The notes under the pieces were generated by a model. The model was not told where the DNA came from, did not search any database, and worked only from the letters and a program-made list of their open reading frames with translations. This document shows, piece after piece, positions 1-64,000 of a stretch of 64,000 bases of DNA. Position 1 is the stretch's first letter, and each line of letters begins with the position of its first letter. The position numbers were made by a program, and so were the translations under genes. This DNA is from Sphagnum compactum (lineage: Eukaryota): the NCBI GenBank assembly GCA_965153455.1, contig OZ234493.1:8918213-8982212 (forward strand), read 5' to 3'.

Positions 1-1714
1 CAACTAGTTGAGATTTGCATTGTAAGTTTAGAAAGGAAGATTCTAACTCATGGTTAAGAAGATGATATGTGTGTAATGTAGGGATGAAGGGGTTGAAGGC
101 CCAACCATAACGAGTAATGTCACTTGAATACGATTTGTTACCAATGTTCTTTTGCTCAAGTCAAATGAGTACACCACTAAGTATGAAACATTACTTGGCT
201 TTGTGTTTCCAAAATTTCAAATTGTGTCATAATAATATGAATGTACTCATTGTGTGGAACTAAATTTTACTTAACATGAGATCCACATTTAGTGGGGATT
301 AGGCGAACATTTTGTGAACAACCTACTACAAAGAATTACATTTGGTTGCAAATTAAAACAACCTTATAACCTTATAGCAAATGGTGATGATGACCAATCA
401 GCCCATAGTTATGTCAATCAAGTCCAACAAATTCACATTAGGTTTTAAAGGATTTATTCCATATTTTCATAGGGGAAAATAGACCCCCATGTAACAACTT
501 ATTTAATGACAATAGACAATATTAAAAATATAAATAGATGGGAAGATCTTTGGGTCCATCATTTTTCTAGTTCAAAAAATATGTAATCCAATGCATCATA
601 TCAGCTAAATTTGAATTTTTTTTATTGGAAAAAGAATTCTACTCCAACTTGGACTAATATTTTTGAAACAACTTGCATAGGTTTTATGCATGCTTGTGTT
701 TATGAATCTATGACATTTAAGGATATACAATTTATCATTTAATAAATATATTATGTCATGTGTTTTCAAAATTTAGGGTCTAAGGTCTCACTAAGAACTA
801 AGCATAAAAGTGGATGAATATGTTTCCATGTGGACATGTGTTAAAATGGTATAGATCAAATTATGCAACAAAGTGTCATGTTTTGTTTTCCTTGTGAATA
901 ATCTTTTTTTTCATGGGAACAATTGTGGATATAGTGCAAGGTTTGATAAGAAGGCTAAACCCAAGATGATATTCATGACAACCTACTCAACTTGCACACA
1001 TGACTTTTTCCTTCAATTACTTTATCTTTTGGGAGATAAATAAATAAGTGTTCTCTCTTTCAAGATATTTTATTTATCTACATAACCTGATCATGTCCTT
1101 TTTTCTTATTTACTTTTCATTTTCATTGGATTTCTTTGCAAAATTTTGATTGCATTTTTCTAGAAAACCCTTGACTTTGAAGTGTGAAATGTGATAGTTT
1201 TGCTACCCAATCTGTCTACAATTTTCCTTTTTTAATCCATCTTTTGTTGTCTAATTTGGTCATAAATTTGGTCCAATGTGGTTCATGTTGATTGAAATTT
1301 TGGATTATACTAGTTTATTGAGGTATGAAAATATTGGGGATGAAATGATAATTATAGTTAATTTGTGATCTAGTCATGATTTGTGCATTACTTATGTAAA
1401 ACCAAGCTTTGGTTATGTTATTTTTCAATGTCATTCACCTATAGTCTAGGGTATAATGCCTTGTTCATGTTTATAGTCCCCCACAACAAATTGATATTTA
1501 GGGCATGGAACATATAATCCAATTGCATGTTTTTTAGACATAATTATATAATGTAATCTTTGCACATAGTTGAAATTATTTTAAAATTTGAAGAATAAGG
1601 TGAATGTGATTGTGAAATTGAAACAAAAGATAAGTTGTTTACAAAAAGGTTCATTGTTTATGAATTTTGAGTGTGTTCTCAAAGTAGAATGACAATGGCA
1701 AGGTCAATGGTTTG

Positions 1715-2510
1715 GGGTGAAAGCACATTATGGTGACCCCTTTTTGGTTGTCAGATTATACTACTTTCTAGGGGTGTGCATGTTTGAATGTATCCCACCT
1801 CAAACTTTTGAAAAAATTTCATAATATTTTTGCATATTATGTTAGAATATAACTTAACAAGATATTAAAAAAGAAATTATTTCATTTCATTTTATAAAAT
1901 GGGAGATTAGAATATATTTTTGAAAACAAATGTGTACTTATGTACTAAAAAAGACAAATATATTCCAAAAAATCGTAAATGATTTTTAATATTATGAAAG
2001 GTGAAGGTATATTGAACCATATCGTTTCACATAATTTGAACCATGTTTGGATACCATGTAACTAATTTGAAATTTTTCATCTCAAAAAATGAATTTTTCC
2101 AACAAAGATGCAATACATCTAATAAATTGAAATTTTAACAAGTCATCACATTCATGTTGAAGATGAAAAGCATATCTAAATGGGTCATTTTTCAAATTTC
2201 ATTAAAATTGATTATTTTAATGATTAATGAAGCCCTAAAGTTACTGCAAAAGATGAAACAATGATTCTATTATACCAATGTGTACTATAAATATACTCGT
2301 GGATTTTTCAATATAGTTAACGAAATTTATTATTATTTTTTAAAAAAATTACACAACATCAGTTTTGTAAAACTAATAATTATAGGGCCCAAAAACCAAA
2401 ATTGATACCCAAAATTAAATGTACCATATTTTTGAACAATTATATTGTATGTACTATACTATAAGACCCAAAAGTGCTTCAAAGGGGGTCACCGTAGTGT
2501 GCTTTGACCC
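1715..2510. mobile_element. Non-autonomous TIR DNA transposon (796 bp), GGGT...ACCC ends, 4-bp TSD TTTG
   Basis: The left end GGGTGAAAGCACATTATGGTGACCCCTTTT (1715-1744) matches the reverse complement of 2481-2510, GGGTCAAAGCACACTACGGTGACCCCCTTT, at 26/30. TTTG lies immediately outside both ends (1711-1714, 2511-2514). The interior is AT-rich and non-coding. Confidence 0.8.
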
Positions 2511-3897
2511 TTTGGATGTGTCTTGACTTGTGTGATCCTTTGTAAGGTTTTTGGGCTTTATGAAGGTGGATTTTTTTTTTGCTACACTTAAGACATCATG
2601 CATGATTTATGCGAGAAGTTACATTATTGTCACAAACCAAAGGTTATGTTGGACTTATATTTTCTCCTTTGTTGAGAGCCTCAAATTTTTTATGGTGTTT
2701 TTTTTTGTAATATTGCTAATAATAAACTATGAATGTGCAAAAATATAAATTCAAGTATGAGCATTTGGGAGCAATTTCAGTGAATACATTGCAATATTGA
2801 AGATAAGTCCAAAGCTCCATGCATAGAATGCAAACAAAGGCCTAATTTGGCAAATACTTTCACAAATCAATTCCAAAAGTTTAACCTAACTTTCAACTAA
2901 AGGGGCAAAAGATTTAACGATTCAATTTCTAAAGAAAAAATGAAGCATATTTTCTATTGCAAACTAAACTTGGTTTTGCAAGCTAGCATATACACCTTTG
3001 TACTTGGAATGTAACATTATTGTTTCCTCTAGCAATCATAAACATTCAAATTCATATTGATTGCATGTAGTAGGGGGTTTGAAACATCCAAGCCTTCTGT
3101 TAAGCTTCCCAATTTATATATGGCTTGTGTTGAACTTTTGTTGCTTGTAGGAAAAGGGGTAGGGTAATGCATTCCCACCACAATGGACATAATTGCAAGG
3201 GTGTGGTGCAAGTTCAACTAATTTTGGATGTTTGATAGTAATTTTTGAGTGTGTAATGTTATTGATTTCATTAAGTGTTGAATGCATTGGATGGCAACAC
3301 AACATTGAGTTGTGGTTTTGTGTACCAAAAAAAAATTGAATATTGATCATTGAATAGTTATACATCACATATTGCTTAAGTGAATTAATCCATGATCTTA
3401 TTGTTGGTGTTCATAGTGAACAACATTCTTCTCATAACTCATTTGTTTGTTTACGGGTGTTGTGTTAGTTTTGTAAACATTGGCATTTAATGTTGACAAG
3501 GGAATTAAAAGTAAAGTAAACCTCCATAAGAATTGTAAACAAGGTATGAACCTAGCAATATGTCACAAATTTAGCATGAAGCTCAACATGGAGTCATGGA
3601 CACATGGTTATCAACATTATGGTTGATGACATTTACATTAAAAAACATTATGGTTTGTCAACACCCTTATGACAGTGGGGGTAGATGGTTTGTGAAACCC
3701 AACATGTTGTAACAAAGGCTAGATGTATAATTCATAAGATGTATACATGTTATATAGGTTGAATAGGTGGTTATATAATGTTATTCCACGTTGGGTAGGA
3801 CCTAAAAAGTCACTTCTTAGGGTGGGGTAAAACCCAAGTTCATATGTGAATAAGTAGATGATCCATTAGTTAACATGTGCATTATGTAATAGATTTG

Positions 3898-4659
3898 GGG
3901 TCCATTCACGATTGGGGTACCAAAAAGGAGTGTTTAATTAAAAAAGGATTGCAAACAACTTTGGATTTTTGTTTATCTTATATTATTATAATTGTAGTGG
4001 ATTGTTGTATGCCAATAGATAAAATGATGTCTTCTTAAATTAATAAAAGTATTTAAAAATAATTTGGATATTATGTAAATGTCATTTTGAGTCCTATAAA
4101 TTAAAGTAATCAAATGTTTAAAGTACTTTTTAAAAAAAGTAATCAAAAGGAATGCATAAAATCATACAATTAAAATCAAATTTTTTGTACATTGCCCCCT
4201 TTTATAAAAGTGCATGTTCATTGGATGAACGTGATGAAAAACCAAATCATACAAAAATTTCAAAATGTTGAAAATTTGAAGGAAAGGGTTACAAGGAAAA
4301 GGACTCATTTTTAAAACCATTTGATTAAAAAAATAGGTTCAATGGGTTCAAAATGTCTAGCTTTAAATGCTGGTAACATGTGTAGGAAATAATCTTGCCA
4401 AAAAACATGTTTGGTTGTCTATTAAAATTCAGTTTGGGATTTTCTAAGATTTTCTGTGTTTCTGGCATTAAACAAAAATATTCATACACAATTATGTATG
4501 AATGTGAAAAATCACCATCAACACATGAATTATCCTATATTGGACTATTCAATTTTTCTCACTTAAGTTTGTTCATGTAAATGTTATTTGTAAAAAGTAG
4601 TTTTAAAAAGTCCTTAGTCCTTTTTTTCCATTTTTGGTACCCCAACTATGAATGGACCC
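3898..4659. mobile_element. Non-autonomous TIR DNA transposon (762 bp), GGGT...ACCC ends, 4-bp TSD TTTG
   Basis: The left end GGGTCCATTCACGATTGGGGTACCAAAAA (3898-3926) matches the reverse complement of 4631-4659, GGGTCCATTCATAGTTGGGGTACCAAAAA, at 26/29. TTTG flanks both ends (3894-3897, 4660-4663). Confidence 0.8.
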
Positions 4660-7600
4660 TTTGTAAACACCACTTTGACATGATCGTGTCTAACAACAAA
4701 GGTGACTAATTGCCTACTTTATTTGGTCCAAATTACTTTGGTAGTTTCAATTCTATTCAATCATACCAATAAATACTTATTCATGTAGTCACATTGTGCA
4801 CCATGCAATGAAATTTGACAACATTGTAGAGTAGCATAAAATAGTAGCTTGAATCATAAATCAATTCAAAATCACCAGGTCACAAATAAGGTTACATATT
4901 AATTAGCATGATCACTTGTAAGTGAAGATGACAACCCCAATAATGTCGTGCATATTACAAAAAATCATGTTATTTATGATTACATTGAAGTGACCATGGC
5001 AACTTCCATGTCAATGTCATCAAACATGTGTAATTAAAAATGACACTAGCTATGTGTAAGTCACCATAACATGCAAGTGGAAAAAGGCACCCATGTATTA
5101 GTGAAGATATTGAAAGTTTGAAATCATTGCAACCACACATCAAAAGAAAGTGTAGGCATTACAATCACTCCAATGAATAGGGCAATGAAACTAGTTATCA
5201 TGGTGATGGGATGATGGCAATGCCTATGTGCAATAGTACACACCACATCAATAGTATCTCAAGTTAGGGGATGACTTGTAAGTGGATTTTGTCACTACAC
5301 AAATAGTCAACACTAAAATCATTCCAAAGTCACAATGTTAAGTTGTTGGTGTAAAGTGGTGTGATTGAAACCACTATAGGCTAGATGTAATATAGTGAAA
5401 AAAACAACTATGGTGAAGTTAACATCATCCACTTTTGTCACAGATAAACAAAATTAATTCAAATGTCCATTTTTTGATTTGCAAGTTAACTTGCTCACAT
5501 AATTTGAGATCAAGTAGTTAATTGAAAACTATAAATTTTTTGCATTGGGTGACTTCAAATATCAAAAAGCTTAATAGGCAACTGGTTTGAATGGAAATTT
5601 GCACTAGCATTTTGATTCAAAATATTTTGGTGATTATTTTTTTGGAACTTCAAATTATCCATGTCAACAACAATACTTGGAAAAATACTTAATGAAACTT
5701 GTGATTGTTTGAAACAACTAAATGGATTTAAACCAAAGTTTTTTAATCGACTTGGTTTTTTTTTCACTAAAACTAGACAATCTTACAATATTTGATGAAC
5801 TTTGTCCCATTTCATTAAAAACATTTGGGTGATGGAAAAACCCAAGAATTCTTTTTGGGATGGTTAAGTTCAATTTCTTATGAAAATGGTGATGGACATG
5901 AAAATGGTTCAATTCATGATATTGATAGATAAAATTTTTGGTCATAAATTATGTGAGGTTTCATATGTCTAAAATGATTATAAATTAACTTTAGTTTTTT
6001 TTTACCGTTGACAACTTTTATCCAATTTCCTTTTGGGCTACCTATCCATTCATAAACCATCCATGTTTTCCTTGTGATCCATAGTTGCAACAAGTAGCAC
6101 CATTGAATTTCCTAAAAATTTGTAAAAATTAGATGAAATGTTTGGTAAAGTTGAAAGACACACCAATTGTTTCAAGTAGTTGACTCATTTTTGAAAATGC
6201 ACATTGTTATTTGAATCTAGAAAGAGAAACACGTTTGGTTGGATGGGGTGTTGTCAAGTGTATACACCTCTTTCAATGTCCTGGCAAGTAGTCTTCCATG
6301 GTATTGGGGATTTGTCATGCACATGCAAATCATGTTAAACATATTGATTCCACCCACATCTCCTTTTGCTCTTATGAATGAACAATGGTATATTATTTAC
6401 AAGTGCCTTTACCACTATCTTGGTCAATGTATGAGATGTTCTTTTCATGCAATTGTAAAACACTTAAAAAAAAGTTTCCTAGTGTATTTGCAGGGCACCT
6501 TATACCTAGCAGTAGTTGTTTTGGCAAGAAGTTTGAGTAGTTCATTGCATTTCATGAAACATTTGAATTCATTTTCTATTTGCAAATGCCACAATCTTTC
6601 CTTTCTAGAAGGAAGTGACAACTACTTAGTTATGTGAATATGCCATTGTTAACCTTGAGTTAATCTTTTACCTTTTACCTGAGAGGTTAGTTATTTAGAA
6701 GGCATCCTAATAGTTTTGATTATTGAGAATTGTTATTTCCACTTTGGGGGGATAAGGCCCACTAATCTAGCTAACTTTTAGGGATGGTAGTTAAGAAGGC
6801 ACCTACCTTTAAAAAGGTGGTAGTTGGTTAATTAATTGTTTAGAAGGTAAAAGATAATTGGAAGAGAATTTAAAAGGACCAATTAGTTTATTGGGACTTC
6901 TAGTAATGTTTTTTTTAGGTATGGACTTGGGGAGGATTTAGGGGGTGGGAAGGCCCATTATTTTATCTCTTTCTCTTGTTGTATCATTCTAGATTTTTAG
7001 TTTGGAGTGTGGATTTTTCCTTTGTATTTCCCTCCCATCCTTTTTGTCCTATCCCTTCATTTTTTTTCCTTCTATTTATTTCATTGTTTTTCTTTGTTTT
7101 CTTTCTCTTTAAAGTTTTTTTTTGTTGATTACGGAACAAAAGAAGGGAAAGGTCAATTATCTTTAAATATACTTAAACTGGATTAGAAAGGAAATAAACA
7201 ATGGTGTTTATGACTAAACTTTCTTTTTTTATGGATTTATTTTAAAGTTCTAGTTTTTTATTTTGGTAGGCTGATAGGAAGGTGGGGCAATTAGTAGAAA
7301 AGTAAAGCAGAAAGTAAACATCCTTGGGAACAATTTATTTACATCTAAACTATGTATTTTCCACAAAATATATATTTTTTGAATGTATGTTAGTGTTATT
7401 ACCCTATGGCTAAATTTTGCTATAGGAGAATTACTGTACTTTTGTCTATTAATTATGTTATGGTCATTTCTTTGGTTGTCATTAACTTGTTGTCATATTG
7501 ATATTATTCATTTAGAGAATGGTAGTTAGGATGGGAAGGTAAGGTGTTGTCCATAGAACATTTTTTTCTTCTCCATATAGAACTTATTATCCTTATGTGA

Positions 7601-8249
7601 ATAATTGTAGTATAGTAAGAAAATTAATCAATTAGTTTTGTGGGTTTTTGATGTTATCATTCCCTAGTAATATTTTCTAGTTGAAGGTAATTATTAGTGA
7701 CCTAGTTGGGCACTATTTACAACAATCAATCTATGAGCTTTATAAGTTGCCCATACATTCATTTTTAATCAACATTTCTAATTTAAAACACGTAATTGAC
7801 CTTTAGGATAGATTCCACCCATCAATTTAAGTTTTTTAGGATCAAACATTTTCAAATGCATGTGATTGACAAATTTTCATTTAGATTTATAAAACAAAAC
7901 ACACAACATTACCATGCATAATGCATCCATGCAATACATGTATGCCAAATGATGCGAATGTTAAAAGTTAAATGCAAATGTCAATGTATTGTTACCCATG
8001 TTTTGGTATTGAAGAAAAATAGGAACACATCCAAGACTAAGATGAAAATCATCAATGTATATAAATATCATTTTCATATATCCATCCATTTAAGTTCAGT
8101 TTCACTAGAAGAAAAATTGGATTTTGTGAGTATTGTTTATGACTATATTTTAATTGCAAGTGACATATATGATTAAAATCCCCCTAGTCATGAAAATCAA
8201 GTTGGATGCGACCATATCACAAACACTATGAGAAATTGCGTCCGTTGAA

Positions 8250-9060
8250 ACCACACTACCTTGTATATTGAACCACACAAGAACATTTATATTTGCATTA
8301 TCCATTAACTAACAAAAGTTTCCAAGTAGATACACTTGTTCAAGAAGAAATGCATAGATCAACTTAGAACAACTACACGATATGAATTAACGTTAATTTC
8401 TCTCATATATTACCATAGAAAATTTGGAATCATCTAGAATCCCTCAAAATTCGTTCTTTAACATTAAATTTCCAAGACATTTTTGTAGATCAAAATTTAT
8501 CGGCATTTCAGGTACTATATTTAAATGAAACAAAAATACACATAAACCAAGAAGCATACAATGCTATATCACAAAAATTAAACATTTTGTCATGTTATGA
8601 CCAACATACAACAATGATGTTTTATGATACTATAATGTTTTTATCACAAACAACTTCAACAACAAATTTAGGTATTGAATTCATCACCGCATCATTTAAT
8701 AAAAATATATGAGAAGCTTAAGTCATATATATTTGTAGTTTATAAACCCCCAAAAATGAAAATAATATGTTTTAATTCAATTTTGGAAGCCATATTAAAA
8801 GATATGCCTAAAGATTTTCCAATTATTTTAATTGGAGATTTCAATATAGACATGTTAAAAAAAACCCTCAATCAACAACATTTCAAAACCTTATGGAAAA
8901 ATACAAATTGAAATTCATTTTTTTTGAAAGCACAACCATTAATAATACACAAATAAACCATATTTGGATTATTGCACCAACACAACAATGTCATTTGAAA
9001 GTAACAGAAGCCTACTGGATAGACCATAAACTTGTATATTTCACATTAAAATCATTGTAT
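8250..9060 (+). mobile_element. Degenerate Helitron2/Helentron-type coding relic: Pif1-helicase C-terminus followed by AP-like (EEP) endonuclease
   Basis: Frameshifted fragments in order: EHLYLHYPLTNKSFQVDTLVQEEMHR (8281-8358, helicase-tail-like), FQDIFVDQNLSAFQVLYLNETKI (from 8470), FVVYKPP, IILIGDFNID, STTINNTQINHIW and YWIDHKLVYF. These give EEP motifs LxET, YxPP, GDFN, (D)H and xDH in the expected order. Confidence 0.65.
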
Positions 9061-9386
9061 TATGTTCCCCAATTTTTTTACCATAAATATAAACCATTTA
9101 TGTTTGTTAAAAAAAATCCATCAATTGCCATTTAAATTGAAATTAAATTGTGAATAAATTTATGATTATAAAAAAAATTGAATATCAAAATTGTAAACCA
9201 AAAGAATTATTACAATATAATATAATACAACAACTCAAATAAACAAACACAAATAACAACAACAAATTCAGCTTTAAGTTACACACCTAGTTAATTACTC
9301 ACATCCTTATTTCAAAAAAATTGAATGAAATAAACAAGTAACACCTATATATACATACGAACATACTTACCTATCTACATATAAAT

Positions 9387-10343
9387 CTATTTATATAATT
9401 ATATTATTAAATAGGCAAGGCTTGTGTGTCATGACGCTTTGTTTTTCATTGCATTTCCCACCCCTTTCCCTTAGTTGTTTCCCCATTTTTGTTTTTTTTT
9501 TGAAGGTAGAGGGTTGTAGTTTTCACCTACTTGGCCCCTTGTGGTTTTTGCTTATTTGTTATTATTTCACCTCTTTTGGGTTAGCCCTCTCTTGTATTCT
9601 TTTTTTTTTTGTGTATTCCTTGATGTGTTTTTTTGTTCCCATTTCTAGTTGTTTTTCCTTATGCAAGTGGAGCTTATGTTTTCAATGTTGAAATTATTTT
9701 CACTATATAGGTTCAACATCCTTTCATTAAATTTGTTTGTTCATATTCGGATAATTTCTTAGCATGTGTAATTGTCATTGTAATACAATTTGAATAAATT
9801 GGAGTTCCACATTAATTTTTCCCATTGGTCTTTTCCAATCAAACATATTGCAACATGAAAGTGTCATTTAATGTTTTCTATTATACTTGACACAATAAAT
9901 AACATTAATTGTGATTGTTTTGTGACTTTTGTAGGGTAAATACATTTTAAGGTGGACCAAAAGTGGCATTTCATAGTCCCATTTTGAAAGTCCATATCCT
10001 TTGTATTTTGATTTTATTTTAAACTTTGTGAATTTGAAGTTTTTAAATTGATTCAAATGATGTTACATTTAACATTATTTTCATATTTAAATTCGGGCCA
10101 CCATTTTAAAAGCTTTAAATTTTTAAAAAATCAAAATTCTATTTAATTTTTTAAAAGTCAAATATGATTTGATATTTTCACAAATATGATTTTTTAACCT
10201 TAAGGATTATCAACTTTCAAACTATTATGACCCAAATTTTCAAAAACGTTATAAAAGCACATATTTAATTTTAGATGGACTAACACAATCCATATAAAAT
10301 CTTTTTAGGATGGACCATGCATTTGAATGAGCACTTGACACTA
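9387..10343 (+). mobile_element. Possible non-autonomous Helitron (degenerate)
   Basis: Starts A|TCTATTTATATAATTATATTATTAAATAGGCAAGG (TC start, AT-rich). Ends with an imperfect hairpin-like CCATGCATTTGAATGAG followed by ACACTAG. The hairpin is degenerate and the base after CTAG is G, not T. Confidence 0.3.
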
Positions 10344-11849
10344 GGAAAGCTTACGGCTATTTTAATTTATTAATTTATTATATTTATTATTTTAGGCTAT
10401 TAGTTTTAATGGTGGAATCTCGTGAATGATGACAATTTGGATCATCAAATTTTTTTTTTGGGGGGGGTACCTTCTCATTTTCCAAAAGCAATGGAAAAAG
10501 GCGAACTCAAATTACCAACACTCAAGAGTTTTTCCCCATCTGTATCCTAAATAACCGTAGCCTACGGTCGGTTTCCACATTGACCAAACAAATAATTAAT
10601 ATTTTTTTTCCAAAAATATTTTTAAAAAAAATTTGAAATTATATATATGTTTTTTTCATCATGTACTATAATATTGTGATATGAGTGATGAAATTATTAA
10701 AAACATTTGGGGGAGAATATTTTAATTTGCAAAGACCCTAAAATTTTCCCCTTTGCCAATTTGGCATCCCGGATGAATTCTGGGGGAAGGGGGGAGCTAC
10801 ATTCATCCCCACAAATTGCAAATGGCCCACTTTCCAAAAGCAATTAAAAAAAGGGGGGGGGGGAAAACAAATTACTGAGAACCTTATGAAAGAACCGGCG
10901 GGGGGGGGGGGGGGGGGGGAAAGATGGATGGATGCAGATCTAGAGACGCCTCAGGCGGAAGATAGTTGGACAGAAGAGACGCGTGGCCTGCCCATTTTTC
11001 ATTGGTCGAAAAATGAGGATTTTGGATGATGTAGGGCTTCAGGGAGCCTGATGAGTGGCTGGTCGTTCGTAAGGCGACTGAAAAAGGAAGTCCTTTTCAG
11101 CTCGCGCGGGGCGCCCTTGCTTCCTTCCTTCCTTGCTTGCTTGCTGCCGACAGTAGATGAGTTGCTGCTTGAAGGAATCCATTTTCAGCTCGCGCGTTGC
11201 TTGCTGCTGACAGGAAAGGAGCGAACGATCGCGACGCGAATCCCAGTAGTCCCTGTTGTTGTGTAAGTAAGCATGTAAGTAAGTAAGTAAGTATGATCGC
11301 TTTGCTATCGTTTGGATCTCTTGTCCTCTTGTGCATTGACTGTGGCTTTGTGATTTCCCCCGCCTCTCAAGGCTTTGGATCTTTTTTCCTGTTGCAGAGG
11401 CAGATTTTGTGGTTACGGATGTGGAGGCAGGTTTCTACAACTCTTTTGTTTTTGTTTTGTTTTGTTTTTTTTTTTTTTTTTGGGCGGTTCAAATTGGGTC
11501 TTCTTGCGAAAAATAGGCTCATTGCGAGGGTTGCAATGATTGAAGGAAAAGAGAAAATGGGTCCGAAAAAATGTGTTCAGTTTAGGCCTACTACGGTAGT
11601 CTGAGATTCAGCTCCGGTGGCCATCCAGGTGGACTGGAATAAATCAAGGACGGCGTCTTGAATGAGTCATCCAGCGAGCTTTACGGTTGCGGATGGGCTG
11701 TGTGGTGGGATTTTAGCGATGAGCCAGAACGAGGGTTTTCATTTGTCAGTTTGAAAGCACAAGAACTAGAGCAAGGTGAACTTCTAAACGGTTTGTCAAA
11801 CATTTGCTGAAAAGAACCTTCGCAATGCTGTAGTGGTTTCGCTCTATCG

Positions 11850-12470
11850 ACAGGATAGAGCGATTGCCGTAGAGAGACTGCAGAGAAATTTTTTTATCAT
11901 CTCTAACTGGACTGAGAGAGACATTGCAAAAGAATTCTTGATCTTTTCTATTCTACCAGCTCATTTCACCTGCAGTTGGGAATGCCACTCAAGGCAGCAA
12001 TAGAAGTGTCTCCAAAGCAGATTCAGGGTTAGGGTTTGAAATTGTTTCAATCAATCAATAGGATAGAGTTATTGCTGCAAAGAGACTGCAGAGTTTTTTA
12101 AAAAAATCTTCTCTAATGGGACTGAGAGAGATTACAAAGCAAATTCTTGATCTTTTCAGTGTTATCAGCTGATTTCACTTGCAGTTGGGAATGCCACTCA
12201 AGGCAGCATCGGACGTGTCTCCAAAGCAGATTCAGGGTTGGGGTTTGAAGTTGTTTCATTTGATCAACAGGTTAGAGCCATTGCTGCAGAGAGACTGCAG
12301 AGATTTTTTTTAATCGTCTCTAATGGGACTGAGAAACATTGCAAGAAAAAGATCTCAATCTTTTCTATGCTACCAGCTGATTTTGCCTGCAGTTGGGAAT
12401 GTCGCACAAGGCAGCACTGGAAGTGTCTCCAAATCATACTTAGGGTTAGGGTTTCCTTTTCTGACAATAA
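11850..12470. repeat. Three tandem copies of a ~208-209 bp unit within the predicted 5'UTR intron of the START gene
   Basis: The anchor GAGACTGCAGAG occurs at 11874, 12082 and 12291. Each unit also carries TGCAGTTGGGAATG, GTGTCTCCAAA and AGGGTT(A/G)GGGTTT. Confidence 0.9.
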
Positions 12471-12974
12471 GTAGAACCAGATTTGCTGTAACTCCTAACT
12501 TAGGTTCTCATATCTGACAGCTTTGTATTCCAGAGGCTGGTGCAGTGTGTGTATTGATGGAGAGTACAGAAAGATTCCTCAGCCACTCTGAGTGAACCCT
12601 TCTTGCTTGTCATTGGCTTTTATGGTTGTTCTGGTTTTTTCTGACTGTTGGCGAGAAATCTCTTCCATAGATATCCCAGTGGTCATCACCCCTTTAGGGT
12701 TAGAGCTTGGATGGGAATGACAATTAGGTAGGAAAAGGTACTGGAGTGGATGCTGCTCACAACTGCAACCTGATATGAGCTCAAGTCTTCATAACTTCAT
12801 GTGCACTAAGACTTAAGGTGGATTACAATTGGAAAGGATAGCTGAAGCATAGCTCTAGTTTCTAATTTGTAAAATGCTTTTGGTTGGGTTCAGATTGTCT
12901 TGGAGAGCTTTTCTTTGCAGTGTGTTGGTTTGAGGCAATTTTTTAAGCTCTGGTTTTGGAGCACAGAGCTGGGA

Positions 12975-15435
12975 ATGGATGCAAGTGGTAAGGTGAACTA
13001 TTTGTTATGGGGCACGCCTGCAGTTCTGGAGACTGCAGCAGATGTGATGGTATGTCTGGTGCCAATATGGGTGGCAATTACAGTTGGTTTGGTTGTGGGT
13101 TGGTCCTGGAAACCTCAGTGGGCAAGTTTTATTCTTCTGGGGATCAGGAGTAGGCCTCGCCTGTTGTGGCAGGCACCACCTGGACTGGGTGGGCGGCGCT
13201 TTTGGCTAGCAGTGACTGCTGTCTCTGCCTATCCAATACTAAAGGAGGCGTGGACAAAATTTAGAAAGTGGATGTGGCCTCTTGTGCAAGCAGCAGAGTT
13301 CCCTCCCAGCAGTGATCTATCTGTTCCATCAAGGTAAAGGGCAAAATGATTCCATGGAAGGTGCAGGTCTATGTATGTCAGCAGTTTTCTGCATTTAGAT
13401 GGTGGAAAGTCTGTTTTTTCAGTGGACTAAGACCAGGCAATGGTGTGGTACTGTAGTCAGTATGAAGTGACAGATAACAAGAAGAAGACATTAATAACAG
13501 ATGAAGACTTGAGCTTGTTCATGAAACGATTGGATGAGACTGATGGAGGTCCAGCGTGGCAGCTGATGATGGATCGTTCAGCCACCAACATGAATTATCA
13601 AGCCTGGCGACGTGACCCTGAGGTAAGCTTTGATGAATCTGCTCTTGAGATGTTTGCATTCTGTGTACCTGAAATTTAAGCCATGGTAATCTATGGCTAG
13701 CAATGATATGGTTTGGCACAGGTCTGTGAGTTGTGGGACATGTGGTCTGCCAGACCTCAAGAAGCAGGAATGTTGAAAATGCATAAGGATATGGCTCTAT
13801 TTGTAGAATTCCAGGGATGTGCACCAATGTTTCCACATTCCCAAACAATTATTAATTCTCATTCAATCTCCAGAACTCTCAACATGGCAGAATTCTTTTG
13901 GAATGAATCTCCTGAGGTACTATGATAATGTCTTTGGTGGTTGTAGGGTAGGCTATCTTGCATTGGATTCATGAGAAGTAAGACATCTTTGAGTAGGGGA
14001 GATAAGCGAGTCTGACTGATGAAGTTTGATTTGACTGTACCCTGGTGTTTGTCACTGTGTCAATGGTTTTAGATGGGTCCTACAGAGTATCGAAGCCGAA
14101 CAGTGTTGGAGGATGTGACTCCAACAATTGTGCGTGACTTCTTCTGGGATGATGAATTCAGGAGAGTATGGGATGACATGCTTATCTACACCAAAACATG
14201 GGAAGAGTGCAAAGACACTGGTTTCATGATCACTCAGTGGGTCAGGAAGGTGTATTTTATTTCCTTCTCTTGGCTTTAGCTTGAGGTTTGTGTGGTTGGT
14301 TTGTGAGCTGCCATTGTCAAGTCCTTACAGCAACAGACACATATGTATGAATCTGTATGTTTTGAGTATAGAGCATTCGGTTTTGAGAGGTGTGTCTTTT
14401 GTAGGGTCATGGTGCACTATGGGATGGATTGACATGGCCGATGGTAGCTGAATTGACATGACAGAGCAGTTTAATTATCTGTAATTTTCCCCATGTTGGT
14501 ATTATGTGGTTACATGATAAATTGGGTTGAATCTGCAGTACCCCTTCTTCTGTAAGGATCGAGAGTACATTCTTGGTCGACGCATATGGGAGTCTAATAA
14601 CACCTACTACTGCATAACACAGGTAAGAATTTCCAAATTTTTGTGAATTGATCTTTGAAACACTTGTGTTCGTAAACGGTATACTGCATGGTATGATGGG
14701 AATGCACAAATTGGCCTGAAGCTTTTAACGACATGTTTATTGCAGGGAGTGCCATATCCTGCAGTGCCACCACAGCACTCACCAAGGAGGGTGGATATCT
14801 TCTTCTCAAGTTGGCGCATTCGAGCAAGTAAGAGTTTGGAAGACTTGCTTGTCCGTCAATCTATTTATTGGCAACTCTCTGGTCTGGTGTGTGGAGTACA
14901 TCGAATGATTGCAGAAGCAAGAAATAGTGCACACTGTAAGTTATGACTGTTTTCCAGGGCTCACTTGTTATGGTGGTGTTAATATGTGAAAGCAGTTGAA
15001 TCAGCCAAGAGAGATGGACAATTCGCGGCTTGTGAAGTAATGCTATACCACCATGAAGAGATGGGAATTCAGCGTGACCTTGCCAAGCTAGGTGTGCGCC
15101 AGGGGATGTGGGGATGTGTTAAGAAAATTGAGCCAGGTATCAGAATCTATCAAGCTGCCCAGAGACAAAAACCTCTTTCCAAATGTGCAATGATGGCACA
15201 CATTACTAGTAAGGTGCCAGCTGCTCTACTAAATGAACACAAGGTAATGACAACCAGCGACTGCAGCACCTCTGTCATACAGAAGGAGAAACATAAATGG
15301 AGGCATGGTTATTTGCGTTGGATGATATTGGGAGGTGCAGTGGCCCTTGCATGTGGAGTTGACAGGGGTGCAGTTGGCAAGTTCCTTGTGTTTGGGGTTG
15401 CAAGACGCTTGGGCAGAATTGGGCGAAAGTTGTAA
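12975..15435 (+). CDS. Membrane-anchored START-domain (polyketide cyclase/lipid transport superfamily) protein; 6 coding exons
   Basis: Exons 12975-13333, 13457-13622, 14073-14249, 14539-14622, 14746-14827 and 14996-15435, with GT-AG borders and consistent phase. N-terminal TM (CLVPIWVAITVGLVVGWSWKP). Plant START motifs YQAWRRDPE, EYRSRTVLED, RDFFWDDEFR..WD, YPFFCKDREY and HEEMGI..LAKLGVRQGMWGCVKKI. C-terminal hydrophobic tail. Confidence 0.92.
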
Positions 15436-16982
15436 CATAATGACATTTTCCATTGAGTTTTCCTCCCAATTGAGTGAAAGGGCACTTCAACAATTCTATC
15501 ACTGTTGAGCTTTTTAGCTAACTTGTGCTTGAGTATGTACTTATACTTAGCTTCTCAATTTTTAGGTTAGGTCCTAGGGTGTTATAGCTGTGGCCTGCTT
15601 CCTTTTTCATCTTTTTAACTGTGATGCTAAAGAGTGTCCACTCTATTTTTTGATATGTGAACATAATTTAGGCCAGCCTGTTGGTCTTACAAGTCTCTAG
15701 CAAATTAATGTAGTGCTGAAAACTTTTAGTATGTTTGCTGAATTTGTGAAGAGTTCAGCAGAGGTTATTCAGTGGTTTTGTCTTTGTTGTAGTAAAGTGT
15801 TGCTGCTGGCTGGCTGTTGTAATGAACCAATCAACCTCCACTGGTGAGTTGGGCTGGTGTTGTAGTGCAGTCTGGAGGTGACAGCAGTATGGAGATGGTA
15901 TATTGACTGTAGGAACAAGAGAGTGAGTTGGGGTAAAGCAAAGTGTAAACTGATTACTAGATAAGCTCTGTGTGAGACTGGAAGTGATTGACAATTCAGA
16001 ATACAGACTTGTGTTCTATGGAAGACTTTTTGCATTGGAAGGGGTTTCAGTTGATGTTTTTTTGTTTGTAAAAGAGTGGACAGCAGAATGCAGAACATAG
16101 TCATTGCTTAATGGTAACTTGTGTACTTTGATCCCATGCTTTACACCAATCCAAGATTGACGTTCACCTCTGCAAGATCCTGATGGTAGATTGCCACTTT
16201 TGCTTGTTGACAAGGCAACCCAATTCTGTGCCATGTTGCTGAGCAGGGAACATCCTTCTTTCGGCATCCAGATTTATACCTGGAGGGATGATGAGGTCCA
16301 TTGAGGAAATATTTCCATTAGTGTCAGCTTTTGTGGAATCGAGTTCCTGTGCAGGTGCCTATCATCTGTTTAGAGGTCTCTGCATTCCCTTCACATTGCG
16401 CATCTATTTTTGCAGCAGATTTCATCATTTTCACTCATCAGCAAGGAGGATAAGGCACCATCCTAATAATTCAAGAATAGTCTCAGAGCATTCATAATTC
16501 ACACCGTCATTGTTGCTGCCACTGACATCTACAGCAAGGCCATGATTTGGTGGAATGAACCGCCAATACCCGGCTCATGGTGAGTTCTCTGCAAAGTAAT
16601 TGCATGATGGCAGATGTGCTTGTTGGAGAAGTGCCCAATGCTCCTTTTCTCAACACCGAGTTTAAAAAAGATCCCAAATGGTCTGCCTCAGCAGATTGTG
16701 AAGCTCCCCTAGGACATGGAACTCCAGTGAGCAACGGCGCAAACTACTAGCTTCATGAGTCTGGCCTCATTACGTGGTTGTTGAACACCTATAAATTGAA
16801 CTGCACATTTCTGATGACAAGTTTAGTCAGGAGTTCAATCATATACAACCTTCCTCCTAATTGTCAATTTCTTCAAGCAGAGTTGATTCTCAAATAGGCC
16901 AGTAGTCCAAAGAGATACACCAAGGTGAGCTCTTGGTGGTGGGTAAAGCCCCAGGACAGGTACATACTTCACCGAAATTTTA

Positions 16983-17204
16983 AGGTGCATTCACACCTAA
17001 TGTTAAGTCAGTGTTAAAGTGAAAATCTAGGTGGCATCTTAGGTGGCAGCCAATGTGATTCAAATGGGTGATTGTTTAATATTAAGTGAATGTTAACTTT
17101 AACATAAAATCTTCAATGTAAATAGGTTTAGGTCCGAAATGACTAGCTTGGTGTTAGGGTTAGACTTAATATTAGAATCCTTAACACCAAGTGTGAATGC
17201 ACCT
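16983..17204. mobile_element. Tourist-like (PIF/Harbinger) MITE, 222 bp
   Basis: TIR AGGTGCATTCACACCTAATGTTAAG versus the reverse complement of the right end, AGGTGCATTCACACTTGGTGTTAAG (22/25). TTA on both sides (16980-16982, 17205-17207). Confidence 0.85.
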
Positions 17205-17287
17205 TTAAGGGACCCTGAGGGAGTCCCATAAACATAGTCAAATCATATTTATTGATTGCTCCCTGATCGGTGAGAAAGCTTGATTGG

Positions 17288-17319
17288 TCCAGGTGGTTTG
17301 CTATTAGTAGTCTCCCACC
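17288..17319 (+). repeat. Dispersed repeat core; identical copy at 58764-58795
   Basis: 32-bp perfect match TCCAGGTGGTTTGCTATTAGTAGTCTCCCACC. Both copies have TTGCTCCCTG a short distance upstream. Confidence 0.85.
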
Positions 17320-17573
17320 TATTTGGAGTCCCCCGGTTTTGGTTTCTGAAAATGCTCCCCCATTTTTTTTTTTGCCCTTTTAAACTTGTAACCCCTGACG
17401 GGTATCATCATAGGACAAAAAACCAAAAAAAAGAAAACAAAGGGGTGTGTCACACTTTGGCCTTGCTATTTAGATTCAAAAGTATCTTGAGGCAAAAGAA
17501 GAATTATCATGAAAATCCAAATATTTCACCATGCAAAAATATAATCTTCAATAAACTCCTCTAAAAGAAACCA

Positions 17574-17953
17574 AAATTGAATCCTTGAATTGGACCTTTC
17601 TTCACATTAAAATAAATAAATAAATATATAACTTAAAAATTTAAGGTTCAATATAAATAACCTGCAAATTTGCTGTCGAATTCCCTGGATAAATTTTAAT
17701 GGAAGGTCGGGGAACCAAACCATGGTCAAGTAGCGAGGTCCAAAATCTCAGGGCCCCACGAATTTGACACAAATTGAATCCTTGAATTGGACCTTTCTTC
17801 ACATTGAAAAAAAAAACTTTAATAAATAAATAAATAAATAAATAAATATATAAATTTTTAAGGTTCAATATAAATAACCTGCAAAAAATTTGCTGTCGAA
17901 TTCCCTGGATAAATTTTAATGGAAGGTCAGGGAACCAAACCATGGTCAAGTAG
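17574..17953. repeat. Near-identical tandem duplication (17574-17733 and 17771-17953) just upstream of the lumen-protein gene
   Basis: Both copies read AAATTGAATCCTTGAATTGGACCTTTCTTCACATT...GAATTCCCTGGATAAATTTTAATGGAAGGTC.GGGAACCAAACCATGGTCAAGTAG. They differ mainly in an (AAAT)n/poly-A tract. Confidence 0.9.
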
Positions 17954-18089
17954 GGGTTAAGTATGTGCAGTGCTTTGAGACCTCAGTTTGGATAAGTTAG
18001 CTCTCTGCTGCTCTGTGGTGCAACATGGGTGTGTGTGCAGCAGTTTGCAGTTGTTTGCGGTTGCAGTAAGTGAGCCGACGACGAGAGCC

Positions 18090-20490
18090 ATGGCGGTGGC
18101 ATGCCTCACACTGGCCTGCTGCGTTAGGCCCTCGCCTGCACTACTACTCTCCTCACATTCTTCTTCATCATCGGCTGCCTCAGCAGATTCGTCTGCTGTC
18201 ACTACTACCTTGGTGGGAAGCTTACACACCACCACGGGTGTTGTTGTCTCGGATAGCAACAGTGACGTCGGAGGGGGAGGTGGAGAAGGAGGACAGGCGG
18301 AGGAGAGTGTGGGAGTCGCAAGAGGAGGAGCAGGAGGAGGAGGAGATTATGCAGGAGGACAAGGGTTACATGATTGGACGCGGAGGAGGAGAGGCGTCAT
18401 CTCGGCGGCGGCGCTGGCGATGCTTTCCGCCTTCTGTTCCAACTGTCCTTCACACGCCTTCAGCCTTGGAATCTGTAAGGTCGGAACTCATTCTATGTGC
18501 TTTGTATTTCCTTTCATTTTAATTTTTTTTTTTTTTCGGGTATGTTGGCTGTTCTCTTCCTCTTTCGATTTGAGGTTTTCGGGTATGGTTACTACGGAGT
18601 CCGAGCCGGAGCCGATCGCAGTCTGATTTTCAACGGGGATTGTAGGATGCAGAAGTTCAAATGCATCGAAATTTGCACGCAAGGGTTGTGAGGAAGTGTT
18701 CTGTGTACGGGAGTTGTATTGTGTTCTGAAGTTGCGTCTTTCTGCGGTCATGAACAGCTGGACCAAAGGAATGGCTAAAGGGACAGAAGCAGAAGACAGC
18801 CAAATTCTTGTTTGCACCTATTAATGCCTCCCGTGACCGCCTCGACTCTGCCCTGCTCCTTCTCTGTGAGTATAGGTGGACACTAAACTGATTGGTTTGT
18901 CATTGAAGTTATTCTTAAAATAACCCTGTCTTTGTCCCCTCTTACATTCTGAAATCCTGCTTCATCCCTAAATGTTGGTTATCCACAAAAGAAAGCAAAC
19001 TGAAGGCAAAGAGCAACCGTTTTTTCACGAAGGGGCATTTATTGCACAGCATTCATAGCAGTGACAACAAAAAGGAAAGCGAAATCAAAACTCAAGCTGA
19101 AATTTATTTTATCACCAACCTAGGGGAAAAAGGAGTTCCAGGCACTGTTTATTACTTCTTTTTTACTGTCAGGTGTTGATCTTAGCCCCCTCAATGGGAA
19201 AACTGCTGCTCTTCACCTTGAGTCCTCTTCTTTTTGCAAATATCTTTAATATCTGGGAAATATGCTGGAGAATTTGTCCTAGGGTTACTACTTGATCACT
19301 ATGGGGTTTCATGGAGTTTTTTTAAATGGATCTTTTCCCATGCTTTCTAATTTTAGGGCTGATGTTTATACAATCCAGCTGGAGCTGATGGTTCTTCATT
19401 TGGGGACTATGAGGAGGCAGGAAGACTAGTAAAGGTGGCTGCCCGAGATTGTATGCCTGCTCAACCAGGTTCTATTACTGAAATCCAGACTCGAACTGGT
19501 GTTGAGGTATCTAACTTTAGCCCTTTTGCCTTACCAGCCTATTTATTTTCATCTGAAATACAACCCAGAAATTTCATTTATCTGTCAGTTCCTTATCCTT
19601 TGCTGCTCATGTGATTTTTCCTGTAGTAGAATGGAGTCTGCAGTGTTACATTTGCTCCACACCTGTTCTCATGACTGGAATTTGCTGGGCCATTCAATAA
19701 AATTTGCAGGTGTGCACATTTCGATTGGTTCTAAAGAATGCTGCTTCATTGCTGGATAAAGACGATCCTTTGAAGGTGAATGCAGATGCTGCCTTGGATG
19801 CATTGATCAGGTCCACTTTTCCCTTCTCTTTTTGGTGAACTTTGATTTTAGAGTTTCTATTCAGAGCTTGGTCAAGTATGGTTCAGAGAAAGTGGAATTT
19901 ATTTCCTTCAATATGAAGTTCTGTTGATCAAACACATTGAAATACAACTTGATGCAGGGTTATAGCTAATGGTCTTTACATCTGGTACAGCAGAGTAGAA
20001 GATAAGATAGACAGCACACTTCCTAACATACAAACAGTTCTAGATACAACGAGTAGTATCAACAGCATTTGGAGCCATTTCATTTGCATTAACATGACAT
20101 GGAGGATGTGCTGTAGTGAATTTTGTTGAGAGGGAACCATGTCCAAGGGAATCTGCAAGTAAGAAAGATTGTGGGTGCAGGTCATTTGTGGCATTGGACA
20201 GGCTTCTAGCAGATGGGGCAGCTGGTGCTACTTCTAGGAGGTATGTGCTGAACCAACCCTCTGAACTTTGTGCATCCTCTGAGGTTTCTTTTACAAACTT
20301 CAAATTATGTGAATGTCTGGAAACTCTGTAGGGCTTCTGGAATATATGAGCAGGTCTTCAATTTTTAGGCAGTTGGAGTGATCAACATGTTGTATTGTGA
20401 AGGGAGAACGTGATGGGTGCACTGAAGGAGACAACAGTGGCTCTTGATTCTTTTGAAAGAGGGGTGCGAAACTGTCTTGGAATTGCATGA
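18090..20490 (+). CDS. Uncharacterised chloroplast thylakoid-lumen protein (Tat signal), At2g36145-like; 6 exons
   Basis: Exons 18090-18474, 18758-18865, 19379-19506, 19710-19810, 20181-20240 and 20403-20490 join in frame. Ser-rich transit peptide, then an RRRRGVISAAALAML..SHA twin-arginine signal. Mature part FSLGISGPKEWLKGQKQKTAKFLFAPINASR..AARDCMP..TGVEVCTFRLVLKNAASLLDKDDPLK..LDSFERGVRNCLGIA*. The family match is from memory. Confidence 0.85.
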
Positions 20491-22280
20491 TCTGTTGAAG
20501 TTGTTGAGGCAGAGTTTATGTATTGAAAAGTCCCAGTACAACTTATATGTTGGTTGCACAAGTTTGTATGTAGGTTTGAAGGTTTGATGTGAGGTGCATG
20601 TGGACATGGAATGCTTTGCTATTTTGAAGCCATTTTGGGGGGGGGGTTCCCTAAAGTCTGTTTCATTCTTTTTGATAGATTAGTCTGTTCCCTTCTTTTT
20701 GATACAGTAGATCATCAGTGTAGATGTCATTCACAGTGCTAGAATTTGGCATCCTTGCCAATGATGTATTTTTCCCTCTTTGTTCTTTTTTATTTCCTGA
20801 ATGCAAGGAAACTAGCTCAGCCTGTCAATTCAGTGTACATTTGACATCAGAGGGTATTGGAATTGCTAATGCAGAATGCATGTCCTGATTGACCTGTTTG
20901 ATAGAAGTTGTCAGATGCTAGTGTTCTAGCTTGAAAGATATCACTCAGTGCTGTTCCTTTGCTGTTCTTTTATTCTACTGTATGACATTAGGTGGGTATT
21001 TAAAGTATCCATATCTTCATCTGTGTAGTAAAGTTTCTAATTTGAGTCACGGCTTCATTGGCTTTCACAATGGACATGTCTTTGTCACATTCTGCGAGCC
21101 ATTTTCCCTTAAGCATTTTCATAACCATTCAGTCTTCACACCCTTCTCCTTTCTGATACAAGCCTCTGTTGTGGCCTCCTTTGGTTCCTACTCCCTCAAC
21201 AAGTCCTTGATGTTGAACTTCATTGCTATTTCCTCCTCCAGTTGTACGCACATCCTTTTCTGTCTGATTTAAGCTAATGTTCCTGCTGGCCTTAGTGATT
21301 CACTTTTCAGAAGCCCATTTCTTATTGTCAAGTTGAAGTCTGGGAGTTTGCGCCCCAGTAGCCTACTTGTAGGATACATGGGATAAACTTCCGTCTGACA
21401 TGTCTTCTTGCAAATCCTCGAACATATATGACTTGACAATAGCTTCTTGGGCAAACAAAAGCTGTGATATTTATACGAATTTGTATAGTCTTATTGGTTT
21501 GTCAAAATGTGCATGAGTTCATGTCTAATGGATTACATATGTCAAATTACAAAGAGGAAGCACATTGTTTAGGCAACATTTTTAGGCTTGCAATTTTGAT
21601 CCTTTCCAAATGTCCACATGCAAATCTATAGTGTATTCATCAACTGGAATAACCGCATCAGTACTCTACATACATGGACATGCATGTTATTTCAAACTTC
21701 TAAGAATCAACTGAATGAGAATTGGTGCCCCTGGTCCTGAAGTGGATGGAAATTGAGGTCCTGAAGTGGATGACAATATTGATGAGAGAGAGAGAGTCTA
21801 GGTTGACGAACCCATTTGGTCTCACTGTCAGATCTCTAAAGTGGATGAAGAGCATCCTGGAAAGGCGGTTAGTTAGTGATGGGAAGGAAGGAAAGTGCTG
21901 TGGGGGTGAAAATGGGCGTTGCATCCTTTTGTTTCTGGAGTGGATGAACGGCATCTTCCCGAAGGCGGTTTGTGGGGATGAGAACGAAGGCGGTTTCGGG
22001 CGAACTAGGCGAAGGAAGGGATCGCAAGCGATGTGGGTGAAGCCGCTGTACTGGTCTTTTTGTTGCCTGCTGCTGCTAACTGCTCCCCGCAATCTCATTG
22101 TTCCTTTTGTCTCCACACTTTCAGAGCGATAGTAAGAGGGAAATTGGAGAATTCACAAAAATTAACATACAAGCAAAGCTGATACGTTCAGTACAGAAAG
22201 TGCTCCAAAAATTATGAGAATCATTACTGTGGTTGGGATTTCGAATTGAAGACGTGAGCTCCAAACGTGAGCTCCTAAGT

Positions 22281-22305
22281 TGTGTGTGTGTGTGTGTGTG
22301 TGTGT
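22281..22305. repeat. (GT)n microsatellite
   Basis: TGTGTG... run. Other SSRs: (AT)n about 23134-23158, (AC)n about 30419-30447, (AG)n about 44824-44849. Confidence 0.9.
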
Positions 22306-23127
22306 GGGTGTCTGTGGAGGAGTTGAAATTCAATTCTAGGCTTGACAGCAGGTACTATGTTGATAAATATCCAAGCACTAGAATTCTCTTCACACAAGTG
22401 TGTAATTTGATGTGATGGGATATGCATGTTTGTTGATTTAGTTTTTAGGGCTTTGAAATTTATTTTTTGTAGTGGACTGAATTTAAAAAATAATTAGCTT
22501 CCTCATGGAATACTTGGAAGTCTGTATATAAGTATTACGTATGTGAGGATTGAATCATATTGGATATTGCCTTTGATGAAGATAAAAGGACAATTTATGC
22601 ACGTAATTTAGTACTAGACTTCCATTTCATGATAGAAAGAGTATTTAACAAAAAAAGAAGAAGGATATAAAATAAACTATTAGCCCACCCAATAACTTGG
22701 CTTCAAAACATTTGAGACAGTGTTATGTGGATTGAAAGTTCATTCAAATCCAAAAGACAGCAAAGGATGTCGTCTCCATGTATGCAAAATGCATCAACAA
22801 CAATGCATTCCCCTAGAGTTGTCAAGTAAGAAATCCTCTCAAGTTTATTACATTAACATGTGAAATATTGTCTATGAGTGAGAATGTTACTTCCACCTCA
22901 CATTGGCCTCACATGTTGTTGATGACATGCACACACAGTTTTGATCCAATTGTTTACTTGACGACCCAAAAAAATTCTCCCACATAAAACACTGTGGTGT
23001 TGAACTTGCCTCGTCCAATTAAGATCTTGGCTTCAAATTGCATGTGAATTCATAATCCAAGTTGAAATGAAAGATAATGTCATCTTGGAATTTCAAAGTA
23101 TTGCAAATGTTGATTCTGCACTATCTG

Positions 23128-23158
<31 letters not shown>

Positions 23159-23558
23159 ATGTGCATGGCTTGCCTACTTGTCACAGTATTTTTTGACATA
23201 TGATGAAGTAATAATATGCACTTTGATCTTGATGAACGTTTTTAGGTGTTCCTTTTGAGCTTCATTGATGGAAAATATAGAAATGAACATTTGTTTACAC
23301 ATGCGACAAAAGCAATAACTCAATCAAACAATGCATGAAACCTAAATATGCTTCCTTGCAGATTGGACACATGTAGAAGAGAGCAACTGAATTGCTTAAG
23401 TATTCACATTCATATTGTCATATCACACCCATAATACTCAAAATAACCATCCAACAACAACATCTTGAAAAGATGTGATGCACAATAAAACTTCTATAAC
23501 ACATTATTAAACAATGGTTAACAGTAAAGTCTTATAAAATGAAAGATCTGAAATATTT

Positions 23559-24476
23559 TTGCCCAAAGATTTGATTAACACAATCTTGCCACAATGCAGC
23601 AAAACAAATTTCAACATCAGATCCACAATCCTTAATGCCTATATATTTGTCTTTTGGGCAACATACTGGATAAGCATAGTAAGATGTTCAGATGTTGTGA
23701 ATGTACATGATGGTTCGATTCGATCTGAAGGGTGGCACTTCAACAACAAGATTGAAACATTTGCCAATGCAACCAATACAACTACTACTGCAGCACCAAA
23801 AGTTTCAAGCAGTGCGGTGACCCTTATTGATGGGGACTTTGAAGCAATGAATTTGACTGGAGTCACAAACGTTACAATGAGTTTTGATAATACTACGGCT
23901 GCCCTTGTAAACTGGGTTGTTGGCAATGTTATACAAGTTCTTCCCGGTAACATGTATCAGCAATCTCCAAAATGGCCAGGTTCATATTGTGTGCACTTGA
24001 ACAATCCTAATTCCACAACTGGAAGTACTTCTGGTTCTATTACAACCACATTGGCCATCAATCCTGCGTCAGGAAAAGTATTCACGGTTCAATTTGATAT
24101 AGCCAAACATCCAGACTCTCCAGTAAATTCAGAGTCTGTGATCAAGATCTCTTCTATTTCAGGAGCCACAGTCAACGGGTTTGGTCTTAATAAGCCAATA
24201 TACAACACCACGGACACCAGGATGTCGATTTCATGGTCAACCCAAAGCTTCATCTACACAGGCACAGGTGTTGCAACCAACATCAAAATCGAAAGTATGT
24301 CGGAAAAGTATGGATCCCTTGTTGACAATATCAAAATCCTAACTGGAAAGCATGCCCTTAGCACTGGTACCCATTTTGCAGAACTGCACCTATGGCAAAA
24401 GATCATGCCCATCTTCACTTTTGTGGCAATGTCACTGGCTTTGAGCTACCCTTCTTTTGGCATTGCTAGTTTGTAA
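23559..24476 (+). CDS. Intronless secreted protein with a DUF642-like (galactose-binding-type) domain and hydrophobic C-terminal tail (possible GPI anchor); true start unclear
   Basis: 305-codon open frame. Hydrophobic AYIFVFWATYWISIVRC, a Thr-rich linker, then LIDGDFE, NWVVG, GSYCVHLN, FTVQFDIA, WSTQSFIYTGTG and YGSLVDNIKI, which resemble DUF642 repeat motifs. Many N-x-S/T sites. C-terminal IMPIFTFVAMSLALSYPSFGIASL. The ORF-track start is TTG, and there is no in-frame ATG before the signal-like segment. Confidence 0.65.
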   Translation: MPKDLINTILPQCSKTNFNIRSTILNAYIFVFWATYWISIVRCSDVVNVHDGSIRSEGWHFNNKIETFANATNTTTTAAPKVSSSAVTLIDGDFEAMNLTGVTNVTMSFDNTTAALVNWVVGNVIQVLPGNMYQQSPKWPGSYCVHLNNPNSTTGSTSGSITTTLAINPASGKVFTVQFDIAKHPDSPVNSESVIKISSISGATVNGFGLNKPIYNTTDTRMSISWSTQSFIYTGTGVATNIKIESMSEKYGSLVDNIKILTGKHALSTGTHFAELHLWQKIMPIFTFVAMSLALSYPSFGIASL

Positions 24477-27439
24477 TTTGCATGCAAGTTTTTGCATGTT
24501 ATTAGTCATTCCTATTATAGGATTTAATTGCATTAAAGGACATCATCACTATCACACTAGTTTGACACCCTTTTTTTTCTTAACAGTGTTACATTTTGCA
24601 TTCAAAGACAATAAAGTCACAAGTTATTATGAAACTAGTAAGTAATATAGTCTATCTATAACATTGGGGGAACACACCTAAATTTAATTTACACATCAAT
24701 CTTTAACCATTTCCTTTATGACAAATCAATTGAACTATTGGTTAAATTGCCTACTCTAGATACATCATAATTACCAACCCATCAATTGAAATGATACCAA
24801 CAAGATGGTTCACATTTCTATGTTGTACCCAAGTAATGTACTCTAGGAGATTATGTGACGAACATCCATTGGACCATATTACAACCTCGTGGTTAGTGGA
24901 ATATAATTTGCAAGAGCATGGTTCAATTTTGAGAAAAATTATCATCAATTAGGGCATGCTATTCAACAATCCATGCTTATCTAGGTTGGATTATATAAGC
25001 AATGTAGATCCCCTATCAATTTTTGCCTTAACATGATCTAGCAATATTCTTACATTGGATGGAGATTTAAATTTTAGAAAATGAAAGACAAGCAGCAATT
25101 TTCATTAATGAATGGTGCACAAATGGTTTCTAAAACCCTGAAGATAATTTCCAAGCTTCAAGGTAGGTTATTTTAAAACTATAGCAATATAGATGTATTT
25201 TAAAGATAACACAACATATTAGATGAAATGAGACCTACTAAAATGGATACACATATTATTTCTATGCAAAGAAGTTTGGGTAATGCGGAATAAACATGAT
25301 ATAAGCATGTTCATAAATTCAAATCAATAAGTTTTGAAAGAAATGTGATTATTTTGTTTGTGTTGTAAACCAAAAATAAGTTAAGATGGTCCCAATGGTA
25401 TTTGATCCCAACTGGTTCTGTTGAAAGGAAACAATTCCTCTCCTCCTACACAAGACTTTTTAATCTATATTAATCATAGAAATATAAACACATACATCAT
25501 ATGATAAGTGCCAAAACTCCAAGTAACATCCTTTGATTTATTATAAGGTTCAATTCATTATTACAAACTTAGAAATATCATTCAATTTATTGAACTTGGG
25601 TGAACATTCTCTATGATGTTGTGGAACTTGCCAAGGTTGGGCAAGTTCACATGGCCACATTATGACAACTTGAAAGCTTCCATTGTTGAAAAGGCGTTGT
25701 ATGCTCTTTTAGCAATGCCCAAGTTCACATTTTGTTGTCCACATGGTGTTGCTAAATTATGTATTTACCATCATGCTAAAATAGAAAACCCCCCCCCCTA
25801 AATTTAAACCAATATTAGATCATTTAATCAATACATAGAAAGAGTTGCATTAAAAAATTTAGTATTTAATATTGTGCTCTATTTATCCATATCAATCTTT
25901 AGTTCACAATGCAACCTTTGGAATTGTCATTTGAATGATATTGTTTGCTCCTTTACAATGTTGTTCATTTGTGGGCTTTGGGTTGAAGTCAACAATCTTT
26001 TAATCAACATGATTTTGAGATTAATCTTGATCAAAGTCAATTTAACACATTGTGCACTATAACTTTAGAAGTTTTGAGCTTGCCATTTCAAGCTTCTTTT
26101 GAAGCATCTGACCATTTATTGAAGGATTCATCAATATCTAACAAATGTTGAATATATTTTTGACAATATATGTAAATTTGTTCTTTCAAAATTGATTTAT
26201 GAATGTCCAATGATTGTCAAAGAATTAACATCATGGTAGATTTTTCTTATGGTAACATTTTTACAAGTCTCTTTTTGCAACTTCCATGTCAAGCATGCTT
26301 TTGTTTTGAACTCAAAAGATAATTTCTTCTTCACCTTCATTTATAGTTGATGTTTGTCTTAGCCTAACTTTTGCAATGCTTGTTCAAGGCTAGGGCTACA
26401 AAATTTGTTCATTGCATTAAAAAAAGAGGTCAATATTCTCATGAATTTAAATAGTTTGTACATTATATTTTTTACATTTGTTTTTAGGTTTGGATTTCTT
26501 GATTCAAATTTGATACATTTGCAAGTCATTCATCTTTTAAGGTTTGATTCTTTCCTCATCATTGCCATTTTTTTTCAATTCTGTTCTTGGATTTCACTTT
26601 TTACTAACTCAAAAAGATTTTCAGGATTTGAACAACATGCTTATAATTTATTTATAAGTTCTTCAATTCCAACTTCACTAAAAGACTTGAATGTTTTATT
26701 TGATGAAGTTTTATGACCCATTTTGAATCCTTGCAAAATGATGTCTTAAATCCTCACTCAAAGTAGTTTATTTGACACAAATACTTTCATGTATCTCATA
26801 CTTTGATCTCATCAACTAACCCCAATTCACAAAATCATGTTAATGAATTCAAAGGTTGAATGACTATAATATGTGAAGAGGGTCATGGTTCCTCACACTA
26901 ATCATCATTAACTTTCAAACCCATTGGTCCACATACTTGAACACTTGCACAATACCACAAGTTCACTTTCCTTATTGATTTTAAAGTCAAAATTGCACCT
27001 AATTGTGGAAGAGAAGTTTGATTTTGATTTAAGTATGCACAAGGTAGTTCAATTATGTCCCAAGACACTTCTACAACCCTTTTGAGATCATGTTCATAAA
27101 ACTTAAATGACATTGGTGTATGAATAAGAAAAAGTTCTAACAAGTTTAGATTACAAATGTCAATATTTTTTTTAATCATTTGGTTTCAAGTAAAACAAAG
27201 ACATCTATGTGTAGATGCAACAAATCAAATTACATGAGGACCTTTCAAACTTTATATCATTACTCTACTCATCACTTCTCAACATCAGTCGTCAAATTGA
27301 TCCTTGAACCCTTTTTGCGCTTTTCAATGGAGTTGTGATTGGCCACCTATGAAAGACAATTCTAATCCCTATGGAGATGCACCACTACCAAATTTTTCTC
27401 ATTTTTGTGATTAAAAAATAGTTACTTGGTAACCAAGTT

Positions 27440-28450
27440 TTGGTAACCACATAAATAACCATTATTTTTCCTTATACTATATTTCCTTGAGCCAAAGCTT
27501 ATCTTGTGGTTTATGTGGTTTCAAATAGTGCAATGGTAAAATGTTTTGGCTTTTAATCAACTCCCAAAATGTTAATGACCAAAGCAAACACATCATGGGC
27601 TCCTTTTGAAATCCAAATATCAAAGTTGTTAATTATAGAATCACAATTTACAAAGGTTTGTAAATATATCATTAGTTAGTTTTCTCCACCAAACATGGAT
27701 GTAATCTTTCTGATGAAAATTACCTTTTAAAAGGGAAATTAATTCTTGGACATAAATGCAAAGCCAAACATTTAGACTAGACATTTTCCATAAACTAAAT
27801 TAAAAATTTGGTTTTCATAATCAAAAGACAAAGGTTTATAAGAATTTATTTCTATTGCACATCATCATTTTTGAATTTCTTTTTTAGAATCATAAAACAA
27901 GGATCCCCCAACACAATTTTCCTTTATTTTGCTAGTTATTTTTCCACATTCTTTTTCATTGAATTATTTATTTCTTCCTCAAACCTTTTTGCAACAATAA
28001 CATGATTTACATTCACATGTTTTTTCAACGATATTATTCTATTTGTTTTATGATATGAAATTAAACCTTTTATTGTTTGTGTTTTAAAATTTGATGTTTT
28101 GGTGCATTGATTGCATCATGATAACACAAGATGCAATACACAATTTGCGAACATTCAACATTAACATCCTAATTATCATTTACACAAAAAAAATACCAAC
28201 ATAAAAAAGTTCTACTATGAGGTTTCCATAATTTGTTTTAAGATGCAACTAAACCCAATTAAAAGAAGATCCATGTTTTCTTCTTCACTTTTAGAATTTT
28301 TACTATTTTCAATTTGTAAATTAAGATTATCTTTTAATTTTTCTTCCACTTCTTGTTCTTCCATAATTATATCAATCATGAACACTTCACATGTTTCATT
28401 CCCATTGACCTTATTATCATTAGAAGAAATCTTGTCCATTCCAACCATGT
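27440..28450 (-). mobile_element. Degenerate hAT-family transposase fragment (BED finger and first catalytic region)
   Basis: Minus-strand translation with stops and frameshifts: CWYFFCVNDN*..SQIVYCILC..KGLISYHKTNRIISLKKHV (BED-like), then FDIWISKGAHDVFALVINILGVD*KPKHFTIALFET (DxW-type hAT catalytic segment). Confidence 0.75.
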
Positions 28451-30415
28451 GTTTGCACTAGGGTGCAATTATTGTTGAAATGAACTCATTTTGTGATTAT
28501 GTATGTAATAATCCTATGTCTCACTAAATCATAACTGTTAATAATCACATATGTGACTATGAAACAAATGGATTTAGATTGTAGTCATAGAGGCAAATTT
28601 AATTTATGACTACCTTGTGTTTGGATAAATAATTAATGAAATTCAACATACTCTACCAAGTCATGTTTTGCAACTGTTTTAACATATTTGATCAACTATA
28701 CATGGATAATTAGACCACATGTTGCATCAAGTTTGTGATTGCAATTGATTATCAAAGTTTAAAAAATAATATTAATGCTAGCATTGGTGGTAATTTACTT
28801 TTACCTTACCACCTAAATTGCATATTGGAAACTATCATAGCCTACCTATTAAACAAAAATAGTTAACTTAGCTTACATTTATGTATTGATAATGATTTAG
28901 CTTATCTGAGCCTTTTTAAGCCTACTAGATATGTTATGATATATAGGTTATCATAAAATAATAATTACGTTAGGATTTAAAATTAGGCAAGGATAAACTA
29001 TTATTAGTTATAATAAAAAGTTAATAGGCCATGCTAGTTTCTATAAATTAGTTGTCATTACATAAATAGGTAATAAGTTACATTAATTATTAGTTAGGTT
29101 TGGTAGACTAGGCATACAAATATGGCATTGTACATAATATAAATTACATTTATGTAAATTATATATATATATCATAATTTAAAAAAAATATATGTATTAA
29201 AAAAATCCACAAAATTATGAATTATATAAATTTATTTGATATGTTCTACTTTAAAATCTAATATTTCTAAATGATTATACACCATAAAAAATAAAATTAA
29301 TTAAAAATATTTACTAATGGATCATAAATCAATTATATCTATATATTAAATGTTTTTATATTAGTCATATTAGATATGAGGTATAAATTTAATTTAAGTA
29401 ATTTAATCTAATTCGAATAATAATTAATCAATATTAAAATGTGAACTAATTATCTGAAATTATAAATTTTATTCATTTTTTACACATGTAATATATATAT
29501 ATATACATATATAATATAAAATTTTATTTAAATTTATGAGTCAAGTTTAAAGTATAAATAAATTATATATTCCACATATCTTACATTTCTTTTTTAATTT
29601 AAAGTTAAAATATAAAAAAAAATTTATAATATATCATACCTTTAGCATTAAAATTTATTTCACTGCATAATATTTAATTTAATCACTTTGAATATTTAAA
29701 ATGGACTATATATCAAATATATTTCAAAAACGTAGTAAAGATTTTTATATTACCTATATGTATAATAATCAAAATCAAAATTTTATGTGTATGTTGTAGT
29801 TTATTATGTCCATTTGTAATCATATTAAATTATTAATAATCATTTTTGAATCATTGTAAAATAATTGTATGACCACATTGTTTTTGTAAGGACACATCAT
29901 TTTGTCCACGTCATTTTTTTAGTCATTTGAAACGGCTTTATCTTAAGTCACATTTTAAAATGATATTTTGAACATTCATGTTATTTTATCATCAATCATG
30001 GATGCTGTATGAATGAAAACTTGTAATGAAAAAAGAATGTCATCTTTTTATTACTACGTCATCATCTACTAGTTAAATGCACTATTGATATATGACTACA
30101 ATTTTTTTCACATAAGATTTGAAGTTATATCCTATGATTATAGTTAATTATGTAATTGTTTATAACATTTGGTCATTGATTTTTTGATTCTAAAAGACAA
30201 AATTCCTTCAAATGGTAAAAGAGTTGGCCCCCATCCTTGAGATCAAAATATCAACCATCACAAATGACATGGTGCAAGTCAACCATGATTTGTTGACCAA
30301 ATATTGGTTAGGCCATTTAATCTACATTTCATAGGTGTTTGCTTACCTAATTACTTAAACTAGGTTTTTAGCTTAGCCTAGGTGTGTCAACAATTCATAG
30401 GATGAAAAGAATGAA

Positions 30416-30455
<40 letters not shown>

Positions 30456-33400
30456 ATATCAATATTTTTATTTAAGTAATCATATAAATGATATATGTAA
30501 TTTAAAATTGGATGTTTTTCATGACTATATAATTGGGTTTAGGGTTAATTTATAATTATTTTTTAGTGTTGCAATTAAAAAAGATTAATCCATTTGTAGC
30601 TTTTAGAGAAATATTACTAGGAAATGGAGAAAAAATAAAATTGTTTTAATGAAAATTATGGAAAATCCTAGAATATTGAAATTTAAAATGATAAGAAATT
30701 GCAAAGGTTGAGAAACAATTTTAAAAAAAGGTTAGGGTTAAGGTTTAAGGTTTTTTTTAAAAAATTAAAAATTTCATTCACTTTTCTTTTGTTTCATGAT
30801 GATTAAAAAATTGTGAAGTGTGGGTGCAACCATACTAATAAGAGCCACAACAAGTGTAATGCATGTTTAATTTTTCATGTTTAGAAATGGTAATTTAATT
30901 TGGTGTTGAAAGGATAAGATTTTATATAATAAGGTTCATAATATATGATTGGAATATATGAATAAATTTGAAAAATATCCGATGAATGAAAAGCTCTCAA
31001 AAACATTTATTAAACATTGTAATGCATGTTTTTAAACACAAAAATGATTTATAAATAGCATCCAAAACTTTTGAAAAATACATATAATTTGAAATCTTTT
31101 ACATTAACCTTGACATAATAATATAATTTTTTTTAAAAAAATTTTTGAATTTTTTTTGAAGACTTTTAAAAAATATTTAAAAAACTATTCCTCCAAAAGT
31201 AGTCCCAAAAGCATGTGGGTGCGGTTCATGTTATCCTGTTTGCACCCATGTATAATGTAATTGAAGTTTAATGTTTGATGTTTTACATTGAGGTTTTGTA
31301 TGCTTTAAAATCTTAAGTACAAAAATTATGCACACGAACAAACAAAAGCAAATTTATTAATCTAACATAAAAACACATACATACAAAGCAAATAAACATT
31401 CAAAACACATGAAAAAATAATTATTTGTTATAAAATCAGAGCTTCAATGTTCATTCCTAGCTCCAAGATCCACACCTACACAAAGGCAAAGGGGATAGTA
31501 CCATGCACAACTTTGAATTAAATAGCAATCAGATTAAGTGGGAGCAATGCAACGAAATTGGTGCGGGAATGGCATGGACTTAAATGGGTTAGTGCTCAAT
31601 GTAACACATGAAGGAGACAAAAGGGTATGGGAGCAACACAACTAAAAGAGTAGGTGTCAACTATACCACGATACAATTTACAACACAAATAGGTGGCAAC
31701 AACACCCACAAAATAGATGACAATGTAAGCAAAATGTAACAAAATGACAAAACAAACAAAAGAAACATGATGATTCGATAACAACAACATGACCGAAATA
31801 GGTGGAAGAAATGTGATGAATAGACATTAGTAATGCAATAGTTTGAAATGGTGAAAAATAGTGAAGGAGAAGAAAAAGGAAAAAAAGGAAAGAGAGCCAA
31901 TAAAATAAAATAAAATTAAATTAAAGAAGTTACGAAACTTTGAGGACTAGCAAAACAAGCACAATGAAAAAAAAAAAACATTTCACAAGCATTTACAAAA
32001 CACAAAACTTTCAAAATCAAATGCGTAATATAATTGTTTTTTTATGTTGGGCATTTTTAAATTTGAAAAAGCAGGAAACACAAAACAACAACATTTAAAT
32101 AAAAAAAAACCATTAGGTTTTAAAAGTGACACCACAAAAAAAAAAGACCCTATAGCTTTGTATCCTTTTAAAAATTAGACATCCTTGCTACTAACTATAT
32201 AAACCCCTTAGACTTAGCTTATAACCAAGCCTGATACCTTGACCTTTCTTTCACCTTTTTACCCCACATAAAATATTAACATTGTGAAGAGAATGGAAAA
32301 AATTTAGATTTCAAGGTGGGTCATCACAAAATTATATCCAAGGATATAGATATTAATTGAGATATCATTATATATGATATTTAGAGATGTGTTCAAAGTC
32401 TAATATGTTCCTTTCAATATTTGCTCAACACTTTTAAACTCTTCCAAAATTTCTTGTATCCTCTTTGTATTCTAAACCTGTTCAAAAGCATTTTTGGGAA
32501 AACGTGTGAAAAAAGGGAATAATGCATGTAAAATTCGCATTAATATGAAATGGCATCCCAAGAAATGACTAGGACTTTTATAATTTGCAAGGATTCATCC
32601 TTTATTTGTCATTAACTAGAACAACAACAAAAAAAAAGTCCCCTCTTGAAACAATGATAGGTGCTAGGGTTCCAACTTGCAACCCTAAAATCACACCATA
32701 TTCTCCTCTCCATTATTTAATGTTTGATACAATCCATCAAGTTTTTCAAGATGACGATGTCAAACTCTCGAATCTCAAGGTAGAAAACATTTTGTGGTAA
32801 ACGGCACAATTTTCATAAAGGGGCAATTTGGCACAATTTGGGGAGCCCAACGACAAAATTTGGGGATCATGTTCCTTTTCCTCTTGTCATGGGATCCCAA
32901 TCTTCATATCAGATTGTGTGCCATGTGAAGCCATTAAGATCTGACCTTCTAATAAATTGTTGTTATTAACATACTTGTTGTCAATCTTTTGGCGATGTCA
33001 GGCTTTAGCAATAGAAGGTCTATACTTGGTAAATCTCCGCAAAAATTCCTTCTCTGCCAAATCTAGCACTATAAAGAAAAGTGGGTATCAATTCAGATGT
33101 TGCTGGATTCTTCTCTTCAAAGTGGAGCCTTAACATAAGGGACTTTGCGATTGTTATCTATCTAACATGCCTTCCTTCCTTCCTTCCTTGCTTGCTTTGC
33201 TTTGCTTTGCTTGCTTGTGGACCCACCAATGACACTCAAGATTGTTTGTTAGTACTTGCTGTTGGAAGCATTTATCACAAGGGCGTTTGTGTGTGGCCTT
33301 TTTCTCTTTCTTCTAATGAGGTTTGTTTTTTCTTCTTTTCTCTTGCTTAGTTGTTCCATCTTTGCAGTTGCAAAGTTTCAAAAGGCATTTTCATTTACAC

Positions 33401-33999
33401 TGCAAATTCCCCCTCCCTCCAATTATAGTTGCAGCAATATGATTCTCACTTATTCTTCACTGTTTTTGTCCTATGGGCAAAAAGTCCATCCATGATCCCT
33501 AAAACGTTATGGGTACTCTGTCTGCATCACAAGGGCGCCAATGAGTACATTCTCACTTCCCATTTAATTTTCAATTGTACAATCCCAACTACTTTCCCTC
33601 TTTCTTTATTTCTTTCTTTCTTTGTTTCTTTTGTGGCCGATTAAAGTGACCTAGTCTTTAAGTGGGAGTTTTTTTTGGGAGTGGGGATGATGGGTGTTGT
33701 GGTAGTGCAAAGGATCTGAAATGGGTTTGTGATTTGTTACTATAAATCATATTTAGTTGTGGGGTTATCTATCTCTTTGTCTTTTGTTGTTACTTTGCTT
33801 TAGTAGATTCGTTCTTGTGTTGTTGTTGTTGTTGCAGCAGATTGTTGTTGTTTTCTTAGAGCAAAAATGGTTTAGTGTGTGGGTTGTGTGAGGAGGGTAG
33901 GGGAGAAGGGGGGGTGGGGGGGGGGGGGGTGCGGGGGGGAAAATTTGCTACTGCCTAAAGAGAGGGGGAGCCTTGGGGGTGGGGACGGGTGTTTCTAGT

Positions 34000-36219
34000 A
34001 TGGAAGAATTTGAGCATGGAAGATGGGGAAATGAAGATGATGATGTGGAAGAAGTGCCAGGACCTTTGGCAATGGTTGTTTTCCATGAAGGTGTTGTAGA
34101 TGTTGATAAGGAGGTCACAGCTGCTCCAGAGGTAAGTACATAGTTCCATCAAATTTGTGTTTGATTGTTTTTGGGGGGTGGGAGGGGTTTAGGGGGATGG
34201 GAAAGCAGGAAGAGGAGGAAATGCTGTGAGGAGAGCTGTTGGTGTTTTGTTTACCTGGTTTTGCTTAAGGGGTTTTTCAGTCAGGGTTAAATTGGGGCTC
34301 TCAATCTTTTTAAGTGTTGTTGGGGGGGGGGGGGAGGGGGGAGGCAGAGAATGCGCGATACGAGTCCAAAACAGAATGGCAAATGGACGTCTGAGCCTAT
34401 TTGGTCAGGACGGAGTCAGAGAAAGCGCAAGCCCATAGCAGTTCGAGATCAGCCCCCCCAAGGGCGTAGACCGGGATTTGGGCGCAAATCCAACCGTCAA
34501 CCGAAGCTTGATGGCAACGAAAAAGTCAAGAAACAAAGGGGACGTGAGGGAGCAGCCACATCTAAGCTAAAGTCTGAACAAGTAGCAGGGCCGTCTTCAT
34601 CAATGGCATTCGTTCATCAGATTGATGAAGACCCTGTTGTTGAAGGGGCGGAAGACGGGGAGGATCGGAAGCGCATTAAAGAAATCTTGCGGAAATATCA
34701 TTCAATCCGACGCAGTTTACAGCAACAGGCGGAGGCTACAAAACCAGGGTGCCCTAAGCTGCGTCGTTCAGATTTAAAAGCAGGGAAGATTATGAGGGAT
34801 AATATGGAGCACTTTGATTTCAACGAGATTGGTGACGTCCCGGGTGTAAATGTTGGGGACTGCTTCTTTTACCGCTTTGAGTTGCTCTTGGTTGGATTAC
34901 ATAGGGAGGTGCAGGCAGGAATTGCCTGCTATCGCCCTAAGAATGGTGACTCTGTGGCTTCTAGTGTCATTGCCTCTGGAGGTTACGAGGATGATCAGGA
35001 TAATGGAGAGTTCTTGGTCTATACAGGGCAGGGTGGGAACAATTACTATGGTGATAGGCGCCAGGCAAAAGACCAGACAGCAACCAGAGGAAATTTGGGA
35101 TTGCAGAACAGCTGCAAGCAGAAGACTCCTGTCCGTGTTATTCGGGGACACTCAAATGTCCCAAGCAGTCCTTCTGGCAAAGTCTACTCTTATGATGGTT
35201 TGTATGAAGTTGAGAAGTTCACAAAGGAACAGGGAAACTCTGGTTTCATGGTATTTAAGTTCTTCATGCGCCGTCTTCCCGGTCAGCCAGAACTAGGGTC
35301 CAATGTTGTAAAGTTCATGGGGAGATTGGCCAAGGTGCCCTCGCAGCGCACTGGGCTGGTCATGCTGGACATCTCTTTGCAGCAGGAGCCAGTCCCGGTA
35401 TGTGTTGTCAATACTGTAGATGCAGATCAACAGCATCCAGAGCCTTTCCAGTATACGACAAAGGTTTGCTATGGAGAAGCATTGATCAAGCCTTCTGCTC
35501 CAAAGCCTTGTAGCTGCACAAAATGCCATGATGTTTTTGGTGGTTGCCATTGTGTGGCAAAAAACTTGGGGGGTAAGCTTGCATATAATCATGATGGAAA
35601 CTTGGTACGAGCTCTTCCAATTGTGTATGAATGTGGCAACCATTGCAACTGCAGCCAAAACTGCTATAACAGAGTAACTCAGAAGGGTGTGCAGCACAGG
35701 TTGGAGATTTTCAAGACAGTCAACAAAGGGTGGGGTGTTAGGTCATGGGATTTCATTTCGGCTGGCAGTTTTGTCTGTGAGTACACAGGAGAATTGTTGG
35801 ATGCTAATGCAGCTAATGACCTGGACAATGATGAGTATCTCTTCAACCTCGACTTCAAGAAGGGGAATGAAGCACGATGGGGGCATGTATCAGATGTCCC
35901 TGATGGCATTGCCTCAGGTATCCCAGGCGCAGTGCCTGATGGAGCAGATTATGTGATTGATGCTAGCAAGCACGGAAATGTGGCACGCTTTATCAACCAC
36001 AGCTGTGATCCAAACCTCTTTGTGCAGTGTGTTTTATATGATCACCATGACCTTAGGATTCCTCACGTCATGCTCTTTGCAAGTAGCAACATCGCACCCT
36101 TCCATGAGCTCACATATGACTACGGGTACACTCTGAACAGTGTGTATGATGCAAATGGAAATGTGAAAACAAAGGCTTGCCACTGTGGTGCAGCCATTTG
36201 CAGCAGAAGGATGTATTAG
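34000..36219 (+). CDS. SUVH: SUVH-family histone H3K9 methyltransferase (SRA-YDG, pre-SET, SET, post-SET)
   Basis: 622-aa ORF with IGDVPGVNVGDCFFYRFELLLVGLH, SGGYEDD and YDGLY (SRA), a Cys-rich pre-SET, GWGVRSWD, NVARFINHSCDPN, ELTYDYGY (SET) and CHCGAAIC (post-SET). Probable first coding exon 34000-34131 (MEEFEHGRW..AAPE, GTAAGT donor) spliced in phase 0 to 34348. All domains lie on one exon, as in non-KYP SUVHs. Confidence 0.95.
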
Positions 36220-39200
36220 CTAATGATCGAAATTTTGAGGTATCATGTGTGCTAGGAGGACAACTCTTCATGCTAAAACTTGAGCACCAGACCAGAGAGG
36301 TGGCAAGAGGCAAGTACCAACAACCTTATGCTGAGGTTATATTTCTTTGTTTGGAGTTCATCATATGTTAGAATGCTCTCGTTGCAGATTCTAGATTACT
36401 TCAAATTGGAGTAATTTAAATGGAGGATAGTGAGTTTGCATTCTTTTCAGTTGTCCAATTCAAATCCCCTCAAATAGCTGTATAGAGCTTGTGCTTATTT
36501 GGAGATGAAGCCATTCTGGTTTTCTCTTTGATTGAGGCAAGCTGCATACACTGGAAGGTGATTTGGGTGATGTCTTTGTAGACTAGTCTGACAAACCCAC
36601 CTTTTGAATCCTCTACCTTGTCTTCAACAACTTTGTAGCTGAAATTAAGTTGTAGAGGTGTGTGAAGAGTCAAGGTTGAATTTTGATATTTTGGCAATGA
36701 TCCATCAATTTGGTCTGAACTTCTATCCCACTAGTGACAAAGTGGACAACTCATTGTCATTAGTTTTTGGACAATTTGCTTTTGCTATGAATGCTTGTGG
36801 TCATAACTTGAGTTTGAACCAGTTTTGTTTCGTTTGGTCTAGGTGTTGTGAGCATGAACAAACAATGAACATGTCCAAAATTATTGGAACATGATAGTAT
36901 TCCAAATGTAGTTCAAATGATTCTAGAATATTGAAACAATTCAAACGTTTCAAGAGTTGGCTGTTTTTCTTTTATTTTTGCTTTGATCCATTTGGTTGAT
37001 GAAGCCAATGGAGAGTATTGGTAGCTACTCAACACTATTCATCGTGAAGGTGACAATTTGAGATATAGTTGATGAAGTCAATGGGGAGTATTGATAACTA
37101 GTCACTACATTCCTTATCAGGGTGAAAAGTCTTTGAGTTATCATGACTTTCATTCATAGTTGTTTTGATGTGAGTTGATGTAATTGTTACCTTCATGAGG
37201 TTATAACATTATGACTACTTTCATGTGCCATGGTACTATTGGTTTCGCCAAAATTTATAGAATGTTTATCTTCAAAATGATATTCAAAGCTCCCTTTGAA
37301 AACTCAAGTTGAGCTCTTCAAGTTTTATGTTTAGGGAATAAAAGGTTCCCCCCTAGCTACTTGTAATGGGTGATAAAGTGGTTCATCCATCTTCATATTT
37401 TTCTAGAGTCATAGTTCCTCACAAATCAGGTTCTGTCTTTTCTCTTTTTGTTTTCCTTTTCTCCTTTTGTTTCTTTTGTTGTATGAACTTGTAATTGGGG
37501 AGCTTTTTAATTTTTTGAAAAAAAGGTATATATATTAGGTCCTCTTGGTCCTTGTTCAAATTTCTTGAGTTGTTGGTCAATCTATGTTTTTCTTCTTATT
37601 TTTTATGCGTTTTTGTTTCCCCCTTCTATGTTAGTTGTTGGTCGATATCATGGTTGAGTATTCCCATTACTTTCAAACTTAGGATGTAGGTTAATGGTCA
37701 AGTTGACCTCTACCCACTACTATGAGTTGATGAAGTCTAATGGGGAAGTGATAAATAAGTTGTTGGTAGACATGTTATTATTATTGTTGCTTGTCCTTGA
37801 ATAAGGTTAACAATTTTGTTCATGTTGTATGTTTTTCCCTTCTAGTTCATCCCATAGGCACTCAATGGAAAGCAAATTCCTCTGTGATTCATTCTTGGTT
37901 TTAGAAGTCCTTGTTTGGAAGTCTTTCTTTGACTTGAAGGAGTAGTTTTAACCTTGTTTGACTTTCTTAATTGTGAATATGGAGGATGTCTAGAAGCTAT
38001 CAAAGATGTTCAACTAAATAGATCTTTTCACCCCGCTACCTTAGTTCTTGTTGTGTTTACTTTGGTTTCGACTGACATAATGACTAGCAATATATCCAAC
38101 CACGATATGGTTATCGTTCTTGTGCAATCCTTCTCCCAATTTAAAATAATTTTGGCCATGTCATTTTTTTTAAAAGCAAACATAATGTATCCAAATAATT
38201 GTTAATAATGTGGTTGGATATATTGTTCAAGATGTAAGAGTTTTTAGTCATTGCCTTCTTTGCAGTCCTATCAAAGTTATATGAAATTACATGTTTGTAT
38301 TAATGAGGTTTGCACTTTGGAAGGTTGTTGCAAATGTAACGAAAATATTGTTAGATTTTGAAGGATTGTTAACAACAAATATTGAGTTTGATGAAGATGC
38401 ATTTGGCAAAACTTGTTGATCATGGTTATGTTGCATGATGACTAAATCCACTAAACTCAAATGAACTCCAAGTGAAATATTAAAACAATAATTTACCTTC
38501 TTGGTTAGAGTCCTAACTTATACTTGGTGGTTAAAACTAATATATAGTGCAAGTATTGGTTTGTGAACATACCAATTAATACTTATTGAATTTTTAAAAC
38601 CAACTTGATATTGACATTAGATATTTTTTTAGTTCTCATACAAGCTTAGAATTAGTATTAGATTTTTTAAAAAATTTAATATGAGGTTGTTTTCCATATT
38701 AATGTCTAAGGTTGGTTTTTTGATTGGTATTATGCCTAAAATGATTAGGGTACACATGATTTAGTTGAGTTAATTTGATTGTGAGAATAAAAAACATTTT
38801 ATATAATTTTAGTTTTTAAACAACACTTTTTATGAAAAAGATTATTAGAGTGTCAATTTTTATTTTAGGTAATACAATATGATGTGGAGCCCAAGGGGCA
38901 AGGAGATTCAAATCAAAAGGATTTGATGAAGGTATGGTGTAGACATTATTATTGTTGTGTTTCTATACGATAACATGTTGAATGAGTAATGCAATTAATA
39001 ACCATTTGGGTTTGATTGAACTTCGTTTGTAAGAAATCATGCAAATCACAAGGTTATTTATTTTATAGTTCAAAAAAATATGAAATTTTATAGTGGAAAG
39101 AAACTTCATTTAAGATGTGGTTTGTTGAATATTGCATTGAAAATAGTTGCAACCAAACTTTTTTTAAGTTTTGTCTGTCCTTAATTCCCAAGCTACTGGT

Positions 39201-42200
39201 AACATGAATCTTTTCTTTGGAATGTAGTTAGGAATACAATTTGACGTTGAATATATATTTATAAATGTAGAAAGTTATTAAGAAGAGGAATTTAGATTAT
39301 AAATTTCAATTATGATTTTCAAAGGTTTAATAATTTTTGTGGATTTGTTTAGAAATGATCTTACCATTTTTTTTGGTTTATTAAGAGGGTAATCAAATGC
39401 AAGAAACAATTATTATTGTGCACCCAATTGTATTAGCATGTTATGATTTATTTAATTGATGTTTTTTTTCCTTGATTCTAATTTATTCAAATGTATTGTT
39501 CAAACTCTAAAAGGACATCCTATTTTTCATCAACAACATTAATAAAATTATAACGTAAAAGTTTTAATTGTTTGATATTGTTATCCGAGTGTTTAGTTAC
39601 AACTATCATACGAATTGTTTCATTACCTTAATATCTTAGATTATTATTTTAATCATGTGTAACTTTTGCATTTTTCAACCATGGATGGCGAAGTAACATG
39701 GAGTAGTTGACATCCAAGACATTATTTTTCATAATAATGAAAATAACAATGTTTCAAGTACTACGAATATGATGTTTTTGTGATATTTGAATTATTATAT
39801 TGAAAATGTAAGGATTTAGTTTAAGGGTAGTCAACCTAATTTTTTCCTTAAGTCAGCAATAATAATGTTTACTTTAAACCTTCCATTCAACAACACATTG
39901 TCAATGAAACTTTACCCCACATGCACTTGTATTATAACCATGTGAAGATCTATGCTTATATAAACTATTATGGGCATGTTCCAAAAAAAGAATAGGTTTC
40001 CTAACATGGGCAATTTAACAAAAAATATTGTTTTATATTTGAAACAAATGAAAAGTTAGCCCATTATGATGGTATGCTTAGCTTTCCAAAACAATCTTCA
40101 ATTTCTTGTATAATATTAGAAAATTTCTTGTGATAGCATTTTTTCGTATAATTTCTGAAAGTTTCAATGCACTTTTATTTTCAATAATTCTCTTTTTAGT
40201 GAAAATAGTTCTTACAACTCCATTTTCGATAGTAAATTATATAAATAGTAAGGTATTTTTTTCTTAAAAATTTCTCTAAATTGTTTCAAATCTAAAAGGG
40301 TTCCTTTTATTGTAGTTTTTAATAGCAACTGAAATTATAGTTTTTGTTTTTGGTTATTACTATTAAAATCATGTTGACAATGATTTTTTTTTCGATTTTG
40401 CAATAAATTACTTTAAAAAAATATCTCTTTCGTTGCTTACCTATGTGAGTAGTCATGGATCTTACGGTTTAAATATATATCCATAAATGAAATAATAATA
40501 AATAGTTGGATTACCGTTACTATTTTGGTTTAATTTTTTTGTTTATTAGAAAGCTGATTCCTTTAGTCAGCTTTGTTATAACCTTATTCATTAAATTTTT
40601 ATTTTTTTTGAACTTACTGTTGAGATCCATTGTTTCTTAGGAACCCATTTCCATTTACATAAGGTCCATGTCACCATTAAGAAACCATTTTTGCTTTAAA
40701 GGAAAACGATTTCCCTAAGTTGTTTAGAAGGAGATTTTAAATTTTTGATTGAAATTTTATAGTTGGGTGTGAAAAATGTTATTGATACGCATTACCAAGT
40801 TCCATTTGGCCTATGAAGAAGATTCACCCAAATTTAATGGTTTGCCACCACGCAATGCAATCATTATGGCTTTAATTTTGATAAGAATAGAAAACTAATG
40901 TTGTTGATTAGATAAATTTAAATAGACTCAAATAGGATATTCATCAAAACAAGGACTATTTATCATAAACCATGTCGAACTAATAAACCTATTAAATTAA
41001 AAAAAATTGGTTCATACGCTAAAGAATAAGGTCTTACATTAGGAAGAATATTTTTAGTAAATGGTATTATTATAATATAATCAATGGAAATTTTTGTAAT
41101 CATTAGTGGTAAAAAACAAACAATGTGCAATCAAGTTCAATACCGCAAATGATAAACTAATGTGGTACAATTTTTGAATTAAAATTTGAAAGGAAATTGA
41201 GTGTGTATTTGAGATAAAAGTTGACAAAGGATTTGTAACTAACATTTGGCTTAACATGTAATGACAACTTCTTATTACATAACTTATTGCATGATCAAAA
41301 AGACAAATTAAGACAAAAAAGAAAACTTTGAAATTAAAAATAAGGGTTATTAGGAATGCATGTTAGAATTCATTTTCATCCACGAAATTCATCCTTGAGG
41401 ATTGACCTTTATACCCTTCATTAGAGTCATCATTTTCTTGAAATTGTCATAGGTCTTCCAATTACTTTTGGAATTGAAAATTTTCATTCTTTCAAACATG
41501 AGCTAAAATATTTTTATGGTACCAAAAAATCTTGGTTTTCTGGTAGGGTTCCAAATAGGTCCCCATGAAATTTTCCAAATCCATTATGACAACATTCCTT
41601 TTCAGTAAAAAATATTTAATATTTTTTCCAATTTTTTGGTTCTATTTTTTTAATAGCAACTTCCAATTCTGTGAAAAGGTAGCAACATTTAAATAATTCA
41701 TTTTTGGTCATTCGACTTTTTCCTAAACTCTAAAAGGTCCTTCTTGTGTGCTTTCCTACAAAACATGTTCCATTATATGTGGTAAAAGAATCTTAAACTT
41801 TTAAAATTTGGGACCAATTTTGAAAAGTTCTTTGAATTTTTAAAGTTTTACAATTTCATCTTTTTAGGGTATGAATTTTTTTTGAATGCGGTTCATAAGT
41901 TTTTATCCTTTTATTTTTTTTCCCATCAAAATCATTTTATTATATGAGTCATTTTTATGGTCCTTTGCAAATTTGACTCATTTTGATGCAACATGTGTTC
42001 ATTTTTGAATGTCCTAAAACAAACCTAAACTTAAAATTTTATCAAATGGAGTTTTGATTTGAATTCATTAGCATTAATATGAATGAACAAATAAGAATGT
42101 GCCATGATTGCCATAGTGTTAAATGATGAAACATAAATATTTCTTTAATTTTGACTAGTTTTGTTTATGGTCTAATGTCCTTTTGGCTTGTTGAATTGTG

Positions 42201-43342
42201 ATTGCACCTATTTTGAGAATGAAATTCATTTTATTTTTTAGTAAAAACAAATAGTTTCAACCAAAAATTTCAAATTATAAGTCATTGAACTAGAGATTCT
42301 AGTTATGTATTTGCAATGTGATCACCAAATGTTTAGGTCACACAATAATATCCCGGGTTTTGGAAGTGAAAATGATAAAAACAAAAAGTGAAAATGCCCC
42401 TTTGGTATTTTGATGTGACAAATGTCACTTATAAAAAAATATTGGAAAACAATCGTACTGCAAGTAGATTACCAATTTCCTTACAAGAACTCACAAAGTT
42501 GGGAAAGACAAACGACAGCCCTTGAACACACAAGCATTAAAGTTTTTGAGAAAAACACAATTTCAAAAACATAAAACAAATTTTTTAAAATGAAAAAGAC
42601 AATTTCAAGAATACAAAGAGTTCAATTACTTCATATTAAATCAAAATACAATGATTCAAATCTCTCAAGCTTCAGAAAAGCTTTGCACATAAGTAAGGTA
42701 AGGTTTTTAAAGTCCAAAATAGTGATCCCATGGAAAATAGGTAAAAACTTTAAAAATATCTCTCAAAGATTGATAGAAAAAAAATCCTATTCACCCTTCT
42801 AAGAACATAATTTGAAAATCTAGATCAAACTCTACAGTTTCAACCCTAAAGTCGATTCTAGCCTTAAAAAAGTACTATGGATGACACATATATTATTGAA
42901 AGTATTTGTACATGTAAGAGAAAAAAAATCAAATTGAAGTGATAAGCTATCTAATAGCAACAACTATTATTAATCAACACAAAATATACAAGTGAATGCA
43001 ATGTATACACTCCACATTTTCTTCCCTCTTCTTTCTTGTTGTGCTTTGTTCTTTCAGCAAAGTTTGGATTTGTACATTGCATCATTTTCACTGATTTCAT
43101 TTGCCCCAGATCTTGTGTCTAGAATGCCAGGACTTTTGAAAGACAGTGTAAAAAAGATTGTATCCCTGCAGTTCTTTATTTCCATTTTGATCTTCTCCAC
43201 TTAAAGGTCTTCAACTCTTATACAGGAGGAGTACTCTGTCTCATTGGTAGTCGTTAGAATATGTGTACAAAAAAAGATTGATGAAGTTGCAGAGAAATCT
43301 CCACAACAACAATTAAAGGAAACACGACAATGAGTGCAGTCA

Positions 43343-43570
43343 TAACCTCATGAGAGTCGCTTACAAAGTGACAGACCATCACCTTCATCACAAACAGCAG
43401 TGACGAGCTGCCATGACTACCCACTGAGTTCATCAGCTCCCAACAGTGGGTGTAGATAAGCATATAATAATCTTCCCAAAAACTTGGGCAAACAATTATA
43501 CACAATCTCCGTCCTGAGTTTCTGTTGCCTTTCCGGAAGCAATGGGAAGACTCAGACATGATGTTGGCTA
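43343..43570 (+). repeat. ~220 bp dispersed repeat, diverged copy at about 47899-48130
   Basis: Shared blocks in the same order and orientation: ATAACCT, ACAAAGT, TCACCTTCATCA, CCCACTGA.TTCAT, CATCAGCTCC, ACAGTGGGTGT, GAGTTTCTGT, GGAAGCAATGGGA.GACT. Confidence 0.8.
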
Positions 43571-43872
43571 GTACTCAAGAGACATTGTGTAAAAAAAAAC
43601 CACGCCAAGAGTAAATAGAGAAAGTTCACAGATCATGGCAACAGCAGCAATGAACATCCCCTGAATTCTAGCAATCATACTGTTAAGGGTTCTTCTTTCT
43701 CTGGAACATCTGACACTTTAATGCACAAAAATGAAACAGTTTTACATGCAGAAACAGATGGAGATGAAACTGCCATGCATAAATAGTCTTTTAGGGTAAG
43801 GCCAGGATTTTGGATATATAAAATGGACTTTCTCATTCTGGTTAGAAAACACTAATGCACTAAGCTTTGGCA

Positions 43873-46800
43873 TTAGCTCGTGTCTACCGTACTAATGGAA
43901 GGGACCTCAGAAAGATGTTTATCTGTATTTAAATACTTTGCAAGGGCAAACCCTGCATGCATACCATCAACAGCAGAACTTACAATTCCACCTGCATACC
44001 CTGCACCTTCTCCAATAGGATACAGGCCTGCCATTGTCACAGACTCGAAGCTCTCTGTCATCCTCTCTATTCGTACTGGAGAACTGGTTCTTGTCTGCAG
44101 CAAAACACTCACATCAAAGCTAAACCCTAAACCCTAAACCCTAATCTGCCTAGGCAACATAGTGTTCTTGGTTGAACCATGACACACACAAAAGGAGAGA
44201 GTCATCATGATCATCCTTATGAAGATGTAGAAATGAGAACACCATGCTCAAAATCACATGTGTTGGAAAAAATTCTTACCTCAACTCCATGGAGGAGTGC
44301 ACGCTTGTCTATGAAGCCTGATAACTGCACCATTCCCAGAATTTCACACCAGGTTATGTAATCAGTGGCCAAGTATCCACTCTTTCAAGCATGTATGTCA
44401 GGCACAGGCAATTACATACCTGATGCTGTTACTGTTAGGACACTGATGTGAACTTGTAAGACTTCATTCAAAGACAAAACAAAGGGGGATACCAAAAAAA
44501 GAGGAAAGAAAAAAGAACAGTGGGGAGGAAGGATATGGTCTGGACTAAGTTACTAAGTGCTATTAAGTTTGAAATCTCAATGATCTAGGGGCTAAATTAG
44601 AAGTTAGACTTCAGCATATAGAATCTCTGAATTGGCAAGGGATGAGGGCTCTGCAAGTGGTGGAAGTCAAGAGGTAGTGAGCCCCACTGCTACTGCTTGA
44701 CTTAGAATTGCAGAGGCTTCCATCTTTTGAAGAGTGATTGCACCCATTTTCTAAGGAAAGTGGTTAGGACCATATGACTTTATACATGCTATAAACCTTT
44801 TTGGCTGTAGTCCCCACAGAGGTGAGAGAGAGAGAGAGAGAGAGAGAGATTCACTAACTTGGTCATTGAAGTGAATAAGACCCTGCTTCAGAGCAAGGGT
44901 GAAATGGGCTGGGAGAAGATCATGGAGAGGAGAAGACTGGACACCAAGACGGTAACTGGAAGCAGGCAGCTCATGCTCTGCAAAGCCCAGACACACCACC
45001 ACACTAATCATCAAATCAAAGGCAAGGCAGTGCTAATGTTGAGGTGAAAACATACCACTCAGTTCAGAACACAGCATTTAACCTGAGTGCATTACATGTC
45101 ATTGCCCATTACCAACTCCAAAAAATTTGAGAAAGGTGGGGGGGTGGAAATCATTTCATCCTTTTCGATAAAAAGCAAATCAAGGGTACCTGAAATTTTG
45201 TCATTCAAGAAATCTGGAACTGTCTGTACTGGGGAAACTAGCTTCCCCCCTCCACGTCGGGCAGCCTCCCTTTCAATGCTTCTCTGAATTTATACACATC
45301 TTTGTTTTCAAATTGGAATCAAATGGGCTTTCTTTCTTTTTCTACATCAGAGGAACAAACATCTCTCCAAGTAAAAAACCTTCATTCAATGGCACTCCAA
45401 CAAAACCTCAAGGGACCACCTGCTATTTCTTTTGCAAAAACTGGGAATCATGTACAGAGTCCCAACTGAGATGATTAATTGGCACCATCAAGCAAGAATA
45501 CCAAGTCATTATACATCTTCACAGAGTGAAACTGCCATTTTCACATCATGTATAATTTCCCTTCACTCTCGACTGAGTTGACTTTTAAAGGATATCATAG
45601 CAGGACCAAGCATCCAAGAGAATGAAGATGTTTTCCATTATACCTGGAATGCTATGCCAGCAAGGGGTCCATGATTTGCTATCAAGGGTGAAAAATCATT
45701 GGCAGAGACAGTGACAACTAGTGCAGCATTTGCCCATCTGGATGAACGTTTGGAAAATGACATTCCGTTGATGCAAAGTTCAGCTTCATCAGTGCTTGTT
45801 GGCACAATCTGCCACCAAGAACAACATCAAGCACCAAGTGTGAGGGTCAAGGCCAGAAACAAGAGGGTATATTGATCCACAATTTCCACAGCATTTGAAG
45901 TCCCTTCATGCTTCCAAATGTCAGAAGTGCCAGAATGGGTGATGATTAAGAGGTTGTCCACACTTCACACAATCAAAACTAAACTGAAGTTTAGTATCTC
46001 CCCTCATGGAATAACCCACTCAACGCAACAGGCCTTACAAATTAGCTGAAGACAGTGTTCTACCTGTATACAAAACAAAAATTCCTGTATGCAGTATACA
46101 AGGTAGTAAGTTTGAAGGGTGGGAGACAAATAATGTCTGCAAACTAGAGCATAGAAAGTTTAGAGATCTGAGGATAAAATTAACATCTCTGGAATTATGA
46201 AAAAAGCATTGAATGACCTGTACTCAGCACTCAGGAGAAGTGTAGCCAAGTGGGTAACAGACCTGGCCACCAGGGCACATGCAGAATGAATAGCAGCCTT
46301 TGTGAAGGTGCTCTTCAGCATCTGAAGAAACATTGAGCTCATTCAGGTCTACATCTGCAGCCACCTTGTAATCGGCAACTGGTACTCGACCCTTTCCTCG
46401 TTGAACTTCAGACGCCCATCTGTGATACTGCCACCAACAGACCACAAACTTATTTTATTAGTCTTGCAAGATTTTCTTGGATTTGTTGCATTAGCATCTC
46501 TCACGTAGCAGAATAGTTTACCACATATGAAGCTAAAAAATGACTGGAAACTACACTGACAAGATTACAGATTGGAACCAAACAAGATTGGAAAAATGTG
46601 GACCCATGGAAGAAGTAAAATGTACCTGGATCTCATTTATGAGCTCTTGAGGATGCTCAATACGAAAACCCACCTATGAAGTCAATATGTTCAAAAGACA
46701 GTATAAGCAAAATACATGTACCCTACAACAATTTCAATCTGCATAAAACGGTTACTTGAAACTTCTAAACATTAGCCCTTGGGAAGTCCTCCCCAAGGAC

Positions 46801-49800
46801 CATCTACTACAAGATAGTGTGTAAACCAGTGTAAAATGTCAAAAAGAGTGAATCACATCCATGACCAGTATTAGAAAAAGAAAAAGAGTACACTGGTGTA
46901 TGGATTACAAGGATTAAAGGTCATTTCAATCAAAAACTTTTAACTAATGCAAAGTAGCCAAAGACTAAACAGAGCTAATGGTGGTATCTCATACAGAAAA
47001 TGACTTACTGCAAAATCCTTAGGAGACATGAGCACATTGTGGGAAAGAAGGCTTTCATAAACATCACGTGCAGAATGGCCAACAGCCAACACTACTGCAT
47101 CTGCTTCCACCACACTAGAGATTCCCAGACAACCTGATGCTTCTGTAACACAACACGTTCTTATGCCCACAACTCGCTTGTCACGGACAATGAGGTCCTC
47201 CATCCTTGTTCCAAACATGATTTTCACCTGTCCAACCCACTCTTTCCATCAGCTGGATGTATACAACAGTTATATATCCAAAATATTGATTCTAGAATCA
47301 ACTGCCAAATTCAAAGGTGTTTGCAGAAAGTTCTGGATATAAGCTTCCCAGAATATCCCAAGCAAGAATAAGTGGACAAGAGGGGCAGAACAGAGGACAC
47401 TACATCTTACCCCCAAATTTTGCAGATGCTGGCGGAAGGCACAGAGTATGTGGATGAGGCGATCAGTTCCCACATGAGGTTTTCCATCAATCAAAATGTT
47501 GGAAGGGGCACCGAATTGGACTAGTGTTGCTAGCACCTGTGAAGACCCACTAACATATTAGTCTCCTCTGGTGTCTGTCCAATACAGCAGTAATTTGAAG
47601 GTGGCATGGGGACTCAGAGGTCAGTTGAAGGCGAAACCCATACAGACAACACCTTTCACAAAGCTTCTGTGACGTCCATTACAGGTAAATGATGCTCACA
47701 GTTTGCACACTGCCACCATTTTTCCCAATACGGGTTGTCAACTTGCCATCACTCCATGTCCCTGCTCCCCCCTGCAGCATTGTCCATTCTTTCAGTCCCA
47801 AACTGTTCCTATACATGGGAACCTGTCAATAAGGATACATGCGATTGCAGAGAGAAACTCCACAAAACCATGTCAGACACCTAAGAAAAGAAACAAACAT
47901 AACCTTGCGACCATCACTCACAAAGTATCAAACCGTCACCTTCATCATGAATAGCATTGACTACCTCCCATTACTCCCACTGACTTCATGAGTTTTCAAC
48001 ATCATCAGCTCCTGACAGTGGGTGTCAAAAACTACATAAACCTGGCTAAACATCAGTGATGGGAAAAATCTGCACCCGGAGTTTCTGTCACATTTCTGGA
48101 AGCAATGGGATGACTTAATCATTATACTGGCTTATCACTAAGAGGCATGTGATCTTTCAATAGTTTCAATTTTCTAATTTCTAAGAGAACGATTATGTGG
48201 TCCAACCTCCTCAGTGGTAGTAAGTGCTTGGTTGCTGGGAGGAGCGTACATGCAACCTCTTTCCTTGCCAGGCATACAGTCTCAAACTTTCTACAATTAA
48301 CATAATTAACGTTTTGGAATTGAAACCTTGCAAGGTTGCAACAAGGCCACTGACCAGCAGGTCTCACAGATTAGGGTTTAGGGTCTAAGTTGTAACATGA
48401 CAACTATCGTCAGCAGAATTATGAGTGAACCAAGACACAAATGATTATTGCATAGTGCATGCCAGGTCAGTTATCATGTAATTAGCTTTGATGTAACTCA
48501 TGCCAGGTACTGATTGAAATAAGGTAACAATCTGTGCACATGAAGTGGCATGTCATTGCTGGAAAGAGATTCAGACTCTGCAAAGAAACAAATATAGAGT
48601 TTCATTTACAAACCTCACCATAGCAAAGATTGCTTTCATGGTCAAGTATGTGCCGATTCATAAGTGCTCCAATATCACGTCCACGGGTCTCTACAGGTTG
48701 ACCCCTCTCCACCAGTGTAACCACCACACCACTCTCAGCCAATACAAGAGCAGCAAAGAGCCCTGCTGGTCCACTACCCACCACCACAACTCTTGGCCTC
48801 TCCTTTACATTTTTCCCACCAATAGTAGAACAAAAGCTCTTCGTGGCTACTCCAGGTTGCCTCAATTGTGAAATCAAGTCTAATGGTGCCCAAGGGATAT
48901 TGCAAAACTCCAACCTGCTGGGCTTGTTCCGTAGCTTTAACAGAAAATGCCTGCTTTCAGGCTTAGCCCTTAGACATTCTCCTACATCTAATTGCAGTGT
49001 ATAGACAAATTTTGGGTCCTGAACACATCAAATGAGCTTATTAGAATCAGCCGATTGAAAAACATTTCTGCAAATATAGTTGAAAGATTGGAGCATACAG
49101 CCCAATGTGCTCCAAACTTTGCAGAATTCCTTTTCAGAATTGCTTCTATTCTGTAACTAAGAATTGGGTTATGCCAATGGACAACATTTTCAGAATCTGT
49201 ATCACAAATTTCTGACTTCAGTAGTCACTTGTAAGCACACCATTAGGTCAAAAGGATTCTTTAGAGCAAAGATTTTACCTTGCGGGCATCAAAAGATTTG
49301 CGCACAACAGAGAGAGCAGTCCTGGGCAAAACTCCTGTCTGCATTCAACCGGAAACTATAATGAACTTTGTGACACACATTCTGTAACCATAGAGATTTC
49401 AATGAACTAACACTCTGCTACAGAAAACCAAAAGGCTAAATTTGGCTCTCTCCTTTGGCTGTCAATAGATAATCTTAAAAACCTGACCTAACTTTTCCTT
49501 TGTATTTGGAGGTTCCTTACCAAGCAGAAACTTTGTCGTAGATAATGAGGCACACCTTAGCATGCCTCCTTACCAAGCATAACCTTTGTTGTAGCTAATG
49601 AGGCACACGTTACCAAGCATAACCTTCTTGAACAATTTCAAATTAGGTCAGGTTTTTTAGTAGGTGAATGGCAGGTCCAGAGGGTATTCTGTTGTTTGAG
49701 GGCATGGGAACAAGGGCCTTGCTTACTTCAAACCAAGTAACACCACAGTGCTTAAGGGTTTAGGGTTAGTTGCCAATTTAGTGATCACCCTTTGCATATT

Positions 49801-50428
49801 CCTCTACTCGTGGAACTATGGAAAAGCTAACCTTGCAGCCCAGTGCTGCTGCAGAAGCTTCCAGCACTGCATCAGAAATGTCAAAATTGTCTTTGCCAAG
49901 GTCCAACTCCAAAGGCACTTCCAATCTGAAAATTTTCCAGTACCCATCTTTCAAGAATCTGGAACTCTTTCCAGCCAATGATGGACTTGTCCTATCCGGT
50001 TTTTGCTGTTTTCTCTCTGCAGACGCTTCCGAATGCTCGTCTTTCCTGACAAAATTACAACCCCTTTGTTTTTGTGAGCCCTTATTACTACCCATTTCTG
50101 CATACCTCCCTCTATCACTTGTCCTGAGCTCACTCGCCACTGTACTCACAATTCGAGTTTGCAATTGTCTTGCCCCACTAGGAGTACACTCCCTGTAGTA
50201 GTGCAATTCCCCAAACCGTCCTCCACTGTCGAGTCCACGCCTGAGTGAATCATGCGAAAGCTGGCAGAAAAATCCAGAACTCTGTGTATTATGGCACAGC
50301 CGATGATATCGCCTCTTCCTACTCCTCCTCCTCCTGTCTATTTGCTTTGTTCCAAGGATGTCAACCAGATGAACTTCACTATTGAAGGTGAGGAAAAAAG
50401 AAGCAGAAGAACAACAACGAACATCCAT
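43873..50428 (-). CDS. PDE327: Plastid-targeted FAD/NAD(P)-binding oxidoreductase, At4g30720/PDE327-like; about 13 exons
   Basis: Exons traced with GT-AG borders. Transit-like N-terminus, then VVRKSFDARK, DPKFVYT, VVVVGSGPAGLFAAL (GxGxxG), ERG, GEGGAGTWSDGKLTTRIG, GKPHVGTD, VLAVGHSARD, VGFRIEHPQ, YSFCMCPGG, NGMSFSKR..WANAALVV, LHGVETRTSSPVRI and GLYPIGEGAGYAGGIVSSAVDG. Confidence 0.9.
44120..44144. repeat. Interstitial plant telomere repeat (CCCTAAA)3 / telo-box in the last intron
   Basis: CTAAACCCTAAACCCTAAACCCTAA. Shorter TTTAGGG motifs occur near 48371 and 49755 in other introns of the same gene. Confidence 0.85.
49477..49657. repeat. Small inverted-repeat-bounded element (MITE-like) with internal tandem repeats, in intron 1 of the oxidoreductase gene
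   Basis: AAAAACCTGACCTAA (49477-49491) and TTAGGTCAGGTTTTT (49643-49657) form a perfect 15-bp IR. Inside, TTACCAAGCA occurs three times and TAATGAGGCACAC twice. No clear TSD. Confidence 0.55.
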
Positions 50429-50789
50429 TGCAGACTCAGAAGATACAGCCGCAACGTGAAGTTGTGCTACGTATCCTTCACATCATCCTTCCTGTCAACC
50501 AGCCGCTACAATACTCTACAACCAACACCAGCTGCCAGAGATATCTCAACACCACAACAGTAAAGTGGGGTTCAAGGGTCAGTATTCAAAAGTGTAGGCC
50601 GGGGTGCGAGCATTCCCAAACTAAGGGGCCAAGAATGTGCCCACTCATGAGCGTCAACCTACATGAAGTAGGTGTAAAAGGCTTCTTGTATAGGGGAATG
50701 AACCCCTTTGTGGGTCTTCGTGGCCCTTAAGGCCAGGAAATGGGTCCTCAGGTGCCATTCCCGGGGGGGATTTAAGGGCCGGCAATGGC

Positions 50790-52600
50790 AGCTGAGGCAG
50801 CTGCAGTGGAGCACAATTTGCCCATTGCATTAAGAAAGGGAGTTCTGGGAGTACTGATGTTGTGTTTGTGCCTGAGTACGAGAGCTTAAGGTGAGCATTA
50901 TGACACCATATAGCTGCTGCCAGGCTTTTTTCTATTTGACTCTCCAATTACCAATCTAGAGCTTAGGAGCAGTTTGAATCTAGCTCTCCATGGACTTTGA
51001 GTCTAGACTTTGTACTGAAGACTCTATAATCTATTAGATTTTCAGGATTTGGCTGGGCCCAAGCTCGAAGAAGCTCATTCTTTTACACACAAGAATCTGC
51101 TCAAAAGGTAATTTCCTCTTTGTCCTCCCAATTTGACACCTGATTGTGTGAACTATCACACCACAATTGTGATCCTGTCAAACCCTAATTTTGATGCAGC
51201 TCTTCCATGTACATGCAAATGGTCACACTACTTTCATTACTTGTTGGTGGGGGTACTGCTGTTATTCCTATAGAGGATGTAAGTTTTTGGCCTCAAATTT
51301 CTGGAAACATATCAATGCCAACATTTCACATGGTACACAGGATTTCCCACAATACACCAGATTTTGCTCCACATGCATAAAAAGGAAGCCAGAGGCAGAG
51401 TAGGTATCCAATCCTGTGGTTTATCCTTGGTGCCTGCAGTTTTAGCAGATCTTCAAGCATTGTTCCAGGCTACAGTGTTGGAAGCTAATGCAATGCCGGA
51501 GGCCCGTCATCAGATGATCTCAAATCCGTTTCAGAAGCACGAGCCAAATAAATCTGGGATAGTTGGAAAACCCACTGGAAGTGAGCTTGCAATTTTTAGT
51601 GACAATGGAGTAATTTAGAAGCCTGGAGTGGTCAGTGACGTTAGCATTCAAGGTCCAAATGTGACAAACGGCTATTGAAATAACTCTGATGCCGATAGGA
51701 CAGAAATATACTTTGGGTGGTTTCATACTGGTGACTGGGTTTTGGGGATGAGTAAGCTTATCTCACATTGCCTTGCTGCATCAGAGAGCTTGTTAATCAT
51801 GGAGGTAAGTGGGTAAGTATGAAGACAGAGGGGAATTATATATATTTGGAAGGATGACAAGTTATCTCAAGCTTGTGTCTCTCTTTGTATGTTGTTAATT
51901 GTACTGTAGTTGGTCAAGAAAACATGGTGATTATTACTTGGACAGTGGAAACTAATGGTTTTGCTCAGGAACTCCAGGTGAAGTGTTCCAATTTCATGGT
52001 GTAATGTGATAGTTACTTTCAGTAGCAGAGCAAGTTTGTGTTATTTGTTTTATTGAGTTTCCTTTGGAGCTCCAGATGCACATTTTGGTGAAGAAGTAAT
52101 TGTACCAACTTGCTGTGGACAATAGGCACTGGTTCCATGAGAAAGGCTAGGGATTAAAGATTCACATAGCGCTGCTCCCTACCTCTCTCTTCAGCATTGC
52201 TCTGTTGATCAAAATTGGCATGATGACATGTACGTCTCTCCCAATGTACTGGTTAATAGCCAATGCCAAGCAACTATTTGCCACAACTCTCAAGTTGCCC
52301 ATGATAATTGGTATTGAGCTTCAGCAAAAATCTGATTATGTGTACACTTGACTTGGCTTGGAAAGCAGAGTTGAGTTATATGATGCTAATGGATATCAAA
52401 CCCCTCTTTCTGGAGTCAGGTTAATGCAGCAATTGTACTGATCAAAGGTATAGCGGCCACATAAAAAGATGTACAAGAATTTTGCAGGAAAAATTTGGCA
52501 TGATTCAAGACATGTGTATATTCTTTGCTGACGAACTGTCCCACATGGCCAGTGGAAAACTTCAGTGTTGCATTCTTGCAGAACATTTTGTCAACGATAT
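50790..52600 (+). pseudogene. AAE3: Decayed oxalate-CoA ligase / oxalyl-CoA synthetase (acyl-activating enzyme 3)
   Basis: Colinear fragments with stops and frameshifts: LFHVH (51200), KFLASNFWK, TWYTGFPTIHQILL (51328), IQSCGLSLVPAVLADLQALFQATVLEANAMPEARHQMISNP, GIVGKPTGSELAI, VSIQGPNVTNGY*NN, FGWFHTGD, IRELVNHGG|intron (51805-51977), VSFGAPDAHFGEE|intron (52096-52419), VNAAIV, FCRKNLA*FK and DELSHMASGKLQCCILAEHF (to 52589). These track the plant AAE3 sequence as I recall it. The 5' boundary is approximate. Confidence 0.88.
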
Positions 52601-52685
52601 GTCTAAGGAGTCAAGCTCAGGATTACAAAATTTCCTGTGTTGTGCAGAATTTTTTGTTGGTATGCAGGGTTGGTCTAGTGAATAA

Positions 52686-53523
52686 ATCTGCTTCATTGCT
52701 TCATCATGAGCAATCAGCTGGGTGCTTCGGGCTATTTAGCAGGAAAGCCTGGTTTGCTATCCACAGCATCAGATACTGGCTGTCTACAGGGGGTTGCAGG
52801 GATAAGTAGTGCAATGATCAATACATGGCCCTTCATGTTAGTCGCAGGGTCAAGTGTGCAGACTGACATTGGGAAAGGGGATTTCAAGGAGCTTGATCAG
52901 ATGGGGATTGTAAAGCCCTCATTCTGGAAACGCACACAAGATTTCTGAGATTCCTGGAGTTATTCACAAGCATAGCATCAGCAGTTGCTGGCTGACCTAG
53001 AGGTACTTACGTCAAGATATCTTCAGATGTTCTACACAAAGATGTGACAGAGATGAGGCAAAACTGTTGCTTGTGTGTGTAGAGCCATCAATTTTGATCT
53101 AGGCTAGAGGGATGGCTCTGAAGGAGCTTTTGGTTGGACACAAGGAAATGACAGAAGCAGTTGCTCTTGAAATGCTAAGGAGCCTTGACAGTTTCCGTAA
53201 GGGGGCCATGAACTCACGTGCTTGAAAAGTGATCACAACCAGATGTATGGACACTGTAGGTTATACCCAGTTTCATGCTTTTGCAGATTATATTGACTGA
53301 AAAATGTCTCTGATTTTGAATGCTGAATATCATTTGCATTTCAATGAGAGCCTGGTCAATTGATATTTTGAGACTCATTACCTGTCTTGTTCCTGAACAT
53401 TTTTGGCTTGCATGCTGCTCACAATCTGGATTGAGTGAGGAAGCCCAGAAGCCAGCTGTGATCAACATTACAGTTAACCCATCTGATGGCTCTGAAAGTG
53501 TCTGAATTGGACATCCAAACTAG
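52686..53523 (+). pseudogene. HACL: Decayed, internally deleted TPP-dependent 2-hydroxyacyl-CoA lyase / oxalyl-CoA decarboxylase
   Basis: ICFIA/HHEQSAG, GYLAGKPGLLSTASDTGCLQGVAGISSAMINTWPFMLVAGSS..DIGKGDFKELDQ, ISEIPGVI, AVAG*PRGTYVKISSDVLHK and FRKGA..SRA. It then jumps to the family C-terminus EAQKPAVINITVNPSDGSESV*IGHPN*. I did not find the TPP-binding GD(S/G) region or the first ~45 residues. Confidence 0.88.
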
Positions 53524-56500
53524 GAAATATTTTGTTATGTTGCTAGTTGCCATTGATTCTGTTCTGCCGGCAGATTTGGGAAAAACTGACTTCAGTTTCT
53601 CACATGACCTGACCTCATTGTGTGAAGGCGTTTAGATCAGGGAGCTAAATGCTCTTTTGAAAAAGCTGTGGGACAAAAATGACTGCTCACTTCAGGTGGG
53701 CTGACACCTAATACATTGTTGCAGGAATTCCAGAACTTCTCTATTTAAGGATGTTCTAAATGTGATGGTCTGATCATGAAGCTGACACTATATGAGCTCA
53801 TCTGTGTCAGCCTGAGGTGATGAAATAATATTGCAATGGTATGACCCTGGAGACTGGCTATACATGCTCACACTAACCTCATCTCTGTATGGTTGAGTTG
53901 ATGGAATGATGGAAAACTGGGGGGAGTTACCAGAAACATATTTTGTTGCCAATCATAGTTCTTCTGTGGATGTGATATGGTTCTGTGATAATGATCATCC
54001 CAAACATTTGCTTTTTTGTAGTGTTACAAATCACATGTGAGCAGAAAAGTCTTATGGCAAATAATGTTACACTTAACTTGCCTCTCCCTGTCCTCCATTT
54101 CAACACTCACGGACATTTATTTGAAGCCATAGCTGACTTTGCTGAGTTGTAGTACCTTGCCACTGCAAAGGTCCACTCTTGACAGACTGTAAATTGTGCT
54201 TCCATATAGATGAGCATTCTTTGCATCCTCATAAGTACTGTTGCAGCAATCGGGCATGAAGATGGGATTCCCTGCATGTGCATGCACCACCGAATTGAAC
54301 CTTCAGCTGTTGAATATCTAATTATTGGAGTGGGGACAATCTCCTTATATGCTTCAACCTTTTAGCATATTGGACTCATCTTGTTCTGTATTTGAATATT
54401 TCAACTACCCAATTCTCCACTTTCTCAATCATTCATTTGTTGAATTGGTGTTGCAACTTAAATGATTCCCTCGACAATAATTGTCCACCCTTTGAGCTTT
54501 GGAGCATAGGCTATGTTTATCTTTGCGTGTCAACGGACACTTTTTTTCCTCTTAACAGCTTGTGGAGACCAATTAACTACACAGAATTGAACATCAGTAG
54601 AACAATCATAGTTCAAGTAGGTCCAGAATAGGAACTTTAGAATCTCCTTTTTGAATTGGTGCTCTGCCCTTTTACAAGGCTGAAATGTTGGGAGGCCATC
54701 CATTCTATGACTATTCCCAGCTGAAAGCTCTTATTGCCAGAATTCTCATGGGAACAACCATTGCAGTCACTCATCCAGAATTTTGAGGGAATAACATGTC
54801 ATTTTTTAGAGTTCTTCATATTGCATAAATCTCATCCAAGGTCATCATCAATTACATGTCTGTATCTCGGTATCCATGATTTAACATAATAGTTCAATGA
54901 CATTGTCAAGGATCATGAATTGATCATGAACAATCTTCCTGTTTTTTCTAAAAATGTAATCTTCCCCTTTGAGAAAGGTCAAATCCTTCTTATAGAAAAA
55001 AGGTGAGAAAATCCTTTATGTAAGATAATGGGCACACACACCTGACTATTGTGCTGTGCACCTACAAGTTTTGGGCTTGCCTGCAAGACTTACCTGACAC
55101 AATGATCAAGGGCTTTGCTCATTTTCTGAACGGTTTCCAGTACAATAATGATGATGGAGCAAATACTCTGGCTCTTCTTTATTGGGTAGGGTAAGGCCCT
55201 AGGGTGAAGGCAGTAGGGGCAAGGCTCAACTAGGCTCAAGCACCGATATGTTTGTTTCTAGTATTCTTAATTGTGCACTTAATTGGACTGATGCCACTTT
55301 TTTCTGAACCAAAGTTTTGACGGGATGGGATCCACGAACACTCACGCCACTCGTCTATCTGCAGAGGGTGAGCGTTTGGCGTCTTGCATCCAAATAATGG
55401 ACTCCTGCAATGCAGTGCGGGTGATGATATGGAGAACTCTTTGGGTCCCACTCATTACCCAAAATGTTCATCGTAATTATTTCAACACGATTTCGACACG
55501 GAATAGTCCTCCGCCGGCCCGGTCCCACGTAATAATTCCACCACCAAGGGATTCGGGAGAGGATAGATCTATCGCCACCGGGTTGGAAGCGCCATCATCC
55601 TCAATTATTTTCTTTCCTAGCGTCAGTCATTTCACCGACTTTCCTGATCACTTGGAGCAGTAATTGCTAGATGTCCCCGCCCATCATCTCTTATCCAAGA
55701 GATATCAAAAATCCTACCAACCAATTCCTAGCTGCGCTTCCCTTGTGAGAATTATACCAGCGGTAACACTCTAGCTCGAAGTAATCCATGAAAAATTTGC
55801 AAACAGTTGTAAAGAAGCTGTAGTAGTAGATCGAGGAGAGAGACGTCGGAGAACGTTAAACAACCCAATTAATGGAACTTTGCGGGGTGACAGAAAAAGG
55901 CCTTGGTCGCCCCTGCACAGTTCTGCTTACAGGGTTTGACTAAAAATTTGTAAAAGTGAGAAATAAATACAAATTTTGATGATGAATTGTTAATTCAAGC
56001 AGAAAGTAGACTGTGAAATTCTTGCAGAACACATCACAACGTCCACCGCGCGGTTCTGCGCAAAACGATGCACGGCACAAAACGACAAGACTTGCAAAGT
56101 TCGATGGGGAAGGGGTGTTTAACGTCCCTCAGAGATCAGAGAGACCAGCTACTTCTGATTGGTATCTTTCCACTCCAATCCATTTCATGGGTTTTTTTCC
56201 ACGCACTGGCATGTAGCCGAAATTTCGGTGTCCAGACATGTCTGCAGGTAGACTGCCATTGTCTGACTGATATGGGGTTGGTCAGGAAGTAAGTTATATA
56301 GAAAACGATTCTGGTCTCATGAGTCATGGCCCATGCAGGAGATGCATGGTGGAGGAGCAAAAATTTATGGCCGTGACGTGATGGGTGAAGACTTCAAGAC
56401 TTTTACATGATCAGTTGAATATGGTCAGAAGTATGATTCCAATCTCACGTAGATATATAGAGCGGGAATCGATCACAGCTGGATTGGTACCAGTGAAGAT

Positions 56501-57660
56501 ATATTACTGAGCATCGACTCAAGTCCTTGACACCAGCCGCGTGTGGACATTAGGATGTCAGACCTAGATGTTCGGCATGGCCGGGGCTAGTGCATGATGA
56601 TCTCAAGCACCGCGTAGTCTCAAGTGTCATGTGCTGACGGGATCTGTATGGAGGACCTAAAAGTGAAAGACATCATGAGTACCACTAGATACTGTAATCA
56701 TTAATCCTAGTCTTTCTGTAAGCTGCGAAAGCATTGGAATCTAATCTGTAATCTGCTGGTCTAGAACTTTCGGATTTTGGTTGGCCCAGTACAGAAGACT
56801 TGTAGATGTACTACTTGTCTGGGATTTCTCTCAAATGCTTCTTCCCCTTTTGTGCATTCATTCCAGCACTTATTGGATGGAGGCGCTGCATGCATGCGCC
56901 GCTGGGTGGTGAGATGTCCGTTTGTAGTGGTATTCTGTTCCATGAGACTCTTCTTCTACTTCGTCCTCTTGGATTGAAAGCACTTTCGCCCCTTACTTTT
57001 CATGATCGTTATTTGCTGCTTCTATCCTACTACGTCACTCTGTTGGAGTTTCCTTTTGCATCCCTTAGAACACTCTAGCTCTTCTTGTTTCTCTGCCGAC
57101 GTTGAAGAGAGGCAGCCTCTAGCGACTTTTAGAGAAACCACGCTTGTAGAACCCGCAATTATGCAGCTCGCAAGTCTCCCATCAAAGGTAGCTTACAACC
57201 TCCAGCAACCCTACTTCAATCTTTGTTTTTTGCAACCTATGAGTACCTGCTTTCTATGGGTTTCTTTCGCCCGTGCATTGCTTCTTGACAATAGGACACA
57301 TGATGATCTGCAGTTAATGGTCGTATGCACCTCGTAGAGCGGAGCCATCATATACCCAGTCCCTAGTCCCCAGTCTTATAAACGAATTCCCTCCTGATCT
57401 GCAGGCCCAATTGCACCTGATGGAAGGTGCAATTGCCATTTCAATGCACTCTAGAGTCTACAGCCAATTGTTGCAGACACAACAATATTTGAGGATTTGC
57501 ACTGTGAAACAGGCAGCTCTCCAACACAAATTGCACCAATATTAGATACGAGGGTTGGACTGAATGCATGTAGCGGTTGCCTGAAAAAAGAACTAAGCAA
57601 CTTCACAACGGTCCACAAGCTAGCTAGGCATCTGGAGATCATTTCTTGGTTCTGAAGATC

Positions 57661-60600
57661 ATGGCGCTGTACTCATGCCACAAGAGAATAATCATTACCG
57701 CAATGCTCGTATTGGGAATTTTGACAATTCCCAAACTGGGACATGCAAGCTTCGAAGGCGATGTGCTTATCAACAATATCAGACCTGCACTAGATCCATC
57801 TGGTCAGCTTCTTCAGTCGTGGACTCGAGGAGGCAATCCTTGTTCAGGCACATTCAAAGGAGTGACATGTAATTCAGGTATTGTAATCTGGTTTCTTCGA
57901 GACCAATAGCTGATTTAGGATCTCGACACTTCGCTGAACACTTGAATGTAGAGGGAAATTCATTGCGAAAACGTGTTGATAGATTCACGGTTCCTAGTTT
58001 GATTCACGATGAGCCAGCTTGATGCTTGTGACCGGAGATTGTTGTAAGTTCATGTCCTGGCAAGAATATGTACTGATGGGCACTTTCTTCTGGAGTTACC
58101 AGGGGGCAGTGTCGCGAATATCTCGTTGCAAAGATGCGGCTTATCAGGCTCTATTCCTTCACAATTCGGCCTCCTTTCGAGCTTGCAAGGTACATCCTAT
58201 TAATGCACCCTCACATAGCTTAATTAGTTGTGTTGTGATCTTCTTGTTGCCGGAGGTGGACATCTTATTCATCATATGTCGTGTTGGTGTTGATGCCTTC
58301 TGCAGTGCTGGAGATTTGCTGCAACAACTTAACTGGGAGCATCCCGGAATCACTCGGCAGCCTGCATCTGACGTCCCTTGATGTTCATGACAACTCTCTC
58401 TCCGGTCCGGTACCAACAGGTGAGTAAATGTGAAGATGATCAAAGAGTGCACACTGCACAAGCTGCCTAATCAGATACACATTTGTTTCATGGCGATTGT
58501 TATAGCCTTTGCGAATTGTGATCCTAAGAGCATGTGCTCCCCCAGCTGTGCTCAGTATGTGACCCTGCACAAAAAATTTTGGATGAACAAAAAGTCGACA
58601 TATGGCGGTTTGGCTCAGTAAAATGGTTTTGGCCCAGCATTTTTGCACACTTTTCTGAGGCTGGTAAAAGGCACAGCAAAGCCTAATAGCTGCTAAAGAA
58701 GAGTGTAGTGAATGTGATATGACTGTTGCTCCCTGTTTCTCATTGGCCAATCGTAATGATTGCTCCAGGTGGTTTGCTATTAGTAGTCTCCCACCGATTT
58801 GCGATCCCAGCTTTAGTTCTATGGGTGGGGTTTAAAAAAAAAGTACAATAGTATACTTGGATGTGAGAAATACTTTTGTAGGGTCACATACTGAACACCG
58901 ATGGAGATGGTCTAAAAAGGCAGGCCACAGACTGTACTCTATGTGAAGCAAATGTGAACTGAAATGGAGAACAAAGTTTTTAAGTGCCCAGTTGAATTTG
59001 GTTTGCTCATAGTGGAATATTGTGCACCTTTGTTCAGGATTGATCCATGCAGCTGGTAGCTTCAACTATGGCAACAATAGTGGGCTCTGCAGCAGCGCCG
59101 GGAATGACACAATTCTTCCGAGAATACCTGTCTGTGAGTCTATAATCCAAGGCAACGTGAAATCCTTGTCCAGCTTGAATATGCTGAAGATGGTTGCAAG
59201 TATTTGCATGGCAGTTTTCATTGCCATGTTGGGAAGCACAATCGTGATCTTGTTCTTTGTTTGGGTCCGATCAAGAAGAAGACCCCGCATTAGTGACGGC
59301 TCAGAAACCTATAGCATCCCCAAAGAGGACACGTCCCAAGAATGTGAGACCGAATTGAAGGTTGCTGAGACTAGCAGCAGTTCCAACAGATTTTTCAGGA
59401 GCTTTCGAAGCACACGCGGTAGCTATGGATCAACTTTACAAGGCAGCTCCTGCGGTGGAAGTATGTCGGATCACCAGCTAGCGAGGGCGCTTGCAGCATC
59501 GTCGTTTGCATCATCAGATCAGGAGAGCCCAATACCACCTAGTCCGTCAGAATTTCGGTTATGGATTTCGCTCAACGAGCTGGAGATTGCCACAAATTAT
59601 TTCTCCCAGATGAATCTTCTTCGAAAATCCGCGCACTCGGCAGTCTACAAAGGAACGCTGCCATCTGATGGTTCCGCAGTTGCTGTCAAATGCGTATATA
59701 ATACACGGTTTTGGTTTGGGAAGAAAGACCTGCGGTTTGTAATCGAAGCTTTGACACATATCAGCCATGAGAACGTGGTCCAGCTCAAGGGCTTTTGCGT
59801 AACCAAAGGTGGATCTGAATGCTTTCTGGTCTACCCTTTTGTGGCTGGTGGCACTCTTGAGCAGCGTCTCCATGGAAATGTCTCTCAAGAAAAGTTCCTC
59901 GATTGGGCAATGAGGGTGAAAATCATGGGCGATGTTGCAAAAGGTATGTATTTATGTATTTTGTTCTATCATGCGTCTCTCATCAAATGGAAGAATTAGT
60001 TAATTGCAAAAATGTAGCCAAACCCAATCTACGTAATCTTTTAAAAAAAGTGATGCATGCTTGTCTTTCTTTGAACCTACCTCTTCCAAGCCCAACTATC
60101 TCACTCCTTTGCCCTACTACATGCCCCGCGTACATGGATATGAAACAGGCAAAAAAACATTGTGCTTGTAACCAAGTGCAAAATTAGAAAAGAATTGTTT
60201 TATCACCAAATTTCTTCAAGGGAATTGTGAATGTAGGAAAACCCAATATTATCAGGTGCCCTCTGAAAAGATATTGCCATAGAGTGGGAGAACATTGACA
60301 AGCATTTTACTGGGAAAGTGCCATTTGTAAACCAGCCCAGTTCATGTTTCTTTTGCAGGGCTTCAGTACTTGCATGACGGTGGGAAGCAAGCAATTGTTC
60401 ATCAAAACTTGTGGGCAGGAAACATACTACTTTCAGACAAAGATGGAATGGCTCTACTATCAGATTATGGCTTGAATGACATCATAGCAGAAGAAGACAC
60501 ATACTCCAGACAAAAACTATTGGCATCATTAGGGTATTTGGCACCAGAGTACGGGTACATGGCACGCCTAAATGACAAATCTGAGGTTTACTCATTCGGA

Positions 60601-60876
60601 GCACTCTCTCTTGAACTACTAACAGGCAGAAGACCTGTTTTTGTTGATGGAAAAAACTGCTCGAGTTTCATCAGCACATATACTTGGGTTAAGACATTGT
60701 TGCAGTCAACTGGAAACATCAGTGAGGTCATAGATCCAAGGTTAGGATCACTGTATCCAGCTACCAAGGCAGCAGGGCTCCTTAACATTGCTCTTTCATG
60801 TATGGCGGAGAGTCCATTCGATAGGCCAACTATGGGGAATGTAGTCGAAAAGTTAAATGCGTGGGATGGACACTAA
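57661..60876 (+). CDS. LRR receptor-like kinase, LRR-IV-like, predicted pseudokinase; 5 exons
   Basis: Exons 57661-57877, 58103-58189, 58306-58419, 59038-59943 and 60359-60876. Signal peptide, LRRNT (LDPSGQLLQSWTRGGNPCSGTFKGVTCN), LRRs (LSGSIP, NNLTGSIPESLG, NSLSGPVP), Cys pair, TM (ICMAVFIAMLGSTIVILFFVWV). Kinase domain with VAVK, HENVVQLKGFC, ECFLVY, VHQNLWAGNIL, DYG and GYLAPEY. Confidence 0.92.
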
Positions 60877-62610
60877 GCTTCTTACATCATTAATTGTGTT
60901 CACTCTCATTGTACAGTAACGTCTACAGCATAGACACACTGTTTTGAGGAATGCTTTCTGTTGTTGTGTGTTGCACATGGACTCTTGTAATTTTATGTAA
61001 TTTTCTCTTCCTTGATTTTCACTGGAGCTGGAAAGCCTTGGACACTTAAGAAGGCTGAGATTTGTTTGTTAGTGGGATCTGAATAAAGAGGTCCCCATAC
61101 TTTTCAAATAATCAGTCATCAGACTCAGTATACTTTGGCAATAAACTGTCATCAGAAGTTAGATCTTAGGAAACGAACACACATCATCGTCACAGAAATA
61201 TGGTGATAGTCATTTTGCATTTTAGTCCAATTCAAATTATAGATACCAGTAATGGTCTTGGGATGCTATCAACAAGTCAGAATTCTTGAAGTCTGAAGAC
61301 AATAATGCAGAGATTAAATTTTGCATCTAGCACAACCACAAATGATTATATGGCATTGAAGTAGTAAAGGTTTAACCAGCAAGCCCTCTTTAGCCCATGT
61401 TCTCGGTATTTCTAAGATGTCTTCCTAAGAATGTTCTGGTTATTTTTAGGTGCAACAAAGGGCCTCCTGCAACCTAAGGATGGATCTTGAAGAACCCAGC
61501 TGTTCACCACTTGAATGGATACTGAGCATCTCATAAAGTGAAAGATAAAAACTTCTGCACCATTACTGACTGTAAATAATGACTCAACAGCAAGGTGATA
61601 GAGATTTCAGATCTAAAAACGTATCAGCAAACAAACAAAAACAAGAGAAACCTCACCCTAAAGAATAGAGAAAACAGAAGCAAGAATAAGGAGCAGTTGA
61701 ATAACAGCAACAGACACTTGTGTTCAGCAACCTTTGACAGCAATATGTATGGTATTGACAAACTACCACAACATTCCCACTGACTTTAGACACACATCTT
61801 AAGCACCCTTCAACAGCAACATGTATGGTATTGCCCAACTACCACAACATCCCACTAACTACATCAGCTACTGGATGTGTAACTATGTCTCTCATAGGAA
61901 TCGAGAAATATCCATTCTCACCATTAAGAACAAGAAAAACAAGGTTAACACTTCTGCATAAAGACACAGAAATTTCCAGAGAAGGATAGTCAAAACTGAG
62001 AGCAAATGACCATAAAACAAATACCAAACAAGGACAAAAAAAAATAATAGACATGCTTGCAGTATGAACAACAGTGCCAGTCTCACACCTGCTCAGGGAC
62101 CATCAACAGTGTGGTGGATATATAACAAACATACTGAGAAAATTCTCCCAGTAATGGGAAAACATAGCCATTAAACTGCATAGCTCAACAAAACATAACA
62201 GAGAAGCAGAAAACCAACGAAACCATAAGGATAGTGGAATATAACCAGAGAGAGAAAGAAGAAAAGAAATAAAAGAGAAGGAAAGGAAAACCTCAAACAA
62301 AATAAGCTGGAAAAAAACTGAACTTAAAAGGGCATGAACTTCTGAGGACAGGACAGAAGCCAAATTGCAGACCTGGTGCCGGTACAGCTACACCTGGTGA
62401 ATGTTGAGGAAGATAAATCTTGCCTTATTCATCAGAAATAGAGTGAAGTTTGTTCAACTGTTTGCAACTTAAGTGACAAAAAGTTTGGGTACCATTACAG
62501 GCACCACTCCTGAACCACTTATCATGAAATCAAACCCTTTGAACATGGCATCAGGCAACATTGTTCCTCTGATCATAGTCTGTGGTTTGATTCCTCCACA
62601 ACTGAGGAAC

Positions 62611-63917
62611 TCACCATCGTCGAAGCCCCCGGGCTACCATAGGATCTGATGGACATTCCACGGCCACATGCCCACGGCCCCCACAGTTGTTGCAAATAGT
62701 CACCTGTAATTGGCAGTTGAGATTAATCCCTGATTATGTTGAACAACAGGTCTGATTCCATCCCTCACGCTGCCTATGTCTAAGATCAGATGTAACCCTA
62801 TTAACAGTCAGCTTCAAAGGACCTGACAGGGTAAAAGGTACAGATATGATAATGTGAAGCCCACTAAATAGAGCTACATACCTGAAGACAATCCTTGCTT
62901 TTGTGACCCGGTTGATGGCAGTTATGGCACACCATCTCAATGAAGCTTGGCACAACAGATCTTGGAGCAACAACAAGCTGAGGACAATCCCGAGCAATAT
63001 GGCCGGGTTGGCTGCACCCATTGCACACAGGGCTATTCACACAGTCCCGAGCTAAGTGTCCTGACTGTCTACAGTTGTTGCAAGCCTTCTCATTGGGACA
63101 GTCCACAGCAAGGTGTCCAGGTCGGTAGCAGTTGTTGCAGAGACGTGCCTTCGGAATCCCTACTTCCTGAGCTGCACAACCCTTTGCAATGTGTCCAGGC
63201 TTTCCACAGTTGTTGCAAATTGGCTCACTGCGGCACTCACTTGCAATGTGGCCGGCCTTCTTGCAGTTGCGACACAGTGGCTCCATTGGGCAAGCAGCAG
63301 CAATATGACTGTCCCAGAAACACCAAAGACAAGAGGAATGTGAACAGATAAACTCTATGCCTCAAAATTTTACTCTAATCGGTAAATCTCTGTGTGGTTA
63401 TGCTTCAATTGGAGGTCCTCTCCACTGAACCTGCACAAAGCTAACAGATTACAGTTGTGACCCTGCCTCTATATTTGACCCTTCATATGATGCAGCAGTT
63501 TCTTACCAACATCACATCCATGAGGATGGGGACTGTTTGCCCTTAACAAAGTTAAAGAAGCATTTTAAAGGGAATTTATGGGGAACACATGGCAACAGCT
63601 CCTCAAATACAAAATAGGAAACATGAGCTGCTAACTCACCCTGAAACACCACAATTGTTACAGACTGATGCATTGGGACAGTCACGGGCAAAATGGCCTG
63701 CTCGCCTGCAGTTATTGCACAGCTCAGCTGGAGCTCTGGAAATGATCACACATATCAGAGTTAGTTCCTGACCTAGCCATTAAAGAAATAGGTTAATACC
63801 AACCAATTGACCTGTAGGAATAACTTACAAAGTCCTTGCTAAACTGACCAGCACAACCAGTGACACAAGTGTCACAAATGCTTCAGGTACTGAAGCCTGC
63901 TGAATACTGTCCTCCAT
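62611..63917 (-). CDS. Zinc-knuckle (9x CX2CX4HX4C) nucleic-acid-binding protein, GIS2/CNBP-like; 5' end uncertain or beyond the window
   Basis: Exons at about 63735-63640, 63308-62882 and 62703-62611 encode nine CCHC knuckles and end ECPSDPMVARGLRRW*. An upstream exon with ATG at 63917 can splice in phase, but the real first exon may lie outside the window. Confidence 0.88.
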
Positions 63918-64000
63918 CTCTCCTCCAGGTATCTAGTTTGAACAACTGGAGAAAAAGAGACCATTAGGAAACCCTAACTGATACCATGAATGGTGATTCC

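Follow-up and report, generated by a model that had tools for sequence, protein, structure and literature searches.

A decayed AAE3–oxalyl-CoA decarboxylase locus in Sphagnum compactum, the probable duplicate of a locus annotated as a fused gene

RESULTS

Positions 50785-53523 of the window (the 64,000-nucleotide stretch of Sphagnum compactum DNA that was analyzed) hold the remains of a gene for AAE3, an oxalate-CoA ligase, followed by those of a gene for an oxalyl-CoA decarboxylase/HACL; both lie on the (+) strand, as do all parts of the locus described below. Its neighbors in the window are a FAD-oxidoreductase gene on the (-) strand (~46.9-50.5 kb) and a receptor-like kinase (~57.6-60.9 kb). 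No gene separates the two parts, which are joined by a short linker and stand in the order found in fused proteins. Residues are numbered throughout according to an intact 1102-aa protein of Sphagnum fallax (P0004). Recognizable AAE3 sequence starts at ~50785, equivalent to residue ~113 of that protein, and the native stop codon, TAG at 53521-53523, follows GHPN where the intact protein reads GHRN. Missing overall are ~110 N-terminal residues, ~40 residues at the junction and ~290 residues of HACL, and the whole copy carries 9 in-frame stops and about 24 frameshifts, as counted with a custom lenient aligner whose weak blocks are included. The landmarks in the first-pass annotation held when checked against the sequence: the Phe of EHF ends at 52589, TAA occupies 52683-52685, and ICFIA begins at 52686, from which point HACL is recognizable; the ~95 bp placed between the domains come to 96 bp when counted from EHF to ICFIA. 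When nine pieces of the window were scanned against Pfam with stops read as X, two gave AMP-binding and TPP_enzyme_N, one gave an irrelevant weak match to DUF6371 (E 0.29), and six gave none. A comparison of 49000-58000 with Rfam gave nothing that reached gathering scores.

The locus had been described as intron-bearing, and three GT..AG interruptions in the AAE3 part bear this out. Retained introns 1 (50891-51045, 155 nt, GTGAGC...TTTCAG) and 2 (51805-51968, 164 nt, GTAAGT...GCTCAG) were read from the sequence, and retained intron 3 (52096-52419, 324 nt, GTAATT...AGTCAG) was placed from the sequence together with the lenient alignment. The first codons of intron 1 read VSIMTPY, identical at 4/7 positions to VSSMSSY in the Sphagnum jensenii ligase model P0339, which seems to read on into the intron of the intact gene at this point; homology of the introns is judged from such protein read-throughs. 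With its introns kept and with disabling lesions, the locus is an unprocessed (duplicated) pseudogene.

The first recognizable AAE3 exon fragment (50785-50890, residues ~113-150), identified by tblastn with P0339 and the Sphagnum balticum model P0005 as well as by the custom alignment, contains one frameshift. Upstream of it, tblastn gave no HSP for AAE3 residues 1-110. The lenient aligner placed N-terminal AAE3 blocks at 50302-50741 (9/28, 5/10, 4/7 and 2/3 identical), which we rejected because tblastn found nothing there and an ORF on the (-) strand overlaps them. This (-) strand open frame, 234 aa in length, spans 49781-50482.

The large AAE3 exon (51046-51804, residues ~151-420) carries the AMP-binding core and was recognized by tblastn, Pfam and PDB comparisons. 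A tblastn HSP at 51298-51735 has 58.7% identity over 150 residues, and Pfam AMP-binding (PF00501) matches 51283-51816 with E 1.8e-8 and 34 bits, above its cut-off of 29.9. The nearest solved structure is the oxalate-CoA ligase 5ie0 (E 7.3e-39); the best four PDB matches are all oxalate-CoA ligases (7.3e-39 to 1.2e-23), and the next is a feruloyl/fatty-acyl ligase (2.5e-6). By these comparisons, the oxalate-CoA ligases are nearer to the window ligase than any ligase with a different specificity is. In the lenient alignment, this exon contains several frameshifts, three in-frame stops (two of which were placed at 51616-51618 and 51676-51678) and small deletions, one of them inside the P-loop motif; the P0004 motif HTSGTTSRPKG reads LLHT..RICSKG in the window, with a deletion.

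The following exon (51969-52095, residues ~421-455) is degraded in its 5' half, with a nearly intact 3' end, VSFGAPDAHFGEE(V); 52057-52098 is identical to the intact protein at 13/14 positions, and farther 5' only VLLS is recognizable. The lenient aligner had put residues 421-442 at 51819-51873, inside intron 2; we favor the exon at 51969-52095, in which only VLLS and VSFGAPDAHFGEEV can be recognized. The last AAE3 exon (52420-52620) encodes AMP-binding_C, the C-terminal AEHF and a Sphagnum-specific linker, VNDMSKESSS, and is interrupted by two in-frame stops and one frameshift. It is identical to P0004 456-523 at 44/68 positions in the lenient alignment, and to the end of P0339 at 23/35 positions, final G included. 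Thus, with its stops and frameshifts, its damaged motif and no N-terminal ~110 residues, the AAE3 part is a relic and not a working member of its family.

The N-terminal domain of HACL/oxalyl-CoA decarboxylase and the start of its middle domain (residues ~574-764) occupy 52686-53228, a segment with frameshifts and in-frame stops and no intron-sized interruption. Here tblastn found 71% identity over 66 residues (52721-52918), TPP_enzyme_N matched 52682-52948 with E 7.1e-6 and 26.2 bits, 0.6 bits under its cut-off of 26.8, and the nearest solved structure, oxalyl-CoA decarboxylase 2c31 (E 7.7e-13), supports this assignment. A poorly alignable remnant follows at 53229-53421, with weak scattered blocks in the lenient alignment and no tblastn HSP; ~290 residues are lost here, which removes the ThDP-binding C domain and the greater part of the middle domain. 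The C-terminal ThDP-binding domain (PF02775) is absent, and residues ~780-1067 are deleted or unalignable. The copy closes at 53422-53523, which contains one in-frame stop and consists of the last 35 HACL residues (53422-53520; 57% identity over 35 residues by tblastn) and the native TAG.

The ten residues that follow EHF, VNDMSKESSS, are identical to the P0004 linker LKDTSKESTS at 6/10 positions, so that the apparent 95-bp spacer is in part the parent's own linker. The 65 nt beyond them (52621-52685) are a collapsed junction, from which ~40 HACL N-terminal residues (524-563, deleted in the lenient alignment) and the contents of the parent's proposed linker intron are gone; a deletion near the junction, deduced earlier from the missing HACL start, did occur. 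The fine alignment of 52621-52685 is ambiguous among a collapsed intron that ends in CAG before AA, remnants of AFAKTGIE, and remnants of SSCVTEG. Its first part (52621-52647), a pyrimidine-rich run with CAG at its end, may be an intron remnant, and its second (52648-52685) may hold remnants of FGVVGIP...SSCVTEG.

The first-pass annotation drew two arguments from this junction. The single reading frame that continues across it is weak evidence by itself, since in so heavily frameshifted a pseudogene the frames would agree by chance one time in three; it is the homologues that provide the strong evidence. The argument that ~95 bp are too few for UTRs and a promoter fails, because the junction has suffered deletions. 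The same junction is found in two other records, P0001, whose 183-aa ORF runs through it on a contig of 2546 nt, and P0005, a 156-aa S. balticum model combining pieces of AAE3 and HACL; its recurrence rules out an assembly chimera. Both P0001 and P0005 share junction and lesions with the window and are 71-92% identical to window translations, but they are models or ORFs over other copies or orthologues of the same pseudogene, in which ligase and HACL scraps are read through out of frame, and are not real proteins.

A search with the window HACL piece alone retrieved the intact one-ORF architecture that the first-pass annotation had anticipated. This protein, Sphagnum fallax BDL97_09G066300 (P0004), is an annotated 1102-aa model with ligase and decarboxylase in one polypeptide (AMP-binding 11-377, AMP-binding_C 428-503, TPP_N 538-652, TPP_M 736-864, TPP_C 937-1085). 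Its residues 4-515 match the oxalate-CoA ligase 5ie0 with E 1.3e-208, and residues 535-1094 match solved OXC/HACL-family chains with E 1.3e-159. Intact P0004 scores 641.6 bits with the NCBIfam oxalyl-CoA decarboxylase model NF006721 (cut-off 557) and falls below the cut-offs of TIGR03254 (606.8 vs 739.4 bits) and of the HACL equivalog NF058623 (259 vs 600). Since it lies below two of the models, the choice between OXC and HACL substrates for the plant and algal clade rests on NF006721 and published plant work.

The ligase and HACL halves of the window copy are equally diverged from P0004 (168/278 and 110/182 identical, 60% each; 52% and 49% to Marchantia), which fits one duplication of one locus. 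A quick HACL-half tree of 30 rows unites the pseudogene and the two Sphagnum rows (SH-aLRT 100); the pseudogene branch is long (1.14), and 32% of its columns are filled. Thus P0004 and the window copy have domain order and linker in common and group together in the tree, but P0004 is an intact ORF with five Pfam domains, whereas the window copy is internally deleted and full of stops and frameshifts. The 1102-aa relative, the shared linker and the 60% identity of both halves support the earlier interpretation of the locus as a dead duplicate of a ligase-decarboxylase of ~1100 aa. In annotations listed under S. jensenii and S. balticum, the intact locus is modelled as two proteins, a 522-aa ligase (P0339), which ends in KESTSG and a stop, and a 581-aa HACL (P0002), which starts with MPEDINANKK.

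Both halves are present in 59 of the 120 matches listed, and 42 of these proteins are nearly full length. Among the matches listed, two-half proteins come from Marchantia paleacea, Calypogeia fissa, Spirogloea, Mesotaenium, Closterium and Chlorokybus, as well as from many chlorophytes, Galdieria, Chromera and transcript-derived ORFs, including a Trinity ORF labelled complete (P0009). Several records resemble P0048, a 1095-aa protein on a 3422-nt contig; such contigs leave no room for introns, so that both halves are one uninterrupted ORF there. The AAE->HACL order holds in 58 of the 59 two-half proteins listed. The exception, P0056 (an MMETSP transcript ORF of 1127 aa), has both enzymes in one polypeptide, as in the Sphagnum fusion, but in the reverse order (HACL 15-547, ligase 600-1108), from which we infer an independent fusion. 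A representative search with P0004 returned mostly multi-module adenylation proteins, along with the fused proteins P0026 (aligned unbroken over 16-1101), P0016, P0063 and P0079. As had been stated for angiosperms, where the two enzymes are separate genes, the named vascular-plant HACLs listed are ~570 aa and stand-alone. The pseudogene is ordinary; intact fused genes are widespread in green algae and in some bryophytes.

DISCUSSION

Judging from these sequence comparisons, we consider it probable (roughly 80%) that 50785-53523 arose by DNA-level duplication, without processing, of the AAE3-HACL/OXC locus of the Sphagnum lineage and is now dead; in S. fallax, that locus is annotated as fused (1102 aa). 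In the parent, the oxalate-CoA ligase domain would convert oxalate, ATP and CoA to oxalyl-CoA, and a ~20-residue linker would connect it to a ThDP-dependent oxalyl-CoA decarboxylase domain, predicted to turn oxalyl-CoA into formyl-CoA and CO2; the fused enzyme might pass oxalyl-CoA from the ligase active site on to that of the decarboxylase, a channelling that is purely conjectural. The duplicate has retained the introns and linker of its parent and accumulated stops and frameshifts; gone from it are the 5' end, ~40 residues at the start of HACL and ~290 more. It presumably has no function left as a protein. The duplication probably took place within the Sphagnum lineage, after the split from liverworts and from the sister stand-alone HACL group, and the architecture of the parent would be an old fusion common to green algae, liverworts and Galdieria.

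The initial reading had left open a fusion or a tight two-gene pair, and for Sphagnum itself the pair is weakened by the fused relatives, yet the split models fit it. If the Sphagnum parent were such a tandem arrangement, its ligase would end at a stop codon and its HACL would begin at a separate ATG; the 1102-aa S. fallax model would have come from merging the two on the basis of homology, and the spacer would have been deleted in the window copy. This would explain why P0339 (522 aa) stops one codon beyond the proposed splice donor and why the ATG of P0002 (581 aa) lies two codons ahead of the proposed acceptor, and five HACLs sister to Sphagnum in the tree look stand-alone (P0272 has 569 aa on a 2152-nt contig). 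However, the two named liverwort models, like those of streptophyte algae, join the halves through a linker similar in length and make-up, and the Sphagnum frames join in a GT/AG-compatible phase that yields that linker; furthermore, in P0003 the acceptor is preceded by at least 84 nt of unrelated open frame, consistent with an intron but no proof of one. We regard a tandem parent as quite unlikely.

The other origins that we considered were rejected on the introns, the repeat and ORF scans, the equal divergence and the shared junction. A retrocopy of a spliced fused mRNA is very improbable: although no intron-sized interruption breaks the junction or the initial ~190 residues of HACL, three canonical introns are kept in the AAE3 part, no poly(A) tail is visible 3' of 53523, and flanking direct repeats were not found at a minimum length of 20, which is above that of short target-site duplications. 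The truncated and internally deleted state of the copy could also suggest a chimera of gene fragments picked up by a transposon (Pack-MULE, Helitron or similar) or two unrelated pseudogenes brought together by an assembly error. This is hardly credible, given 0 inverted repeat pairs and 2 small direct-repeat families in 49500-57600, no transposase or reverse-transcriptase domain among 50 ORFs scanned (7/50 with any Pfam match), the equal 60% divergence, the presence of the parent linker, and the occurrence of the junction in P0001 and P0005 as well.

We tentatively raise a further idea, itself rather unlikely, that the intact Sphagnum locus is part-way through a gene fission. The AAE3-OXC fusion would then go back to the ancestor of the green lineage and would have been split again at least twice on land. 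If so, the linker intron would hold both a stop one codon past the donor (after KESTSG) and an ATG two codons before the acceptor (MPEDINANKK); splicing would then produce the ancestral 1102-aa enzyme, and intron retention or an internal start would produce a separate ligase and decarboxylase. The separate state would appear to be fixed in the stand-alone sister group of Sphagnum; vascular plants would have fixed it independently.

The fused AAE3-HACL represents a natural one-polypeptide form of a two-step pathway, found in green algae, Galdieria and liverworts and annotated in Sphagnum. Together with the one reverse-order fusion, it offers comparative evidence that plant 'HACL' partners AAE3 in vivo; the fused proteins are candidate one-protein oxalate-to-formyl-CoA catalysts, and the pattern of fused and separate forms marks at least one gene fission in land-plant evolution. 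There is also an annotation problem, in that one record models the intact Sphagnum locus as a fusion where others divide it, and fragments of pseudogenes, P0005 for one, have been deposited as proteins. We know of no family name for natural AAE3-HACL fused proteins (~1100 aa). The fused sequences are already public, mostly under the name '2-hydroxyacyl-CoA lyase', and thus what seems to be new is an architecture that is undiscussed, not one that is unseen. In the open-access literature searched, at the level of main texts, we found no description of a natural ligase-decarboxylase fusion: the available part of PMC9090294 makes no mention of fusion, alga, moss or bifunctional, every 'fusion' in that of PMC8004701 is a tag or reporter, and that of PMC4921024 makes no mention of oxalate/oxalyl, 2-hydroxyacyl or formyl-CoA.

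The route from oxalate through oxalyl-CoA to formyl-CoA is established in seed plants with separate enzymes, according to the available parts of PMC8004701 and PMC9090294; in that of the former, the seed-plant oxalate-CoA ligase is AAE3 and AtOXC is an example of a plant OXC. The solved seed-plant oxalate-CoA ligases (5ie0, 6qjz) are stand-alone proteins of 514-521 aa that end about where the Sphagnum linker starts, and 5ie0 is the nearest solved relative of both the window ligase and P0004 4-515. Similarly, the nearest solved relatives of the window HACL piece and of P0004 535-1102 are OXC/HACL proteins (2c31, 2q27, 8vzd, 6xn8), which are stand-alone at 550-583 aa, whereas Sphagnum P0004 is fused.

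Remnants of two oxalate enzymes

The plus-strand sequence at 50785-53523 contains two kinds of protein-like sequence, scattered across all three frames, in a region that is eukaryotic (spliced genes, GC ~42-45%). One is an acyl-activating enzyme: translated with X in place of stops, 51283-51816 matched the Pfam AMP-binding domain (E 1.8e-8; 34 bits, with a cut-off of 29.9), and among solved structures its match to the oxalate-CoA ligase 5ie0 (E 7.3e-39) was far stronger than that to any ligase with a different specificity (2.5e-6 at best). The other is a ThDP enzyme: 52682-52948 matched Pfam TPP_enzyme_N (E 7.1e-6; 26.2 bits, slightly below the 26.8 cut-off), and the solved structure closest to it is the oxalyl-CoA decarboxylase 2c31 (E 7.7e-13). 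The landmarks recorded in the first-pass annotation, in which the ligase ends at EHF (52589), a TAA follows at 52683-52685 and the HACL sequence begins at ICFIA (52686), proved exact when read in the sequence. The copy ends with GHPN and a TAG stop at 53521-53523.

When the HACL piece alone was used as query against longer proteins, 5 of 51 candidates matched with E <= 0.001. Among these was P0004 (Sphagnum fallax BDL97_09G066300, 1102 aa), which has the Pfam domains of both enzymes: AMP-binding (residues 11-377), AMP-binding_C (428-503), TPP_enzyme_N (538-652), TPP_enzyme_M (736-864) and TPP_enzyme_C (937-1085). Residues 4-515 matched 5ie0 from end to end (E 1.3e-208), and residues 535-1094 matched solved OXC/HACL-family chains (E 1.3e-159). 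P0004 scored 641.6 bits with the NCBIfam oxalyl-CoA decarboxylase model NF006721, exceeding its cut-off of 557, 606.8 with TIGR03254 (below the cut-off of 739.4) and 259 with the HACL model NF058623 (below 600).

Descent from the Sphagnum locus

A tblastn search of the whole window with P0004 gave significant matches confined to 51173-53520, on one strand and in protein order, and further tblastn traced recognisable AAE3 sequence back to 50785. No HSP was found in the window for P0004 residues ~1-110; residues 524-563, at the junction, and ~780-1067, which include the ThDP-binding domain, are absent from the pseudogene. When P0004 was aligned to 50300-53700 with a frameshift-tolerant aligner, we counted 9 in-frame stops and 24 frameshifts; this aligner is lenient, and the weak blocks that it placed upstream of 50742 and at 53281-53433 are untrustworthy.

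The pseudogene had been described as intron-bearing, and we indeed found three plus-strand interruptions with canonical ends, at 50891-51045 (cttaag/GTGAGC...TTTCAG/gat), 51805-51968 (GTAAGT...CTCAG) and 52096-52419 (GTAATT...GTCAG). The opening codons of the first intron read VSIMTPY; at the same spot, the S. jensenii ligase model P0339 (522 aa) reads VSSMSSY and P0004 reads DLAGPKPVD. Based on the 4/7 match at an anchored position, we take VSSMSSY to be intron sequence of the intact gene that the P0339 model translates; in that case, intron 1 in the window is homologous to that of the parent. The pseudogene is an unprocessed dead copy.

Past AEHF, the pseudogene reads VNDMSKESSS(G) where P0004 has LKDTSKESTS; P0339 ends in KDTSKESTSG, and the pseudogene is identical to its last 35 residues at 23 of 35 positions. 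Since liverwort and algal linkers are quite unlike this Sphagnum-type linker in sequence, the linker ties the copy to the Sphagnum lineage. Counted over solid blocks, identity to Sphagnum is 168/278 residues (60%) in the ligase half and 110/182 (60%) in the HACL half, compared to 52% and 49%, respectively, for Marchantia, with all remaining rows lower. That both halves have diverged to the same extent is consistent with a single duplication of a single locus. The pseudogene clustered with the two Sphagnum rows (SH-aLRT 100) in a maximum-likelihood tree built by a quick method from 30 rows of the HACL half; since its branch is long (1.14) and only 32% of its columns are filled, we rely on this tree for the Sphagnum placement alone. 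Thus, the domains of P0004, the common linker, the equal identities and the tree placement all support the main inference of the first-pass annotation, that this is a dead duplicate of a ligase-decarboxylase fusion. The observation itself is confirmed. The pseudogene is routine; what makes the locus interesting is the architecture of its parent rather than the dead copy.

The ligase-HACL junction

P0339 stops one codon past KESTS, the separate HACL model P0002 (581 aa) starts with MPEDINANKK, P0003 has 27 unrelated residues and then PEDINANKK, and P0004 joins KESTS to EDINANKK. Comparison of the three Sphagnum models thus shows that non-coding sequence interrupts the intact locus precisely at the linker. 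In the pseudogene, the ligase exon ends at 52620, at the same G as in P0339. The next 27 nt (52621-52647) end with a pyrimidine-rich run and CAG, and traces of FGVVGIP and SSCVTEG may survive in the 38 nt that follow. We think that 52621-52647 could be the collapsed remnant of a linker intron, although two other alignments are about equally good. Because of this possible intron and the ambiguous alignments, the unbroken frame across 96 bp is not by itself evidence of a fused ORF. One fused protein in present-day Sphagnum is predicted by the P0004 model; P0339 and P0002 split the locus in two.

Two short deposited 'proteins', P0005 (S. balticum, 156 aa) and P0001 (183 aa), come from other copies or orthologues of the pseudogene; they join out-of-frame scraps of both enzymes and look like annotation artefacts.

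Genomic surroundings

The pseudogene is flanked by ordinary genes; at its 5' end it borders directly on the start region of a minus-strand neighbour. A Pfam scan of 50 of the 54 ORFs >= 100 aa gave matches for 7: a P5A-ATPase fragment, an SRA-PreSET-SET protein, two FAD-oxidoreductase exons (minus strand), two kinase exons and a six-knuckle CCHC protein. No transposase or reverse transcriptase was found among the 50. Around the pseudogene we found no inverted repeats, no Rfam match and only two small families of direct repeats.

The FAD/NAD-binding oxidoreductase exons lie at 46943-49027 (minus strand), with a Rossmann GxGxxG exon at 48605-49027. The 234-aa open frame at 49781-50482 (minus strand), which has no Pfam match and whose start region abuts the pseudogene, may be the first exon of this gene; two 52-nt units in tandem, 87% alike, are found in the same gene's region at 49514-49618. 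A single 642-aa open frame at 34291-36216 (plus strand), with SAD/SRA (E 3.3e-51), Pre-SET and SET domains, is apparently an intronless SUVH-type histone methyltransferase gene. Downstream of the pseudogene, a receptor-like kinase gene occupies 57628-60873 (plus strand; kinase exons 59013-59996 and 60331-60873), and its N-terminal exon (57628-57909) looks by eye like a leucine-rich-repeat cap. A 165-aa open frame at 62867-63361 (minus strand) has six CCHC zinc knuckles (E 5.3e-31). Very AT-rich stretches (26001-32000 and 38001-42000; GC 22-29%) lie between gene-rich blocks of 39-48% GC.

The fusion in other organisms

The AAE3-HACL fusion is widespread and probably old. Of 8000 scored candidates, 670 matched with E <= 0.001 when P0004 residues 400-700, which span the junction, were searched against proteins of 606-1929 aa. 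By BLAST, both halves were found in 59 of the best 120 of these 670 matches (42 nearly full length, 17 partial), in the order ligase then HACL in 58 of the 59. Named sources among the matches listed include liverworts (Marchantia paleacea, Calypogeia fissa), streptophyte algae (Spirogloea, Mesotaenium, five Closterium strains, Chlorokybus), chlorophytes (Trebouxia, Coccomyxa, Chlorella, Micractinium, Chlamydomonas eustigma, Polytomella, Chloropicon, Ostreobium), Galdieria and Chromera. Also listed are P0009, a Trinity ORF labelled 'complete', and several further ORFs of ~1100 aa on contigs of 3.4-3.8 kb; such contigs leave no room for introns, and thus the fusion is a single uninterrupted ORF in those organisms. 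P0069 (Klebsormidium nitens, 618 aa), named a pyruvate decarboxylase family protein or HACL, has a ligase tail as its N-terminus (MPRTATGKIQRR) and probably stems from a fused gene that the model truncates.

Named vascular-plant HACLs among the matches listed stand alone at ~565-640 aa (for example Selaginella, Diphasiastrum, Adiantum, Taxus and many angiosperms), in agreement with the earlier statement that the two genes are separate in angiosperms. In the HACL-half tree, five stand-alone HACLs form the sister group of Sphagnum (SH-aLRT 96), and the fused liverworts come next (SH-aLRT 88). If those five are truly separate genes, then the fusion has been undone at least twice.

A search of open-access main texts gave no account of a ligase-decarboxylase fusion in nature, and passages of PMC9090294, PMC8004701 and PMC4921024 describe none either. 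The parent architecture is public as sequence, yet undiscussed as far as open-access text was searched.

Two further proteins differ from P0004 in architecture. P0056, an MMETSP transcript ORF of 1127 aa, has the reverse order, HACL then ligase, which suggests an independent fusion and that the pairing arose more than once. The distant P0089 (1142 aa) carries adenylation, carrier-protein (PF00550) and TPP domains in a single chain; its architecture differs from that of P0004, to whose halves it is 39% and 29% identical.
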